A stretch of DNA of 63,917 nt, the filler included. It is 5 parts of 5 records of this genome, joined end to end, with 100 filler letters (N's around TTAATTAATTAA, not from the genome) between each part and the next. Parts side by side here need not be neighbours in the genome. Positions count along the whole stretch, not along the records: positions 1 to 26,843 come from DRR723986_5221; 4 more parts are not named here. One strand, 5' to 3'. Shown piece after piece: positions 1 to 63,917 of the stretch. The notes under the pieces were generated by a model, which saw nothing but the letters and a program-made list of their open reading frames with translations, was not told the DNA's origin and did no database searches. Both the position numbers and the translations under genes were made by a program. Positions within the stretch are counted from its first letter, which is position 1. The number at the start of each line of letters is the position of its first letter.

Positions 1-643
1 ATCTATTGACTATGTCAACACCTTTTTCTGCTTTGTTACCAAACGGACCTATTTTCTGCTTTAAGTACCGTATTCCGCCATCAAACGGACGCTAAAACAT
101 TGCCGCTGGGCTGCTGCACAGCCAAAAAAGCGGGCTTAGAAACTCGTTACTCTCAGAGGTGGATTAAATATCCGATTGTGCGTTTGCTGGATCTTTGATT
201 CGAAATCTACAGATTCACTCTCGGGCAAGTGGATCCATATTTTGTGGTGCAGGGTTTTGTGGCAGACTTAAATACTTCCAGTTTCTGGTTCATTGACTAA
301 CATGAATGAAAAGAAGCAAGCCGCCGGACAGCTGACAAGCTCCAATCCTCCCAACAGCGAGACTCTATGAATAAAGTGGCGAAGCGCTCAAGCCAGTCCG
401 GCTAATAATAACGAGGCAATTGATGCAGCGGAACAAAGAAAATTGCCTGAGATGCGATTTTAACAAACTGCGCGGCCGCCAACGCTGCAAAACACGTGCC
501 CTGAGCTTCTTTTTACGCAAACAAGTACGAAGACCATGCCGAACAGGCCGAGAGTCTTAAACATGTTTTGAGTTCGCCAGGTGGCACCCAGTTGGACTGA
601 AGACGGCAAGTCGGATGGAGCAGAACTTTAACCTGAGCGTCAG

Positions 644-1558
644 TTAATTTCCGTGGGGACCGGTGCGGGGAAGTGGTGAGCGGTCGCGTACATACATGTC
701 AAGCCAGGAGCGCATATCGCGGTTGCTCTCGCGGCGGCGGCCGGCCAAAATGTGATCGGCATTATCGTACACAACCATTTTGTAGGGATGCAAACTGCGC
801 TGCAGAGCAAGCCCCAAATCATATGCATGTGAAGGTGCAATTTTTCGATCGCCGGTTCCGTGCTGCACCAAAAGCGGAGTGCTTTTACAAATTTCATCGG
901 CCCACAAGGCAGCAGAACGCTGGCGAGCTTCAGAATAATATTCCTCGGGTTTATCCAGATACGAAAGCAACAAACGGCGCAGGCGCGCTTTCTCGGGAAG
1001 ACTGGTAAAATTTGTGGGCGCTCCAAAGGTGACGGCGGCGCGGAATTCACTGCATTCGCGCAACATTAACAAGGCGACCATGCCACCGCGGCTTCCGCCG
1101 ACAAGTCCAACACGATCCATATCAACCGAAGGCATTACGCGTAAAATGTCCAGCAGCGCCAAACTGTCGCTAACATCACCGCGGCCCCATTCGTCCTGTC
1201 CCTGACTTCCACCGGCGCCACGGTACTGAGAAGCAATCGCGACGTAACCCCAGGAAGCAAACAGGCCAAGGTATTGCGCAACGGAAGCAGGTGTCAATTC
1301 GCCACGACGTGTTCCACCACGGTTAAATATTATGGCAGGTTTTGGTGCACTTGCAGTACCCGGCTCTTCAGCCAGACCAGAAGTTTGGGGTACAGCCATA
1401 AAACCACAAATTTCTAGGCCGTCGTTTAAATAAGTAATGGAATTGTATTCGGCAGATTGCATGGCGGCAAATTCGGCCGCGGGCATATTACGCTGTGCGA
1501 TTGAGATTGAAGCCTCAGGCAGGTGGATAGGCCTGGAGGAAATTATCTGAATTGACAT
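644..1558 (-). CDS. S9/prolyl oligopeptidase-family alpha/beta hydrolase
   Basis: NRGG oxyanion region, nucleophile elbow GGSRGG, QHGTGD acid motif, ADH catalytic His region. Confidence 0.85.
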   Translation of the reverse strand: MSIQIISSRPIHLPEASISIAQRNMPAAEFAAMQSAEYNSITYLNDGLEICGFMAVPQTSGLAEEPGTASAPKPAIIFNRGGTRRGELTPASVAQYLGLFASWGYVAIASQYRGAGGSQGQDEWGRGDVSDSLALLDILRVMPSVDMDRVGLVGGSRGGMVALLMLRECSEFRAAVTFGAPTNFTSLPEKARLRRLLLSYLDKPEEYYSEARQRSAALWADEICKSTPLLVQHGTGDRKIAPSHAYDLGLALQRSLHPYKMVVYDNADHILAGRRRESNRDMRSWLDMYVRDRSPLPRTGPHGN

Positions 1559-1687
1559 ATGAAATTGAAAAGTGTTAAAAATTCAGATAGTAAAATCCAA
1601 AATCGCCAGAAAGCTTGGAAGGTGAATCTAAATAATTTTTTCGCAAAGGTCGTAATGAAGCTTAAACGTTGAGCAAGGTATTTAAAA

Positions 1688-1798
1688 TGAGATACCCCTT
1701 GGTGTCACCACTCACCAAGGGGCACTCCCCTACTCACCTTTCACCACCACAACGAAAGGAGATCACATTTTCTGTTGAACTTTCTCCCGTTCGAACAG
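1688..1798 (-). ncRNA. candidate ~105-nt three-hairpin sRNA or leader RNA
   Basis: Lies between a consensus FCB-type promoter and a terminator; three stem-loops, two with GUGGUG in the loop region. Confidence 0.45.
1695..1722 (-). terminator. 10-bp stem-loop, probable intrinsic terminator or attenuator
   Basis: Minus strand CCCCTTGGTG-AGTGGTGA-CACCAAGGGG followed by TATCTCATTTT. Confidence 0.6.
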
Positions 1799-1800
1799 TA

Positions 1801-1832
1801 CAAATATACGTCGATCGATTCCGCTACGCAAA
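1801..1832 (-). promoter_or_regulatory. Bacteroidota-type housekeeping sigma promoter (-33 TTTG / -7 TAnnTTTG)
   Basis: Minus strand TTTG(1832-1829)-N20-TATATTTG(1808-1801), an exact match to the consensus. Confidence 0.65.
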
Positions 1833-1905
1833 CGTTTTTTAACGTTTTGGTTACAAACGTCGAATCGTTTTTTCAGGGCGTGTTACGAAATCGGAACATT
1901 GCTGA

Positions 1906-2991
1906 TTATACGGCACTTTCGGCCTTCAGTTGCTCGGTACGATCTGCCATGCGGACTTGCTCAATTACGGCTCCAACTTCACCTTCGATTACATCACGCA
2001 GGGTGAAGTTCTTGACGTCGCCGGTCAGGCGATGATCAGTGACGCGGTTCTGCGGGAAGTTGTAGGTCCGGATTTTATCCGAGCGGTCGCCACTGCCAAC
2101 CATTGTCTTGCGCACGGAAGCCATTTCGGCATGGCGGCGTGACGATTCCAATTCAAACAGGCGGGCGCGCAACACGCGCATCGCTTTGACACGATTCTTG
2201 AGCTGGCTGCGTTCCTCCTGACATTGCACGACAATCCCCGTGGGGTTGTGCACAATGCGGACGGCAGTTTCGACTTTGTTGACGTTCTGGCCGCCTTTAC
2301 CGCCGGCGCGGAAGATATCGATGCGCAGGTCGGCGTCATTTATCTCAATGTCAACATCTTCGGCTTCGGGCAATACAGCTACCGAGGCCGCCGAAGTATG
2401 AATCCGACCTGAAGCTTCGGTGGCCGGAACACGCTGAACGCGATGCACGCCACTTTCATACTTCATGATTCCAAAGACCTCGTCACCTTCCAGACTAAAG
2501 GAGACCTCTTTAAAGCCACCGTGGTCACCTTCGCTAAAACTGATGGTTTCGAGGCGCCACTTGCTGCGTTCGGCAAAGCGCTGGTACATGCGGAAAAGGT
2601 CGCCGGCAAAAATGGCAGCTTCGTCGCCGCCGGTTCCGGCACGGACTTCTACGATACAGTTGCGCGAGTCATTGGGGTCACGTGGCAGCAACATGAAACG
2701 CAGGTCCTCGGCCAGCTTGTCCAATTCACGCGCCAGTTCCTCGTTATCGCTACGAACGAGCTCCTTCATTTCGGCTTCCAAATCGGGACCGGCCAAGAGT
2801 TCGTCGTTTTGGCGACGTTCTTCCAGGACTTGCATGTAACGCCGGCCACATTTGGCCAGTTGTGCCAGTTCTTTTTGCTCGCGGCCCAGTTCCCGAAAGC
2901 GCTTAAAGTCGTTGACGACAATCGGATCCATCAGAAGCTGGTCGATTTCATCGGCGCGATCAAGTACAGCCTGTACTTTCTGTTCCATCAT
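1906..2991 (-). CDS. prfA: peptide chain release factor 1
   Basis: GGQ motif (GKGGQNVNK), RF1-specific PxT motif (RVPATE), IRTYNFPQNRVTDHR. Confidence 0.97.
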   Translation of the reverse strand: MMEQKVQAVLDRADEIDQLLMDPIVVNDFKRFRELGREQKELAQLAKCGRRYMQVLEERRQNDELLAGPDLEAEMKELVRSDNEELARELDKLAEDLRFMLLPRDPNDSRNCIVEVRAGTGGDEAAIFAGDLFRMYQRFAERSKWRLETISFSEGDHGGFKEVSFSLEGDEVFGIMKYESGVHRVQRVPATEASGRIHTSAASVAVLPEAEDVDIEINDADLRIDIFRAGGKGGQNVNKVETAVRIVHNPTGIVVQCQEERSQLKNRVKAMRVLRARLFELESSRRHAEMASVRKTMVGSGDRSDKIRTYNFPQNRVTDHRLTGDVKNFTLRDVIEGEVGAVIEQVRMADRTEQLKAESAV

Positions 2992-3165
2992 AGCTCGCCC
3001 ACGCGCACTGTTTTTACCTTTCGCGGCTCAAATTATTTTTGCTTATTGATCGCCGACGTAGAGCGAATTATGACTAAAATATTGCATGCCCTATTGCATC
3101 AGCTTGAGAATCATCTCAAGGATCAATTTCTATCCAACGCCTCCATCCCGGCATCGCGAGCAAAA

Positions 3166-5196
3166 ATGCATAGTACAAAGTCCTTTTATTACCTACTTCT
3201 GAGTATTCCATTCTTGCTGACGGGCTGTTTGCAGGACGACAATCCCAACCTGATCAACCCTCCTGTCCTTGAGGGCAGCATTCAACTGCGGATGCTCAAC
3301 CTGGCTGAGCCGGGAGTAAGCCGCAGCCTGGCGCTGGAGAGTGGCAGGACTTCAAGCCCAACACCGTATGGCGAATTCTCAGAGTTTCTGGAAATTGACT
3401 CCGACTCTCTGTTCGCCGATTTTGTGGACAATCAGAGCACTATGCGCTTCCGCTCGGAAAATCGCTTGCGTTTCCTGCGCAACTCCTATCAAACAATGAT
3501 AGCTCTGCCGGCGCGCAACCCGGGCGAGTTCAGCGACACCTCTCTTTTTATTAATGTGATCGATGACAGCTTAAGTCGTCCGGCAAATAGCGCGTTTATT
3601 CGCCTGGTAAATGCTGCCGTGACATCCGACTTAGGCATAACGATGCGCCGCGGCTGCCCTAACGGTACAGTTCTGGCCAATAGCATCAGCCCCTATATCT
3701 TCAGTGGACAATCCGAACTGGAACCAGGAGCATACATTATTACATTAAGTGCCTTTGATAACGGAAGCTCACAGGCCGTGGTACAACAGAGTTATGAAAT
3801 CTCCGTTGAAAGCGAACAGGACTATGCGGTTATCGTCCGCAACATAGATCAAAATGGATTTGACGTTCTCCTACTGGACGAACGCAAGGAAACTCCCGAA
3901 GGATTGCTGCCAATCACTCCCAGCTTGGCGACGGAGTCACGCATGCGCGTGATCAACTTCGCTTCGGAAGCTGTAAGTGTTCAAAAATTGACCGGCGAAG
4001 CGCCACAAGATCTGGCGCTCAACCTGGGCACAGCTACCAGCTCGCCCTACAGCGTTGTCACCGCTTGTGAGTCGTCAACCGATGATGAATTTCAAGCGAT
4101 CCGCGGTCTTGACACGATCGATCTGCGCCTCTCTCTGGACGTACTCGTTGATTACACGATCCTGGTTGGCGACGATGACAATGAAACTACTACGATTGAT
4201 GCAGCAATTCTGCCGCCATACTCTCTCTTTACTGATGTGGGTTTTGATCTGTTCTGTAATGTCCGCGTCGTAAACATGATTCCAAGTGATGCGGCTGTGC
4301 AAATTTTACTTGGTGCACGTACAACAGATGATGGTGTTTATGAGCCCGGCTTCACGCTGGCGCGCAAGGCATCCTATGCAAGTGTTGTCAACCCCGTTGT
4401 TACACGGCCTGGTCCGGCACCAATACTCATGTTTACGGAAGCGACGCCGCGGCGCCTGCTGGAGACAAGCCTTGTCAACTTTGAAGCTAACCGGCGTTAT
4501 CTGATTATTGCGGCGCTGGACGCAGATGGTGCTCCACGCATTTTTGTGTTGGATGAAGATGCCGACCCTGCCGGCGAAACAGTTTTGCAGTCGGAGGCCC
4601 CGGCAGTTTTCACACAGTTTGTAAACGTGATCAGTGATGCGGCCAAAAGCCTGGTGAGTTATGGTGGAGTTATTGAACTGGCCGAGAGATTTCACGGCGA
4701 ATTTGGAGCCACAGCGCTTCCGCCAGGAATGCATGACTTCCAGATCGACAATGCGAGTCAGACAATTGAATTGCAGGCCGGGCAGCGGACATTAGTTGTT
4801 GCCAGTGGCACCAGTGCTGATACAGACATCCAGGCATTCACCTCGGATCCGCTGGACGCCAGCCTGGGGCAGATAAAACGCCGATACCTTAACGCAAGTA
4901 ATTTGATTCCACAAGCCACGATTGCACTCGACTCGCTCGGAGGTGAGGTCGTCACAACTGAACTTACATATCTAACAGCTTCAGACGTTCAAACCGTTAC
5001 AATTGAACGACGGACCTCGTTCGTCGCGTCGGAAACAGGTGCGGGAACCTCAGCTGACGACGTCCTCATCAATGCTGATGTAAGCCAGAACTTTGGCAAA
5101 AACTATTCGATTATTCTAAGCCACAGCGTAGGCGAGGGTGAAACGCCCAGCCGTGAAAATGCACGCTTTCGACTTCTTGTGCAGCAGGAATACTAA
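3166..5196 (+). CDS. lipoprotein with multiple DUF4397-like beta-sandwich repeats
   Basis: Start reassigned to ATG 3166 (MHSTKSFYYLLLSIPFLLTGC, lipobox LTGC); recurring repeat starts RMLNLA, RLVNAA, RVINFA, RVVNMI, QFVNVI, RYLNAS; the longer ORF from 2443 overlaps prfA antisense. Confidence 0.7.
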   Translation: MHSTKSFYYLLLSIPFLLTGCLQDDNPNLINPPVLEGSIQLRMLNLAEPGVSRSLALESGRTSSPTPYGEFSEFLEIDSDSLFADFVDNQSTMRFRSENRLRFLRNSYQTMIALPARNPGEFSDTSLFINVIDDSLSRPANSAFIRLVNAAVTSDLGITMRRGCPNGTVLANSISPYIFSGQSELEPGAYIITLSAFDNGSSQAVVQQSYEISVESEQDYAVIVRNIDQNGFDVLLLDERKETPEGLLPITPSLATESRMRVINFASEAVSVQKLTGEAPQDLALNLGTATSSPYSVVTACESSTDDEFQAIRGLDTIDLRLSLDVLVDYTILVGDDDNETTTIDAAILPPYSLFTDVGFDLFCNVRVVNMIPSDAAVQILLGARTTDDGVYEPGFTLARKASYASVVNPVVTRPGPAPILMFTEATPRRLLETSLVNFEANRRYLIIAALDADGAPRIFVLDEDADPAGETVLQSEAPAVFTQFVNVISDAAKSLVSYGGVIELAERFHGEFGATALPPGMHDFQIDNASQTIELQAGQRTLVVASGTSADTDIQAFTSDPLDASLGQIKRRYLNASNLIPQATIALDSLGGEVVTTELTYLTASDVQTVTIERRTSFVASETGAGTSADDVLINADVSQNFGKNYSIILSHSVGEGETPSRENARFRLLVQQEY

Positions 5197-5204
5197 AAGC
5201 CAAG

Positions 5205-6188
5205 CTAGTTAACATCTAAGACAATTTTTCCGATGTTGCGCCCGGCATGCATATGTTGATGCGCGGCATCGGCCTGTTCCAGTTTATACACGCTGTCCAC
5301 TTGCGCACTAAATGCACCGCTCCGCCACAGTGGCAAAAACTCGGCGCGCAAGCTTGCTGCCAGACTACTTTTAACTTCTTCTGATGCACCTCGCAGTGTG
5401 CTGGCAGAAATCCTGATGGACTTGCGTAACACCTGCGCCAGGTTAATCTGGCTTTGGCGGCCACTTAACAAACCGATTAGTACCAGGCGACCGTCCTCCC
5501 CCAAGGCATTAACACATTCACTAAACTGTTCACCGCCGAGCATGTCCAGCACACAGTGCAGGCCCGAGGGACCGGTCCACTTACGCAGCTCAGCAAATAC
5601 GTCTTCCTGGCGATAGTTGATTGCTAATTCTGCACCAAGTGCAGTGCAACGCGCTAATTTTTCCGCCGAGCCGGCCGAACAGGCAACACGCGTACCATGC
5701 GCCACAGCAAGTTGAATGGCGGCTGTGCCAACACCCGAAGCCCCGGCATTAACATAGAGTAATTCGTCCGCAGCAAGTTTGCCAATCAAAAACAGGTTGC
5801 GCCAGGCAGTCGCCACAGCCTCAGGTACTGCCGCCGCCGACCTTAAGTCTACACCATCAGCTACAGGTAGGAGCTGTGAAGCCGGCACGCAACAATACTC
5901 AGCATAAGCACCGCCGGGAACAAGCGCACAAACGCGATCCCCGACGGACCATTCCAAATTGTTAACATTTGTACCAAGCGATTCGATGACGCCGGAACAT
6001 TCAAGCCCCAGGACTTCAGTAACGCCAGGTGGCGGCGGGTAAAATCCTCGGCGTTGAAGTAGGTCGGCACGGTTAACTCCCGTAGCTGCAATGCGAATGC
6101 GAACTTCGTCTGCACGTGCTACGGGCGCAGCCACCTTACGAAACTGTAGTGCACCCGCATCATCAGCAAAAACTGCACGCATCTGCAT
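5205..6188 (-). CDS. NAD(P)H-quinone oxidoreductase, PIG3/zeta-crystallin family
   Basis: GVNRADLLQRRGFYPPPPG, GLECSG, AGASGVG nucleotide-binding motif, GKIVL C-terminus. Confidence 0.92.
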   Translation of the reverse strand: MQMRAVFADDAGALQFRKVAAPVARADEVRIRIAATGVNRADLLQRRGFYPPPPGVTEVLGLECSGVIESLGTNVNNLEWSVGDRVCALVPGGAYAEYCCVPASQLLPVADGVDLRSAAAVPEAVATAWRNLFLIGKLAADELLYVNAGASGVGTAAIQLAVAHGTRVACSAGSAEKLARCTALGAELAINYRQEDVFAELRKWTGPSGLHCVLDMLGGEQFSECVNALGEDGRLVLIGLLSGRQSQINLAQVLRKSIRISASTLRGASEEVKSSLAASLRAEFLPLWRSGAFSAQVDSVYKLEQADAAHQHMHAGRNIGKIVLDVN

Positions 6189-6207
6189 AGTGTTTTAACA
6201 CCCGTAA

Positions 6208-7050
6208 TTACCAGAAGGTATATGAAAATCCAACCGACAATACCTGTGCCAATTGACGCTTCGCCGAGATATCACGGTCATACTGCAAACGCACGTTAAG
6301 ATTGACCGAAATAATCTCTGTCAGCTTACCTTCCAGAACGTTGTCAAAGTTAACATCAATCGCTTCGGCTTCTGAAAAGTCAGTGAAGAGTTCCAGGCGG
6401 CCTTTATATGAAATTGTTTCCGAGAGAGGGAGCTTGGCGGTCGAGACAGACTGCAAACCGACTTCAACGCGGACTTTCTCAATTTCATCAGGCGTTTCCG
6501 GATCATCACTATAGAGAATTGCGAACTCATCTGCGATTGTCTGCTTAACAGCAAAACCGAGGCGCGTGTTAACATCTTTATACGGCGAGTAGCCCATGCC
6601 AAGTGCCTGTGTAAGGTAGGCAGGCTCAAACAAGGCCGATACTTTGGTTTTTGTATCCTCTTCAAAAACATAACCATCGGCAACCTGCGTGCGCAGCTTG
6701 AACGACGCATATGGATTGACATAGATGTTGACCTTATATGTCCAAACCGACTCAAATAAGAGTTCGTCTACATTTTTGCGCGTGTCTTCGCTGCCAATTT
6801 TTGTTTGGCCATAATCAAACTCAAGTGTGTTGGCCCAGCTGCTGCGGCCTGCGTACAAGGTGTCGGCATTCATTAAGCTAAACTGCCAGGCAAAAGTGTC
6901 CTCACCGCCGGCAACCCAGTTGGAATAGGAGCTCTGTGTGATATTAAGGCCAACACCAAATTCATGACTCCAATACGTAGTGTCCTGTGCCTGCACACTG
7001 AAGGAAGCTGCAACACTCAAGAAAATTACAAGAAGTAAGCGATTAGTCAT
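6208..7050 (-). CDS. DUF3078-like outer-membrane beta-barrel protein
   Basis: Signal peptide from MTNRLLL..VQAQ, TQSSYSNWVAGGE motif, amphipathic strands, aromatic C-terminus GFSYTFW. Confidence 0.8.
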   Translation of the reverse strand: MTNRLLLVIFLSVAASFSVQAQDTTYWSHEFGVGLNITQSSYSNWVAGGEDTFAWQFSLMNADTLYAGRSSWANTLEFDYGQTKIGSEDTRKNVDELLFESVWTYKVNIYVNPYASFKLRTQVADGYVFEEDTKTKVSALFEPAYLTQALGMGYSPYKDVNTRLGFAVKQTIADEFAILYSDDPETPDEIEKVRVEVGLQSVSTAKLPLSETISYKGRLELFTDFSEAEAIDVNFDNVLEGKLTEIISVNLNVRLQYDRDISAKRQLAQVLSVGFSYTFW

Positions 7051-7092
7051 AAGTCCCCACAAGCAATAATTGGTTCTGTGCAAATTCACCTA

Positions 7093-7124
7093 CAAAATTA
7101 CGCATCCGCGCAGTCAAGCGCAAT
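7093..7124 (-). promoter_or_regulatory. FCB-type promoter for the DUF3078 gene
   Basis: Minus strand (A)TTG-N20-TAATTTTG about 45 nt upstream of the start. Confidence 0.5.
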
Positions 7125-7276
7125 TTGCAGTGCATGGCTCAGCAGGTCACGAAGCCCAAAAACAACAATTTTGGGTGAAAGTTCGTATCTTTCGATTCTG
7201 CCTGCAACAAGCATCCCCCCTTACTTCCGGCAGCAGGCTTCTACCCTTTTGACTCAATTCTGGCAGGCAATCATAC

Positions 7277-9739
7277 ATGGCAAACAAACGAATCCGACGC
7301 TCAAATCCGGTCCGAGAACTTCCAACCCGCGAATTACGCTGGACCTGCCCCAACTCCAAATTCAAATTCACTTCCACCAAGACACTTGACACCCTCAAAG
7401 AAATCGTCGGCCAGCCGCGCGCCGTGGAATCGATTCAGCTGGGCGCCAAACTCTTCTCGCCCGGCTACAACATCTTCGTCTCGGGCCTCTCAGGTACCGG
7501 CCGCCTGACAACGGTCAAAAAGCTGCTGCAGTCCGTTCGCAGCACTAAAAACTTCACGTTTGACTACTGCTACGTTTACAACTTCAAGAATGCAGATCAG
7601 CCAACGCTGCTGAAATTCAACCGCGGCATGGGCAAAGCTTTCTGCAACGCCATGAGTGAAACCATCTCCTTCCTGCGCAGCCGCATTCCGCAGCTGTTTG
7701 AAGAAGAAGGTTTCCAAAAGACGCGCCGCTCCCTGGTAATCCGCTTTCAGCAAAAGGAAAAACAAGTTCTCTCCGAGTTTGACGCCAAACTGCGCCCCAA
7801 AGGTTTTTTCCTGACGCAGTCTGAAAACGAAGACGGCGTGATCCAGTACGAACTGCTCTTCAATATTAAAGATGAGAACTACAGCATTGAAGATCTGCGT
7901 GAATTGGTCTCCAAGGAAATCATTACCGAAGCGCAGTCCAAAAAAATCAATGCGGCCTATCAGCACTATGCTGAGGAGTTCTCCGACATCGCCCGCGAAC
8001 GCATACGGATTGTGCAGGAGTTCCAGCGCGAACTCAAAGAACACGACCGCCTGGCGGCAACACTGATCGTGAAGTCTTCCATCGATGACATGCGCAGCAA
8101 TTTCTCCGAGGAAGAAGCGAGCGTCCTAAAACATCTGGACATTGTCTATAATCATGTGCTGGACAACCTGGCGGCTTTCCATCCGGATCACAATCTGATG
8201 ATGCCGATCCCGACTGATAGCGACCGCGGTGAGGAAGACCCTTTTGATGTCTATCGCGTCAACGTTGTGATGGATAATACGGACACCGAAGGTGGACCAA
8301 TTGTCATCGAAACCAACCCGACGCTCACCAACCTGTTTGGCACAATCGAACGCAAGTTTGACCGGCGCGGTTTCTGGAAAACCGACTTCATGCATATCAA
8401 GGGTGGCTCCCTGCTGAAAGCCGACGGCGGTTACCTGATTCTCAACGCATTGGATATGCTCGGTGAGCAGGGTGTATGGAAAGCGCTAAAGCGAGTCCTG
8501 CTCCACAGAAAACTGCAAATTCAGGCGTCCGACAGCTACTTCCAGGTTTCACAAATTGCTGTTAAGCCAGAGCCGATTGATATAAATGTCAAAATCATCA
8601 TGATCGGTGATGAAGACATATATCGCCTGCTCTATTTTGAAGAAGAAGACTTCCGCAAAATGTTTAAGATCAATGCCAACTTCGATTACGAAGCGGAGTT
8701 GAGCGATGCGATGATCCAAAACTACGCCTCCTTAACACATAAGATTTGTGAAGATGAGGGCCTGCGGCACTTTGGTAAAAGTGGGATGGCGGCGCTGATT
8801 GAATTCGGCGTGGCACATGCCGGAACCCGCGGACACATCAGCCTGCGGTTTAGCGACGTGGCCGACGTAATTCGCGAAGCTTCGTATTATGCACGTAAAG
8901 CCAGCGCAAAGCTCGTGGCACGTGCACATGTTGAACAGGCTCTTGTCCAACGTAAATGGCGCGACAATCTGCTCGATGAAAAGCTGCACAATGCAATTAT
9001 CGACGGCACATTTTTGATTGACACCAAAGGTGAACGCCTCGGCCAGATAAATGGCCTCTCAGTCTACAGCACAGGTCTTGTGTCTTTTGGTAAACCTATT
9101 CGGATTACATCCAGTGTCGGTGTCGGCTCCGCTGGAATTGTTAACATTGAGCGCGAAGTCGAATTGAGTGGCAGCAGTCACGACAAAGGCATCCTGATTT
9201 TAAGCGGCTTCCTGCGCGAGCGTTTTGCTACAAGTGCGCCAATTGCGCTCTCCGCCTCAATTGCTTTTGAGCAGTCCTACGATGAAATTGACGGTGACAG
9301 CGCCTCTTCGACTGAGATTTACGCCGTCCTTTCCAGCCTGGCGGACATCCCAATTCGTCAGTACATCGCCGTAACCGGATCGGTTAACCAAAAGGGTGAC
9401 ATCCAGCCAATTGGTGGTGTTAACGAAAAGATTGAAGGCTTCTTTCAGGTATGTGAAGCGCGGGGCCTCAACGGTAATCACGGCGTCATCATCCCCGAAC
9501 AGAACATCAAGAACCTCATGCTTCCGCCCGAAGTCATTCAGGCTGTTAAAGACAAGAAGTTCCACATCTGGGCAGTTTCGAGCATTGAACAAGGCATCGA
9601 ACTGTTAACCGGTGTTCCGGCCGGCACACCCAAAGACATCGAAACGTTTAATCCCGATACTATTTACGGCCGTGTAGCCCAGCGCCTGGAAGACTATCGC
9701 CAGGCAATGAAAGAACACGGCGGCGACGACACGGAATAA
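7277..9739 (+). CDS. Lon-like protease (LonC/AAA_32 + Lon_C type)
   Basis: IVGQPRA, GQINGLSV, DGDSASS catalytic Ser, TGSVNQKG, GGVNEKIEGF catalytic Lys. Confidence 0.9.
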   Translation: MANKRIRRSNPVRELPTRELRWTCPNSKFKFTSTKTLDTLKEIVGQPRAVESIQLGAKLFSPGYNIFVSGLSGTGRLTTVKKLLQSVRSTKNFTFDYCYVYNFKNADQPTLLKFNRGMGKAFCNAMSETISFLRSRIPQLFEEEGFQKTRRSLVIRFQQKEKQVLSEFDAKLRPKGFFLTQSENEDGVIQYELLFNIKDENYSIEDLRELVSKEIITEAQSKKINAAYQHYAEEFSDIARERIRIVQEFQRELKEHDRLAATLIVKSSIDDMRSNFSEEEASVLKHLDIVYNHVLDNLAAFHPDHNLMMPIPTDSDRGEEDPFDVYRVNVVMDNTDTEGGPIVIETNPTLTNLFGTIERKFDRRGFWKTDFMHIKGGSLLKADGGYLILNALDMLGEQGVWKALKRVLLHRKLQIQASDSYFQVSQIAVKPEPIDINVKIIMIGDEDIYRLLYFEEEDFRKMFKINANFDYEAELSDAMIQNYASLTHKICEDEGLRHFGKSGMAALIEFGVAHAGTRGHISLRFSDVADVIREASYYARKASAKLVARAHVEQALVQRKWRDNLLDEKLHNAIIDGTFLIDTKGERLGQINGLSVYSTGLVSFGKPIRITSSVGVGSAGIVNIEREVELSGSSHDKGILILSGFLRERFATSAPIALSASIAFEQSYDEIDGDSASSTEIYAVLSSLADIPIRQYIAVTGSVNQKGDIQPIGGVNEKIEGFFQVCEARGLNGNHGVIIPEQNIKNLMLPPEVIQAVKDKKFHIWAVSSIEQGIELLTGVPAGTPKDIETFNPDTIYGRVAQRLEDYRQAMKEHGGDDTE

Positions 9740-9824
9740 TCGCCGGAACGCAGTTCGGGTTTAGGACCCGCGCCATCAGTTAACATTCTCATCATTTAAC
9801 TCTTGCAACGCAGCAGATATTGTT

Positions 9825-10493
9825 ATGGCACGCAGCATTCAAATAGCGCCTTCCCTCCTCTCCGCCGACTTCGCCAACCTGGAACGCGACGTTAAACGTT
9901 GTGAAGCCGGCGGCGCTGACATGATGCATGTTGACGTCATGGATGGACACTTTGTACCGAACATTACAATTGGTCCGTTGGTAGTTGCCGCACTGCGCCC
10001 TGTCACAAATTTACCGCTCGACGTGCACCTGATGATCTCCGAGCCGGATAGATACATCACACAATTTGCCGAGGCCGGTGCCGATAATATTTCGGTACAT
10101 GTTGAGGCAAGCACACACCTGCACCGCAGCCTGAGTTTGATTCGCGAATCCGGCAAACGCGCCGGCGCAGTGTTAAACCCCGTCACACCTTTAAATACCG
10201 TCTTTGACGCCGCCGAATACTGCGACTTCATTTTGTTAATGTCCGTCAACCCCGGCTTCGGCGGCCAGTCCTTCATCTCTTCTTTTTTGCGGCGTGCAAG
10301 TGAGTTAAGGACCTTCCTGGACAACAATAATCTGCAACATGTTGACATCCAGGTGGACGGTGGTGTTAAAATCGACAACGTTGCCGAAGTTGTTAACTCC
10401 GGTGCAAACCTGATCGTCAGCGGCTCCGGAATCTTCAGCGGCAACATCGAGGACAATATCCGCACTATGCGTCAGCGTGCCGGCGGCGCATAG
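9825..10493 (+). CDS. rpe: ribulose-phosphate 3-epimerase
   Basis: IAPSLLSADF, HVDVMDGHFVPNITIG, MSVNPGFGGQ, VDGG. Confidence 0.97.
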   Translation: MARSIQIAPSLLSADFANLERDVKRCEAGGADMMHVDVMDGHFVPNITIGPLVVAALRPVTNLPLDVHLMISEPDRYITQFAEAGADNISVHVEASTHLHRSLSLIRESGKRAGAVLNPVTPLNTVFDAAEYCDFILLMSVNPGFGGQSFISSFLRRASELRTFLDNNNLQHVDIQVDGGVKIDNVAEVVNSGANLIVSGSGIFSGNIEDNIRTMRQRAGGA

Positions 10494-10535
10494 TTAACAA
10501 CACTTATTGGCAGATGCTTGACTTAACTAACACCT

Positions 10536-10841
10536 CACTTCGCCTCCACTGCGTGGGCGGCTTGCTTTTTCTTCTTGTTAACATCTAAGTCTCCAGCCTC
10601 AAGCATTTTAATCTCAAGTACTTTTGACTTAAACACTTCAGTCTGCAAGTCTCAAGACTGTCTCTGGGTCTATCTCCGCGCCTGAAGACGCTGCGGCTTA
10701 AACACTCCGGCCTGGGATTTGCAAACAACAGCAAAAAGACTCGTCGTCTCAAATTCTTGAGGCCTGTGACTCCGCGACTAACAAAAGTAAAAAAACAAGC
10801 GACAGGACAAGACCGCTGCGGGCTGGGAGTGGGGCGAAGTG
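10536..10841. repeat. long imperfect nested inverted repeat (~300 nt)
   Basis: Four approximately co-centred arm pairs: 10536-10550/10828-10841, 10560-10580/10779-10800, 10596-10608/10751-10763, 10621-10626/10732-10738. Confidence 0.6.
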
Positions 10842-11306
10842 CTCTGGGAGTGGACCCGCGAGATAAACTGACGCTGTAAATCTGGAATTTTTTTTCGGAA
10901 TGGCTGTACAGGCAAAATAATTGCGTGCTGGAAAAACACGTATTTCTCGGAGACGATTTAACGGGCGGTGTTAACGGTTAAACGGGCAGTATTGAGGGTT
11001 TATCGGGAAATGAAAACATTTTGGGCGGATTTTTGTGTGATCAAGGGGACCACCCCGCGCTCCACCACCAAAGGCCTAAAAAAAGAGAACACGGCTCCTC
11101 CATCCGGTCCTCACCAGCTACAACGTCCACACGAACGCCACCGGCCCGTCAGCCGGCAAATATCACCATCACTCAACATGTCGTATCTCTTAATACAAGT
11201 CTACAAACACTCACGCCGCCACACAAGCAGCACATGCCCCAAGTGCCCCCCAGCGCGTATAAACGTCCACCAATCTGTCACAAGCGGGAAAGCTTAGCTC
11301 AAGCGC

Positions 11307-12104
11307 TCACTCCAGCGCGTCGCGACCAAAGACCTTAACGGCCGACATCGCCGGCACAAACTGCAAGTAAAACAGCAGCTCGTTGCTCTTGGTCAATGCC
11401 TGCTCAAACTCGTCACTCCAGCGCCAGTGAATAACGCCCTCGCGGTGCTCGTACTCCGGCCCGTCGTCAATCGTTACCGCACTCTGCTCAGGCAAAGTCG
11501 AAGCGCTCATAGCCGTGACAATCTCACTGATATTCTCGGGCATCTCGTCCGGCCGGCAGGCCCAGAACAGGATCGGCAGCGGCTCGTTAAGCAGGTCGAC
11601 CCACTCCTCGCTTACATCCAGCGCGGCAGTCACACTGTCGTCACTGCGCGCAATTACAGCGTCAAACTTCTTGAGCAGATTCGCAACGCTGTCCTGATGT
11701 TCCTCCACCGCGAGGCTAATCTGAAACTTCTCGCCCAGCGCCATGGCTCCCGCACGCAGCAGAAAATTACTTGGCCCGGCTATCGCGCAGCTGCGGATCT
11801 CCTCCAGATTCGGACGGAAATACACCGATGCCGCCTGCGTAAAACCCTCCAGCATCAGCGCCGGCCCCGGAACAATTCTATAATCTGCCGTGCCCACCGC
11901 CTGGCCATATGCCTCCGGCGAAATCAGTGCCAGCTCCACAGTATTGCGCAGCAAAAGTTCGCCACAACGGTCTTCGGGCACACGCAGCAGCTCAAAATTA
12001 TTCTGCTCACATATAGCCTGGGCATGCAAAATCAGCGGATCATACACCGAATCGTCGGGAATGGCTACGCGGATCTTCAGTTCGGGTTTGGACGTAATAC
12101 TCAC
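11307..12104 (-). CDS. MqnA/MqnD/SBP-family protein (divergent chorismate dehydratase-like)
   Basis: ELLLRNTVELALISP, YRIVPG, LDVSEEW..L..PLPILFWA resemble the MqnA fold; probable GTG start at 12104 just after the trmH stop. Confidence 0.6.
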   Translation of the reverse strand: MSITSKPELKIRVAIPDDSVYDPLILHAQAICEQNNFELLRVPEDRCGELLLRNTVELALISPEAYGQAVGTADYRIVPGPALMLEGFTQAASVYFRPNLEEIRSCAIAGPSNFLLRAGAMALGEKFQISLAVEEHQDSVANLLKKFDAVIARSDDSVTAALDVSEEWVDLLNEPLPILFWACRPDEMPENISEIVTAMSASTLPEQSAVTIDDGPEYEHREGVIHWRWSDEFEQALTKSNELLFYLQFVPAMSAVKVFGRDALE

Positions 12105-12111
12105 GGGAATC

Positions 12112-12660
12112 TCAGGAGTTTTGCGGAAGTTGTAGCCAGCAATCCACGGCTGCCGCACCGGCAATACCAGTCGCTACGCTGACATTAAAAGAGTGTTTGA
12201 CGCCGTACATCGGAATTTCGATCGCACCGTCACATAATTCTAGAATCTCGTCATCAACGCCCTGGATCTCATTGCCCAGCACAATCGTCAGCGGAAAGTC
12301 GGCCGCCACCAGCGCATCATGCCTGCGACTGTCATTCGTCAGCTCCAGCGCCAGCACGGTATGCCCCGCCTGTTTTTGGCGCAGCACAGCTTCCGACGTC
12401 ACATCATAGGCCGACCAGGGCACAATCTCGTCCGCATCCAGCGCAGTTTTGGCAATCTCAGTCCGCGGCGGACGCGGGGTATAACCACAAATCAGCAGCT
12501 CCTGCAGCCCCAGCGCATCGGCAGTCCGGAAAATCGAACCCACATTATATAAGGAACGAATATTATGCAGAATCAGGCTGACAGGATGGCGTGCAGCCTG
12601 GCGTGCCACATCCGGCGTCAGACGCTGCTCCAGCAACTCAGCATGCAGTAGTTTGCGCAT
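12112..12660 (-). CDS. TrmH/SpoU family RNA methyltransferase
   Basis: LHNIRSLYNVGSIFRTADA, VLGNEIQGV, IPMYGVKHSFNVSVA SPOUT motifs. Confidence 0.92.
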   Translation of the reverse strand: MRKLLHAELLEQRLTPDVARQAARHPVSLILHNIRSLYNVGSIFRTADALGLQELLICGYTPRPPRTEIAKTALDADEIVPWSAYDVTSEAVLRQKQAGHTVLALELTNDSRRHDALVAADFPLTIVLGNEIQGVDDEILELCDGAIEIPMYGVKHSFNVSVATGIAGAAAVDCWLQLPQNS

Positions 12661-13273
12661 AGGCCTCGGCCACCTGCTAATCATTTGTTGAAAACGAGCC
12701 CCTAGGAACTACACAGCCCCCGTGATATTGTATTGCGTCCGTTTCGCGCTTTTTTCCTGGCATATCGGCAGCGTTGCTGGCCTCTTTTTGAGCATTTTGT
12801 TAGTCGCCGGGAGCAAAACCTCAATTCCCTGCACCCGCAAGTATTTTTGTCATTCAGCATGTGCCTGCGAGTCCGCAAACATCCGGGCCCAAATCCGCTC
12901 AGCGTGCCCGCAATACAACAGTGCCGCTCTGCCGCCGGCCTTGCAAAATCTTGGCTACAGGCGCAACAGACCTGGGCCGCGAGTGTTTCAGTAATTAGGC
13001 CAGGATGCGCCCGGCCTAAATTCGTGTATCATCCCCAATGAAAAATGCATTCTTAACGTCGCTTTAGTCTAAGCGGCACAAAATGCAGCTTACAGTTGTT
13101 GCCTGAATGTGACCAAGCAGCGGGTTCACTTGTCTACTGCCTGCATCGGCAAAAAGTAACTTGCATGCGCGCCTAAACTCAGCTTCAAATTTTGTGTCTG
13201 GCAGGTAATCGCCGGCGCAGTATTTTGCGTTCGGCACTTCCCGGCCTCACGTACCATTTCTGATCGGACCTTC

Positions 13274-16200
13274 ATGCCACTTCATCGCAGCCTGTTAGGA
13301 CTTGCTATCGTTCTCATGAGCCTGTGCTGCATGCAGCAAATCAGCTATGCGCAGGTTGTGCAGGACTCACTTGTGCGCGATAACCGCGGCAAAGAGTTCT
13401 ACGTGACGTTCATGCCTAACATCCATAACAATCCGCCTGAACTTGAAGACTCGCTCTATCTGTTTTTTAGCGCCGACAGAGTCACGAACGTCACAGTTAA
13501 TTACCACAGCATGGTAAATGCCGGAACGGAAAACGTCTTTCGTGATTACTCCCAGAGTTTTACCGTCAACGCAAATCAGGTCTACACCTTTTCGCTGCCC
13601 TACAAACAACGCTTCAGCAACTTCCCGACGGAATATTTTGAACTGCCGGGCTATCGCGAAAATGCGGAAGTCCGGCCCGACGTTATCTCCGTCAACGAAG
13701 ATATCGTGCCGCTCTCATTCCACATCGAAGCCGACGAAGAAATTGCGGTCTACGGCCTGAATCGCGCGCGGACTACCAGCGATGCCTTCATGGCCCTGCC
13801 GGTAGACGTTCTGGGGACCAACTACTTTGTACTCTCATATAATACACATGACTTTAGAGTTGGCATTACAACACCCTCGCAGTTTGCAATTGTGGCTACC
13901 GAAGATGAGACCGAAGTTGAGTTTACACCTTCGGCGCCCACTTTCAAAAATGGCAGAGACAGGCAGCTCATTCAGTTGAACGCAGGTGATGTTTACCTGG
14001 TACATGCCGACCTGTTTGACGCCTCTCAAACCGACCAAATCCTGGACGGCAATTCCCACGATTTAAGCGGCACAAACATCGTCAGTGATAAACCGATTGC
14101 AGTTTTTGCGGGGCACCAGCGGGCTATGATTCCGCATCTTGGCACCGAAACTTTTAACTCGCGGGACCACCTGGTGCAGCAAATGATGCCGCTGAGCACC
14201 TGGGGCACACAGGCCATCATCGTTCCATTTGTCGACTCGCCCGATGAGTCGACCGAACCAAATAACGACCTGTTCCGCGTTGTAGCTGCGCTCGACGGCA
14301 CAACCGTCAACATCGCCGGAACGCAAACGGTGACGCTCAATGCCGGCGAAATCTACGAAGGTTTCATTGGCCGCGAAGCATTTTTGATCGACGCAGACGC
14401 GCCAATCATGGTTGCTGAGTATCGCCATTCGATCACGGTCCGCAACCCTGAAAACGAAAATCCACAGCTGCTGCAGGCCGACCCTTTTATGCTGCTGATT
14501 CCGCCTGTGGAACAGTTTCTTGACGAATACCTAACGATTAATGCACAGTCCAGCCAGAGAGTCGGCAATATTGAGGTTATCCGGAACGAACTCGTCTACG
14601 AAACCCAGTACATTACACTCGTAATGCCCACGGCCAACCAAAACAGTATTATCGTAGAGCCGCCGCCGCTCTCGCCTTACAACTGGACCCCGGTACCGGG
14701 CACGGAATATTCCTTCACAACCGTCCGCGTCAATGACGGTGTGCACCAGATTGCCGCCGATACGACCGTCGGTGTCTACGTCTACGGCTACGGCGCCGCC
14801 GATTCTTATGGTTATCCTGGTGGCGTTCGTTTTGAGAAAATTTTTGGCCCCGTCATCGATGCCGAAGACGATTGTGCCAGAGTTGACGGTTTTGTAGCCG
14901 ATACCAGCAGTTTTGACAAACCGATTGTCTCCGTCGAAGTCCCCCAAGACCGCATCGTCAATGTTGATATCCGCTTTGACCCGCCCACAACCCCGCGTGA
15001 CACGGTTGTATTCGAGGCCCAGCTACGCAATCCCTATGAGGATGGTGAGTTCTATATTCTGGCTAAGGACGCGCTACGCCTGGAAGTTGAAGGGCTCTAC
15101 CGCCTGCCGGGTTTCACCGTCCACGTGGATGCCAGCATTCGCGATGATGCTACTGTTTCAGAAGTTGACTCCGTCAGTATCGGCCGCGAAAAGTGCTACA
15201 CGGCCACGCTGACCAATTACGGACGCTTTCCACAAAACATCGATGCCCTGCAGTTCCGTTCAGCCTCCAGCCCGTTTACCTTCGCCCCGGGCAGCCCGCA
15301 GACTCCATTTGAAATTCTGCCGGGTGAATCCATCGAAATTGGCTTCTGTTTTGTTGCCGACGCCGCCGGCGAGTTTAACGACACACTCGAGATTGTAGGT
15401 GACTGCATACCGCGTGCCGTTATAGATCTGAGTTGGGTAACCGATATTGATTCACAGGATCCGTCCATCATTGGTGCAGATGATCTTTGCCTCGACCCAT
15501 TTTCTCTGTTAGTAGAGGATCGGCATGCATTTGCTTCGGGAATTGCTTCCATCGAAGTCATTGAAGCCGTCAATACCGATGTCAGGTTCACCGAAGATGA
15601 ACTTCCAGACGCCGCCAGTATTGACGTCCGCGTCCGCGACCGCCGCCTGGATGCGATTTACCACGTTGCTGTAACTGACCAGCAAGGCAACACGAGCATC
15701 TTTATTGACACGATTCCTGGTTTCACTCTGGCATTGATAGAGCCGCAAAACGGTTTCCTCGATTTTGGCAGCTTGTCACTCGGCAGTATAGAGTGCACGG
15801 AAATTGCCGTGCAGAACTTTGGTTCGCGCCCACTGGAATTTGACCTCCTGCAAATGCTGGGAAATGTTAACTTCTCCCTGCCATATTCGCAGTATCCTAT
15901 CGTGCTGGCCCCCAATGAAACGCGCGAGTTGACTCTCTGTTTCCATCCGCGTATCGCCGGTGATTTGATGGACACGCTTCTGTTCCCCTTCAACTGTATC
16001 AACCTGCCGCTGCAAATGGCGGGTGCCAGTATTGCTCCGCGTTTTTCGGGAACTGCCAACTGCGACTTTGTCCTCACAGGCACAGTGTCTGAATTGGACG
16101 AATCGGGTATTCGCAGCGGCCTGGTTAAAGCAGCCTACCCCAATCCCACGGGTGAACGCAGTGTGATTGATATCGCCCTGGACGAAGCCCAGCAAGTCAC

Positions 16201-16372
16201 CGTTCGTGTGGTGCACATGTCCGGCCGCGAAGTCATCCGTTCGCAGCAACTTCTGCCGGCGGGCCACATCTCCGTTGAGCTGGATCTAACGGAAATGGCC
16301 GCAGGCATGTACTATTACCAAATCCAGTCGCGCGACGTCAACCATGTGGACGCGCTCATCATTCAACGTTAA
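13274..16372 (+). CDS. IgGFc-binding N-terminal domain protein with Ig-like repeats and T9SS C-terminal sorting domain
   Basis: Signal peptide; RGKEFYVTF, SDAFMALPVDVLGTNY, RDHLVQQM, DPFM, YGYGAADSYGYPGG; C-terminal AYPNP...GMYYYQI. Confidence 0.82.
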   Translation: MPLHRSLLGLAIVLMSLCCMQQISYAQVVQDSLVRDNRGKEFYVTFMPNIHNNPPELEDSLYLFFSADRVTNVTVNYHSMVNAGTENVFRDYSQSFTVNANQVYTFSLPYKQRFSNFPTEYFELPGYRENAEVRPDVISVNEDIVPLSFHIEADEEIAVYGLNRARTTSDAFMALPVDVLGTNYFVLSYNTHDFRVGITTPSQFAIVATEDETEVEFTPSAPTFKNGRDRQLIQLNAGDVYLVHADLFDASQTDQILDGNSHDLSGTNIVSDKPIAVFAGHQRAMIPHLGTETFNSRDHLVQQMMPLSTWGTQAIIVPFVDSPDESTEPNNDLFRVVAALDGTTVNIAGTQTVTLNAGEIYEGFIGREAFLIDADAPIMVAEYRHSITVRNPENENPQLLQADPFMLLIPPVEQFLDEYLTINAQSSQRVGNIEVIRNELVYETQYITLVMPTANQNSIIVEPPPLSPYNWTPVPGTEYSFTTVRVNDGVHQIAADTTVGVYVYGYGAADSYGYPGGVRFEKIFGPVIDAEDDCARVDGFVADTSSFDKPIVSVEVPQDRIVNVDIRFDPPTTPRDTVVFEAQLRNPYEDGEFYILAKDALRLEVEGLYRLPGFTVHVDASIRDDATVSEVDSVSIGREKCYTATLTNYGRFPQNIDALQFRSASSPFTFAPGSPQTPFEILPGESIEIGFCFVADAAGEFNDTLEIVGDCIPRAVIDLSWVTDIDSQDPSIIGADDLCLDPFSLLVEDRHAFASGIASIEVIEAVNTDVRFTEDELPDAASIDVRVRDRRLDAIYHVAVTDQQGNTSIFIDTIPGFTLALIEPQNGFLDFGSLSLGSIECTEIAVQNFGSRPLEFDLLQMLGNVNFSLPYSQYPIVLAPNETRELTLCFHPRIAGDLMDTLLFPFNCINLPLQMAGASIAPRFSGTANCDFVLTGTVSELDESGIRSGLVKAAYPNPTGERSVIDIALDEAQQVTVRVVHMSGREVIRSQQLLPAGHISVELDLTEMAAGMYYYQIQSRDVNHVDALIIQR

Positions 16373-16422
16373 GCGTCTGCGGGGGCCAAAAATCCCCGAC
16401 TGATTCATGCGCATTTTTAGCC

Positions 16423-16461
16423 AAAAGCGGCGGAGCAATCATGCTCCGCCGCTTTTGTTTT
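16423..16461 (+). terminator. intrinsic, probably bidirectional, terminator
   Basis: AAAA-GCGGCGGAGCA-ATCA-TGCTCCGCCGC-TTTTGTTTT. Confidence 0.85.
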
Positions 16462-16689
16462 ATTCCATTTTTCGGACTGCCCCAGTAGCAGCAGACTGCT
16501 GCAGACTGCTGCCGGGCTACGGCCCCGAATCAAACACACCACATTTTGCCGGGTTCAATCATTTTCGTAATATCTACGATGCCACAATAATCAGCATTTA
16601 TTTTCAAATGTTGAGAAGCTACTCCATTCGACTGCAAAAGTTGAGCAAGGGTAGCCCACGGACACCGCACGCTTCCGGGAGTAGAGTTA

Positions 16690-19600
16690 ATGCCACTTGC
16701 AAACAAGAATCGGCGCGTACTGCGCATTTTTAGTCTAACAATCTTAACCTTTGCGGCTGGCTGTGTAGCGTTTTATTTTATCTTTTTCACAAATAAACGC
16801 AACGAAGTCATTGAACGTAATTTCAGGAGGCTGAATGCAATTGCGCTGCAAGTAGAAAATCGGCTGAGTACAATTAACACGATCATCGGCAATGCCCATA
16901 AGACCCGTGCAGCCGCCAAGACCGGCACTGATGAGATAAAATATTGGCAAGGCATCGCCAAAGGGATTCCGCACCTGAATCAGTCCCGCGAGCGCAAAGC
17001 CAGGCCGCACTCTGTGGGTACGGGTACTCCAGACGACGACTCACCGCCCAGCCCGTACCCGCAGCTACTCAGAATATCAATTAGCCCCAAAGCATTTACG
17101 TGGATCGTTCCCTCTGCTGCCGCAGCAGAATCTGATTCATGCACCGAGTTAAACCTTGACTGGCAAGGCGCTCTACGCGAGACAATAGGTGCATCCAATT
17201 TTGACAATGTTTACCTGGCTGCTGCAGATGGACGAGTGGCCTTCCAGCTGCATCGCCGTCACGGCTCACTCAGAAACCTGGGGAATCTGCAGCTCTTTGA
17301 CGAGCGCGACAAAACCGTCGGATTTGACAGCGTTGCAAACTATGGCGGACTCTTTAGTGCCAAGTTCCATGGCACAAATCACGTTCTATTTGCCCAGCCA
17401 CTCCTGCTGCCTGCAATTGAAGATATCACGACAAAACAGCACTGGACACTCATAGCAGATGTTAAAAATCAGAAATTTGTCAACGAGTCACTACGGCTGC
17501 CTACACCGGTGATACTTACCTTCATTGGCTTAGGAGTAGTTTTACTTACAATTTGGCCACTCTTAAACATTTTGGCCTCAGGCCGCCATACGCGCATCCG
17601 GCGGCTGGACATAATATTTATGGGGCTCTCTGCCACCGTCGGCACGGCCCTTGCGGCCTTTTTCGTAACCGACGTGTACTTCGTAACCGACAACCGCCGC
17701 ACTTATGATTTACAGCTGCATGAACTGGCAAATAGAGTCGACAGCAACTTCCGCTCAGAGGTTTATTCAGCCGTACAACAGCTTAATTTCTTCAAAGACA
17801 ATCGCCCGGAAATGCTCGGCGCAAATTCATCAGGAAGTGCGCCGCAGATTGAACCAGTCTCGGCCTACTACTTAAACAGGGAGTCGTCGTCTTACGTAAA
17901 AACGACGCATAACATTAGCAGCGGGAACGACCTGGCGTACTTTGAATATCGCACTGAGAAAATCGCTGACCCTAACGGCAATATCGAGCAGAAAACCCTT
18001 TGTGAGAAAAATCATGGATGGTACTATCCATTCTTTGACCGCGTAATTCTGGTTGATAGCAGCGGCACAATTCAGTTGAAGATTTCACCTGGGAACGAGT
18101 CAATTGGATTGCCAAATCTTAGTGACCGTGCCTACTTCAAGGCAATTAAAAACCAAATACCATGGCGAATCCCCAGGTCAGACAGTGCCAACAGAAATGA
18201 AACCTTTGAAGTGGTCATAAGCCCGCATATTTCGTGGGTCAGTGGTGCTCACGAAACCACGATAGCAGTCCCATTTCTCCCGGCAGGCAGCAATGCACCG
18301 TGGATAGCAGCGATGGACGTCACAACACTTCACTCTGTAGATGATATAGTCCTGCCGCGCGGCTTTAACCTCGCAATTGTAGATCAGGAAGGCAAAGTAA
18401 AATACCACACAGTATCGAACCGGCGCGCCGTCGAGAACCTCTTAACAGAGTGTTCGGGCAACGGCCGCCTGGCAACCGCAATTGCGGGCCGGCGTGCGGA
18501 CTGGATGACTTGTTCCTATTGGGGAGCAAATCATCGCTTCTACACTAAACCGATTCCAGGCACCGAATGGAGTATTGCTGTCTTTTATGATGAAGACGTA
18601 TGGCTGCACAGCTTAAATTCTGAACTGCTAATGGTCGCCGGAGGTTTATACGTCCTGAACCTCCTGATACTATTGCTCGCTATTGCAATTATGTTATCAA
18701 CCGGGGGCATAAAATTGGACTGGCTGTGGCCCAGCCTGGCCAACCATCGATATTACAAACGCTTAATTTGGCAGATCATTCTGTTTGTGTTGTTTTATAT
18801 CACGGTCATGGTCAACGACTTTAACTTTGACCACGTCTTGATTAGTGCGTTATTTCTGCCAATATTTTTTTCATTGGTCACGTACTTTTCGCTTAAGCGC
18901 CAGCGTGCATTTAACCTTACGGTCGGTTTTACCTATCTCGCTCTCATTGGTTTTGGGCCACTGCTTGCCTGCACGGACTTCATCAGCTTGGGTGGGGCAG
19001 CACAAGCATCCACCTCAAATATTGGAAGTGCTATCTATGCACTGCGCTATTTTGGCTGGTTCCTTGTAATTGTGACCGTCCAGCAAGTCTTGCAGCGGAC
19101 GGGACTATTACAGAGGCAGCGGAACATAAAATCACTGACTGATTGGCGCGTAAAAATGTTAATAATGGGCATATTCCTTCAGGGCATCGCGCTCATAGTC
19201 CACTCGCACAATGAGTCAATACACACCTTGCTGGAAGTCGGCCTGCACATCTTCATTTCCTGTTTAACAATTTTTGCGCTGTTCAACTTCTCGGAAAAAC
19301 GCGACTATTTCTCGAACCACGAGTACATCGAACACCTGCATTCGCTGCGCTTACAAAAGGCTGAGAGCTCGGTCAACATCAAATCATTCAGGCGCACATA
19401 CAAGACCTTCATTTTTTGCGTAGTCACAGTCGTGGGTGTAGCACCGTCCTTTGCCTATTTCTTTCTGACGCAAAGTGTGTTGTTTGACATAAACCTAAAG
19501 GACGTCCAAAAAACTATGGCTGACGACATTCAGGAACGGCACGCGACATTTCAGAAGCGCTACGCCAAACCTGGAATGTCACAAGTAGAATCACAGCGCC

Positions 19601-21363
19601 TTACAATGGCAAAAAACGACGACAAGTGGCTTTACTCTTCGGCATTCTTTAACACGGAATTGACTGTTAACAAAATCAATCAGAACAATCTGGTCAAACC
19701 TGCTCCCAACCTTGCAGACGACTCTGGCAATAGCACAACATCACATGAGGATACTTTCTGGCTGAGCACAATTTTTCAGTGGTTGTACCCGGCTGACACT
19801 ACTGCTGCAGGCCAGCCACGGCATGCAGCGCCATTTGGCAATATCCTCCCCAGAATTGTCACCAAAATGCAATTCCAGACGGACGAGAATCATCAAGCGC
19901 CGCGCATGGTAGATACAATGGCCAATGACAGTTCATGGAGAACCGTCTTCAAGTCCAAATCCGAACGACACTTAATCGTGCGCGACAAGAGTGGACGGAA
20001 TGAAATCATATTAAAGTCACACTCGCACAGAATCCTGTTTGACCCCAAGAAATTTCGCTCCGAAGAATATTCGCTATTTGCACTGTTGATTCTCCTGACA
20101 GCATTAGTCGTCGGCGGGTTAATTTGGGCCATAGACAAGTTTGCGCGGCAGGTTTTTCTAATAAACTTTTCCAATCCGCGGCGTGCAAACAGTGTGCTGC
20201 AATTTGACTCTGATGGCCCACCGGTTTACTTGCTGGTGCCACCCCTCGTACCCATCCGCAATCTGTTGGACAAGTCTATCGCAGTAAAAAAACAGGGACT
20301 CAATCTTAGCGAAAGCACACTCCGCCCTATTATCATTGATACGGACGAATTGCTGCAATTGGCTAAACGTGACTTCAGCCTCAGCCACGAACGTGACGTC
20401 TTTATTGTTGACGCCAGGGGGCTGACACCTTATCAGTCCGACGGCAATGTTAAACTCTTGCATGCCGTTAACAAATTGGATCACATCGGCAATCATTCTC
20501 TTATCGTAATCGGCACCGTCGCCCCGGCCAACGCCTTTCTACCCAATGACTTCCTGATCAGTCCTAAAGATATCAGTGAAGGCACACCGCTGGACACGGA
20601 GCAGGACGAAACAATACCGACAAGGGCAGACGACAGTCAGCATCCAATGCAAACAACATTGAATGCCACCGAGTACTCGGCCTGGAAAATCGAATACTAT
20701 GATGACGGCACCAGTACTTCAGAATATCTCGTCTCACTCATGAGCACATGTATACAGCAATACATCAGAAGCAGTAAAACATCCAGCCCACCTGCACTCT
20801 CGTTCTGCGAACACATTTGCCGTGAGTTTTACGCTTTTCCATGGCTGCGCGACCGCGGAATGGAGTTGGCCTTACGCTATGGTGGCTCCTGGAGTGGTCA
20901 TGACAAGGTCGCAGTCTCAAAAATCATGGCTACGGCGGCCGAGCCCTTTTACATCGCTGCCTGGCACTCCTGCTCCAGCGCCGAAAAGATCATCCTTGCT
21001 AACCTGGCACGTGAGGGCGCACTCAACGGCAAAGATCCTCGTGACATTCATCGCCTGCTGGACCGCAACATGATCCAGCTAACGCCCAAACCAAGTGTGA
21101 TCAACCACGGCTTCCGCAACTATTTACATCGTGACGATATCCAGGCTGAAGCCACCAGACTAATCGATGTGACCGCACAGAGTACCTGGGAAAATATGCG
21201 AACACCAGTCATCATCATTGTCGTCCTGATTACCGCATTTTTTATGATAACACAGCATGATGTGCTCGATACTACAACAGCGGTCATCTCCTCAATTGCC
21301 GTGATTCTCCCTGGGGTCCTGCGCGCTTTCGAATCCTTTAAGAGCTCGGCTGCGCAGGAATAA
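16690..21363 (+). CDS. giant polytopic Cache-domain membrane protein, paralog A (1557 aa)
   Basis: dCache-like motifs FDRVILVDSSG, LSDRAYF, LAIVDQEGKVKYH, PIPGTEWSIAVFY; about 14 hydrophobic segments by eye; no HK, MCP or GGDEF motifs. Confidence 0.75.
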   Translation: MPLANKNRRVLRIFSLTILTFAAGCVAFYFIFFTNKRNEVIERNFRRLNAIALQVENRLSTINTIIGNAHKTRAAAKTGTDEIKYWQGIAKGIPHLNQSRERKARPHSVGTGTPDDDSPPSPYPQLLRISISPKAFTWIVPSAAAAESDSCTELNLDWQGALRETIGASNFDNVYLAAADGRVAFQLHRRHGSLRNLGNLQLFDERDKTVGFDSVANYGGLFSAKFHGTNHVLFAQPLLLPAIEDITTKQHWTLIADVKNQKFVNESLRLPTPVILTFIGLGVVLLTIWPLLNILASGRHTRIRRLDIIFMGLSATVGTALAAFFVTDVYFVTDNRRTYDLQLHELANRVDSNFRSEVYSAVQQLNFFKDNRPEMLGANSSGSAPQIEPVSAYYLNRESSSYVKTTHNISSGNDLAYFEYRTEKIADPNGNIEQKTLCEKNHGWYYPFFDRVILVDSSGTIQLKISPGNESIGLPNLSDRAYFKAIKNQIPWRIPRSDSANRNETFEVVISPHISWVSGAHETTIAVPFLPAGSNAPWIAAMDVTTLHSVDDIVLPRGFNLAIVDQEGKVKYHTVSNRRAVENLLTECSGNGRLATAIAGRRADWMTCSYWGANHRFYTKPIPGTEWSIAVFYDEDVWLHSLNSELLMVAGGLYVLNLLILLLAIAIMLSTGGIKLDWLWPSLANHRYYKRLIWQIILFVLFYITVMVNDFNFDHVLISALFLPIFFSLVTYFSLKRQRAFNLTVGFTYLALIGFGPLLACTDFISLGGAAQASTSNIGSAIYALRYFGWFLVIVTVQQVLQRTGLLQRQRNIKSLTDWRVKMLIMGIFLQGIALIVHSHNESIHTLLEVGLHIFISCLTIFALFNFSEKRDYFSNHEYIEHLHSLRLQKAESSVNIKSFRRTYKTFIFCVVTVVGVAPSFAYFFLTQSVLFDINLKDVQKTMADDIQERHATFQKRYAKPGMSQVESQRLTMAKNDDKWLYSSAFFNTELTVNKINQNNLVKPAPNLADDSGNSTTSHEDTFWLSTIFQWLYPADTTAAGQPRHAAPFGNILPRIVTKMQFQTDENHQAPRMVDTMANDSSWRTVFKSKSERHLIVRDKSGRNEIILKSHSHRILFDPKKFRSEEYSLFALLILLTALVVGGLIWAIDKFARQVFLINFSNPRRANSVLQFDSDGPPVYLLVPPLVPIRNLLDKSIAVKKQGLNLSESTLRPIIIDTDELLQLAKRDFSLSHERDVFIVDARGLTPYQSDGNVKLLHAVNKLDHIGNHSLIVIGTVAPANAFLPNDFLISPKDISEGTPLDTEQDETIPTRADDSQHPMQTTLNATEYSAWKIEYYDDGTSTSEYLVSLMSTCIQQYIRSSKTSSPPALSFCEHICREFYAFPWLRDRGMELALRYGGSWSGHDKVAVSKIMATAAEPFYIAAWHSCSSAEKIILANLAREGALNGKDPRDIHRLLDRNMIQLTPKPSVINHGFRNYLHRDDIQAEATRLIDVTAQSTWENMRTPVIIIVVLITAFFMITQHDVLDTTTAVISSIAVILPGVLRAFESFKSSAAQE

Positions 21364-21656
21364 GATGTTTTGGAATTCAAACCCAATGACAAACAAAATA
21401 TCAAGAAAAATGGCAGGAGATACAGGCCATTCCTGCCCAATTATACTGAATTCACGACGGCCCCAAAGTTCCGCCCACGTAATCCGCGTACCTGGCCCGG
21501 CGGTTCAAAAGCGCCCAATAATTGAATTGGCAACACAAATTTTGTAATATTCAGATCAAGTCAATACCAAGGATCATACTTCGCTGCATTCATTTCCTTC
21601 AATGTCTGTGACGTGTACTCAAACAATTCACTCCACTATAACAGGTTCTGCGCCCC

Positions 21657-24600
21657 ATGCCCGCACCAGCAAACCCGCGCCGCAAACTCCGCTTCCTCTC
21701 TTTCCTGACCATTGCCGTCATTGCTCTCGGAGCAGCGTACTACTTCTCATTTTATACGCAAAAACGCGAATATGTGATTGACCGCAACTTCCGTCGCCTG
21801 AGCGTCATCTCTGAACAAATCGAATCGCGGATGGATGGCCTCTATCGTATCCTGATCAACACAGCCGAAAACACAGAGTACGACCCGCAACGCAACGACA
21901 GCCTTGACAAATTGGTTGATACAGCACTCGACAAAGTAGAAGACTTCCGCTCGGAACGCAATCCGAGACAGCAATTGCCGCTCCCGGTCGAAAAATACAT
22001 TGTTGATAGCGTTCTCGTCGAATCCGTTAAATCTATCGAAGCCGGACGCAGCAATAAGAAACGAGCCAGGATTGACGCCCAGCAGCGCAAGACGACCGAA
22101 GAGTTAAGTAAACAAGTCCTGGAACTGGAACAGACGACCATCGACAATCCAGACGTTCCCGTACAGGAACGCACAAACAATGAGCTGGACGAAGTCCAGG
22201 GTGCCCTCAGTAAAGCCGTCGCTGCCATCGACTATTTAAACTTTAAGGAACGTATCGCCGGTGCAATTGGCATAGTTCCCTTTGCAACGCTAGAATATGC
22301 AGATACCGTTGCTTCAACTCGGCAGACTGATACAACACAACACAACATTGGGGCCACACAGTCGACCAGTCGCATAGAAAAAGTTGAGCTAGAGCGCAAC
22401 ATCCTCTACTTAACATGCCGCAATGTGCCCGCCCTTGGCCCCGACCTCATCATTCGCGTCAGCGTAGATATTAATGAAATGATCAGCCAGCAGATAAAAG
22501 ATATTGTGTTTGACAATGTCTACCTGGCCGAAGCCGGTGGTGCCGTCATCTACCAGTTCGCAAAACAACGCGGCAATGTTCGCGCGTTTAACAAAGTCCG
22601 CTCACTGGCAGATACAGAGACAGAGCTGGAATTTAACACACTCGGGCAGTCCGGCGGCCTGTTTACTGCCGACCTTGCCGGCGAAACCCAAATTCTGTTC
22701 GCACGCCCACTTGCATTACAACTAAACATTCGCGACTCACTCGGTTTCAGCTGGGTTCTTGTTGCTACTGTACCCTCAACCAAACTACTCAGTGAAAGCC
22801 TGGCCCTTCCAACAAACTCAATCTTGATATTCAGTTTGCTTGGAGCCTTATTCGTGTTGGCATGGCCACTGTTAAACATCGTCTTTGCCGGTACATTTTC
22901 GCGCCTGCGTAAAATCGATATAGCCTTCCTGGGGCTCTCGGCATTTGTTGCGTCCGCATTGATTGCCTTGGGTCTGGTAGATTTGTACCAAATGACAAAT
23001 ATGCGCCGCGTTTATGACGAGCAGTTGGAGCATACCGCCAGAATCGCTCACAAAAATGTTCGGCAGGAGCTACGCCAGGCGCACAACCAGCTGCGTTTCC
23101 TGGCTGACTCACTTAAACCACGCCTGAAAGACCTGAGTGGCGCCTGGACCTACACACCACTGATTATTGAAACGCAACGCCCTCTCGACTCCGTTCGATC
23201 CGAAAAACTCTTCCTTGAACGGCTATTGCCACGCGCCTCAAACCTTCTTAATTTCCGGCGCGGAGACACAGTCCCATCAGGCAAAAACATCGGATGGCAC
23301 TACCTAAACTTTGACCGCGTGTTTTTCGCCGACGAAAGTGGAGACATCCGCGCCAAACTGGCTGTCGGCTCCGCCGCTACACCTTTCCTTAACATTGGCC
23401 GGCGCGACTACTACAGGCAGGTTGAACGCCGTGACCTCCTCACGCTGCATTATCCGTCTGAGGCCAACCCCGCTAAAGATTCCGGTCGTTCAGCGGACGA
23501 CGGCGACGTAATCGCAATGGCACTTAGCCAGCATCATTCATGGGCCAGTGGCGCCTATGAAACAACCATGGCGATTCCAATTGATTCCGACCCGGCATCC
23601 ACCGGCGGCTGGATGGCGGGCATGGATATTTCTACATTCGCAAGTTTTAGGGATCCCCTCCTTCCCCCCACGTTTAACCTGGTGCTTGTTGATGAGGATG
23701 GTAACGTTCTATATCACACCCGCCCCGAACGCAGTGGTTTTGAAAACTTTCTGGTAGAATGTGACAACAATCCGCGCCTGGCTTCAACACTTGCGGGGCG
23801 CCGCAGCGACTGGATGAGCAGTACGTATTGGGGTGAGGACCGCCGCATCTACACACTTCCCCTGCACGAAACGCCCTGGACGATCATTTGTTATTACAAT
23901 GAAGAAGCATTAGTCGACGGCAGTAATGTTGGTTTGTTAATAAGCACTATCAGCTTTTACGGTGTTAACCTCCTGCTGCTGATGGCTCTGATTCTGATGG
24001 GACTATCCAGCAGTAAAGTTCAATTGGACTGGCTCTGGCCCAGTTTTATTGACTATCAAACATATCGGAAGTTAAGCTACATTTACCTCGGCTTCCTGGT
24101 GTTTTATATTGTCGCTTTATCTCAGGAACTGCGATTTGATCATGTCTTGATTGCGGCTTTGTTACTGCCCGTCTTCTTTGTATTTGTGACCTATTTTTCG
24201 CTGAAGCGGCAGCAAGAACTCAATATCAGAATCATTCTGATTTTGATTCCCTTTGTTGGTTTCTATCCTGTGTTTGCGGCACTTCAGCTGTTTGGGCACA
24301 TGCATGAATTTGCGATTGGCCTGCGCTTTGCAGCAAGCTTTTTCCTCTTGTTTGGTTTGCCGGCAAGTATTGTAGGCATCCGCCACTGGTATAAACGTAA
24401 ACGTGCTCCGCGCCGCGATTGGCGCTACGAATTATTTGTCTCGGCCACCATCTATCACCTACTTGTATTTAGCATTCAGACGGCCAGTTTTGCCTGGGGC
24501 GGCCGTGTTACCGAAGCCCTCTATCACCTGGTGTTAATTGCGCTGACGGCTTTTGCTCTGCATCAGTTTCAGTCCAAGCGCAATTACATGACGCGCGATC

Positions 24601-26564
24601 AATATCTGAATGAGCTTTACAGGCACCGTTCAGGGCGTGTTGCGGGCGCACCAAGTGCCCGTGTTTTCCGCCGAACTTATCGCGTCTTTCTGATCATTCT
24701 GATGCTCTTAACCGGCATACTTCCAATGATTGCCTACTTTACTTTGGCAAATCAGGCCGTGTTTAACTTGCTTCTAAAACATTCACAGAAGGAGATGGCC
24801 GAGCACATCATTCAACGTGAAAGTGAAATAGGTGAGTCGATTGCCGGCCTCACAACAACAGAATCTGAGTTTCTGCGCAAGCGGCTACAGCACGACCCGC
24901 GCGGCATGTACCATTCTTCGTTCTTTAACACAGAGATTTCACACTTCGTTGAACACGAATCTCTCGACAGTTCAGTCCAGCTTCACGAGCACGGTGTCAA
25001 CCCGTTTGGTGTGATCCTGCCACGGCTCTTAAACAAACTGCAGTTTGCCCCCGAGCGCGGTTTGCCTACCAGGCAAGTAATTGGCACACAAGCGCAGGAC
25101 AGCGTCTGGCACACTGGTGAGATTGATTCCAGCGACCGGGCCGTTCTGTTGCATCGCCGATTAAACGGTGGCCCCAGCATTATGGTTGCCAGCGATGCTT
25201 CTACGCCGGGCATGGCCGTAGCTGCCACGCGCCCCAAGCAGCTCGCAATTTTCCTGACCCTGCTGATGGCTTCTCTCGTTTGCACTGCCATTCTTTACTG
25301 GGCTACATACAAGTTTGGCGAGCAGGTTCTGTTAACACGTTTTGCGAACCCGCGCAGCAATATGGACGAGGATATTACAATTCCCTTAAACGCGCCCCTG
25401 TTTGTGGTTTGCCGTCCGCTGACAACTCCGGATGCCATCCTGCGACGTCTACAATTACCTGCGGCTCAGCAGTGTGATGATATCGAATTTGACCACGAAC
25501 AGAATGATTTCCCCGAAAGCGACTTCAATGATGATTGGCGCCAGGACGCAATTCACATTTGTGTTAACAGCACTGACGACCTGAATGACGTCCCCGCAGC
25601 CTCGACCGGCAAAACGCCTGTCTTTTTAATAGAAGCGTTTAATCTCGACCCCGAGTATTCGGCTGCAAACATTAAATTCCTGATCCAGGTTAACAAACTA
25701 CGCGCTTCCAGTAATGGCATTGTAGTTGTCATGGGCAGCATCGACCCCGCCGTTGCTTTCACGGACCACTCCTTTTCCAGCTTGGCCGACGGTGCGCAAG
25801 CAGCTCCAATACAGGAGGGAGAAGGAGTCAGGCGTAATTCTGCTGAGGCCGCAACAATCGACAACATCGTTGCCGCACGTGCATTCGCCAACTGGGAAAC
25901 CGTGTTTTATACGGAGATGCACGACTCTCAACTCTTCCGTGCCGAACTTGAAGTTATGGCCGACGAAGCCGGTGTTTCAGGTCCCGAAGTTCAGGCATGT
26001 ATTAACATACTGGCATACGAGTGTTACATGACGGATTGGCTGCGACATAAAGGCAAACGCATCTTCGAACAATTCTGCCGCGAGCACGAGGGTTTTGACG
26101 AGGCGGCTTTGCGCAGACAGATTTTGTTAAGTGCCGAACCGCTATATCAAGCCATATGGCACACCTGCTCGCGTGGTGAGAAGGTCCTGCTGGCCAACCT
26201 TTCACGCGAAGGAATCCTGAACGGCAAAAACACCCTCGGCGTCCGCAGTCTGCTTAACAAACAGCTGATGATGCTCGTCCCCGATCCACGCGTTATTAAC
26301 GATAGCTTCCGCGAATACATTCGGCGCGACGACATTCAGGCGGAGGCCAATGCTCTGGCTGAAGGTACAGCACGCAGCGCCTGGGAAAACCTGCGTTTAC
26401 CGTTAATTGTTCTACTGGTGGCCGGCGGTGCCTTCCTGATGGTCACACAGCATGAGATTGTTGACATGACAACAGCAATTATTTCGGCCGTTACGGTTCT
26501 TTTGCCTGGAATTCTGAAGGCTTTGGACTTCTTCCGGCAGGGGCGTTCGGCGGCGGGCGGTTAA
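21657..26564 (+). CDS. giant polytopic Cache-domain membrane protein, paralog B (1635 aa)
   Basis: Collinear with paralog A: RNFRRL, FDNVYLA, WPLLNI, FDRVFFADESG, LVLVDEDGNVLYH, LDWLWPS, VTYFSLKRQ, FFNTE, LANLSREGILNGK, WENLRLP. Confidence 0.75.
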   Translation: MPAPANPRRKLRFLSFLTIAVIALGAAYYFSFYTQKREYVIDRNFRRLSVISEQIESRMDGLYRILINTAENTEYDPQRNDSLDKLVDTALDKVEDFRSERNPRQQLPLPVEKYIVDSVLVESVKSIEAGRSNKKRARIDAQQRKTTEELSKQVLELEQTTIDNPDVPVQERTNNELDEVQGALSKAVAAIDYLNFKERIAGAIGIVPFATLEYADTVASTRQTDTTQHNIGATQSTSRIEKVELERNILYLTCRNVPALGPDLIIRVSVDINEMISQQIKDIVFDNVYLAEAGGAVIYQFAKQRGNVRAFNKVRSLADTETELEFNTLGQSGGLFTADLAGETQILFARPLALQLNIRDSLGFSWVLVATVPSTKLLSESLALPTNSILIFSLLGALFVLAWPLLNIVFAGTFSRLRKIDIAFLGLSAFVASALIALGLVDLYQMTNMRRVYDEQLEHTARIAHKNVRQELRQAHNQLRFLADSLKPRLKDLSGAWTYTPLIIETQRPLDSVRSEKLFLERLLPRASNLLNFRRGDTVPSGKNIGWHYLNFDRVFFADESGDIRAKLAVGSAATPFLNIGRRDYYRQVERRDLLTLHYPSEANPAKDSGRSADDGDVIAMALSQHHSWASGAYETTMAIPIDSDPASTGGWMAGMDISTFASFRDPLLPPTFNLVLVDEDGNVLYHTRPERSGFENFLVECDNNPRLASTLAGRRSDWMSSTYWGEDRRIYTLPLHETPWTIICYYNEEALVDGSNVGLLISTISFYGVNLLLLMALILMGLSSSKVQLDWLWPSFIDYQTYRKLSYIYLGFLVFYIVALSQELRFDHVLIAALLLPVFFVFVTYFSLKRQQELNIRIILILIPFVGFYPVFAALQLFGHMHEFAIGLRFAASFFLLFGLPASIVGIRHWYKRKRAPRRDWRYELFVSATIYHLLVFSIQTASFAWGGRVTEALYHLVLIALTAFALHQFQSKRNYMTRDQYLNELYRHRSGRVAGAPSARVFRRTYRVFLIILMLLTGILPMIAYFTLANQAVFNLLLKHSQKEMAEHIIQRESEIGESIAGLTTTESEFLRKRLQHDPRGMYHSSFFNTEISHFVEHESLDSSVQLHEHGVNPFGVILPRLLNKLQFAPERGLPTRQVIGTQAQDSVWHTGEIDSSDRAVLLHRRLNGGPSIMVASDASTPGMAVAATRPKQLAIFLTLLMASLVCTAILYWATYKFGEQVLLTRFANPRSNMDEDITIPLNAPLFVVCRPLTTPDAILRRLQLPAAQQCDDIEFDHEQNDFPESDFNDDWRQDAIHICVNSTDDLNDVPAASTGKTPVFLIEAFNLDPEYSAANIKFLIQVNKLRASSNGIVVVMGSIDPAVAFTDHSFSSLADGAQAAPIQEGEGVRRNSAEAATIDNIVAARAFANWETVFYTEMHDSQLFRAELEVMADEAGVSGPEVQACINILAYECYMTDWLRHKGKRIFEQFCREHEGFDEAALRRQILLSAEPLYQAIWHTCSRGEKVLLANLSREGILNGKNTLGVRSLLNKQLMMLVPDPRVINDSFREYIRRDDIQAEANALAEGTARSAWENLRLPLIVLLVAGGAFLMVTQHEIVDMTTAIISAVTVLLPGILKALDFFRQGRSAAGG

Positions 26565-26843
26565 ACAGATTTTGTTTAACAATTGATTTTCGGCTGCGAG
26601 TTCAGCCTTTGATTGGATGTGCTTAGAGCTTTTGGGCTTCTGAGCGCTTTGAGCCCTGCTCGTCGCTTCAAGCTACGCTTTTTGCTCTGTTTGGTCTCAG
26701 GCTTTACTGATTTTCTTGTTAGTTGATTAGTTAGAATCGAGGATCATTTGAATCTGCCTGAAATTCCTTGAATTTGGACCAAAGTTCTTGAATCTCAGTG
26801 ATTGCAGCACGCCAAAAACCACCGGGTCGAGCCCTAAGGGCTC

Positions 26844-26943
26844 NNNNNNNNNNNNNNNNNNNNNNNNNNNNNNNNNNNNNNNNNNNNTTAATTAATTAAN
26901 NNNNNNNNNNNNNNNNNNNNNNNNNNNNNNNNNNNNNNNNNNN
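26844..26943. other. artificial contig spacer
   Basis: N44-TTAATTAATTAA-N44, stop codons in all six frames. Confidence 0.98.
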
Positions 26944-27621
26944 GATGATGCTGTCGACCCCCATCTCTTCCAGAAGCAACATGTCGTGGATACGGTTAAC
27001 CGTCCAGGTAGAGACATGCATGTTCCGCCGGTGTGCCGTCTCGACCATACCTTTGGTCAGAATTTTCCAGTTCACACAGAAATATTCACAGCCCAGCCTG
27101 GTGGCCAGGTTCAGCGGCTTGGGAAACTTGCGCTCGGCCACCAGACCGATGCGTATGTTTTTGTCGCGACGGCGGATTTCACGCAGAAACCAGGGGTCGG
27201 ACGAGGTGATAGCCGCCGTCTGGTACAAATCCCGGCGCTGGATGATCTCTGTCAGGCGATTGCACAGGATGTTCAGCCTGTGCCGTGCATCCTTTTTCAC
27301 TTCCAGTTGAAGGTGCTCAATGTCATCAAACTGATCGAGCAGATTCTCCAGCGAGGGAATACCGGTTTTCCGGCACCATGAGCTGGTATTGCGGCGCGCA
27401 TCCATCTCGGCCAGTTCGGCGGCGGTATACTTGCCGACACTGCCTTTCTGGCCGGTGGTGCGGTCCACGGTCAGATCGTGCACCAGTACAGGGATGCCGT
27501 CTTTAGACAGCACCAGATCCAGCTCAAAATGCCGGATACCATGCCGGTGGGCATGGATGAAGCCAGGCATGGTGTTTTCCGGAGCCTCTCCTTTGGCTCC
27601 ACGGTGACCATAAACGATCAT
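26944..27621 (-). CDS. glycerophosphodiester phosphodiesterase, 3' end truncated by contig edge
   Basis: MIVYGHRGA, PENT, ELD, HD, EVK, WTVN, GVDSII; ATG overlaps the upstream stop (ATGA). Confidence 0.9.
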
Positions 27622-28745
27622 TCTGCTGTAGTTTCCCTGAGGCGTTGGTAGATGGCCTGGCGTTTCTTCCAGGTCTCGTGGCACAGGCGAATATCTTCCA
27701 GGTAGGCCGGTAATTCGCTCATCAAAAGCGCCTGCGGGCCGTCTACCAGAGCTTTCTCCGGTTTCGGGTGGAAGTCCACCAATACCATGTTTGCACCGGC
27801 AATGACGCCCTGTGCAGTTGCGTGCATTACATCCAGAATACCGTCCGGTGACTGGTCCCGGCTGCCCACGGAGTGTGATGGGTCCACACACACCGGCATG
27901 CGGGTCAGGCGTTTTACCGCAGGCACATGGGCAAAATCCACCATATTGCGGTGGGGCAGGCCGGCTTCGGTTTTCATACCGCGTAAACAGAAGATGACGT
28001 TGGCGTTGCCCTCGCTGGCCAGATACTCGGCTGCGTTCAGGGATTCATTCAGGGTGATACCGAAACCACGCTTGAGGAGCACCGGGTAGGTGCTCTGCCG
28101 GCCAATGGCCTTGAGCAGTTCGAAGTTCTGGGTGTTGCGGGTGCCTACCTGCAGCATCACGCCGGTTGGCCGCCCGAGTTTTTCCAGGCAGGTGTCGATT
28201 TCCTCGATATGGCTTTCATGGGTGATTTCCATGGCAATCACCTTGATGCCATGCTTGCCTGCTTTCTCGAACACCCAGGGCAGGCAGCCCTTGCCGTGGC
28301 CCTGGAAGGAGTAGGGGTTGGTGCGCGGCTTGTAGGCACCCATTCGGGTACATACCTCACCGTTGTCTTCCAGCGCCTGCAGCATCATTTCCACATGCTC
28401 GGGTACGTCCACCGCGCAAAGGCCGGCGAAAATGTTCAGGTTGTTCTGGCTGAACTCCACGCCGTTATAAGTAAACCCACTCTGGCGTTGGTCATCCTTG
28501 TGGCGCCCAAGAATCCGGTAATCCTCGGAAATCCGGATGGCGCGCTCCACCGCCGGCAGGGCTTCAATTTCTGCTTTTTCCAGGGATTTGGTGTCGCCCA
28601 GCAGGTAGATTTCGGTCAGTCGCTGGCTGGCACCCTGAATTTCGTGTACCCGGATGCTGACGCCCGGAAGGTTTTCCAGGTATTCCATGGTCTGGCGATA
28701 GGCTTCACTATCGAGCGCGGTGTTGGGGTGAAGAATGGCTAACAT
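27618..28745 (-). CDS. DAHP synthase, type I-beta, with N-terminal regulatory extension
   Basis: AGLCAV, GAYKPRTNPYSFQG, QVGTRNTQNFELL, LLKRG, VDPSH. Confidence 0.88.
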   Translation of the reverse strand: MLAILHPNTALDSEAYRQTMEYLENLPGVSIRVHEIQGASQRLTEIYLLGDTKSLEKAEIEALPAVERAIRISEDYRILGRHKDDQRQSGFTYNGVEFSQNNLNIFAGLCAVDVPEHVEMMLQALEDNGEVCTRMGAYKPRTNPYSFQGHGKGCLPWVFEKAGKHGIKVIAMEITHESHIEEIDTCLEKLGRPTGVMLQVGTRNTQNFELLKAIGRQSTYPVLLKRGFGITLNESLNAAEYLASEGNANVIFCLRGMKTEAGLPHRNMVDFAHVPAVKRLTRMPVCVDPSHSVGSRDQSPDGILDVMHATAQGVIAGANMVLVDFHPKPEKALVDGPQALLMSELPAYLEDIRLCHETWKKRQAIYQRLRETTAE

Positions 28746-28759
28746 GGAATCTCCTTGAA

Positions 28760-29209
28760 TCAGGATGCGGATTCTTCCGCCCGGTGCCGGGCCTGCATGA
28801 ACTCGCGATGATTAAGATGCAGCAGGTCTGCCATGCGGCGAATAAGGTGTTCCTCGTATTTGTCGATACGGCCGTCGGCAAAGGCAACCCGCCAGATACT
28901 CTCCAACAGGGACTGCTTCTGTTGCTGATCCAGATGATCGTTAATCTGCCCGGTAAACTGATACAACGATGTGGCGTCCTCGGCGTGGGCGAGGGCATCG
29001 TGCAGGATTTCCTCAGCCTCTTCCCGGGTAATCTGGTGAGCCTTCACCGCACAGTCGACAATGGTCTTCAGTTCCCGCTCATCTTCCTGGTTGTCTACCC
29101 GCGAAAGTTGCACCATCAGGGCGGTGGCTGCCACGGCCAGTTGGTGTGTATCCGGCTCGACCGGTTCTGACTCGGCAACGGAAAACAGTTTCTTCAGGCG
29201 TTCGATCAT
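28760..29209 (-). CDS. TerB-family protein
   Basis: LAVAATALMV, SLYQFT, WRVAFADGRIDKYEEHLIRRMADLL. Confidence 0.85.
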   Translation of the reverse strand: MIERLKKLFSVAESEPVEPDTHQLAVAATALMVQLSRVDNQEDERELKTIVDCAVKAHQITREEAEEILHDALAHAEDATSLYQFTGQINDHLDQQQKQSLLESIWRVAFADGRIDKYEEHLIRRMADLLHLNHREFMQARHRAEESAS

Positions 29210-29235
29210 GGTCAGTTACTTCGTTTCAACAAATG

Positions 29236-30201
29236 TCAGGCCGCCTGCGCAAGCTGGCGGACCCGGTGCTCCAGTTCGATCTGGTCTGCCGCAAAACGGC
29301 GAATGCCATCAGCCAGCTTCTCGGTGGCCATGGCGTCTTCGTTGGATTCCCAGCGGAACTGCTTCTCGTTAATCTGCCCCGGCTTGTCGGGCGAGGAAGC
29401 CGTCTCCGGGTTGAGTTTCCTGGCCAGAGTGCCCTGATCATCCTTCAGCTCCTGAAGCAGTGCCGGACTGATGGTGAGCCGGTCGCAGCCGGCCAGCATT
29501 TCGATTTCGCCGGTGTTGCGGAAGCTGGCACCCATTACCACTGTGTTGAAGCCATTGGCCTTGTAGTAATTGTAGATGCGTGAAACCGAGATTACGCCAG
29601 GATCTTCCTCGGCCGGATAGCTGTCGCGTCCGGAGCTGGCCAGGTGCCAGTCGAGGATACGGCCCACGAACGGTGAGATCAGATGGGCGCCGGCCTGGGC
29701 ACACGCCACTGCCTGCACAAAAGAGAAGAGCAGCGTTAGATTGCAGCGGATGCCTTCTTTCTCAAGCTGCTCTGCTGCACGGATACCCTCCCAGGTGGAG
29801 GCAATCTTGATCAAAACACGGTTAGTGTCCACGCCCAGGCGGTCGTAAAAGTCCACCAGGCGGCGGGCACGTTCCAGAGTGGCGGAGGTGTCGAAGGACA
29901 AACGGGCATCTACCTCGGTGGAGACCACGCCTGGAATCAGCCCGAGAATTTCCTTGCCCGCCAGCACTGCCAGCATGTCGGTTGCGACCGTCAGCTGTTC
30001 GGCATCCGAGCCACCGTGTTTGGCAGCGTAGGCCACGGCCTTTTCCAGCATGGGCCGATACGCCTCAGAGGCCGCGGCCTTCAGCAACAGAGAAGGGTTG
30101 GTGGTGGCGTCTTCCGGGCGCCACTGCCGGATAGCGTCGATATCGCCGGTGTCGGCCACAACCGTGGTCATGGTTTTAAGCTGTTCGAGTTTGCTGTTCA
30201 T
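29236..30201 (-). CDS. tal: transaldolase
   Basis: [48 protein letters not shown]; start at ATG 30201 or GTG 30213. Confidence 0.97.
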
Positions 30202-30318
30202 TCGTCCTGTCACCCCGATGGTTCGGTGTTATTCGGGCATTCATCCACAATGCCCTTTTAACTCCTACAATAACGGCAGCTTACGACAGTAACAAGACAA
30301 CAAAAGGTATGGTGGCGA

Positions 30319-31332
30319 TCAGGTTTCCAAACTGGGTTCCGGTTCTCTGACTTTCGCCAGCGCCTGTTCGACTACTTCCAGCCCGGAGCCGGGTTTGTTG
30401 GCATTCTCACTCAGATGGCGGCGGAACTGCCGTCCCCCCGGCTGCCCGAGGAACAGGCCCATGATATGGCGGGTAATGTGGGTGAGGTACACGCCCCGGT
30501 CCAGCTCCTGCTGAATGAACGGGAACATGGCCCGGAGCGCCTCATGGCGACTGGTAACGGCCGGTGGCTCGCCGAAAAGCTCAGCGTCTACCTCGGCCAG
30601 CAGCCAGGGATTGTGGTAGGCCTCTCGCCCCAGCATCACGCCATCGGTGTGGGTCAGGTGCTCGTGGCACTCCCCGAAGGTTTTTATGCCGCCGTTGATG
30701 ATGATTTCCAGGTGCGGATAGGCCTGTTTCAGACGATACACCCAGTCGTATTTGAGGGGTGGAATATCGCGGTTCTCCTTCGGGCTCAATCCTTCAAGAA
30801 CGGCGATGCGGGCATGCACAATGAACGTTTTGCAGCCGGCTGCTGCCACGGTTTCAATAAACTCGCACAGCTCGTCCCAGGATTCCCGGCCGTTAATGCC
30901 GATGCGGTGCTTTACCGTAACCGGAAGGTCGGTGGCCTCAATCATTGCGGCCACGCCCTCTGCTACCTTGTCTGGATGACCCATCAGGCAGGCGCCGATC
31001 ATGTTGTTCTGCACCCGGTCGCTGGGGCAACCCACGTTCAGGTTAACCTCGCTGAATCCGAACTGTTGCGCCAGACGCGCGCAATGGGCCAACTCGTTAG
31101 CGTCGCTGCCGCCGAGCTGAAGCGCCAGCGGATACTCTGAAACATCGTGGCGCAGAAAGCGCTCGGTATCCCCATGGATGAGCGCACCTGTGGTGACCAT
31201 TTCCGTATAAAGCAGCGCCCGCTTGCTGAGGATGCGGGCCAGGTAACGAAAGTGCGGGGTGGTCCAGTCCATCATGGGGGCGACGCAGAAGCGACGGGAC
31301 AGGGCCTTTGTGGTGGCTTGCTCAGAAGTCAT
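30319..31332 (-). CDS. dusA: tRNA-dihydrouridine synthase A
   Basis: VAPMMDWT, NLNVGCPSDRVQ, VHAR, LSPKENRDIPPL, INGGI. Confidence 0.95.
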   Translation of the reverse strand: MTSEQATTKALSRRFCVAPMMDWTTPHFRYLARILSKRALLYTEMVTTGALIHGDTERFLRHDVSEYPLALQLGGSDANELAHCARLAQQFGFSEVNLNVGCPSDRVQNNMIGACLMGHPDKVAEGVAAMIEATDLPVTVKHRIGINGRESWDELCEFIETVAAAGCKTFIVHARIAVLEGLSPKENRDIPPLKYDWVYRLKQAYPHLEIIINGGIKTFGECHEHLTHTDGVMLGREAYHNPWLLAEVDAELFGEPPAVTSRHEALRAMFPFIQQELDRGVYLTHITRHIMGLFLGQPGGRQFRRHLSENANKPGSGLEVVEQALAKVREPEPSLET

Positions 31333-31462
31333 CGTATTCCGGATACAGAAAAATTCGGAGTGGAGTCTAACACGAAATATGATCAGCCCTGCCTCCGTAG
31401 TATCCTAAGTCCGGTTCTCTATACCTGCATGGAGCAATCCAATTTATCGGAACGAATGGATC

Positions 31463-32992
31463 ATGCCGCGCTCGCCAAGATCCCCAGTCAGCTTCTTTCG
31501 GGCCCTCTGGTTCTGTTTGGTTGCTGTGGTGGCGGGTGCCCTGACACTCTCTCAGGCAAACGCCACGCCATGGACGTTCTCGCTCCAGCAAGGTCGGATG
31601 GACCTGGCACTGCCTGACTATGAAATCGCCGGCTGGAAAGCGACGGGCATTCACGCAGATATCGTCAATTCTGTTGAAGCAAGTAACAAGCAGGTCGGCG
31701 TTACCTTCCGCCCGGGGTCCCGGCTGACAATAGCCCGCATTGCCCGGCAATCCGGAAGTACCCCCGCAGAGTTAATAGATGTTCAGCTGGATCTCGCGGA
31801 TACCGAGGTAGCCGTTGATCTTGGCGCCCCCGGTGCTATGCCGGAGCGCACGCGCATCTCCGGAAATGTGCGCATCGACGTAGCGGAGATCCGCCACCCG
31901 AGCCTGAAGCCCCAACGCTGGTGGTTTCAGGGCGAGACGAGCGGAACGCTGGCAGATCTGAAACTTGAAGGGACGCTGAATGCCAGCTCGGGCCTGACAG
32001 CCGATCTGGTCTTGCGCAACCAGTCGGCGAGCAACTTGGCTGCCCACATCAGCACGACCATGGCTGCGCAGAAAGCAGGAGAGGCGCTTGCGGCCACGCT
32101 CCTGAACTGGCCGGAACTGCTCGCCCTGGACAGCGGTGAACTGACACTTCAGGCAAATCTCAGGTTGAATTCCAATGAACCACTGGCGGCGGATGCCCGG
32201 TTAGAGCTTACGCATGTATCCGGCGTAATGGACCGCACGGCGTTCACCAACCTGAGCGGGCGCCTGTTGTTTGCCCTGGAAGCGGACACGTTAACCGCCG
32301 GCCTACGAGACATCCGGATAGGCGAAATCGACTCTGGAATCGGCATTGGGCCGATTCAGCTCCTGGCGGATTACGAAGCCAACCTGGCTGCGCCGCTCAG
32401 GGGGCAGCTTGCCGTTCAGCAGGCAACCGCCGAGTTTCTGGGTGGCCGGCTTCGGGTAGCGCCGCGCACTGTGGACCTCTCGAATCGGCCCTGGCATGTT
32501 CCCATTGATGTCTACGATCTTTCGCTGGAGCGACTGCTGCAGGTGTATCCGGCGGAGGGCTTTTCTGGAACCGGCACGTTAACGGGCAGGATTCCGGTCG
32601 CAGTGACCGACGCCGGTGTGAGAGTAGACCAGGGCGCATTGGAAGCTATATCTCCAGGCGGCAAGCTCATCATGCCGGCCGAGCGAATGCAGACCATGTT
32701 GGGCAGCAGTGATGCCATGGAGCTGGTGGTGCAAGCTTTGCAGAACTTTCACTATTCGGCGCTGGAGAGCACGATAGACTACGATGAAGAGGGAAAATTG
32801 GCGCTCGGTCTGAGGCTGGAAGGTGAGAATCCGGATCTTCGTGGCGGGCAGCCGGTTGTGCTCAACATCAATCTTGAAGAGGATATCCCCGCCCTGTTAA
32901 CCAGCCTTCAGCTGAGTGGCAGAGTGAACGAAGCCGTGACCGAAAGGGTTCGGGAACGGTTACAACAATCTGGGCAGGAGGCAGTGCCATGA
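31463..32992 (+). CDS. ydbH: YdbH-family (AsmA-like) intermembrane lipid-transport protein
   Basis: C-terminal G..PV, ALQNFHYS.L, LRLEGENP, LNINLEEDIPALL.SLQ; followed by ynbE and ydbL. Confidence 0.8.
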   Translation: MPRSPRSPVSFFRALWFCLVAVVAGALTLSQANATPWTFSLQQGRMDLALPDYEIAGWKATGIHADIVNSVEASNKQVGVTFRPGSRLTIARIARQSGSTPAELIDVQLDLADTEVAVDLGAPGAMPERTRISGNVRIDVAEIRHPSLKPQRWWFQGETSGTLADLKLEGTLNASSGLTADLVLRNQSASNLAAHISTTMAAQKAGEALAATLLNWPELLALDSGELTLQANLRLNSNEPLAADARLELTHVSGVMDRTAFTNLSGRLLFALEADTLTAGLRDIRIGEIDSGIGIGPIQLLADYEANLAAPLRGQLAVQQATAEFLGGRLRVAPRTVDLSNRPWHVPIDVYDLSLERLLQVYPAEGFSGTGTLTGRIPVAVTDAGVRVDQGALEAISPGGKLIMPAERMQTMLGSSDAMELVVQALQNFHYSALESTIDYDEEGKLALGLRLEGENPDLRGGQPVVLNINLEEDIPALLTSLQLSGRVNEAVTERVRERLQQSGQEAVP

Positions 32993-33204
32993 CAAATCTA
33001 TGGCGTTGGTGCCGGCCACTGGCGGCCAGAACATTGCTGGTTTTAATGTTACCGCTGGCGCTATTTGCGTGCACACCCACTGTGCAGATGGCGGCACCAA
33101 AAGAACCGATTACCGTCAACCTGAACGTAAAGATTCAGCACGAGATCTACGTGAAGGTGGACAAAGAAGTGGACGAGCTGTTCAGCGAACAGGGGCTGTT
33201 CTGA
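32989..33204 (+). CDS. ynbE: YnbE-family lipoprotein
   Basis: Lipobox LFAC, TPTVQMAAPKEPITVNLNVKIQHEI. Confidence 0.9.
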   Translation: MTNLWRWCRPLAARTLLVLMLPLALFACTPTVQMAAPKEPITVNLNVKIQHEIYVKVDKEVDELFSEQGLF

Positions 33205-33245
33205 GCGACACCGGACAATGCCAACGGCTGACCAAGGGGTTGAAT

Positions 33246-33590
33246 ATGAAACGACTGATACAACTGGGCGCCTTTGTGTTGGCGCTCGCCGTAGCAATAC
33301 CGGCGCTGGCCATGGGGCTGGAAGAAGCGAAACAGAAACTGGACACGGCTAAACAGCAGGGCCTGGTGGGGGAAACGCCAAACGGCTACCTGGACGTAGT
33401 GCGTGCAGAAGGCGATGCCCAGGCTGTGGTGAAAGCCATTAACCAGGCCCGCCGGGATGAATACACCCGCATTGCTGAAAAACACGACATTCCGGTGACA
33501 CAGGTTGAGACCGTGGCCGGTCAGAAAGCCATGGAAAAAACGCCCGCAGGCCAGTTTGTGTTGATCAACGGCAAATGGGTGAAGAAGTAA
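33246..33590 (+). CDS. ydbL: YdbL/DUF1318-family protein
   Basis: Signal peptide, AKQQGLVGETPNGYL, IN.ARR.EY..IA, GKWVKK. Confidence 0.88.
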   Translation: MKRLIQLGAFVLALAVAIPALAMGLEEAKQKLDTAKQQGLVGETPNGYLDVVRAEGDAQAVVKAINQARRDEYTRIAEKHDIPVTQVETVAGQKAMEKTPAGQFVLINGKWVKK

Positions 33591-33593
33591 GTC

Positions 33594-34037
33594 TCAATCG
33601 GCCGCTGGGGCCTGCTGCCGAATGGGAGCGGAACCCGTGCTGGCCGACCAGAGCGGATAGGGAATACCTGCCAGCCGGTTCATCACAAAGGCATGGGCCA
33701 ACAGCAACGCCACCCCCGCCATGAGCACTGGCAACTGCGCCGGATTGGGCATCAGGCCCAGGGAAACGATCAGTGCCGTGGCACCGGCCGGAGGGTGAGC
33801 AACCCGAAAAACTACCATCAGACAGCTGGTAAGCCCCAGCGATAATGCCGCCGCACCCACCCTGGGCAGATCAACACCGGTCATAAATGCGGATGCCTGC
33901 CCCTGCAGCCCGAAAATATACAGAGCCAGCAAGCCCATCAGCGCGCCGATCAGGTGCCCGCAGAGTGTATTTCTGGGAGACGCCGGTTGCGCCATGGGCA
34001 CATAGAACAGAATAAAGGCCGTGGCGCCCAGGGAGGG
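33594..34037 (-). CDS. HPP-family membrane protein, 5' end truncated
   Basis: SLGATAFILF, PMAQP, HPPAGATAL. Confidence 0.85.
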   Translation of the reverse strand, partial: PSLGATAFILFYVPMAQPASPRNTLCGHLIGALMGLLALYIFGLQGQASAFMTGVDLPRVGAAALSLGLTSCLMVVFRVAHPPAGATALIVSLGLMPNPAQLPVLMAGVALLLAHAFVMNRLAGIPYPLWSASTGSAPIRQQAPAAD

Positions 34038-34137
34038 NNNNNNNNNNNNNNNNNNNNNNNNNNNNNNNNNNNNNNNNNNNNTTAATTAATTAANNNNNNN
34101 NNNNNNNNNNNNNNNNNNNNNNNNNNNNNNNNNNNNN
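34038..34137. other. artificial contig spacer
   Basis: N44-TTAATTAATTAA-N44. Confidence 0.98.
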
Positions 34138-35658
34138 GATCAGCCCCATGACTTCGCCGATCCGGTCGGCCGCACGGGACAGTTGCCCCATGGTCTGGGA
34201 CGTACCTTCCGCACTGGCAACCGCCTTTTTGGCCACCGTCGTGGAGTTTGACGCCTGGTTGGAGATTTCGTTGATAGACGCTGCCAGTTCCTCGCTGGCA
34301 GATGCGGCCGAGTTGACGTTTTCAGCTGCCACCCGCACGGCGTTGCCGGCCCGGTCAGCCTGCTGGGCAACATCGTCCGCCGCGGCTTCGACGGCGGCAG
34401 AGGTCTGCGTCAGGTCAGAGGTAGACCGGTCGAGACTTTCCAAAGCCTGCCCGACCGTTGCCTCGAAATTGGCGATTAACGATTCAAGACGAGCCACACG
34501 AGTGTCGCGCTGCGCGTTTTCTTCTTCCGATGCGGCCGCGAGGCGCTGCCGTTCGACAGCGTTATCCTGGAAAACGGAAACGGTGCGTGCCATGGCGGCG
34601 ATTTCAACACTGCCTTTGGCGGCAGGCAGATTGACGTCTACATGCCCGGACGCCAGTTCTTCCATGGCGTTCTGGAGACGCGACAACGGATTGGCGATGG
34701 ACCGGCCGATGAGCATTCCGGCCAGGACGCCGGACACCAGGAAAGCGGCGATCACGCTGACGACGGCGAGGGTCGAGTAGGCCCGGACGGTTTCAAGATC
34801 CTGCTCGGCTGCCAGTTCGGCTTCGCGCGCGGCGTTGTTGAGCGATTCCAGGCGTGGCGGCACCAGATCGAACAGCGTTTCCAGAAGTTCGATCGACTTG
34901 TCCTTTTCGGCGACAGCCGCCGTGTAGGCGTCGAACGCTTCCCGGTAGATCGCCATCTTGGTGCCGACGTCTTCCTTGATCTCGTTCGGCAGATAAGCCT
35001 TCTTCAACAGGCGCTCATACCGACCGAAAGCCACCTCGAAGTTGCCGAGGGCAACGTCGTTGCGGTCGAGAATGAATTTCTTTTCCGACAACTGAACATC
35101 GAGCATGGTGGTGACCATCTTCTCGAAGTCCGGACCGCCACCGAAGCGCATTTCCTTCTTCAGGCGCTTCAGCACCTCGTCGGCGTTTTCGCTGAGAGTT
35201 GCTCGAAGGCCTGTTTCGGAATTGAAGCCGATTTCCCGCTGAACGGTATTGAGCGACGAAAAGGCGCCCGACGCCCCGTCGAGCGTGTCGCGAACGTCTG
35301 CGATCTCTGCATTGAAGGCTGCGGCAACTGGCTTGGCGGAGATGTCATCCAGAACCCCATGCGCCTCACTGAGCTTGGCCTCGAAAAGTTCGTGATCCTT
35401 TTCCTCCGGCCGCGCCAGGTAGCCCTTGCCGATGTTGCGCATGCCGTTCGCAATATCTGAAAGATCAGCAACGCTGCGCGCCAGTCCCGCGCTTTGATCA
35501 AGCTTGTTGAAGGCTCCGGCCACCTCGTTCTGGCTCCACCAGAACACCCCGCCGATCGTCAACATGCCGATTGCGGTCAGAAGGCTTAGAGAAAGGATTT
35601 TCAGTTTCACGGAAAGCGCGCCGACACGAGCGAGCGCGGACTGCCCAAACATCTTCAT
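34138..35658 (-). CDS. methyl-accepting chemotaxis protein, 3' end truncated
   Basis: Two TMs flanking a helical periplasmic domain, HAMP (SIANPL..EIAAMARTVSVF), ASEELAASINEIS. Confidence 0.9.
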
Positions 35659-36008
35659 GGATCTACAGGTCCCCAGCCGGACTATTTTTTATCCTGGCGG
35701 GATTTTGATCCTCATAAGTTAAGGAAATCTCGCATTTATTAGTGAATACGTTGCTACCGGATGCTGATTTTCTCACCACAAAATCGCAGTCAAAGGCCAA
35801 CCGGAATGGTGGCGTTATGCCCCTGTTTCACGCAGGCAAGCGTTAACGATTTCAGGACCATCGCGCATGGCTGACCCACTCGGACAACCGATAATTTATA
35901 AGGAATAATGACAGTATAAGATTTTATTCCAACCACACTTGCCGGCGTGTTTCAGAAGTCCGGTTAAGGATTTCATCGCTGCTTTCAAAGGATGGATTTC
36001 GGCTCTAT

Positions 36009-36020
36009 TGCGCTGCAGCA
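36009..36020 (+). promoter_or_regulatory. possible PhaR-type operator upstream of acyl-CoA synthetase
   Basis: TGCGCTGCAGCA fits the TGCRNYGCASMA-type alphaproteobacterial PhaR motif as recalled; about 50 nt before the ATG. Confidence 0.35.
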
Positions 36021-36071
36021 ATGACCGCCCTACACTCCGCTGCTCAAAATTGAAGCACCGGACGCTCTGAA

Positions 36072-37700
36072 ATGCTGCAGCCTACTGGCAACTACGACGC
36101 GCTGAGAGAGACATTCCGCTGGCCTCGGCCCGCAACCTACAACATGGCCGCAGCCGTCAGCGATGAATGGGCTGCAAGAGACCCGGAGCGCCTCGCGATC
36201 CGTCAGGTTCTCGAGAACGGTTCCTGCCGGGACTGGAGCCATCTTGCGCTGAACCGGGCGGCCAATCGCCTTGCCAACGCCCTTGAAGGCCTCGGGCTCA
36301 ACCGCGGCGACCGGGTTGCCCTGCTTCTGCCGCAGATCCCACAAACCGCCATCGCACATCTGGCGGCCTACAAGACCGGCGCAATTGCAGTGCCTCTGGC
36401 AGCCCTGTTCGGACTGGAGGCGCTGCGCTACCGGCTCTCAGATTCCGGCGCCCGCGTTCTGGTGACAGACACGGCCGGCCTGGCAAAGCTTGCGGAAATC
36501 CGGTCCGACCTGCCCGGCCTTGATCTGGTGATCTCGGTCGACGGACCGGAAACCGGCGTATTCGGGTTTGACGATCTGCTGGACAAGGCGTCCGACACCT
36601 ACCGGACCCTTGCGACCACACCCGACGATCCGGCTTTGATGATCTACACATCCGGCACCACGGGGCAGCCCAAGGGCGTGTTGCATGGCCACCGGGTGCT
36701 GCTCGGCCATATGCCCGGCATCGAGCTTTCGCAGAATTTCCTCGGCCGTGAAGGTGACTTGCTCTGGACGCCCGCAGACTGGGCCTGGGCAGGCGGCTTG
36801 CTGAATGCGCTGTTTCCGGCTCTGTCTCTCGGCGTGCCGGTGGTCTGCCACGCGTCTCGCAAGTTCGACCCGGAATTCGCCTTCCATCTTCTTGAAAGAC
36901 AGAAGATCCGCAATGCCTTCATTCCGCCGACGGCTTTGAAGATGCTGCGCGCGGTGGAGCGTCCGGCCGAGCGCTTCGACCTCACCTGGCGCAGCGTCGG
37001 CTCTGCCGGAGAATCCCTCGGCAGGGAAACCTATGACTGGTTCGCTGCGGAATTCGGCTTCAACGTCAATGAATTCTATGGCCAGACGGAATGTAACGCG
37101 GTGCTCGGTTCTGCGGCCGCCCTTGGCGTCAGCCGCTCTGGCGCCATCGGCAAGGCAACGCCTGGCCATCAGGTTGCGATCATCGATGATGAAGGCAATG
37201 AGCTGCCGGCAGAAACCCTCGGCCAGATCGCCATCCGCCGGCCGGACCCGGTAATGTTCCTGGAATACTGGAACAAGCCGGAGGCGACGCGGGAGAAGTT
37301 CATCGGAGACTGGATGATCACCGGCGACCAGGGCCTGATGGACGAGGACGGCTACGTCCATTTCGTTGGCCGCGACGACGACATCATCACCTCGGCAAGC
37401 TACCGGATCGGCCCAGGCGAGATCGAGGATTGCCTGCTGAAGCATCCGTCGATCGCGCTTGCCGCGGCTGTCGGCAAACCGGATCCGCTGCGCACGGAAA
37501 TCGTCAAGGCCTTCATCGTCCTGAAGCCGGGCACGGAAAAAAGCGCGGCTCTGGAAAACGATATCCGCACGTTCGTCCGCGAACGTCTTTCGGCGCATGA
37601 ATATCCGCGGGAAATCGAATTCGTCACCTCGTTGCCGATGACCACCACCGGCAAGATCATACGCAGGAAATTGCGGGACCTGGAGAGCGTTGAAGGCTAG
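36072..37700 (+). CDS. acyl-CoA synthetase (AMP-binding, medium-chain/acetate type)
   Basis: YTSGTTGQPKG, YGQTE, TGD, GRDDD, TGKIIR. Confidence 0.93.
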   Translation: MLQPTGNYDALRETFRWPRPATYNMAAAVSDEWAARDPERLAIRQVLENGSCRDWSHLALNRAANRLANALEGLGLNRGDRVALLLPQIPQTAIAHLAAYKTGAIAVPLAALFGLEALRYRLSDSGARVLVTDTAGLAKLAEIRSDLPGLDLVISVDGPETGVFGFDDLLDKASDTYRTLATTPDDPALMIYTSGTTGQPKGVLHGHRVLLGHMPGIELSQNFLGREGDLLWTPADWAWAGGLLNALFPALSLGVPVVCHASRKFDPEFAFHLLERQKIRNAFIPPTALKMLRAVERPAERFDLTWRSVGSAGESLGRETYDWFAAEFGFNVNEFYGQTECNAVLGSAAALGVSRSGAIGKATPGHQVAIIDDEGNELPAETLGQIAIRRPDPVMFLEYWNKPEATREKFIGDWMITGDQGLMDEDGYVHFVGRDDDIITSASYRIGPGEIEDCLLKHPSIALAAAVGKPDPLRTEIVKAFIVLKPGTEKSAALENDIRTFVRERLSAHEYPREIEFVTSLPMTTTGKIIRRKLRDLESVEG

Positions 37701-37711
37701 CTTCGCCTGTT

Positions 37712-38830
37712 TCAGGCGCGCAGGCGCTTTCTCAGTGTCTTTGCAGCTCGGCGCAGGGCTTGTTCAAGCTTCAGGTCCGTCTTGCACAACGACCGCTTCA
37801 GGCCATCGGCAAAAAGCATCGTGCCGGTTTCCAGCCGGCCTCGCCACAAGGGCTCGATCATCGAATGCCCGGGAATGGCCAGGGAATCCGCCCCCCTGAA
37901 GCCAGGAATGGCCAGATTGATCTTCAAGGCCTGCAGCGCGATCTGGGCGCCGGGAGAATAGCGGGCAAACTCCTCGTCAAAGGCGATCTTCCAGGAATAC
38001 ACCTTGCCGGACTGCTGAAACAGCACCAGGGCGGCAACCAGTGTCTGTCCCGACCAGAGCTGGTCGATCCGGACCCCGTTGCGACTTGCCAGATTGGCGA
38101 CGGCCGTGCGGGCGAAGTCCGCCGTCCCGGACTGACTGCCCAGCGCGGTTCCGGACCGGCCCTTCCAGCCGGAGGCCTCGAGCTCCAGAAAGGCTTCGAA
38201 CCCGGCAACGGCATCAGATCCGGACAGACTGCGGAAGGTGGTCTTGCCATGGTCACCGAGCCGGCGCATCAGCCGGCGCATTTCCTTGCGCCTCTTGCCG
38301 CTGTCAGCCTCGGCAAGTTGTGACTTGCCTGTCGCTCCGGCGCCGTGGCTCGCCCGGAAGGACTTCGCCAGAACCGACTTCTTTCCCGCGCCCACCGCCC
38401 TCAAGCGCGTTGCCGACTGAGAATGAAGCGGCAGATAGGGGATAGCGAGCGCATTCCCGGGCTCTCTGGCGGCATTGATGAATGCGGAGATTGCCTCGGC
38501 ACTTGCGTCCGGGTGGATCAGCGGTGTTCCGAGCGGCGCGTATTCGCTTGCCCAGGTGGTGTTGACCGCAACGGCCAATCCAAAACGACGTCGGCCGACG
38601 GGGGCCGCCACCAGCCAGCGGCCACCCGGCCGCTCCCGGACCACGACAAGTCGTACCGCCTGTTTGCTCATCTTTTCCAGAAACGGACGAAGGAAATCCG
38701 GACCAAAGAAAGGGTTCGGACTGAGGGCAGCCGCACAAAGCGTCTGCCAGTCCTCAAGCGGTATGGCGGCGCTCAACGGATCGAGGGACAAGACCTCGAG
38801 CTGCACGGAAGAGAGCGTATCATTGGTCAA
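37712..38830 (-). CDS. GNAT family acetyltransferase (CelD/BcsL-like, polysaccharide-associated)
   Basis: NPFF.PDFL, LEASGWKGRSGTA, WKIAFDEEFARYSPG; probable TTG start overlapping the flippase stop. Confidence 0.8.
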   Translation of the reverse strand: MTNDTLSSVQLEVLSLDPLSAAIPLEDWQTLCAAALSPNPFFGPDFLRPFLEKMSKQAVRLVVVRERPGGRWLVAAPVGRRRFGLAVAVNTTWASEYAPLGTPLIHPDASAEAISAFINAAREPGNALAIPYLPLHSQSATRLRAVGAGKKSVLAKSFRASHGAGATGKSQLAEADSGKRRKEMRRLMRRLGDHGKTTFRSLSGSDAVAGFEAFLELEASGWKGRSGTALGSQSGTADFARTAVANLASRNGVRIDQLWSGQTLVAALVLFQQSGKVYSWKIAFDEEFARYSPGAQIALQALKINLAIPGFRGADSLAIPGHSMIEPLWRGRLETGTMLFADGLKRSLCKTDLKLEQALRRAAKTLRKRLRA

Positions 38831-40241
38831 CCGGACGGTTCCTGGCGAAAAGCAGGGGCAAAACGAACGTCGTGATATTGAGCTTCCGTTTTGCCACAAC
38901 CGCAAGGGCAGTGGCCTCAAAAAGGATCGCAAGACTTGTGGCAATGGCCGCTCCGGCAAGGCCGAGCAGCGGGATCAGAACAAGATTGAGGACGACATTG
39001 AGAACAAACGTCCCGGCATAAATGCCGGCGCAGGTGTTCTGGTGCCCTGTCATCGTCAGAAGCGCGTCGGCCGGACCGACGGATGCGCGCGCAAGCACGC
39101 CGATCATCAGGAGGGCGATCAGCTCGTAGCCGCTTTCAAAATCGCTGCCGAAAAGAGCAAGCAGAAGCGGCGCGATCAGAAGCAGCCCCACGCCCGCGGC
39201 CACAGACGGCCAGAAGGTCCAGAGAGTTGCCTGCCGCATGTAACCGGCAAGCCCCGAAAGATCCTGATTGTGAGTGTAGCTGGAGAAGCGATGCGCCGAG
39301 GCGGCCCTTACGGCAAAATAGACAAAATGCACCAGCGCCAGGGTTCTGGATGCAGCGAAATAGACCGCAACCTCGTCCGGATCCTGAAAGAAACTCACCA
39401 TGATCACGTCAGCACTGGTGATCAGCTGCAGAAAACCGTCGACCATCAGCATCGGCATGGACACCGCCAGCCAGGATCTGAACTCGACCTTGTACGGCCC
39501 CTTCGGAACGCTTGGACCCAGCCGCCTGCGAAGATGCAGGAACTGGTAAAGCGCGACCAGCGCCGTTGCCACGACGGCCACGATGGCAGCTGTCAGTGCA
39601 TCGGGCCGAAACCCGGCCAGAACGGCACCGACCAGCAGGAACAGGATCGCCAGCGGCCGCCAGATATAGGTTGGCAGCATTGCCAGCGACGACCAGTCGT
39701 AGCTGCGTGCGATACCGTCCTGCACCAATCCGAAGGCAAAGAAGGGCAGCGCCAGCAGGACGACCGACAAGGGCTGGAAATAGGACGTATCAATAAGCGG
39801 GCGAAACAGGGCGAGACAGCCGATGCCTATGACCGCCGCAGCACCCCCGAGAAAAAACGCCATTTGCCGGCTTGTGCGCAAGAACCCGCGCAGGCGCGCC
39901 ATATCCCGGTTCTGCTGATACTGCGGGATGAACCTGCTGGCAGAGGTGGAAAAGCCCCCGCAGGCCATGACGCCCAGAACGATCACGAAAGTCCAGGCAA
40001 CCGAATAGAGGCCATAGTCATGCGCCCCCAACAGGCGTGCGAGCACGATTTGCGACAGATAGGCGAGCGCTGCACCGGCGATCCGCACCGCAAAGGTCGA
40101 TACCGCCATCCGGCCCGCAGCGTGCCGTTCGCTTCCACTTCCCTTCAGGAACTCCAGGATCTGATCAGCACCTTTCCCCAATCCCAGAGGCGAGGCGATG
40201 CCTTGCAAACGCTTGGTCCAGGAGTTGGCGGAAAAACGCAC
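38820..40241 (-). CDS. polysaccharide flippase (Wzx-like/MOP family)
   Basis: LARLLGAHDYGLY, many TMs, LNLVLIPLLGLAGAAIAT; start uncertain (GTG 40241). Confidence 0.85.
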   Translation of the reverse strand: MRFSANSWTKRLQGIASPLGLGKGADQILEFLKGSGSERHAAGRMAVSTFAVRIAGAALAYLSQIVLARLLGAHDYGLYSVAWTFVIVLGVMACGGFSTSASRFIPQYQQNRDMARLRGFLRTSRQMAFFLGGAAAVIGIGCLALFRPLIDTSYFQPLSVVLLALPFFAFGLVQDGIARSYDWSSLAMLPTYIWRPLAILFLLVGAVLAGFRPDALTAAIVAVVATALVALYQFLHLRRRLGPSVPKGPYKVEFRSWLAVSMPMLMVDGFLQLITSADVIMVSFFQDPDEVAVYFAASRTLALVHFVYFAVRAASAHRFSSYTHNQDLSGLAGYMRQATLWTFWPSVAAGVGLLLIAPLLLALFGSDFESGYELIALLMIGVLARASVGPADALLTMTGHQNTCAGIYAGTFVLNVVLNLVLIPLLGLAGAAIATSLAILFEATALAVVAKRKLNITTFVLPLLFARNRPVDQ

Positions 40242-40671
40242 GTAGGGGTCCCTTATGAGTACTCTTCCGTATTTGTGACATGAGTGACTTAATATTCTAT
40301 GGCGATCAGTCAAACGCAGCCAGCAACGTTTCACAGATGTGTGAGGACGATGGAAAGTTGGTCAAGACGTTGATTTTACCTTCTATCCTGCCAATTCCGT
40401 TCTCAGCGTTCGGACATCCATGAAGACAGCCTCCCTGCTTGACACCGGCACCGGGAATCATGCTAATGAGAACAAATAGAGAACGAGATTCGATTCGACC
40501 CTGTCGACCACCCTCGGCTGACCCTGCCGCGGGCTTTCCCGATCTCCTTGTTGCGGATGTTGAGGGCTGCCTCCCCTTCTATCTGCAAATTGGTCCGGTC
40601 CCTGCTCCCGCCGCCAATCGCAGGGACCGGACGATTTTTTTCAAAGTCAAAAATGAAGACAGCCAGCCGAC

Positions 40672-41070
40672 CTATTCAGGCACGGCTTCCACGTAATACC
40701 AACGACCGCTTTTCTTGCGAAAACGGCTCAGTTCGCGGTGTACGTGAAGCTTGCCGGCGGACAGGTATTTTGCCTCGAAAAGAACGGTGCCGTCCCTGTC
40801 GGCAGGCCCGCCCTTGTCGGTGGCCAACACACTGAGGCCCGTCCAGTGGCTTTCCGCCGCCCAGCGCGCGGTGCCTTGCGCATCGAAACTCGGCTGATAC
40901 TTCGGCCAGAGCGTTTCCTTCAGATACGGAATGAGTTGCCGGACGTAAGCACTGTAACGCGAGCGCATCAAGGCCTCTGCGGTTTCAGGCAGGGCCTTTC
41001 CGGCAAGATAAGGTTCACAGCACAGATCGAACCCCTTGCCGCTGCCACAGGGGCATCCCTCTCCGCTCAT
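40672..41070 (-). CDS. ychJ: YchJ family SEC-C metal-binding protein
   Basis: CPCGSG...CC, TAEALMRSRYSAY, GTVLFEA, E.SRF..GRWYY. Confidence 0.92.
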   Translation of the reverse strand: MSGEGCPCGSGKGFDLCCEPYLAGKALPETAEALMRSRYSAYVRQLIPYLKETLWPKYQPSFDAQGTARWAAESHWTGLSVLATDKGGPADRDGTVLFEAKYLSAGKLHVHRELSRFRKKSGRWYYVEAVPE

Positions 41071-41179
41071 TTGCCTCTCCCCGTCTTTGGTTGGCTCATT
41101 CCTGCATCTGCGCTCTCTACCACTTGGCCCGATGCGCGGCTATGGTTTCAGGTACGCTTTCCAGCTTCGGGCCTGCTGA

Positions 41180-42151
41180 ATGAGACTTGCCACTTTCAAC
41201 ATGGAATCCTTTGGTGCGGACCGGCACGATCCGGACGCACTGACACCCCGGTTGGACGCGCTTCGGCCAAAGATTCTGGAGCTTGAGGCCGACATCCTTT
41301 GTCTGCAGGAAGTCAACGCGCAGAAACGGAAAGGTGTCTCAGCACGGCAGTTCCAGGCGTTGGAACTTCTTCTGGAGGGAACGCCGTACGAGAGATTTCA
41401 CCGGGCAACCAGCGAACGACCTTCGGGGAAAGGTCCCGGCGACCGCCATAACCTGGTGGTTCTCTCCCGCTTTCCGATAACCAGGTGCTTAAGTCTTTAC
41501 CAGGCACATGCCCACCCGCCGCACTGGCAGCCTAAAACCGCCGTACCGGCCTATCGCAGCCCGCAGACGATCCTGTTCGACAGGCCCGTTCTGCAGGTGG
41601 AAATCGACATCGGCACCGGCCGCCCCCTGCACGTCTTCTGCGTTCATTTGCGGGCGCCTATCGCTGCGATGATACGCGGCGGCAAGGCAGAGGACCGCAC
41701 GTGGACATCCGTTTCCGCATGGGCGGAAGGGTATCAGCTATCAGTGTTGAAACAGACCGCTCAGGCACTCGAACTGCGTCTTGCCGTGGAAGACCTTTTC
41801 GATGCAAGCGAAGATAGCCAGATCGTCCTGGCGGGTGATTTCAACGCGACCGGGGAAACCGGAACCTTGAGGCTGCTGCGCGCCGACCCGGACGACACCT
41901 GTTCGCCGCAACTTGCCGCGCGCCGCCTCTACCAGCTGGACGCTTCATTGCCGCCGGAAAAGCGCCAGACCGTCATTCACAAGGGCAAGGGACAGGCGCT
42001 GGACCACATTCTGGCCAGCGCATCCGTCGCCCACCGAACGGTTGACTTCAAGGTGTTCAATGTCGGTCTTCCGGATGAAGTCTTCGACGCGGATGAAGAC
42101 GCCTATGCCGGATCCTTCCACGCCGCGATGCTGGCCGAGTTCGAGTTTTAA
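41180..42151 (+). CDS. endonuclease/exonuclease/phosphatase family protein
   Basis: RLATFNME, ADILCLQEV, VHL, AGDFN, LDHIL, SFH. Confidence 0.88.
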   Translation: MRLATFNMESFGADRHDPDALTPRLDALRPKILELEADILCLQEVNAQKRKGVSARQFQALELLLEGTPYERFHRATSERPSGKGPGDRHNLVVLSRFPITRCLSLYQAHAHPPHWQPKTAVPAYRSPQTILFDRPVLQVEIDIGTGRPLHVFCVHLRAPIAAMIRGGKAEDRTWTSVSAWAEGYQLSVLKQTAQALELRLAVEDLFDASEDSQIVLAGDFNATGETGTLRLLRADPDDTCSPQLAARRLYQLDASLPPEKRQTVIHKGKGQALDHILASASVAHRTVDFKVFNVGLPDEVFDADEDAYAGSFHAAMLAEFEF

Positions 42152-42181
42152 GGGACCAGTGGCAAATCTTGCGGTGCCCCT

Positions 42182-42256
42182 AGACCACGTCCTGACGAGG
42201 CACGAGACGCAGTCTCGAAGGACGGGCTTCGTGCCCCACCCCTTGCAACGAGGTCT
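42182..42256. repeat. palindromic intergenic element (Rhizobiales RPE-like)
   Basis: Nested stems AGACC/GGTCT, CGTCCT/AGGACG, CGAGAC/GTCTCG with a GTCTCGAAGGA core, between convergent genes. Confidence 0.5.
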
Positions 42257-42272
42257 GGTGTAGCAAAGAACC

Positions 42273-42638
42273 TCAGGGTGCCAGGGATTCGATGTAGCTG
42301 GCAAGATTGGCGATTTCGATGTTGCCGAGGGTCATGTTCGGCATTTGCGGATGGGGATCGGCAAGGAAGGTCGCAAGTTTTTCTTCCGTCCAGCCGGGAT
42401 CCTTCGCAATGTCGTAAAAGCTTGGCAGCGACGCGCTGGAGGCGCGATCCTGGTCTTCGGACACGAGGTGGCAGGCAGAGCACCATTGCAGCGCCAGCGC
42501 TTTGCCGGCGGCGGCATCGCCCGCCTCGGCTGCACTCGTACCGAAGAGGGCGGCGACAGCCAGAAGAGTGGCCCCGCCCAGGAATGATCGCACACCCGAA
42601 TGGAGACGCGGTTTCGAAACGGCAATTGCCTTGCTCAT
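42273..42638 (-). CDS. small c-type cytochrome
   Basis: Signal peptide, GDAAAGK, CSACH heme motif, distal HPQMP Met. Confidence 0.9.
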   Translation of the reverse strand: MSKAIAVSKPRLHSGVRSFLGGATLLAVAALFGTSAAEAGDAAAGKALALQWCSACHLVSEDQDRASSASLPSFYDIAKDPGWTEEKLATFLADPHPQMPNMTLGNIEIANLASYIESLAP

Positions 42639-42718
42639 GAATCCTCCTTCAACCAGTCGCGTTCTGGCCCACGTGCAGCTTGTCCCTTCAAGACTGCAGC
42701 CTATCTGATCATCTAGCC

Positions 42719-42732
42719 TTGCGCTGAATCAA
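42719..42732. promoter_or_regulatory. FNR/FixK-like box upstream of cytochrome c
   Basis: TTGCG-CTGA-ATCAA versus consensus TTGAT-N4-ATCAA, about 80 nt upstream of the cytochrome start. Confidence 0.5.
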
Positions 42733-42826
42733 GAACGACTTAAAGTTGTCGGACAGAGCGCCACGCCCGTTGCGCGTCCTGCCCTCCACTTGCCAACTCC
42801 CGCCATCCAGGCGACCGGAGAGACAC

Positions 42827-44572
42827 ATGAAACATCTTCTCAAATCCAGCTTTGCCGCGGTTTCCCTGGCGACCGCTCTTGTTGTCGGCATCGCGGCACC
42901 TCTCGCCGCGCAGGATTCGCCGATCTATTCGCTGAAAGACCGCTTCCAGCCTGAAACGGCGCAGAACGGCATGGTTGCCAGCCAGGAAGCCGTCGCAAGC
43001 CGCGTCGGTGTCGACATCCTGAAGAAAGGTGGCAACGCAGTCGATGCCGCCATTGCCACCGGCTTCGCACTTGCCGTCACGCTGCCACGCGCTGGCAACC
43101 TGGGGGGCGGTGGTTTCATGATGATCCACCTGGCGGACAGCGGCGACACCAAGGCGCTCGACTATCGGGAAATGGCACCTGCCGCAGCCTTCAAGGATAT
43201 GTTCCTTGGAGAAGACGGTGAACCCGATAACCAGAAATCCCGCTTTTCCGGTCTTGCTGTCGGTGTGCCGGGCACGGTCGCCGGCTTTGCCGAAGCCTTT
43301 GAAAAACACGGCAGCGGCAAGCTGACCTGGGCAGAGCTGGTCGCACCTGCCATTGGCCTTGCGGAAAACGGCATCGAAGTGACACCGGATCTCGCGGCAT
43401 CGCTGACCGCATCCGCAAAACGCCTTCTTCAGGACCCGGCTACCGCCGCGATCTTCTACAAGACCGGCGGCCTGCCGTTCGTACCGGGCGAGACACTCAA
43501 GCAGACGGATCTTGCCGCAACGCTGAAACTGATCGCCGACAAGGGGGCAGCCGGGTTCTACACCGGTGAAGTTGCCGAAAAGATCGCACAGAAGGTGACC
43601 GCCTCCGGAGGCGGCATGACCACGGAAGACCTGGCCGGATACAAACCCGTCTGGCGCGACCCCGTCGTGGGCAGCTACCACGGCTATGAAATCGCATCGA
43701 TGCCACCACCGTCTTCCGGCGGCGTACACATCGTGCAGATCCTCAACATGCTGCAGGGCTATCCGCTTGCCGAATATGGTCCGAACTCCGCTGACAGCAT
43801 CCACGTGATGACCGAAACCATGCGGCGCGCCTACGCGGACCGCTCCAAGTATCTGGGCGACCCGGATTTTGTCGATGTTCCGGTAAAGGGTTTGACCGAT
43901 CCGGCTTATGCCGCTGAACTGGTGAAATCCATCAAGATGGATGTGGCAACGCCTTCCGAAGAGGTGAAGCCCGGCGATCCTTTCCCCTATGAAAGCAACC
44001 AGACCACGCATTATTCCGTTGTCGACAAGGACGGCAATGCGGTCTCCAACACCTACACGCTGAACTTCTCCTACGGCGTCGGCCTGACCGCCGACGGTAC
44101 GGGTGTCTTGCTCAACAATGAACTGGACGACTTTTCCGCAAAGCCCGGCGTGCCCAACGCCTATGGCCTCATCGGCGGAACGGCCAACGCTGTCGAGGGC
44201 GGCAAGCGGCCACTTTCGTCCATGAGCCCGACGTTGGTGTTCAAGGACGGCAAGCTGTTCCTCGCAACCGGTTCGCCCGGCGGCAGCCGTATCATCACCA
44301 CCACGCTGCAAATCATCCTCAACGTCGTCGATCACGGGATGAACATCGCCGAGGCGACGGCTGCTCCGCGCATCCACAATCAGTGGCTGCCGGATGAGAT
44401 CCGCATCGAGGAAGGTCTTTCTCCGGACACGATCCGCTTGCTGGAAGCCCGTGGGCACAAGGTGGAAGTCAAGAACGCCATGGGGTCGACCCAGTCGATC
44501 ATGCTCGTTGACGGTGTTCTGGCGGGGGCTTCCGACCCGCGGCGCCCCGGTGCACTTTCCGCCGGCTACTGA
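42827..44572 (+). CDS. ggt: gamma-glutamyltransferase
   Basis: GGNAVDAA, GGGGFM, TTHYSVVD autocatalytic Thr, LNNELDDFS, RPLSSMSPT, GSPGG. Confidence 0.96.
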   Translation: MKHLLKSSFAAVSLATALVVGIAAPLAAQDSPIYSLKDRFQPETAQNGMVASQEAVASRVGVDILKKGGNAVDAAIATGFALAVTLPRAGNLGGGGFMMIHLADSGDTKALDYREMAPAAAFKDMFLGEDGEPDNQKSRFSGLAVGVPGTVAGFAEAFEKHGSGKLTWAELVAPAIGLAENGIEVTPDLAASLTASAKRLLQDPATAAIFYKTGGLPFVPGETLKQTDLAATLKLIADKGAAGFYTGEVAEKIAQKVTASGGGMTTEDLAGYKPVWRDPVVGSYHGYEIASMPPPSSGGVHIVQILNMLQGYPLAEYGPNSADSIHVMTETMRRAYADRSKYLGDPDFVDVPVKGLTDPAYAAELVKSIKMDVATPSEEVKPGDPFPYESNQTTHYSVVDKDGNAVSNTYTLNFSYGVGLTADGTGVLLNNELDDFSAKPGVPNAYGLIGGTANAVEGGKRPLSSMSPTLVFKDGKLFLATGSPGGSRIITTTLQIILNVVDHGMNIAEATAAPRIHNQWLPDEIRIEEGLSPDTIRLLEARGHKVEVKNAMGSTQSIMLVDGVLAGASDPRRPGALSAGY

Positions 44573-44596
44573 GGCATAAACAGCCTCCGCATTACC

Positions 44597-44625
44597 CCGG
44601 GCGCTTTAGGAGCGCCCGGATTTTT
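44597..44625 (+). terminator. intrinsic terminator of ggt
   Basis: CCGGGCGCT-TTAGG-AGCGCCCGG-ATTTTT. Confidence 0.8.
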
Positions 44626-44646
44626 ATATGAAGCTCCGGTCGAGGA

Positions 44647-45204
44647 TTACTTTCTCGACCCTGTTTCTGTCGCCATTGCAATCAGCTGCGCAAAGCGCCG
44701 ATCGAGGGCAACACGCTCATCTGCCGGCATATCCGGCCAGACAATCTGGCTGCCGACAAAAGCCGCGTATTCGATTTTAGCAACATCTGCTGCAAGCGCA
44801 GGCTCCATCCCTCCGGCTTCGTAGAGCCGCGCGACAAACCCGGTTCGCAAATCATCGACGTCCCGGACGATCTCCTGCGCCCGAAGGTCTGATTGCGCGA
44901 ATTGGCGCACGGCCTGCTCCAGTCGGTGGTCCAGACGATTGGCGAGATCCGACAGCTTCCGCGCCCGCATCTCCCCTTTTTCGGCCAGCGCCTGTTCGGC
45001 AATGTCGAGCGTGTGCCGCTGTTTCCAGGCAAGCATCAGGGCTTCGACGAAAGCCCCGTGATCCTGAAAATGGTGATAGAACGAGCCACGCGTGCGGTCT
45101 GCTGCGGTGCAGAGAGCCTCGATGGTCAGTCCCGCCGGCCCATCCTTTGCAAGCTGCGTCAGACCGAGATCAAGCCAGTCCGATTTTCCGAAACGCTTCC
45201 TCAG
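44647..45204 (-). CDS. TetR family transcriptional regulator (apparent CTG start)
   Basis: Frame extends 56 codons upstream of ATG 45036 and encodes the HTH (GLTIEALC...TRGSFYHHF); the only plausible in-frame start is CTG at 45204. Confidence 0.8.
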   Translation of the reverse strand: MRKRFGKSDWLDLGLTQLAKDGPAGLTIEALCTAADRTRGSFYHHFQDHGAFVEALMLAWKQRHTLDIAEQALAEKGEMRARKLSDLANRLDHRLEQAVRQFAQSDLRAQEIVRDVDDLRTGFVARLYEAGGMEPALAADVAKIEYAAFVGSQIVWPDMPADERVALDRRFAQLIAMATETGSRK

Positions 45205-45205
45205 G

Positions 45206-45586
45206 TCAACTCACTCCGCCCAGAATACCAAGACCACCCAGCAGAACAATCGGCAGAAACAGCCAGCCCTGCGGCATCTGGCTGTATTTCTGCTTCTTCA
45301 GCGGTGGCACTGCAAGGCCCAGCAGACAGAAAGAAGCTGTCAACACGGTCGCCACCAAGCCAAGATCGAGGCTTTCAGCCCGCACACCTGCGACGGCAAA
45401 CATGACGGCAATCATTGCCAGAACGATTGTCACGATATGCCAGCAGTAATAGGCGACATATTTCGGCACCGGGTGCAGATCCGACGCTTTCAGCAGCGGT
45501 ACGGCGATCGTCCGCCCCCCTGCGAATGTATGCAGCAAGCAGACGGCAGCCGAAAGACCCGCGGCTGCAAGCAATAGACCATTCAT
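45206..45586 (-). CDS. small multi-TM membrane protein
   Basis: GGAGG RBS before ATG 45586; hydrophobic; LHTFAGG, CWHIVT, PQGWLF. Confidence 0.75.
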   Translation of the reverse strand: MNGLLLAAAGLSAAVCLLHTFAGGRTIAVPLLKASDLHPVPKYVAYYCWHIVTIVLAMIAVMFAVAGVRAESLDLGLVATVLTASFCLLGLAVPPLKKQKYSQMPQGWLFLPIVLLGGLGILGGVS

Positions 45587-45607
45587 TTCACTACGCCTCC
45601 AAAACAA

Positions 45608-45625
45608 ACCATAACATATGGTATG
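45608..45625. promoter_or_regulatory. putative TetR operator
   Basis: Palindrome ACCATA-ACA-TATGGT with overlapping CATA-N8-TATG, just upstream of the membrane protein-tetR pair. Confidence 0.45.
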
Positions 45626-45823
45626 CTTTCATGAACTGACCTGACTGGAAATGCGGCGGTGAGTCACAGCCCCAGCCTTCTCGTTCCGATCGGCCCCTTC
45701 TTCGCCTTGGCTGTGTCCGCCCTTGAGGCCCGCCCTGACCGGTGAGCATCTGTCGACGACATTGAGCGTACCGGCCGCGGAGCAACCGGCGAGAACTGTG
45801 ATCGAATATTACAGCCCCTCCGA

Positions 45824-45897
45824 TTGACAGCACAAAACCTCGGTGCTAGCGCTATCCAAAGCGCTTTGGAGGAACTTTTCAAAAGAAAGCGCTTTCT
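45824..45897 (+). promoter_or_regulatory. thuA promoter with two LacI-family (ThuR/AglR-like) operators
   Basis: TTGACA(45824)-N17-TAGCGC; perfect palindromes TCCAAAGCGCTTTGGA (45855-45870) and AGAAAGCGCTTTCT (45884-45897). Confidence 0.7.
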
Positions 45898-45950
45898 ATC
45901 CTTAGCTCGCCAACAATTCTGCCAACATCTGAAGAACGGGAGAGGCTGAA

Positions 45951-46736
45951 ATGCCGATCAGAGCCGTGGTCTGGGGCGAAAACGTCCATGAACAGCACAA
46001 CAAGATCGTCGCAGGTGTCTATCCGGACGGCATGCACCAGTGCATTGCCGATACGCTGAACACCGATCCCGAAATCACCGCCACCACCGCCACCTTGCAG
46101 GAACCCGAACACGGCTTGACGAAGGAACGCCTTGCCGAAACGGATGTGCTGTTGTGGTGGGGTCACGCTGCCCATGGCGACGTTTCCGACGAAGTGGTGG
46201 AGCGCGTCTGCGACGCCGTCTGGTCCGGCATGGGCATGGTGTTTCTGCATTCGGCCCATTTCGCCAAGCCGTTCAAACGCCTGATGGGCAGCCCGTGCAA
46301 TCTCACCTGGCGCGAGGCCGGGGAGCGCGAGCGCCTGTGGGTGACCAGCCGCAACCATCCGATCACCAACGGTCTTCCCGACAGCTTCGAGCTGGAGATG
46401 GAAGAAATGTACGGTGAGCCCTTCGGTGTGCCGGAACCGCTGGAGACGGTCTTCATCAGCTGGTTCCAGGGCGGCGAGGTTTTCCGCTCGGGCCTCACCT
46501 ACAAGCGCGGCGCGGGCAACGTCTTCTACTTCCGCCCGGGGCACGAAACCTATCCGACATATCACAACACCCATGTGCAGACGGTTCTGAAGAACGGCGT
46601 CAAATGGGCGTTCAACCCGATGGCCCGGATCGCCGATCCGAACATTGCGCCCAATGTTCCGGTGGAAGCGGCTCCCGAAAAGATCGAGGAACGCGGCCCG
46701 AAGCTGCACGCCGACGGCGAAGAAGGTTTCCGCTGA
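45951..46736 (+). CDS. thuA: trehalose utilization protein ThuA
   Basis: VWGENVHE, DVLLWWGH, LHSAHF, EEMYGEPF, YFRPGHETYP. Confidence 0.92.
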   Translation: MPIRAVVWGENVHEQHNKIVAGVYPDGMHQCIADTLNTDPEITATTATLQEPEHGLTKERLAETDVLLWWGHAAHGDVSDEVVERVCDAVWSGMGMVFLHSAHFAKPFKRLMGSPCNLTWREAGERERLWVTSRNHPITNGLPDSFELEMEEMYGEPFGVPEPLETVFISWFQGGEVFRSGLTYKRGAGNVFYFRPGHETYPTYHNTHVQTVLKNGVKWAFNPMARIADPNIAPNVPVEAAPEKIEERGPKLHADGEEGFR

Positions 46737-46806
46737 TCCACTTTCCCTTCCGGACCGGCAGACTTTCGCCGGTCCGCCCTGCCTTCAAACGCTGAGGAAG
46801 ATCCCC

Positions 46807-47874
46807 GTGACCTCTGCTGCACACCCTCTCCGGATCCTGATAGTCGGCACCGGCAACATGGCGCGTACCCATGCGGATGCCTTTTCAAGGATCGACGGCG
46901 TTGAAATCGTCGGCGGCGTCGACCAGCGGCCGGACGTGCTCACCCAGTTCTGCGACACCTTCGCCATTCCGAACCGCTTCGCAACGCTGGAAGAGGCAAT
47001 TGCCTGGGGCGAATTTGACGCTGCGGCCAACGTGACGCCGGACGCGGCGCACCATCCGACCACGATGGCCCTGATGACCGCGGGCAAGCACGTTTTGTGT
47101 GAAAAGCCGCTGGCGACCAACGCTGCCGACGCCCGGGAGATGGCGGATCTCGCCCGCACGAAGAAGCTGATCGGCATGGTCAACCTGAGTTATCGCAATG
47201 TTGCCGTGCTGCAAAAGGCCGCCGAGCTGGTTGCGGGTGGTGCCATCGGTGCGCTTCGTCACTTCGAGGCTTCCTACCTGCAAAGCTGGCTGACACAGCC
47301 GGCGTGGGGGGACTGGAAGACCGAGAGCCAGTGGCTCTGGCGCCTGTCGAGCGCGCACGGTTCCAAGGGCGTTCTCGGCGATGTCGGCATCCATATCCTA
47401 GACTTCGTCATCTTCGCCGCCGGCAGCCCGGTGAGCGAACTTTCCTGCCGGCTGAAGACCTTCGACAAGGCAGAGGGCGGCAGGATCGGCGAATACACGC
47501 TCGACGCCAACGACAGCGCCACCCTGCAGGCCGAGCTGGAAAACAGTGCGCTCGGCACGATCAGCGCCACCAGGTTTGCCTCCGGCCATCTGAACGACCT
47601 GCGCCTGCGCCTTTATGGCGACAAGGGCGGCCTGGAAGTGCGTTTCGAGAAGGGCATCGAAGGCCTGCGCATCTGCCAGGGCGAAGATCTTTCTTCTGCG
47701 ACCTGGACCGACATCGAAGTTGGCGCTGTTCCGACAGTCTACCAGCGGTTTGCCGCCGCTATCCTGACCGGGGCTCCGGCCGACCCGGATTTCGAACACG
47801 GCGCGCGGCTTCAGGTCGCCCTCGACCTTGCCGAACGCTCACACGCTGAAAACGGCTGTTTTCTGAAAGTCTGA
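46807..47874 (+). CDS. Gfo/Idh/MocA oxidoreductase (ThuB-like)
   Basis: IVGTGNMA, HVLCEKPLA, GVLGDVGIHILD; follows thuA; GAGG RBS before GTG 46807. Confidence 0.88.
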   Translation: MTSAAHPLRILIVGTGNMARTHADAFSRIDGVEIVGGVDQRPDVLTQFCDTFAIPNRFATLEEAIAWGEFDAAANVTPDAAHHPTTMALMTAGKHVLCEKPLATNAADAREMADLARTKKLIGMVNLSYRNVAVLQKAAELVAGGAIGALRHFEASYLQSWLTQPAWGDWKTESQWLWRLSSAHGSKGVLGDVGIHILDFVIFAAGSPVSELSCRLKTFDKAEGGRIGEYTLDANDSATLQAELENSALGTISATRFASGHLNDLRLRLYGDKGGLEVRFEKGIEGLRICQGEDLSSATWTDIEVGAVPTVYQRFAAAILTGAPADPDFEHGARLQVALDLAERSHAENGCFLKV

Positions 47875-47932
47875 GGCTGACGTCATGAGAAATGTGAGCG
47901 GAGCCGCTCGTTAAAGCCTCGCTCACACGCCT

Positions 47933-48075
47933 CCCTCTCGATCGTCATGCCGGACGCAGCGACGCGAATTTTCGGGATCGGAGAGCGCCAAATAGGCAGC
48001 ATCAAGAAACAGGAGAGGCTCTTTCCTCCCCGGTCCCGGCTCGCGCTACGCTTGGCCGGGACGACGATGGAGAGA
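47933..48075. repeat. Rhizobiales-type palindromic repeat element
   Basis: CGTCATGCCGG ... GTCCCGGCTCGCGCTACGCTTGGCCGGGACGACG, with complementary ends CTCTC..ATCGTC / GACGAT..GAGAG. Confidence 0.65.
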
Positions 48076-48163
48076 CTGGAGAAGGACGACAGGCTGGTCG
48101 GAGGTATCAACCTATCCAAGCCCAGCCTTCTCGGCCTGCATGGAGCCTGACCTGTCTGCCGGC

Positions 48164-49195
48164 TCAACCTTCCCGCAACGCCTTAAGGTAACGCCTGCGG
48201 TTGGCCTCTGGCGTAACGGCGTCAGCCGGTGCAACCGGAACAAGGGCTGCAAATCCGTTGACGCCGATCAGCATCAGCCAGGTCACGATCACGAAGGTCG
48301 AGGTGAGCACCGGCATGCCGATGGGCTCCAGAAAGATCGCAACGGACGCCCAGAGCCAGGTCGACACAACAACGCCAAACAGTGTGTAGAGCGCGGAGGC
48401 TGGCGTCAGCACCAGGAAGAAGCCCCCGAGCGCGATCGCCGTCAGGGCCGCGTTATAGCCGAACAGGCCGTCACTGATCGCCCCTTCCGGCGCACCGTAA
48501 ACAACGGCGACAAAGGCTGCCACATTGGCCCCGAGCAGCGCCATGAGCGCACTGACACGTGAATTCACCGCAATGCCGAGCACGATCAGGTAACCGCTGA
48601 TCCAGTTGTCCTGAAAGAAGATCTGGCCGATGGCATTGCCGATGCCCTTGTACCAGGTCGCCAGAGTGTACTGGACCGTGCCGTCATACTGGGTGGGCGA
48701 AACAGGCTTGGCGAGCGGGCCGGCATCGATGCTGTGAAACTTCAGGACGGCAAACAGGAACAGCCAGCCGACCAGCACGAACGGCATTGTCAGCGGCGCG
48801 ACCCTATGCGGGCCAAGCAGATTTGCAAGACTGGTGAAGACCATGGCCGTCATGGCGGAACCGAACGCGATATAGACCGTCAGATAAACGGACGGAACAG
48901 CGCCGTAATGGAAATCCTCGCTTGTAAACGCAATCAACGCCAGCGCGACAAGCGCTCCGTTGAAGCCGAACAGCCCGTCGCGGATCAGCCCCTTGTCCGC
49001 CTGCAGCAGAACCGCCGTCGCGGTGGAGATGACCACACCGAAAACGGCAATGGCGCCATAGATCGGCGAATTGAAGAAAAGCGCGCCCAGGATGATCAGA
49101 CCCGAGACCGGATTGTTTTGAAACACGACCTGCCCGATGCCACGCAGGCACCAGTCGACAAAACCGAAAACCGGATGTTCCTTCAATGCATTCAA
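48164..49195 (-). CDS. urea transporter (UT family)
   Basis: Duplicated motifs GIGQVVFQNNP/IGQIFFQDNW, GLFGFNGAL/GLFGYNAAL, LTMPFV/LTSTFV; TTG start after a GGGGGAAGG RBS. Confidence 0.9.
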   Translation of the reverse strand: MNALKEHPVFGFVDWCLRGIGQVVFQNNPVSGLIILGALFFNSPIYGAIAVFGVVISTATAVLLQADKGLIRDGLFGFNGALVALALIAFTSEDFHYGAVPSVYLTVYIAFGSAMTAMVFTSLANLLGPHRVAPLTMPFVLVGWLFLFAVLKFHSIDAGPLAKPVSPTQYDGTVQYTLATWYKGIGNAIGQIFFQDNWISGYLIVLGIAVNSRVSALMALLGANVAAFVAVVYGAPEGAISDGLFGYNAALTAIALGGFFLVLTPASALYTLFGVVVSTWLWASVAIFLEPIGMPVLTSTFVIVTWLMLIGVNGFAALVPVAPADAVTPEANRRRYLKALREG

Positions 49196-49632
49196 TGCCT
49201 TCCCCCCGACTGCAAGCGGCACGCGGGCACGGTAACACGGCCCGGCAGAAGGCGCGGAACTATTGACCGCGGAGATATCATTTTTTTGAAACGCAACCAG
49301 ACGTGCCTGACAGCCGGGTCCGGACGTGTCCCGTTGGGCCCGAAAAGCTTCGGGTGTGCCAGGCAGGATCTGGATGGATCGGCGCGAGACGCCAAGCGCT
49401 GGCAGGCACTGGAACTGCAGCGGAACCGAATGGTTCCACTGCAGCCAAGTTGGGTACTTGAGGCAAAGCAAAAGACGGAGAGAGCCGCTATCCGGCTTCT
49501 CCGCATAATGCTCGCTGACATTACTCCCTGGCCCCTGCAACTTCGTTCAGGTTGGGAGCCGGGTTTGTATCAATGTTTAGACGAACCTTGAAATACTGCC
49601 GATAGCGCGCGGCAAGCCGCCAATCCCGGAGC

Positions 49633-49669
49633 AAAAACAAAAAAACCAGCATTCTTTCGAATGCTGGTT
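49633..49669 (-). terminator. terminator downstream of tRNA-Gly
   Basis: Minus strand AACCAGCATTC-GAAA-GAATGCTGGTT followed by a T-rich tract. Confidence 0.85.
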
Positions 49670-49690
49670 CTCTGGACCCTTCGGTCGAAT

Positions 49691-49747
49691 TGGAGCGGGC
49701 GATGGGATTCGAACCCACGACCCCAACCTTGGCAAGGTTGTGCTCTA
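49691..49747 (-). tRNA. tRNA-Gly(GCC), 5' part cut by contig end
   Basis: Anticodon arm CAACC-TTGCCAA-GGTTG, T-loop GGTTCGAATCC, 3' GCCCGCTCCA. Confidence 0.93.
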
Positions 49748-49847
49748 NNNNNNNNNNNNNNNNNNNNNNNNNNNNNNNNNNNNNNNNNNNNTTAATTAAT
49801 TAANNNNNNNNNNNNNNNNNNNNNNNNNNNNNNNNNNNNNNNNNNNN
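49748..49847. other. artificial contig spacer
   Basis: N44-TTAATTAATTAA-N44. Confidence 0.98.
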
Positions 49848-49877
49848 GGTTACAGCTCACGCTGTAGCCCTTTTTTT
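49848..49877 (+). terminator. intrinsic terminator at contig start
   Basis: GGTTACAGC-TCAC-GCTGTAGCC-CTTTTTTT. Confidence 0.75.
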
Positions 49878-50034
49878 ATGGGTTGACCACAAGTTGACTA
49901 CACCGTAGACAAACCGCCCTCCTCTAGCTGATAAGATCCCTTCATCAAAACAAAAAAGCTCCTGCCAAGACGATGGCCAATCAATGTGAGCGGCCAGGGC
50001 CGGCTTTGTCTATGCGCTTAATAGGAACATCGCT

Positions 50035-50337
50035 TTGAAAAAGCTCATCATCCTCGTAGCCATCGCATTTACTGGATGGAAGATCTACCAGCAGTACGCC
50101 CCAGCTCCCATTGTAGAGTGGTCAAATTCCGAGACCCAAAACTCCATCCAGTACCAAACGCCGGAAGCAATGACTCGTGAGGCAACCAATGCTATGCGCT
50201 TCACCTGCGACGGTCGGGAATATTGCAGCGAAATGACATCCCGCGCGGAGGCGGAGTACTTCAATCGGTATTGCCCAAATACGAAGATGGACGGCGACAA
50301 TGACGGCATCCCATGTGAAAACGACTCCCGATTCTAA
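50035..50337 (+). CDS. excalibur calcium-binding domain protein
   Basis: N-terminal hydrophobic anchor; CDGREYCSEMTS..EA..CPNTKMDGDNDGIPCE. Confidence 0.88.
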   Translation: MKKLIILVAIAFTGWKIYQQYAPAPIVEWSNSETQNSIQYQTPEAMTREATNAMRFTCDGREYCSEMTSRAEAEYFNRYCPNTKMDGDNDGIPCENDSRF

Positions 50338-50475
50338 CAACTACAGGGCTTCGCTTTTCACAACGAGTGACGGCCGCGCCGCCTGACTCCAGGTGATCCG
50401 ATGGCGAATGGACATGGCCGCAAAAAAGTGCGGTTTAGAAGCAGCCCCAGGCTCCCTGAGGCTTGCCCGCATTGG

Positions 50476-52116
50476 CTATGCGCTTGTTTTGAAGGAAGAG
50501 ACTCTATCCTTCATTTCTGCCGCCAATCGCGCCAACTCGTGACTGGCTTCTGATGATTGCTTGGCACCGTCGAGGTTCTGACTGGAGAGATCGACAATAT
50601 GAGTAAGATTTCCACTCACTTGCTCCGCAGCAACTGACTGCTCTTCCGCTGCACTCGCGATCTGTTCGCCCATTTGCACAATGTGATCAATGGCGTCCCC
50701 GATCGAATTCAGAGTTTCGGCCACATCGTCGATCAACATGCGGTTTTCTTCCACTTGCTCTAGCCCGGACTGCATTACCGCAACGGTTGCTTTGCTTTCC
50801 TCAGTCAGGCCTTTAATCACATCGGCAATTTCCGCCGTTGATGTCTGCGTGCGTTTAGCAAGGGAGCGGACTTCATCAGCTACAACAGAGAAACCACGTC
50901 CATGCTCTCCAGCTCTTGCTGCTTCAATTGCCGCGTTCAGTGCCAAAAGATTCGTCTGATCAGCAATGTCATCGATAACCTCCGTGACCTTCTGTATTTC
51001 CAAACTCCTGTTCTCCAGGGAGCTGATCTGTTTCGCGACTCGCCGGATATCCTCAGAAAGCCGATGCAGTGCTTCTCGCCCTTTTTCACCACGCACGCGA
51101 CCTTCCACGCCTTGCTCTTTGGCTGACCGCGCAGCAGATTGGGCTTCTTCTGCGCTCCTGGCCACGTCATTGGAAGCCGCGCTCATCTGATTCATCGCTG
51201 TTGCGACCTGGTCAGTCTGATCAGACTGGGATTCAATATTTCGCTCAACACTTGAGTTTATTGAAGAAAGCTCTTCTGACGCCGTCGCCACCTCGTCAGA
51301 CACGGCGGAGAGGCGACTGATGACCTGGTCGAACTCATTTAACATGTGATTCAGAGAGTGCCCCAGTTGGGCAAGTTCGTCTTTGCCGTCAACGTGGAGA
51401 CGCTGGGAGAGATCTGATTGTTCTGCAACGGATCGCATCAGGTTTCTCATCGCATTGATGGGACCAGTGACCGACAAGATGATCAAAATGCTTGCACCAA
51501 TTGAAAGCACAGCCGCAACGACAGCGGTCGATGGATAGAGCACCTGACTCTGAGCGTAGAGTTCCCCAACCGATTGTCGTTCCTGAGCCGCAACATCGAG
51601 TTGTAGCTCGATGAGTTCGCCAATTTTCTGAGTCACAGGGTCAATAAGCTCGTAGAGGGGACCGTCAATTCGATTCAATTGGCCTTGAGCATTGGAAGGA
51701 GCGCTACGAAGGACCGCCTTTGCTTCTTGGATCCCCCGGCTCGCTCCGTCAAAAAGCGAATCCGCCTCCCTAACCAGCTCTTTTTCACGCGGAGTAAGGG
51801 ACGTCTGCGTGTATCGCTCCCAATTGGTTTCGATGCTGGACTCAGCCTCTTCAATCTGACGGAGCGCCTCACGAGGTGATATCTGTCCTGCATTTGCCTT
51901 GTTGATTGCATCAACGACGAGAACAGCATAATCATCGGAGATAAGCTTGAGATCCTTGAGCGGTACAACTCGATCATTGTAGATACTTGAAACGCCACGA
52001 TTAATGTCAGAAAACACCACGAGAGCGTATATGGAAAGGCCTGCGATAGCGGCCAGCGGAATGGATACCAAGAAAACCAATCGCAACTTGAGTGACAAAG
52101 TACTAAGGAGGTTCAT
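50476..52116 (-). CDS. methyl-accepting chemotaxis protein (4HB sensor + HAMP)
   Basis: [10 protein letters not shown] 4HB motif, [41 protein letters not shown]. Confidence 0.95.
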
Positions 52117-52323
52117 TATTCTATCCTATGCGCCGACCTCCCTTTCGCAATGAATTTCCAGTACTGAAATCATACACTAGTTCATTACATTCGGATTAAC
52201 TGTTTGTAATTTATTTATTTGATACCCAAGCTCACCGAAGTCGAATAGGCGAAGCTCTGCACTTTTCGACATAATACTGGGGCCACACTGGAAGATTCCC
52301 AACGATACCGTGATGCGAACTGG

Positions 52324-53136
52324 CTAGAACCCCAGATACCGGTGCAGCAGCAGCTCCTGATACTGATCAATGTGTTTGCTGTTGATTTCAACTATCCGGC
52401 CTGTCGCACTGAGGCGATCAAAGCATTCGTCAAACTGAGTGGCAAGCTCCTCACTTCGGAAAACCATTTTGTAAGGAGTAGGATTGAAAACCGGATAGAA
52501 TACAAAATCGTCCAGCTCTTTTGGCCAACTCTCCCCAAAACGACGGTCTGAACGGATCCGCCTGTCCAGAGTAGCCACCACGAGACCGTCGGCAAGAATG
52601 ACATCAACGCGGCCCATTAACTGCATCCGGGCGTGGATCGTCTGGTCAGTCACCTCCAGCAACAGCTCAAACTCATCCACGCGATCAGAAAGCCTGAGTA
52701 TGTCGATGCCATTCTGAAACGTAACCGCTCTTAACCCTGCCAGATCATCAATTGTCGTTATGGGACCAGCCACCGACGCGTTATAGAAAGCGCCGTTGTG
52801 GTACCAGATATAAGCGGACGTGGAGAACCCCGGTATGTCCAAAGATAGCGGGACCGTCATAACGGCATCGGCGGCACTCAGGTCGCGAAAAGTGCGGATG
52901 TGGCGACCGAAGGGCTGGTAGACAAATTCGGCTTCCCAGCCGCAGGCCTCCAGCACAGCATTCACCAATTCTACATCTCGGCCACTTTCTCCTGGCTCCG
53001 ACATCCCGGGTATGTCGGGCGCCATGACGATGAGGGGAGCCAATGGAAACGTGTCTGATTTCACTGCACCAGGGATCAACAGCAGGACATAAAAGAAAAA
53101 ACGGTACAGAGAGTCTGGTATCAAGGGATAGGCCAC
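52324..53136 (-). CDS. periplasmic substrate-binding protein (family 3-like)
   Basis: SGRDVELVNAVL, PFGR, GRVDVILAD, F...LSATG; start uncertain. Confidence 0.7.
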   Translation of the reverse strand: MAYPLIPDSLYRFFFYVLLLIPGAVKSDTFPLAPLIVMAPDIPGMSEPGESGRDVELVNAVLEACGWEAEFVYQPFGRHIRTFRDLSAADAVMTVPLSLDIPGFSTSAYIWYHNGAFYNASVAGPITTIDDLAGLRAVTFQNGIDILRLSDRVDEFELLLEVTDQTIHARMQLMGRVDVILADGLVVATLDRRIRSDRRFGESWPKELDDFVFYPVFNPTPYKMVFRSEELATQFDECFDRLSATGRIVEINSKHIDQYQELLLHRYLGF

Positions 53137-53220
53137 CGGTAACAGTTTATGCCGCTACCAAATACAGTACCTCTTTTTGAACGATTGCTCCACAAAAAAG
53201 GATAGAATCCGGGTCAGCCA

Positions 53221-53922
53221 TTACTCGCGGTCATCATAGGATTCGCAATCACGAATAGCTCTACGGAACTCCGGTGCCAATCGCCCCGCACCGAAGCGGT
53301 GTGACACATACAACGAAAGATCTACCCACGCCGCGGTTCGCACGTAGAACGGCTTTTCATACCCCGCCATCAAATGGTCGATAAGAACCGCCGGTAAAAC
53401 CACGATATCAGCGCGGCCAAGCTTCACCATATCAACGGCCTGCTTCCATTCAGCCACCATGACCGCACTGGCGTTGTCTCCCTGAAGAAACTGGTTGCCA
53501 ATGAACCGACGCACAAAGGCATAACGCAGGCCGGACACCTGGCGCAAAGGCGGATATTGCTCCAAAAACAGATACACGTACTCGGTCTGGAACAGCCTGC
53601 CACCAAATTCGGCATATTGGTCGCGGTCTGCCGTTTGCACAAGAGGTAACCCAATCGCTAATTCTCCCTTCTCCAACTGAAAGAGAATTCTCGCCAGCGG
53701 CATCTCGATAAACTGGAAGTTTCCTTCCACGCGATCAAAGACGCAGCGGTAAATGTCGGCAAAGCGGCCAACCAGCGAGCCGTTCTCAACGCCAATTTCC
53801 CGCGGGATCCCCTCAAAAACACCAACGGGATAGACGGTCTTATCAGTTACGGCACCCGATAATGAAGGTATAGTGAGAAAGTAGATTAAAACCGGCGCAA
53901 GCCAGTGCGGTATCCTGCCCAT
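53221..53922 (-). CDS. periplasmic substrate-binding protein (family 3-like)
   Basis: Signal peptide from ATG 53922, G.LVG, MPLAR, R..YAEF, GRADIVV. Confidence 0.65.
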   Translation of the reverse strand: MGRIPHWLAPVLIYFLTIPSLSGAVTDKTVYPVGVFEGIPREIGVENGSLVGRFADIYRCVFDRVEGNFQFIEMPLARILFQLEKGELAIGLPLVQTADRDQYAEFGGRLFQTEYVYLFLEQYPPLRQVSGLRYAFVRRFIGNQFLQGDNASAVMVAEWKQAVDMVKLGRADIVVLPAVLIDHLMAGYEKPFYVRTAAWVDLSLYVSHRFGAGRLAPEFRRAIRDCESYDDRE

Positions 53923-54039
53923 GTGAGCTGCTCCCTGCCCGTGCAAATCGAACGGTGGTTTCAGGGTAGTACAGAAATGCCCAGTCTGCTGGCAACACGC
54001 TGATGGAACCAACCTCTTCAATACCTGCGCACAGTGACT

Positions 54040-55236
54040 ATGCCAAAACGGAATACCGGAAAATTCGAACCAATCGCTTCTTTCTTTGACACTCATTACC
54101 TTCAGCCGGGGAAGCTTCCTGGAATGGTTACCCTGGTAGCCCGGCATGGCGAGATTCTGTGGTGTCACGCCCAGGGCCTGCGGGATGTTGAGAGAAACTT
54201 ACCGATGAACCGGGACACCCTGTTCCGCGTGTACTCCATGACCAAACCCGTCACCAGCATTGCCATGATGCAGCTGTACGAGCAGGGCAAGTTCCTGCTC
54301 AACGACCCGGTCCACAAATACATTCCAGGCTGGCGCAATCTACGCGTCTACAAGGGAGGCCGTTATCCGGATTTCGAGACCGAACCCGCGGCCTCGGTCA
54401 TGACAATCCGGGATCTGATGACCCACACCTCCGGGCTGACCTATGGCTTCACCGAGCGAACCGAGGTAGATGCCGCCTACCGCAAGCTGAAACTGGATGG
54501 CAGTACCATTCTGACTCTGGACAAGCTGGTCGACCGACTGGCCGAGTTACCTCTGGAGTTCTCTCCCGGCACTGCGTGGAACTATTCTGTGTCCACCGAT
54601 GTCCTGGGCTACCTGGTTGAGCTGCTCTCCGGCCAATCTCTGGACAGCTACTTTCAGGAGCACATCTTTGCCCCCCTGGGCATGACCGATACCGGATTTC
54701 ATGTGCGACCAGACCAGCAGGAACGCTTTGCCGCCTGCTATCTGTACCAATCCGGTAATACCATGAAACTCCAGGATGATCCGGAGCGGTCACGCTATCT
54801 GAAGGAACCAAAATTCCTGTCGGGTGGCGGCGGGCTGGTGTCCACCATAGATGATTATTTCCGCTTCGCCCAGGCCCTGTGCCAGGGTGGCGAATATCTG
54901 GGCCAGCGCATCATCGGCCGCAAAACCCTGGAGTTTATGCGCCTGAACCACCTACCGGGCGGCCAGGATCTCCCTGCCCTGTCTATTGGCAGCTTCACTG
55001 AAACACCTTATGCCGGCAGCGGCTTCGGATTAGGGTTCTCGGTCAAAACCGATATCGCCAAATCCGCCACGATTGGTTCGCCGGGAGAATTCGGCTGGGG
55101 CGGCCTGGCCAGCACCAGCTTCTTTATCGACCCGGTGGAAGATCTGGTGGTGATTTTCATGACCCAGCTGATGCCGTCTTCGTCCTACCCCATCCGACAG
55201 CAGCTCAGAGCTCTGGTATACGGTGTCCTGGACTGA
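54040..55236 (+). CDS. serine hydrolase, beta-lactamase/class C esterase family
   Basis: FRVYSMTK (SxxK), [28 protein letters not shown]. Confidence 0.92.
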
Positions 55237-55353
55237 CTCCGCGTTCCACCTTATATCGGTATAACCGCTGGAACTGTGCCGAAGCCCGAATGCCTGTGGC
55301 ATACTCGGCTCCTTAAACCAATAACGAACAATCCACCAGCAAGGAATGTTGTG

Positions 55354-56631
55354 ATGAAACCAGCTACTCTCGCGTTGCACGCCGGCTTCAAGAGCGACCC
55401 GACCACCAAGGCCGCCACCACGCCCATTTACCAGACCACGTCTTACACCTTCGACGACACCCAGCATGGTGCCGACCTGTTTGACCTGAAGGTACAGGGC
55501 AACATCTATACCCGCATCATGAACCCCACCAACGCGGTTCTGGAAGAGCGTATGGCAGCGCTGGAAGGTGGTATTGGCGCACTGGCAGTAGCGTCCGGCA
55601 TGGCGGCCATTACCTATGCCCTGCAAACCATCTGCAAGGTGGGCAACAACATTGTCAGCACCAGCCAGCTGTATGGCGGCACCTACAACCTGTTTGCCCA
55701 CTCGCTGCCCAACCAGGGCATCGAATGCAAGATGGTGCCCCACGATGATTTCGCGGCGGTAGAGAGCGCCATCGACGGCCAGACCCGGGCGCTGTTCTGT
55801 GAATCTATCGGCAACCCGGCCGGTAATGTGGTGGATATCCAGAAGTGGGCCGAGATTGCCCACAAGCACGGCATTCCGCTGATTGTCGATAACACTGTCG
55901 CCACGCCGTTTCTGTGCCGCCCGTTCGAGCATGGCGCGGATATCGTGATTCACTCGCTGACCAAGTACATCGGCGGCCACGGCACCACGGTGGCGGGTGT
56001 TGTGGTGGACTCCGGCAAGTTCGACTGGAAGGCCAGCGCCGACAAGTTCCCGATGATGAACCAGCCCGACCCCTCCTACCATGGCGTGGTTTACACCGAA
56101 GCCCTGGGCGAAGCCGCTTTTATCGGCCGCTGTCGGGTGGTACCACTTCGCAACACCGGCTCCGCCCTGTCGCCGTTCAATTCGTTCCTGATCATGCAAG
56201 GGCTGGAAACCCTGGCCCTGCGCATGGAACGCCACTGCAACAACGCCCAGAAGGTTGCCCAGTTCCTGCAGGATCATCCCGCCGTGGAATGGGTCAACTA
56301 CGCCGGCCTGGCGAACAGCCCCTATAAGGCGACCTGCGACAAGATCTGTGGAGGCAAGGCCTCCGGTATTCTCAGTTTCGGTATTAAAGGCGGCCGCGAA
56401 GCCGGCGCCAAATTCATCGATGCCCTGGATCTGATCCTGCGACTGGTGAACATTGGCGACGCCAAGTCCCTGGCTTGCCATCCGGCCACCACTACCCACC
56501 GCCAGCTCAATGCTGACGAGCTGAAAAGTGCGGGGGTCAGCGAAGACCTCGTACGGCTGTCGATCGGCATTGAAGATGCCGACGATATCATCGCCGATAT
56601 CACTCAGGCCCTGGAAAAATCCCAGGCTTGA
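55354..56631 (+). CDS. metY: O-acetylhomoserine aminocarboxypropyltransferase/sulfhydrylase
   Basis: PIYQTTSY, YTRIMNPT, HSLTKYIGGHG (PLP Lys), NIGDAKSL..HPATTTHRQL. Confidence 0.93.
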   Translation: MKPATLALHAGFKSDPTTKAATTPIYQTTSYTFDDTQHGADLFDLKVQGNIYTRIMNPTNAVLEERMAALEGGIGALAVASGMAAITYALQTICKVGNNIVSTSQLYGGTYNLFAHSLPNQGIECKMVPHDDFAAVESAIDGQTRALFCESIGNPAGNVVDIQKWAEIAHKHGIPLIVDNTVATPFLCRPFEHGADIVIHSLTKYIGGHGTTVAGVVVDSGKFDWKASADKFPMMNQPDPSYHGVVYTEALGEAAFIGRCRVVPLRNTGSALSPFNSFLIMQGLETLALRMERHCNNAQKVAQFLQDHPAVEWVNYAGLANSPYKATCDKICGGKASGILSFGIKGGREAGAKFIDALDLILRLVNIGDAKSLACHPATTTHRQLNADELKSAGVSEDLVRLSIGIEDADDIIADITQALEKSQA

Positions 56632-56640
56632 TTTCCCTCA

Positions 56641-56668
56641 ACCGGGTACGACCAAAGTCGTGCCCGGT
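56641..56668. terminator. 12-bp stem-loop after metY
   Basis: ACCGGGTACGAC-CAAA-GTCGTGCCCGGT; no clear U-tract. Confidence 0.45.
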
Positions 56669-56761
56669 AACCCCGTGATTGCCCCTACCTGCCTTGTAAC
56701 TGCCCTGCCTGCCGATTACTCTTAAAGGTTCACCACACCCTTATCCGAGAGTTCCTGGCCA

Positions 56762-57808
56762 ATGAGCGAAAGCGCAAAGCCCCGCATTACCAGTGGTTCC
56801 AAATTCCGTAACGAACACGGCTTCTCCGCCATCAAGGACGGCGTCAAGCGTTCATCATCAAACACGGAAGGCAAATCTCTGGAGCGCAAGCCGAAATGGC
56901 TGAGGGCGCGCATGCCGGGTGGCGAGCGCTACGATGCCGTGCGCCGGAACGTAACCGAGCACCGGCTGAGCACCGTCTGCCAGGAATCACATTGCCCCAA
57001 CATTGGCGAATGCTGGACCAACGGCACCGCCACCATCATGGTGATGGGCTCTGTGTGCACCCGGGCCTGCAAATTCTGCGCAGTCGACACCGGCAACCCG
57101 AAAGGCTGGCTTGACCCGGAAGAGCCTGAAAACACCGCCAAGTCTGTGGAACTGATGGGCCTGCGCTACATCGTGCTGACGTCGGTAGACCGTGACGACT
57201 TGCCCGACGGCGGCGCCGCGCACTACGCGGCCTGTGTCTCGGCCATCAAACAGCGTACCCCGGAGGTGGCGGTAGAAGCCCTGACCCCGGACTTTGATGC
57301 AGTAATGAGCGACGTGGAAAAAGTGGTGGATTCCGGGCTGGACGTTTTCGCCCAGAACGTGGAAACCGTCAAGCGCCTGACCAGTCGTGTGCGAGACCCC
57401 CGTGCCGGTTACGAAAAAACCCTGAGCGTACTGGCCCACGCCAAGAAACATCGGCCAGATGTGCTCACCAAAACCAGCCTGATGCTGGGTCTGGGTGAAA
57501 CCGAAGAGGAAATCCTTGAAACCATGGACGATCTGCGCGCCATTGGTGTGGATATTCTCACCCTGGGCCAGTACCTGCGCCCCACGCCGAACCACCTGCC
57601 GGTGGAGCGCTACGTCACCCCGGAAGAATTCAACCGTTACCGCGACATTGGTCTGGAAAAAGGTTTCATGGAAGTGCCGTCCGGCCCCATGGTTCGCTCC
57701 AGCTACCGGGCCGACCGGGTATTCGACAAGAACAATCTGGGCCTGAGCGTGCCGGAGGTTCCCGTGCCCGACAAGGCGATGCAGATTCCGGTCAAGGCCG
57801 TTGACTGA
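56762..57808 (+). CDS. lipA: lipoyl synthase
   Basis: [12 protein letters not shown] (CX4CX5C), CTRACKFC radical SAM motif, RSSY. Confidence 0.97.
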
Positions 57809-57817
57809 GAGCCGCCA

Positions 57818-58638
57818 ATGCTGACCCTGTTGCGAAATATCCGGCTGAAGTACAAATTCTGGTTGCTGAATATTCTCGTGTTTGCGGTGCTGTGTCTGCT
57901 GGTGCTCTATGCCATGCAGGTGATCGCGGGCCAGACCGAATCCAGCTTCAGCCAGGTATTTGCAGACACCGCGCCGGCCTTTGCACTGATCGTGGCGGTG
58001 CTCATGACGCTGGAGATGGCCGGTTCCCAACTGCTGATTTCCTTTATCGAACGCCATGTTAACCGGCTCAAGGACACCATGGTTGCGGTGCAGACCAGCG
58101 GCGACCTGAGCCGTCGGGCCGACGTCGACTCCCGGGATGAAATTGGCGAAATGGCCGCTGCCTTCAATGCGATGCAGGATCGTACATCTGATGTCGTTCG
58201 CAGCATGAAAACGGCCACCGAGCACCTGCACCAGGAGGTCGAATCTCTCACCAAGCGGGCCGCCGCACGCAGGGACAGCCTCACGCGGCAACAGGAAGGC
58301 GCCAACCGCTCAGCCGAATCCGTTGAGGCCATGCTGCAAAGCTTTGTCGGCATTGCCGAACAGGCAGGCATTGCCAAAACCCTGTCCACAGAAGCCCGGG
58401 AGACTGCGGTAAATGGCAGCCAGCGGGTCAGCCAGAGCGCCGACAGCATTCGCAGGCTGGCGGGCGTGGTTCGCCAGTCCGCTGGCAGCGTGCAGTCACT
58501 GGCCGAAAACAGCCATGAGATTGGCCAGACCATTACCGAAATCAAGGGCATTGCCGAGCAAACCAACCTGCTGGCCCTCAATGCCGCCATAGAAGCCGCC
58601 CGCGCCGGCGAACAGGGCCGGGGCTTTGCGGTGGTTGC
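57818..58638 (+). CDS. methyl-accepting chemotaxis protein lacking a periplasmic sensor domain, truncated
   Basis: Two TMs with a ~16-aa loop, HAMP ([11 protein letters not shown]), [26 protein letters not shown]. Confidence 0.9.
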
Positions 58639-58738
58639 NNNNNNNNNNNNNNNNNNNNNNNNNNNNNNNNNNNNNNNNNNNNTTAATTAATTAANNNNNN
58701 NNNNNNNNNNNNNNNNNNNNNNNNNNNNNNNNNNNNNN
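58639..58738. other. artificial contig spacer
   Basis: N44-TTAATTAATTAA-N44. Confidence 0.98.
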
Positions 58739-58999
58739 CTGACCTATAACTGGGATGGCGATGATGGCCTGCCCAGCGACAGCCGCCATTTTGGGCATTT
58801 GGCCTACGAGGTGGAAAACATCTACGACATGTGCCAGCACCTGATGGACAATGGCGTAACCATCAACCGCCCGCCGCGCGACGGGCGCATGGCCTTTGTG
58901 CGCAGCCCCGATAACATCTCGGTGGAACTGCTGCAGGCGGGCACCCCCCTGCCCCCGGCCGAGCCATGGGCCAGCATGCCCAACACGGGCCATTGGTAA
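58739..58999 (+). CDS. gloA: lactoylglutathione lyase (VOC family), 5' end truncated
   Basis: [37 protein letters not shown]. Confidence 0.85.
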
Positions 59000-59730
59000 G
59001 GTTTGGCGCCTGTTTGGCAGCGGCGGTGATGCTGCTGCCGGCAGCGGGCCACGCGGCCTGCCGCATTGCTTTGCTGTTGGCGCTTGATATTTCCAGCTCG
59101 GTCGATGCGGGCGAGGATGCGCAACAACGCCAAGGCCTGGCCGCGGCCCTGATGGCCCCCGATGTGGTGGCCGCAATCACCGCCGTGCCAGGCCAGGCTG
59201 TGGCGCTTTCGGTGTTTGAATGGAGCGGCCAACAGCAGCAAGATATCATGCTGGATTGGATGGTGCTGCAAAGCCCCGCCGATGTGCAATCGGCAGCCGC
59301 CTATATCGCCGCCAGCCGCAGGCCCTATGCAGAATTTTCCACCGCAATCGGGCAAATGCTGGTCTTTGCCGATGCCCAATTTCGCCGTGCGCCGCCCTGT
59401 GACCGCCAGGTTTTGGATGTGTCGGGTGACGGTGTGCATAACGACGGGCTATTGCCCGCCGATGCCTATGCAGCCGGTATTTTGCCCGACGTCATGGTGA
59501 ACGGCTTGCCGATTGTCGAACAAGACGACCGCGCGCTTGACCATGCGGCAGATGATGATTTGGTCAGCCATTACCAAACCCAGCTGATACGCGGTGCCGG
59601 CGCCTTTTTAATTCGTGCCGACGGGTTCGAGGATTACGAGCGCGCGATGCAACGCAAATTGCTGCGCGAGCTGACCATTCAGGTGGGCGCCTTGCAGCCC
59701 GGCGTTCCCCCCCAATCGCCGCGTCAATAG
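58993..59730 (+). CDS. DUF1194 (vWA-like) protein
   Basis: [34 protein letters not shown]; start uncertain. Confidence 0.85.
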
Positions 59731-60221
59731 ATATAGCGTATCTGTTCGCCCCAATACCGTTCTAGCCGTTTTAGGGTGTGGGCGATCTCGTCCAGCCCAT
59801 CCAGCCCCACAACGCCCTTTTCCTGCAGGCCATCGGCGTGGCGGGCAAACAAGCGGGCGATCAGCTGGCGCACATCACGCCCCTTTTGCGTCAGCCGCAC
59901 CCACACCGAGCGGCGATCAATCGCGCAGCGCTGGTGGTGCATATAGCCGGTATCGACCAGTTTTTTCAGATTGTAGCTGACATTCGAGCCCTGGTAATAG
60001 CCGCGGCTTTTCAGTTCACCCGCCGTCACCTCGTTTTCGCCAATATTGAACAATAGCAGCGCCTGAACCGCGTTGATTTCTAAAATACCCACGCGTTCAA
60101 ATTCATCCTTGATCACATCCAGCAGCAGCCGATGCAGGCGCTCAACCAAGGACAGCATTTCCAGATAGCTGCCCATAAACCCCTGTTGGGGCGTGGGCGC
60201 CAGATTTGTGTGAAGCGTCAT
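59724..60221 (-). CDS. MarR-family regulator (LdtR-like)
   Basis: VERLHRLLLDVIKDEF, RGYYQGSNVSYNLKKL, DRRSV, IRYIY. Confidence 0.88.
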   Translation of the reverse strand: MTLHTNLAPTPQQGFMGSYLEMLSLVERLHRLLLDVIKDEFERVGILEINAVQALLLFNIGENEVTAGELKSRGYYQGSNVSYNLKKLVDTGYMHHQRCAIDRRSVWVRLTQKGRDVRQLIARLFARHADGLQEKGVVGLDGLDEIAHTLKRLERYWGEQIRYIY

Positions 60222-60285
60222 TCAGGTTCTCCGTCCGATACTGCTCGGAACCGGAAACTGACGCGCAAACCCCAATATTCGGTAA

Positions 60286-62289
<2,004 letters not shown>

Positions 62290-62330
62290 GGTTAAGCTGG
62301 GGCAGGTGTTTTTCTGGTGCGGATCTGGTC

Positions 62331-62735
62331 ATGACTTCCCCCCTGCCCCCCTATTATTTCCGCGTGCGCGAAAACGGCGCTGCGGTGTTTCGCGTGGATG
62401 CGCAAAATCGCCACCGCCAGATGCAGATGGATCAGATCGCGGTGGTCAATATCCGCAATGGCGAGATCAAACCACAAGGTGCCCACAAACTAAGCCCCCA
62501 GGATATGGCCGCAATCGATGAATGGGTCAGCCAGCGCCGCGCGGTTTTGGCCCAGCGCGATATCGACGATATCTTGCGCACGGTCGATCATTTGAACCTG
62601 ACCACACATTGGGCCCAAAGCCGGGCCAGCGATGCCCAGCTTGAGGCGGTGACAGATGCCTTGCTGCTGGCGATGCATGATTTGCGCAGCCTGTTGGTGC
62701 GCAAAAAGGCCGAACGCCTGGCACCGCCCTCTTAG
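62331..62735 (+). CDS. conserved hypothetical protein
   Basis: Protein-like composition and codon usage; YYFRVRENGAAVFRVD, LLLAMHDLR. Confidence 0.7.
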   Translation: MTSPLPPYYFRVRENGAAVFRVDAQNRHRQMQMDQIAVVNIRNGEIKPQGAHKLSPQDMAAIDEWVSQRRAVLAQRDIDDILRTVDHLNLTTHWAQSRASDAQLEAVTDALLLAMHDLRSLLVRKKAERLAPPS

Positions 62736-63917
62736 GCGCCAGCCGCAGCACCTTGGGCCAGCCGGCGTAGCGCGCGTGCCCAAAACCGGTGCATCATAAA
62801 GCCGCCCGCGCCTGCCAGCCCCACCGCCAGCCCCAGCCAAACGCCAACACCGCCCCAGCCCAGCACAAACCCGAACACATAGCTTAGCGGCACCCCCACC
62901 AGCCAATAGCTGATGGCGGCGATCACCATGGGCACACGGGTGTCTTGCACCCCGCGCAACAGCCCCAGCGCCATTACCTGCCCGGCATCGGCCAGCTGAA
63001 ACAGCGCCGCCGCCGCCAACAGCGCGCTGCCCAGCGCGATCACCGCCGCGCGGTCTGGGTCATCTGGGGCCACAAAGGCACCCATCATCGGCCCCGGCAC
63101 GGCAAGAAACAGCACCATCGTCAGCACAACCATGGCCAGCGACATGGCAATCACCACCTGCGCGCCCCGCCGCAGCCCCGCCAGATCGCCGCGCCCCAGC
63201 GCCCGGCCTGCGCGCACCGTGGCCACATTCGACAGGCCCAGATGCACCATGAATGTGGCCGAGGTAATTTGCAGCGCAATGCCGTGGGCCGCCAATGGCA
63301 AGGTGCCCAGCCAGCCCAACATCACAGACGAGGCCCCAAACAGCGCCACCTCGGCCAAAGCGGTCACGCCAATCGGCCAGCCCAGCCGAAACACCCGGCG
63401 CAGCGCCTCGGGATCGGCGCGCCAAAAGCGTTTGAACAACGTATGTTCGGGTGTGGCCCATGCCGCGTAGATCGACAGCAGCGCCGCCGATATCGCCTGC
63501 ACCGCCACCGAGGCCCAAGCCGCCCCGCGAATGCCCATCTCTGGCGCGCCCCAATGGCCAAATATCAGCGCGTAATTCACGAAAATATTCACCACCACCG
63601 CAGCCAATGTCACCCAAAGCACCATTTGCGTGCGCTCAAGCGCGGAAAGGTAGGATTTCAGCACCATAACCAACAGCGCCGGAAAAATACCCCAGCCCGC
63701 AATGCGCAGATACTCTTGCGCGCCCTCAGCCACCACAGCGCTTTGGCCCAAGCCGCGCAACACCGCGCCCGACCACCAAAACAGCGGCATGCTGGCCAGC
63801 CCAAAGGCCACCGAGATCCATAGCGCCATGCGGGTCACGCGGCGCACCTCGCGCGGGCGGCCCGCGCCCTCGGCCTCGGCCACCATGGGCATCACCGCCC
63901 AGGCAAAGCCCGAGCCA
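62732..63917 (-). CDS. MATE family efflux transporter, 5' end outside the window
   Basis: LIFGHWGAPEMGIRGAA, RLGWPIG, AAHGIALQ, LRGVQDTRVP. Confidence 0.92.
   Translation of the reverse strand, partial: GSGFAWAVMPMVAEAEGAGRPREVRRVTRMALWISVAFGLASMPLFWWSGAVLRGLGQSAVVAEGAQEYLRIAGWGIFPALLVMVLKSYLSALERTQMVLWVTLAAVVVNIFVNYALIFGHWGAPEMGIRGAAWASVAVQAISAALLSIYAAWATPEHTLFKRFWRADPEALRRVFRLGWPIGVTALAEVALFGASSVMLGWLGTLPLAAHGIALQITSATFMVHLGLSNVATVRAGRALGRGDLAGLRRGAQVVIAMSLAMVVLTMVLFLAVPGPMMGAFVAPDDPDRAAVIALGSALLAAAALFQLADAGQVMALGLLRGVQDTRVPMVIAAISYWLVGVPLSYVFGFVLGWGGVGVWLGLAVGLAGAGGFMMHRFWARALRRLAQGAAAGA

Follow-up and report, generated by a model that had tools for sequence, protein, structure and literature searches.

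Tandem 14-helix membrane proteins with predicted periplasmic Cache domains and a NACHT/STAND-like cytoplasmic module

No extracellular sensor is commoner in prokaryotes than the Cache domain. Two adjacent giant genes, A and B, encode membrane proteins with Cache-like domains and no classical output domain, and the question raised by this locus is how such proteins might signal. The initial annotation, made by eye, described the pair as fully collinear paralogs. The two open reading frames are indeed present where it placed them (Table 1), and BLASTP aligns their products collinearly across 1450 positions with 31% identity (E = 0). The motifs that it quoted can be read in both proteins: FDNVYLA..G, FDRV..D.SG, R.Y[FY], SW.SGA.ETT, L..VD..G.V.YH, W.I..[FY]Y, and FRRTY[KR]. 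The window, i.e., the whole stretch of 63,917 nucleotides that was analyzed, consists of five concatenated contigs, and the contig with A and B covers positions 1 to 26844 only; a spacer follows it, and three further spacers lie beyond position 26944. What the initial annotation called "this contig" is therefore only this first part of the window, and genes past 26844, which are located on other contigs, were rejected as neighbors of A and B. Its statement that no response regulator lies on the contig stands, as there was none among the ORFs scanned in positions 1 to 26844. Neither Rfam nor a tRNA scan found a match in the window.

Table 1. Features of the A/B locus, with positions counted along the window
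Feature	Position	Strand	Description
Terminator-like hairpin, strong	16422..16457	+	16 pairs, 10 G-C, T-run after
TTTTCGTAATAT, shared upstream element	16562..16573	+	117-128 nt 5' of A start codon
Gene A (P0001), 1557 aa	16690..21363	+	Predicted 14-TM Cache/STAND-like membrane protein; fast-evolving paralog
A D1, residues 35-270	16792..17499	+	Predicted periplasmic; C-terminal half is Cache/PAS-like module
A TM2-TM3 hairpin, residues 274-326	17509..17667	+	Basic cytoplasmic loop SGRHTRIRRLD
A D2, residues 330-645	17677..18624	+	Predicted periplasmic; dCache_1-like
A bundle TM4-TM11, residues 649-926	18634..19467	+	8 helices, from hydropathy
A D3, residues 927-1129	19468..20076	+	Predicted periplasmic
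A TM12, residues 1130-1148	20077..20133	+	Predicted to enter cytoplasm
A tail, residues 1150-1500	20137..21189	+	NACHT/STAND-like NTPase-derived module, variable linker, winged-helix-like region
A residues 1178-1190 (PVYLLVPPLVPIR)	20221..20259	+	Strand 1 and Walker A loop position; GxxxxGK[ST] lost
A residues 1237-1242 (VFIVDA)	20398..20415	+	Walker-B-like strand; Asp kept, second acidic residue lost
A winged-helix-like region, residues 1419-1482	20944..21135	+	W1425..CS..EK..L.NLA.EG...
A TM13-TM14 hairpin, residues 1503-1547	21196..21330	+	C-terminal; turn T1521-Q1522
TTTTGTAATAT, same upstream element	21540..21550	+	107-117 nt 5' of B start codon
Gene B (P0002), 1635 aa	21657..26564	+	Paralog collinear with A; the slowly evolving one
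B D2, residues ~444-759	22986..23933	+	dCache-like
B tail, residues 1218-1577	25308..26387	+	STAND-like; PLFVVCRPLTTPD in place of P-loop; FLIEAF is Walker-B-like strand
N-run with TTAATTAATTAA spacer	26845..26944		Marks end of contig carrying A and B

The genes share a DNA element upstream of their start codons. Its pattern occurs twice in the window, both times 5' of one of the two genes, against 0.04 occurrences expected. In a related genome (locus L001), the gene pair is kept in the same order, and the element has a single site, 116 to 126 nt 5' of the B ortholog. The gene directly upstream of A encodes a T9SS cargo protein with IgGFc_binding, Ig-like, and Por_Secre_tail domains (Pfam), and the terminator-like hairpin sits between this gene and A, separating them. 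A 108-aa ORF at positions 16407 to 16733 was rejected as a gene because it spans the hairpin. The paralogs diverge asymmetrically, A much faster than B; A is not grouped with its positional ortholog on the tree, so that this account of orthology and rate rests on synteny.

We conclude with high confidence that A and B, a tandem pair of paralogs, belong to a large, unnamed family whose members are polytopic proteins of the inner membrane. The family comprises 2666 representatives at 50% clustering. Its members carry only the source labels "hypothetical" or "cache domain-containing," the neighbors of one member, P0045, in the ESM Atlas are all named "hypothetical protein," and the relatives that are named by their sources are Acidobacteriota metagenome-assembled genomes (MAGs). 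Protein A itself is absent from the ESM Atlas and found no match in a word-index homolog search or when used alone against genome contigs; the close subfamily had no match in a metagenome scan either, and a search for shorter proteins related to the P0045 tail returned none. Within the phylum of the related genome, 151 genomes were sampled, and 2 of them contain family members. Among 80 loci holding a family ORF, 79 have a single family gene. The initial annotation proposed tabulating conserved genes around homologs, and no conserved neighbor emerged: the 88 immediate neighbors are heterogeneous in Pfam content, being ordinary metabolic and envelope genes with single cases of a PIN domain and an SF1 helicase, and the largest BLAST cluster of neighbors covers 4 loci. 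The family is thus self-contained.

Both proteins have 14 predicted transmembrane (TM) helices, with the N and C termini inside; hydropathy of A gives 14 segments, of which that at residues 781 to 799 is weak (KD 1.17). The predicted layout places three domains, D1, D2, and D3, in the periplasm and a loop of ∼350 aa in the cytoplasm. The alternating topology with the Cache domains and the third domain outside and the tail inside, as first proposed, agrees with the charge bias of the loops. Each of the six short cytoplasmic loops has 3 to 6 K+R, all short outside loops have 0, and the totals are 30 K+R inside versus 14 outside, so that the predicted topology obeys the positive-inside rule. The TM2-TM3 hairpin is found in all 143 aligned relatives. 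The TM13-TM14 hairpin is the best-conserved part of the protein, being 84% identical in B orthologs and 44% identical in the paralogs, and its turn has T in 134 and Q in 141 of the 143 relatives.

By sequence profiles, two of the periplasmic domains are Cache-like, as the initial annotation held. D2 is placed by the predicted topology between TM3 and TM4, outside the cytoplasm. Its dCache_1 (PF02743) scores, 28.4 bits in A and 16.8 bits in B, come from the only Pfam or NCBIfam matches of the two proteins and are both under the 45-bit cutoff; scores above the cutoff are found in the relatives P0030 (63.9 bits), P0013 (45.8), P0054 (48.5), and P0079 (46.7). Among 30 scanned relatives, 20 match dCache_1 at E ≤ 0.01 and 2 exceed the cutoff. 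A family profile of 143 sequences matches the solved dCache sensors KinD (4jgo; E = 2e-5) and 3lif (E = 1.4e-3), and residues R480, H573, E582, E587, and Y610 of D2 are near-invariant in the family. D2 is a predicted dCache (double Cache) domain, a class whose fold is defined by two PAS-like alpha/beta modules on a long N-terminal helix. D1 matches the membrane-proximal module of D2 in hhalign (probability, 96%; E = 3.7e-9; 96 columns; controls, E = 0.33, 0.35, and 0.059) and is predicted to have a single Cache-like module. D3 has no match in Pfam or PDB and gives E values of 0.33 to 0.35 against D1 and D2 in hhalign; it contains no TM segment in any of the 143 relatives.

The claim that classical output motifs are missing was confirmed by Pfam and NCBIfam. 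No histidine-kinase, MCP, GGDEF/EAL, cyclase, or phosphatase domain was found in A or B, and no PP2C, Ser/Thr kinase, or other classical output was found in A, B, 30 relatives, or the 20 relatives of a second scan. No effector domain is visible in A or B. On the other hand, the cytoplasmic tail, for which the initial annotation saw no known output domain, has a recognizable nearest relative, NACHT. In profile-profile comparisons against reference profiles built for this analysis from one phylum only (essentially only FtsH for AAA and just 4 sequences for AAA_22), a profile of the P-loop-bearing tails matched NACHT with a probability of 96.5% and an E value of 1e-9 over 88 to 95 columns, the distance that separates NACHT from AAA_16 on the same scale (96.4%; E = 1.3e-9). 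The alignment spans Walker A and Walker B and runs up to the TSR-like strand. The whole-family tail profile reached 83% (E = 8.6e-6), and with all P-loop-bearing members taken out, the probability was only 48% (E = 1.8e-4; 90 columns); this P-loop-less profile scored 7.5% or less against each of seven other P-loop families. All 38 controls gave E values of 0.03 or more, the best being 0.052 among 32 comparisons with other domains of the family and 0.03 among 6 reversed templates. In hhalign, the tail paired with AAA at 94.6% across 56 columns only (5.7% for the whole-family tail), and the winged-helix-like part of the P-loop-bearing tail matched the winged-helix region of AAA_16 proteins, past their NTPase, at 90.7% (only 9% for the whole-family tail). 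Neither A nor B reached any Pfam cutoff, and no NACHT or nSTAND model reached its threshold, the scanned relatives included; the best AAA (PF00004) score was 18.7 bits, in P0153, against a cutoff of 21.2. Searches of Pfam and PDB with whole-family, P-loop-bearing, and tail-only profiles gave no consistent match for the tail.

The Walker A loop of this module has decayed in both A and B. At the Walker A position, A has PPLVP (PPLVPIR) and B has RPLTT (RPLTTPD), and the canonical motif is absent from both; residues 1178 to 1190 of A also align with the NACHT P-loop. Of 143 relatives, 19 carry a canonical Walker A motif (GPPxSGK[ST]) at the corresponding alignment position and 124 lack it; P-loop-bearing members show subthreshold matches to AAA, AAA_22, RNA_helicase, nSTAND3, and AAA_16 at this site. 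The state of the P-loop changed at least 10 times on the family tree. For Walker B, the family consensus is hhhhDHFE, which is VFIVDA in A and FLIEAF in B; this block and the next strand, R.VVV.S..DP, are conserved throughout the family. Conservation is second highest in the winged-helix-like region (44% identity between paralogs, 70% between B orthologs), and its W1425 is invariant (143 of 143).

Judged by these profiles and motifs, the tail is a putative descendant of a P-loop NTPase of the STAND class, nearest NACHT. The decay of Walker A in A, B, and most of the family points, with high confidence, to a pseudo-NTPase module, and neither A nor B is predicted to bind nucleotide. Profile searches thus do assign the tail, which goes part of the way toward the refutation that the initial annotation set for itself, but the assignment is to a NACHT/STAND-like module and not to a classical output. 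Because STAND is not a classical bacterial signaling output, the proteins represent a new receptor architecture rather than a protein of unknown parts. With high confidence, we predict that this architecture consists of three periplasmic domains, 14 TM helices, and one cytoplasmic loop with NACHT/STAND-like and winged-helix-like parts; we are equally confident that TM12 on the N-terminal side and the highly conserved TM13-TM14 hairpin on the C-terminal side anchor this loop.

How does this arrangement compare with known systems? The NACHT clade of STAND NTPases includes bacterial NLR-like proteins, Avs, and animal NLRs, and MalT-type proteins represent the wider class. The order of motifs predicted for the tail is that of the NACHT clade: a strand, Walker A, a helix, an "h.LR" strand, and an hhhhD.h(D/E) Walker B, followed by a helix, an hhhhTS/ST strand, a helical region, and a winged-helix-like region. 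In canonical STAND proteins, the sensor is C-terminal to the NTPase and nucleotide exchange is required. Unlike those proteins, with their C-terminal repeats, A and B have N-terminal periplasmic Cache sensors, hold the module in the cytoplasm as a loop that connects two of their 14 TM helices, lack an effector domain, and, like most relatives, have no Walker A. KAP family P-loop NTPases (PF07693) also combine a P-loop NTPase domain and TM helices in one polypeptide; these are membrane-embedded proteins with TM helices inserted within the NTPase domain, whereas in A and B the helices flank the module. In hhalign, the P-loop-bearing tail matches the KAP profile with a probability of 9%, limited to the P-loop, and the other tail profiles match it with 0.6 to 0.7%. 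With Cache TM receptors, such as KinD-type histidine kinases, chemoreceptors, and diguanylate cyclases, A and B share a periplasmic dCache domain flanked by TM helices. They differ in having no kinase, MCP, GGDEF/EAL, cyclase, or phosphatase module, in carrying two Cache-type domains in series with a TM hairpin between them, and in adding a third outside domain and 10 more TM helices. According to Upadhyay et al. (2016; PMC4822843), Cache domains had been found exclusively in proteins with output signaling domains; the models described there were built from output-domain proteins, so that the A/B family lies outside that census by construction.

The best explanation of the whole, to which we give a probability of roughly 0.55, is a Cache-sensing membrane receptor with a pseudo-NTPase, STAND-like switch, in which A and B serve the same process. 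A small ligand on the periplasmic Cache domains would shift the TM helices, and this shift would alter the conformation or self-association of the membrane-tethered STAND-like module. The module would act as a nucleotide-independent conformational or oligomerization switch and not as an enzyme, and signaling would end in assembly or recruitment at the membrane in place of phosphotransfer or second-messenger synthesis. The shared upstream DNA element and the conservation of the pair in the related genome suggest that A and B probably act in the same process. One might speculate that A is a specificity subunit and B a conserved transducer, which would fit the faster divergence of A. Against the STAND analogy, A and B have an N-terminal sensor and have lost the P-loop; thus, the analogy may fail. 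A further-reaching version, which we put forward only tentatively, is that the family is an undescribed receptor class, in which periplasmic Cache domains directly drive a membrane-embedded STAND module, in most lineages without nucleotide hydrolysis. Ligand binding alone would set the switch, an NLR-like oligomerization module, and the pair would work as an A/B heteromer of a fast-evolving specificity subunit and a conserved transducer.

Other readings fit parts of the evidence. The proteins could form a conflict or defense device, a STAND-type sensor embedded in the membrane, with the TM bundle or the C-terminal hairpin as an effector that perturbs the membrane once activated, comparable to abortive infection and to TM-effector bacterial NLR-like and Avs proteins. 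The STAND-like core, the patchy spread within the phylum of the related genome, the fast divergence of A, the repeated loss of the P-loop, and the self-contained nature of a protein with no conserved partner all speak for it. We nevertheless think it unlikely: A, B, P0003, P0030, and P0153 match nothing in PADLOC-DB 2.0 and P0045 matches only mad8 there (E = 0.015), the neighbors are the ordinary genes described above, and a pseudo-NTPase would be unable to use the nucleotide-driven activation typical of defense STANDs. In addition, the sensors are periplasmic Cache domains, and Cache domains are known to bind small extracellular molecules rather than cytoplasmic phage proteins. Somewhat less probable again is a ToxR- or CadC-like one-component transcription regulator, tethered to the membrane, whose basic winged-helix region would bind DNA when the Cache domains are occupied. 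This region is the best-conserved soluble part, has an invariant tryptophan, and is basic across the family (median net charge of its 64 residues, +5). In A and B, however, this region has a net charge of only +3 and +4, it is tied to the membrane at either end, with only ∼20 residues between it and TM13, and no Pfam HTH family was found, 76 tails yielding one RP-C match (E = 6e-4); moreover, the winged helix of STAND proteins is part of the switch and is not known as a DNA reader.

The initial annotation also considered a TM bundle that signals in the manner of a channel or transporter. Such a protein, gated by its Cache domains, with the bundle as functional core and a merely regulatory tail, would account for the many TM helices (8 in the bundle, 14 overall) and the conserved in-helix prolines P724 and P919, but we consider it improbable. 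The number of bundle helices varies across the 143 relatives, with 4 in 49, 5 in 9, 6 in 74, 7 in 4, 8 in 6, and 12 in 1; only W680, P681, Y689, P724, and P919 are conserved there, and conservation extends to none of the charged or polar residues within the bundle. At 31% identity between paralogs, the bundle ranks with the less conserved parts of the protein, and the family profile has no significant match to solved transporters, the best membrane-protein matches having E values of 0.036 or more. Finally, a nonsignaling scaffold of the envelope linked with the T9SS-secreted surface protein that is encoded upstream, e.g., as an anchoring or assembly factor, is suggested by the presence of the cargo gene directly upstream in both genomes with the pair; of all the readings, we find this one the hardest to credit. 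A strong terminator separates the cargo gene from A, and the two genomes are closely related (87% identity between their Lon-like proteins, and synteny of SpoU as well), so that the linkage may be inherited gene order. Domains of the cargo gene occur in 0 of 88 neighbors scanned at other family loci, and the source-named relatives, Acidobacteriota MAGs, point to members in organisms without T9SS.

We return to the Cache-sensing receptor with a STAND-like switch. Across a family of 2666 representatives, Cache sensors are joined, as predicted from sequence, to a STAND/NLR-type switch within a polytopic membrane protein, a coupling for which literature searches found no description. The family would link two major signaling worlds, Cache sensing and STAND/NLR switching. 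Its members with intact and with dead P-loops form a natural series, which makes nucleotide-free conformational switching by STAND modules a testable question, and thousands of entries now labeled "hypothetical" or "cache domain-containing" could gain a domain architecture.

The adjacent genes A (P0001) and B (P0002) lie where the initial annotation had placed two collinear paralogs, and BLASTP aligns their products end-to-end over 1450 positions at 31% identity (E = 0); every motif quoted in that annotation is found in both. A Kyte-Doolittle scan finds 14 transmembrane (TM) segments in A. With the N terminus inside, each short cytoplasmic loop of A carries 3 to 6 Lys+Arg and each short outside loop carries none; the Lys+Arg totals are 30 inside versus 14 outside. 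This distribution puts the predicted domains D1, D2, and D3 in the periplasm and the long tail in the cytoplasm, in line with the anatomy proposed earlier.

Features of the gene pair, its proteins, and its contig (window positions unless stated otherwise)
Feature	Position	Remarks
A (P0001)	16690-21363 (+)	1557 aa
B (P0002)	21657-26564 (+)	1635 aa
P0004, positional ortholog of A	L001 4241-9541
P0005, ortholog of B	L001 10001-14947
TM segments of A	residues 13-31; 274-292; 308-326; eight within 649-926 (one weak); 1130-1148; 1503-1521; 1529-1547	Kyte-Doolittle
D1	A residues 35-270	periplasm, predicted topology
D2	A residues 330-645	periplasm, predicted topology
D3	A residues 927-1129	periplasm, predicted topology
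Tail	A residues 1150-1500	350 residues; cytoplasm, predicted topology
Element upstream of A	16562-16573	117-128 nt before A
Element upstream of B	21540-21550	107-117 nt before B
Element in L001, single occurrence	L001 9875-9885	116-126 nt before B ortholog
T9SS cargo gene	13274-16372 (+); L001 883-3966	1032 aa; IgGFc_binding, HYDIN/ASH-type Ig-like domains, T9SS C-terminal sorting tail; directly upstream of pair in both genomes
Terminator hairpin	16422-16457	strong, 16-bp stem; 3' of cargo gene
LonB/LonC-like AAA protease	7277-9739 (+)	87% identical in related MAG; no evident link to pair
DUF4397 protein	2443-5196 (+)	917 aa; pair's contig; no evident link to pair

The sole Pfam match of A and B is dCache_1 in D2, which is sub-threshold (28.4 bits in A and 16.8 bits in B; cutoff, 45), and an NCBIfam scan of both proteins returned no match. 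Scans of 30 relatives gave dCache_1 matches at E ≤ 0.01 in 20 and above the cutoff in two, and none of the 30 has a signalling output domain; the pair was originally described as lacking a known output domain, and these scans agree. A profile of 143 aligned family members matches the solved dCache sensors KinD (4jgo; E = 2e-5) and 3lif (E = 1.4e-3) and nothing else significantly. In hhalign comparisons, the C-terminal half of family D1 pairs with D2's membrane-proximal module (Prob 96%, E = 3.7e-9), versus E values of 0.059 for tail and D2, 0.33 for D3 and D2, and 0.35 for D3 and D1. These profiles thus place a Cache/PAS-like module in D1 and identify D2 as a double Cache. For D3, neither Pfam nor hhalign against D1 and D2 revealed a relative.

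The membrane-proximal module of dCache usually does not bind ligand. In that module of D2, within the motif FHSD..RN..ENFF.E (window ∼18406-18450), His573, Glu582, and Glu587 are kept in 139, 141, and 142 of the 143 members; with R480 and Y610 (A numbering), they are the nearly invariant residues of D2. Such conservation is unusually strict for this module, and the three residues could serve in metal binding or catalysis.

Of the 143 aligned members, 19 carry a canonical Walker A, GPPxSGK[S/T], a few residues beyond the TM helix through which the chain reaches the cytoplasm. The same columns read PVYLLVPPLVPIR in A and PLFVVCRPLTTPD in B. A Walker-B-like strand comes next (hhhhDHFE in the family, VFIVDA in A, FLIEAF in B), followed by a helix, KL.LLE.L, and a strand, R.VVV.S..DP. 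At the Walker A site, the P-loop-bearing members weakly match AAA (18.7 bits; cutoff, 21.2), AAA_22, RNA_helicase, nSTAND3, and AAA_16; sequence-profile searches of the tail against the PDB gave nothing significant.

We compared three tail profiles with reference profiles built from genomes of the phylum of the related MAG that carries the orthologous pair (locus L001). The reference sets comprised NACHT (27 segments), AAA (30, essentially FtsH), AAA_16 (28), KAP (16), AAA_22 (4), DnaA (23), ABC (25), and GTPase (25). The P-loop-bearing tail profile has NACHT as its nearest match (Prob 96.5%, E = 1e-9, 88 to 95 columns), close to the yardstick of NACHT versus AAA_16 (96.4%, 1.3e-9), and the alignment spans Walker A, an "h.LR" strand, Walker B, and a TSR-like strand. 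The aligned pairs, family versus NACHT, are iGpPxSGKS/iGdpGsGKTTL, iDLR/yl.LR, ivlDHFE/llLlDGlDE, and VVvvStiDP/vvvTSR. NACHT is also nearest to the whole-family tail profile (83%, 8.6e-6) and to the profile from which all P-loop-bearing members were removed (48%, 1.8e-4, 90 columns, against ≤7.5% for each of the seven remaining sets). Controls were clean: the best E value was 0.052 in 32 comparisons of D1, D2, D3, and the TM bundle (TM4 to TM11) with the eight references and 0.03 in six comparisons with reversed templates. The W..CS..EK..L.hLA.G segment of the P-loop-bearing profile, after realignment, also matches AAA_16 proteins downstream of their NTPase (Prob 90.7%; 9% with the whole-family profile), which fits a STAND-type winged helix. 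From the relatives' Walker A, the NACHT matches, and these controls, we interpret the tail as a NACHT/STAND-like module with a dead P-loop in both A and B.

HMMER, run exhaustively with residues 400 to 1557 of A as the query, yielded 2666 representatives at E ≤ 1e-3, of which 1627 had E ≤ 1e-10 and 239 had E ≤ 1e-30; their lengths are mostly 1250 to 1450 aa. Where relatives carry a source name, it is either "hypothetical protein" or "cache domain-containing protein," and the sources are Thermoanaerobaculia and Vicinamibacterales MAGs. Of 151 genomes sampled from the phylum of the related MAG, 2 encode a family member. On a FastTree phylogeny (143 members, 1116 columns, Walker A columns removed), the P-loop state requires at least 10 changes. 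All 19 P-loop-bearing members fall within one 63-row group, which also contains the window clade (6 rows, 100% support). The tree places A beside the B group and not with P0004, so that the orthology of A is not recovered. Per-domain identity between the window genome and L001 is 10 to 36% for the A pair and 38 to 84% for the B pair; A diverges far faster than B. The C-terminal hairpin (44% between paralogs, 84% between B orthologs) and the winged-helix-like region (44% and 70%) are best conserved, and the tail linker, D3, and D1 are least conserved in both comparisons. Outside D2, nearly invariant residues are W680, P681, and Y689 (loop following TM4), P724 and P919 (within helices), W1425, C1428, and E1432 (winged-helix-like region), and T1521 and Q1522 (last hairpin). 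All 143 members have the TM2-3 hairpin, and 124 of the 143 have the C-terminal hairpin.

The window joins five contigs, and that of the pair ends at an N-run with a six-frame stop spacer, TTAATTAATTAA, at 26845-26944; further spacers lie at 34082-34093, 49792-49803, and 58683-58694. Proteins of pieces 2 and 4 (DAHP synthase, TerB, DusA, lipoyl synthase) occur letter-for-letter in Marinobacter clusters, and an AMP-binding enzyme of piece 3 does so in a Roseibium/Labrenzia cluster. No gene beyond 26844 therefore counts as a neighbor of the pair. A HAMP-domain ORF (34090-35658, minus strand) abuts the second spacer on a different contig; it probably belongs to another organism and is not signalling context. 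The pair's contig comes from a bacterium with type IX secretion (T9SS) cargo, kin of the L001 MAG: their Lon-like proteins are 87% identical, and genes just past the spacer reach only 35 to 36%. L001 has the same block of SpoU methylase, T9SS cargo protein (65 to 67% identical), A ortholog, and B ortholog, and synteny stops directly after B. Family ORFs were found in 80 of 82 loci examined, two in L001 and single elsewhere. Their 430 neighboring ORFs form 382 BLAST clusters, the largest covering four loci, and Pfam scans of 88 of the 121 immediate neighbors gave a heterogeneous mix (the other 33 were short ORFs, ORFs cut by the locus end, or from one duplicate locus); no conserved partner gene emerged from either analysis. 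The element TTTT(N)GTAATAT (11 to 12 bases) occurs twice in the whole window versus 0.04 expected, once before each gene, which suggests common regulation of A and B, perhaps with the element as a shared promoter or operator. A 108-aa ORF at 16407-16733 (+) is probably no gene: it overlaps the A start, crosses the terminator hairpin, and lacks a Pfam match.

Several other readings of the pair rate lower than a sensor coupled to a STAND-like module. The bundle had been suggested to act as a channel or transporter. Its helix number across the 143 members is 4 (49 members), 5 (9), 6 (74), 7 (4), 8 (6), or 12 (1), the window clade having the largest common form, and the alignment shows no conserved charged residue in it; both observations argue against a transporter or channel core, and we disfavor a gated transporter. 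A scaffold linked to T9SS, given the cargo gene upstream in both genomes, is likewise less probable; the strong terminator after that gene implies that A is not simply cotranscribed with it. A membrane-tethered DNA binder ranks lower too. So does a defence-type membrane effector, and PADLOC has no model for the family proteins.

Our preferred reading, a Cache sensor with a STAND-like switch, builds on what the tests established: the domain order and predicted topology, the Cache homology of D1 and D2, the tail's P-loop ancestry and its likeness to NACHT, the loss of Walker A, and the lack of a conserved partner gene. Binding of ligand to the periplasmic Cache domains would be relayed by the helices to a STAND-like module that is pinned to the membrane and free of nucleotide, and the output would be altered conformation or self-association of that module. 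A and B may form a heteromer.

Having no output domain, A and B fall outside the classical receptor families; lacking Walker A and reaching no Pfam threshold, they are strictly outside the STAND NTPases as well. Their sequences nevertheless point to descent from a STAND-like ancestor, and they probably work like a stripped-down STAND. Upadhyay et al. (2016; PMC4822843) state that Cache domains had been found only in proteins that also carry an output signalling domain, and their Cache models derive from such proteins; the A/B family thus lay outside that census. Full-text searches outside the subscription journals yielded no description of Cache combined with P-loop, STAND, NACHT, or AAA+. In our view, the proteins join two known kinds, a Cache receptor and a STAND switch.
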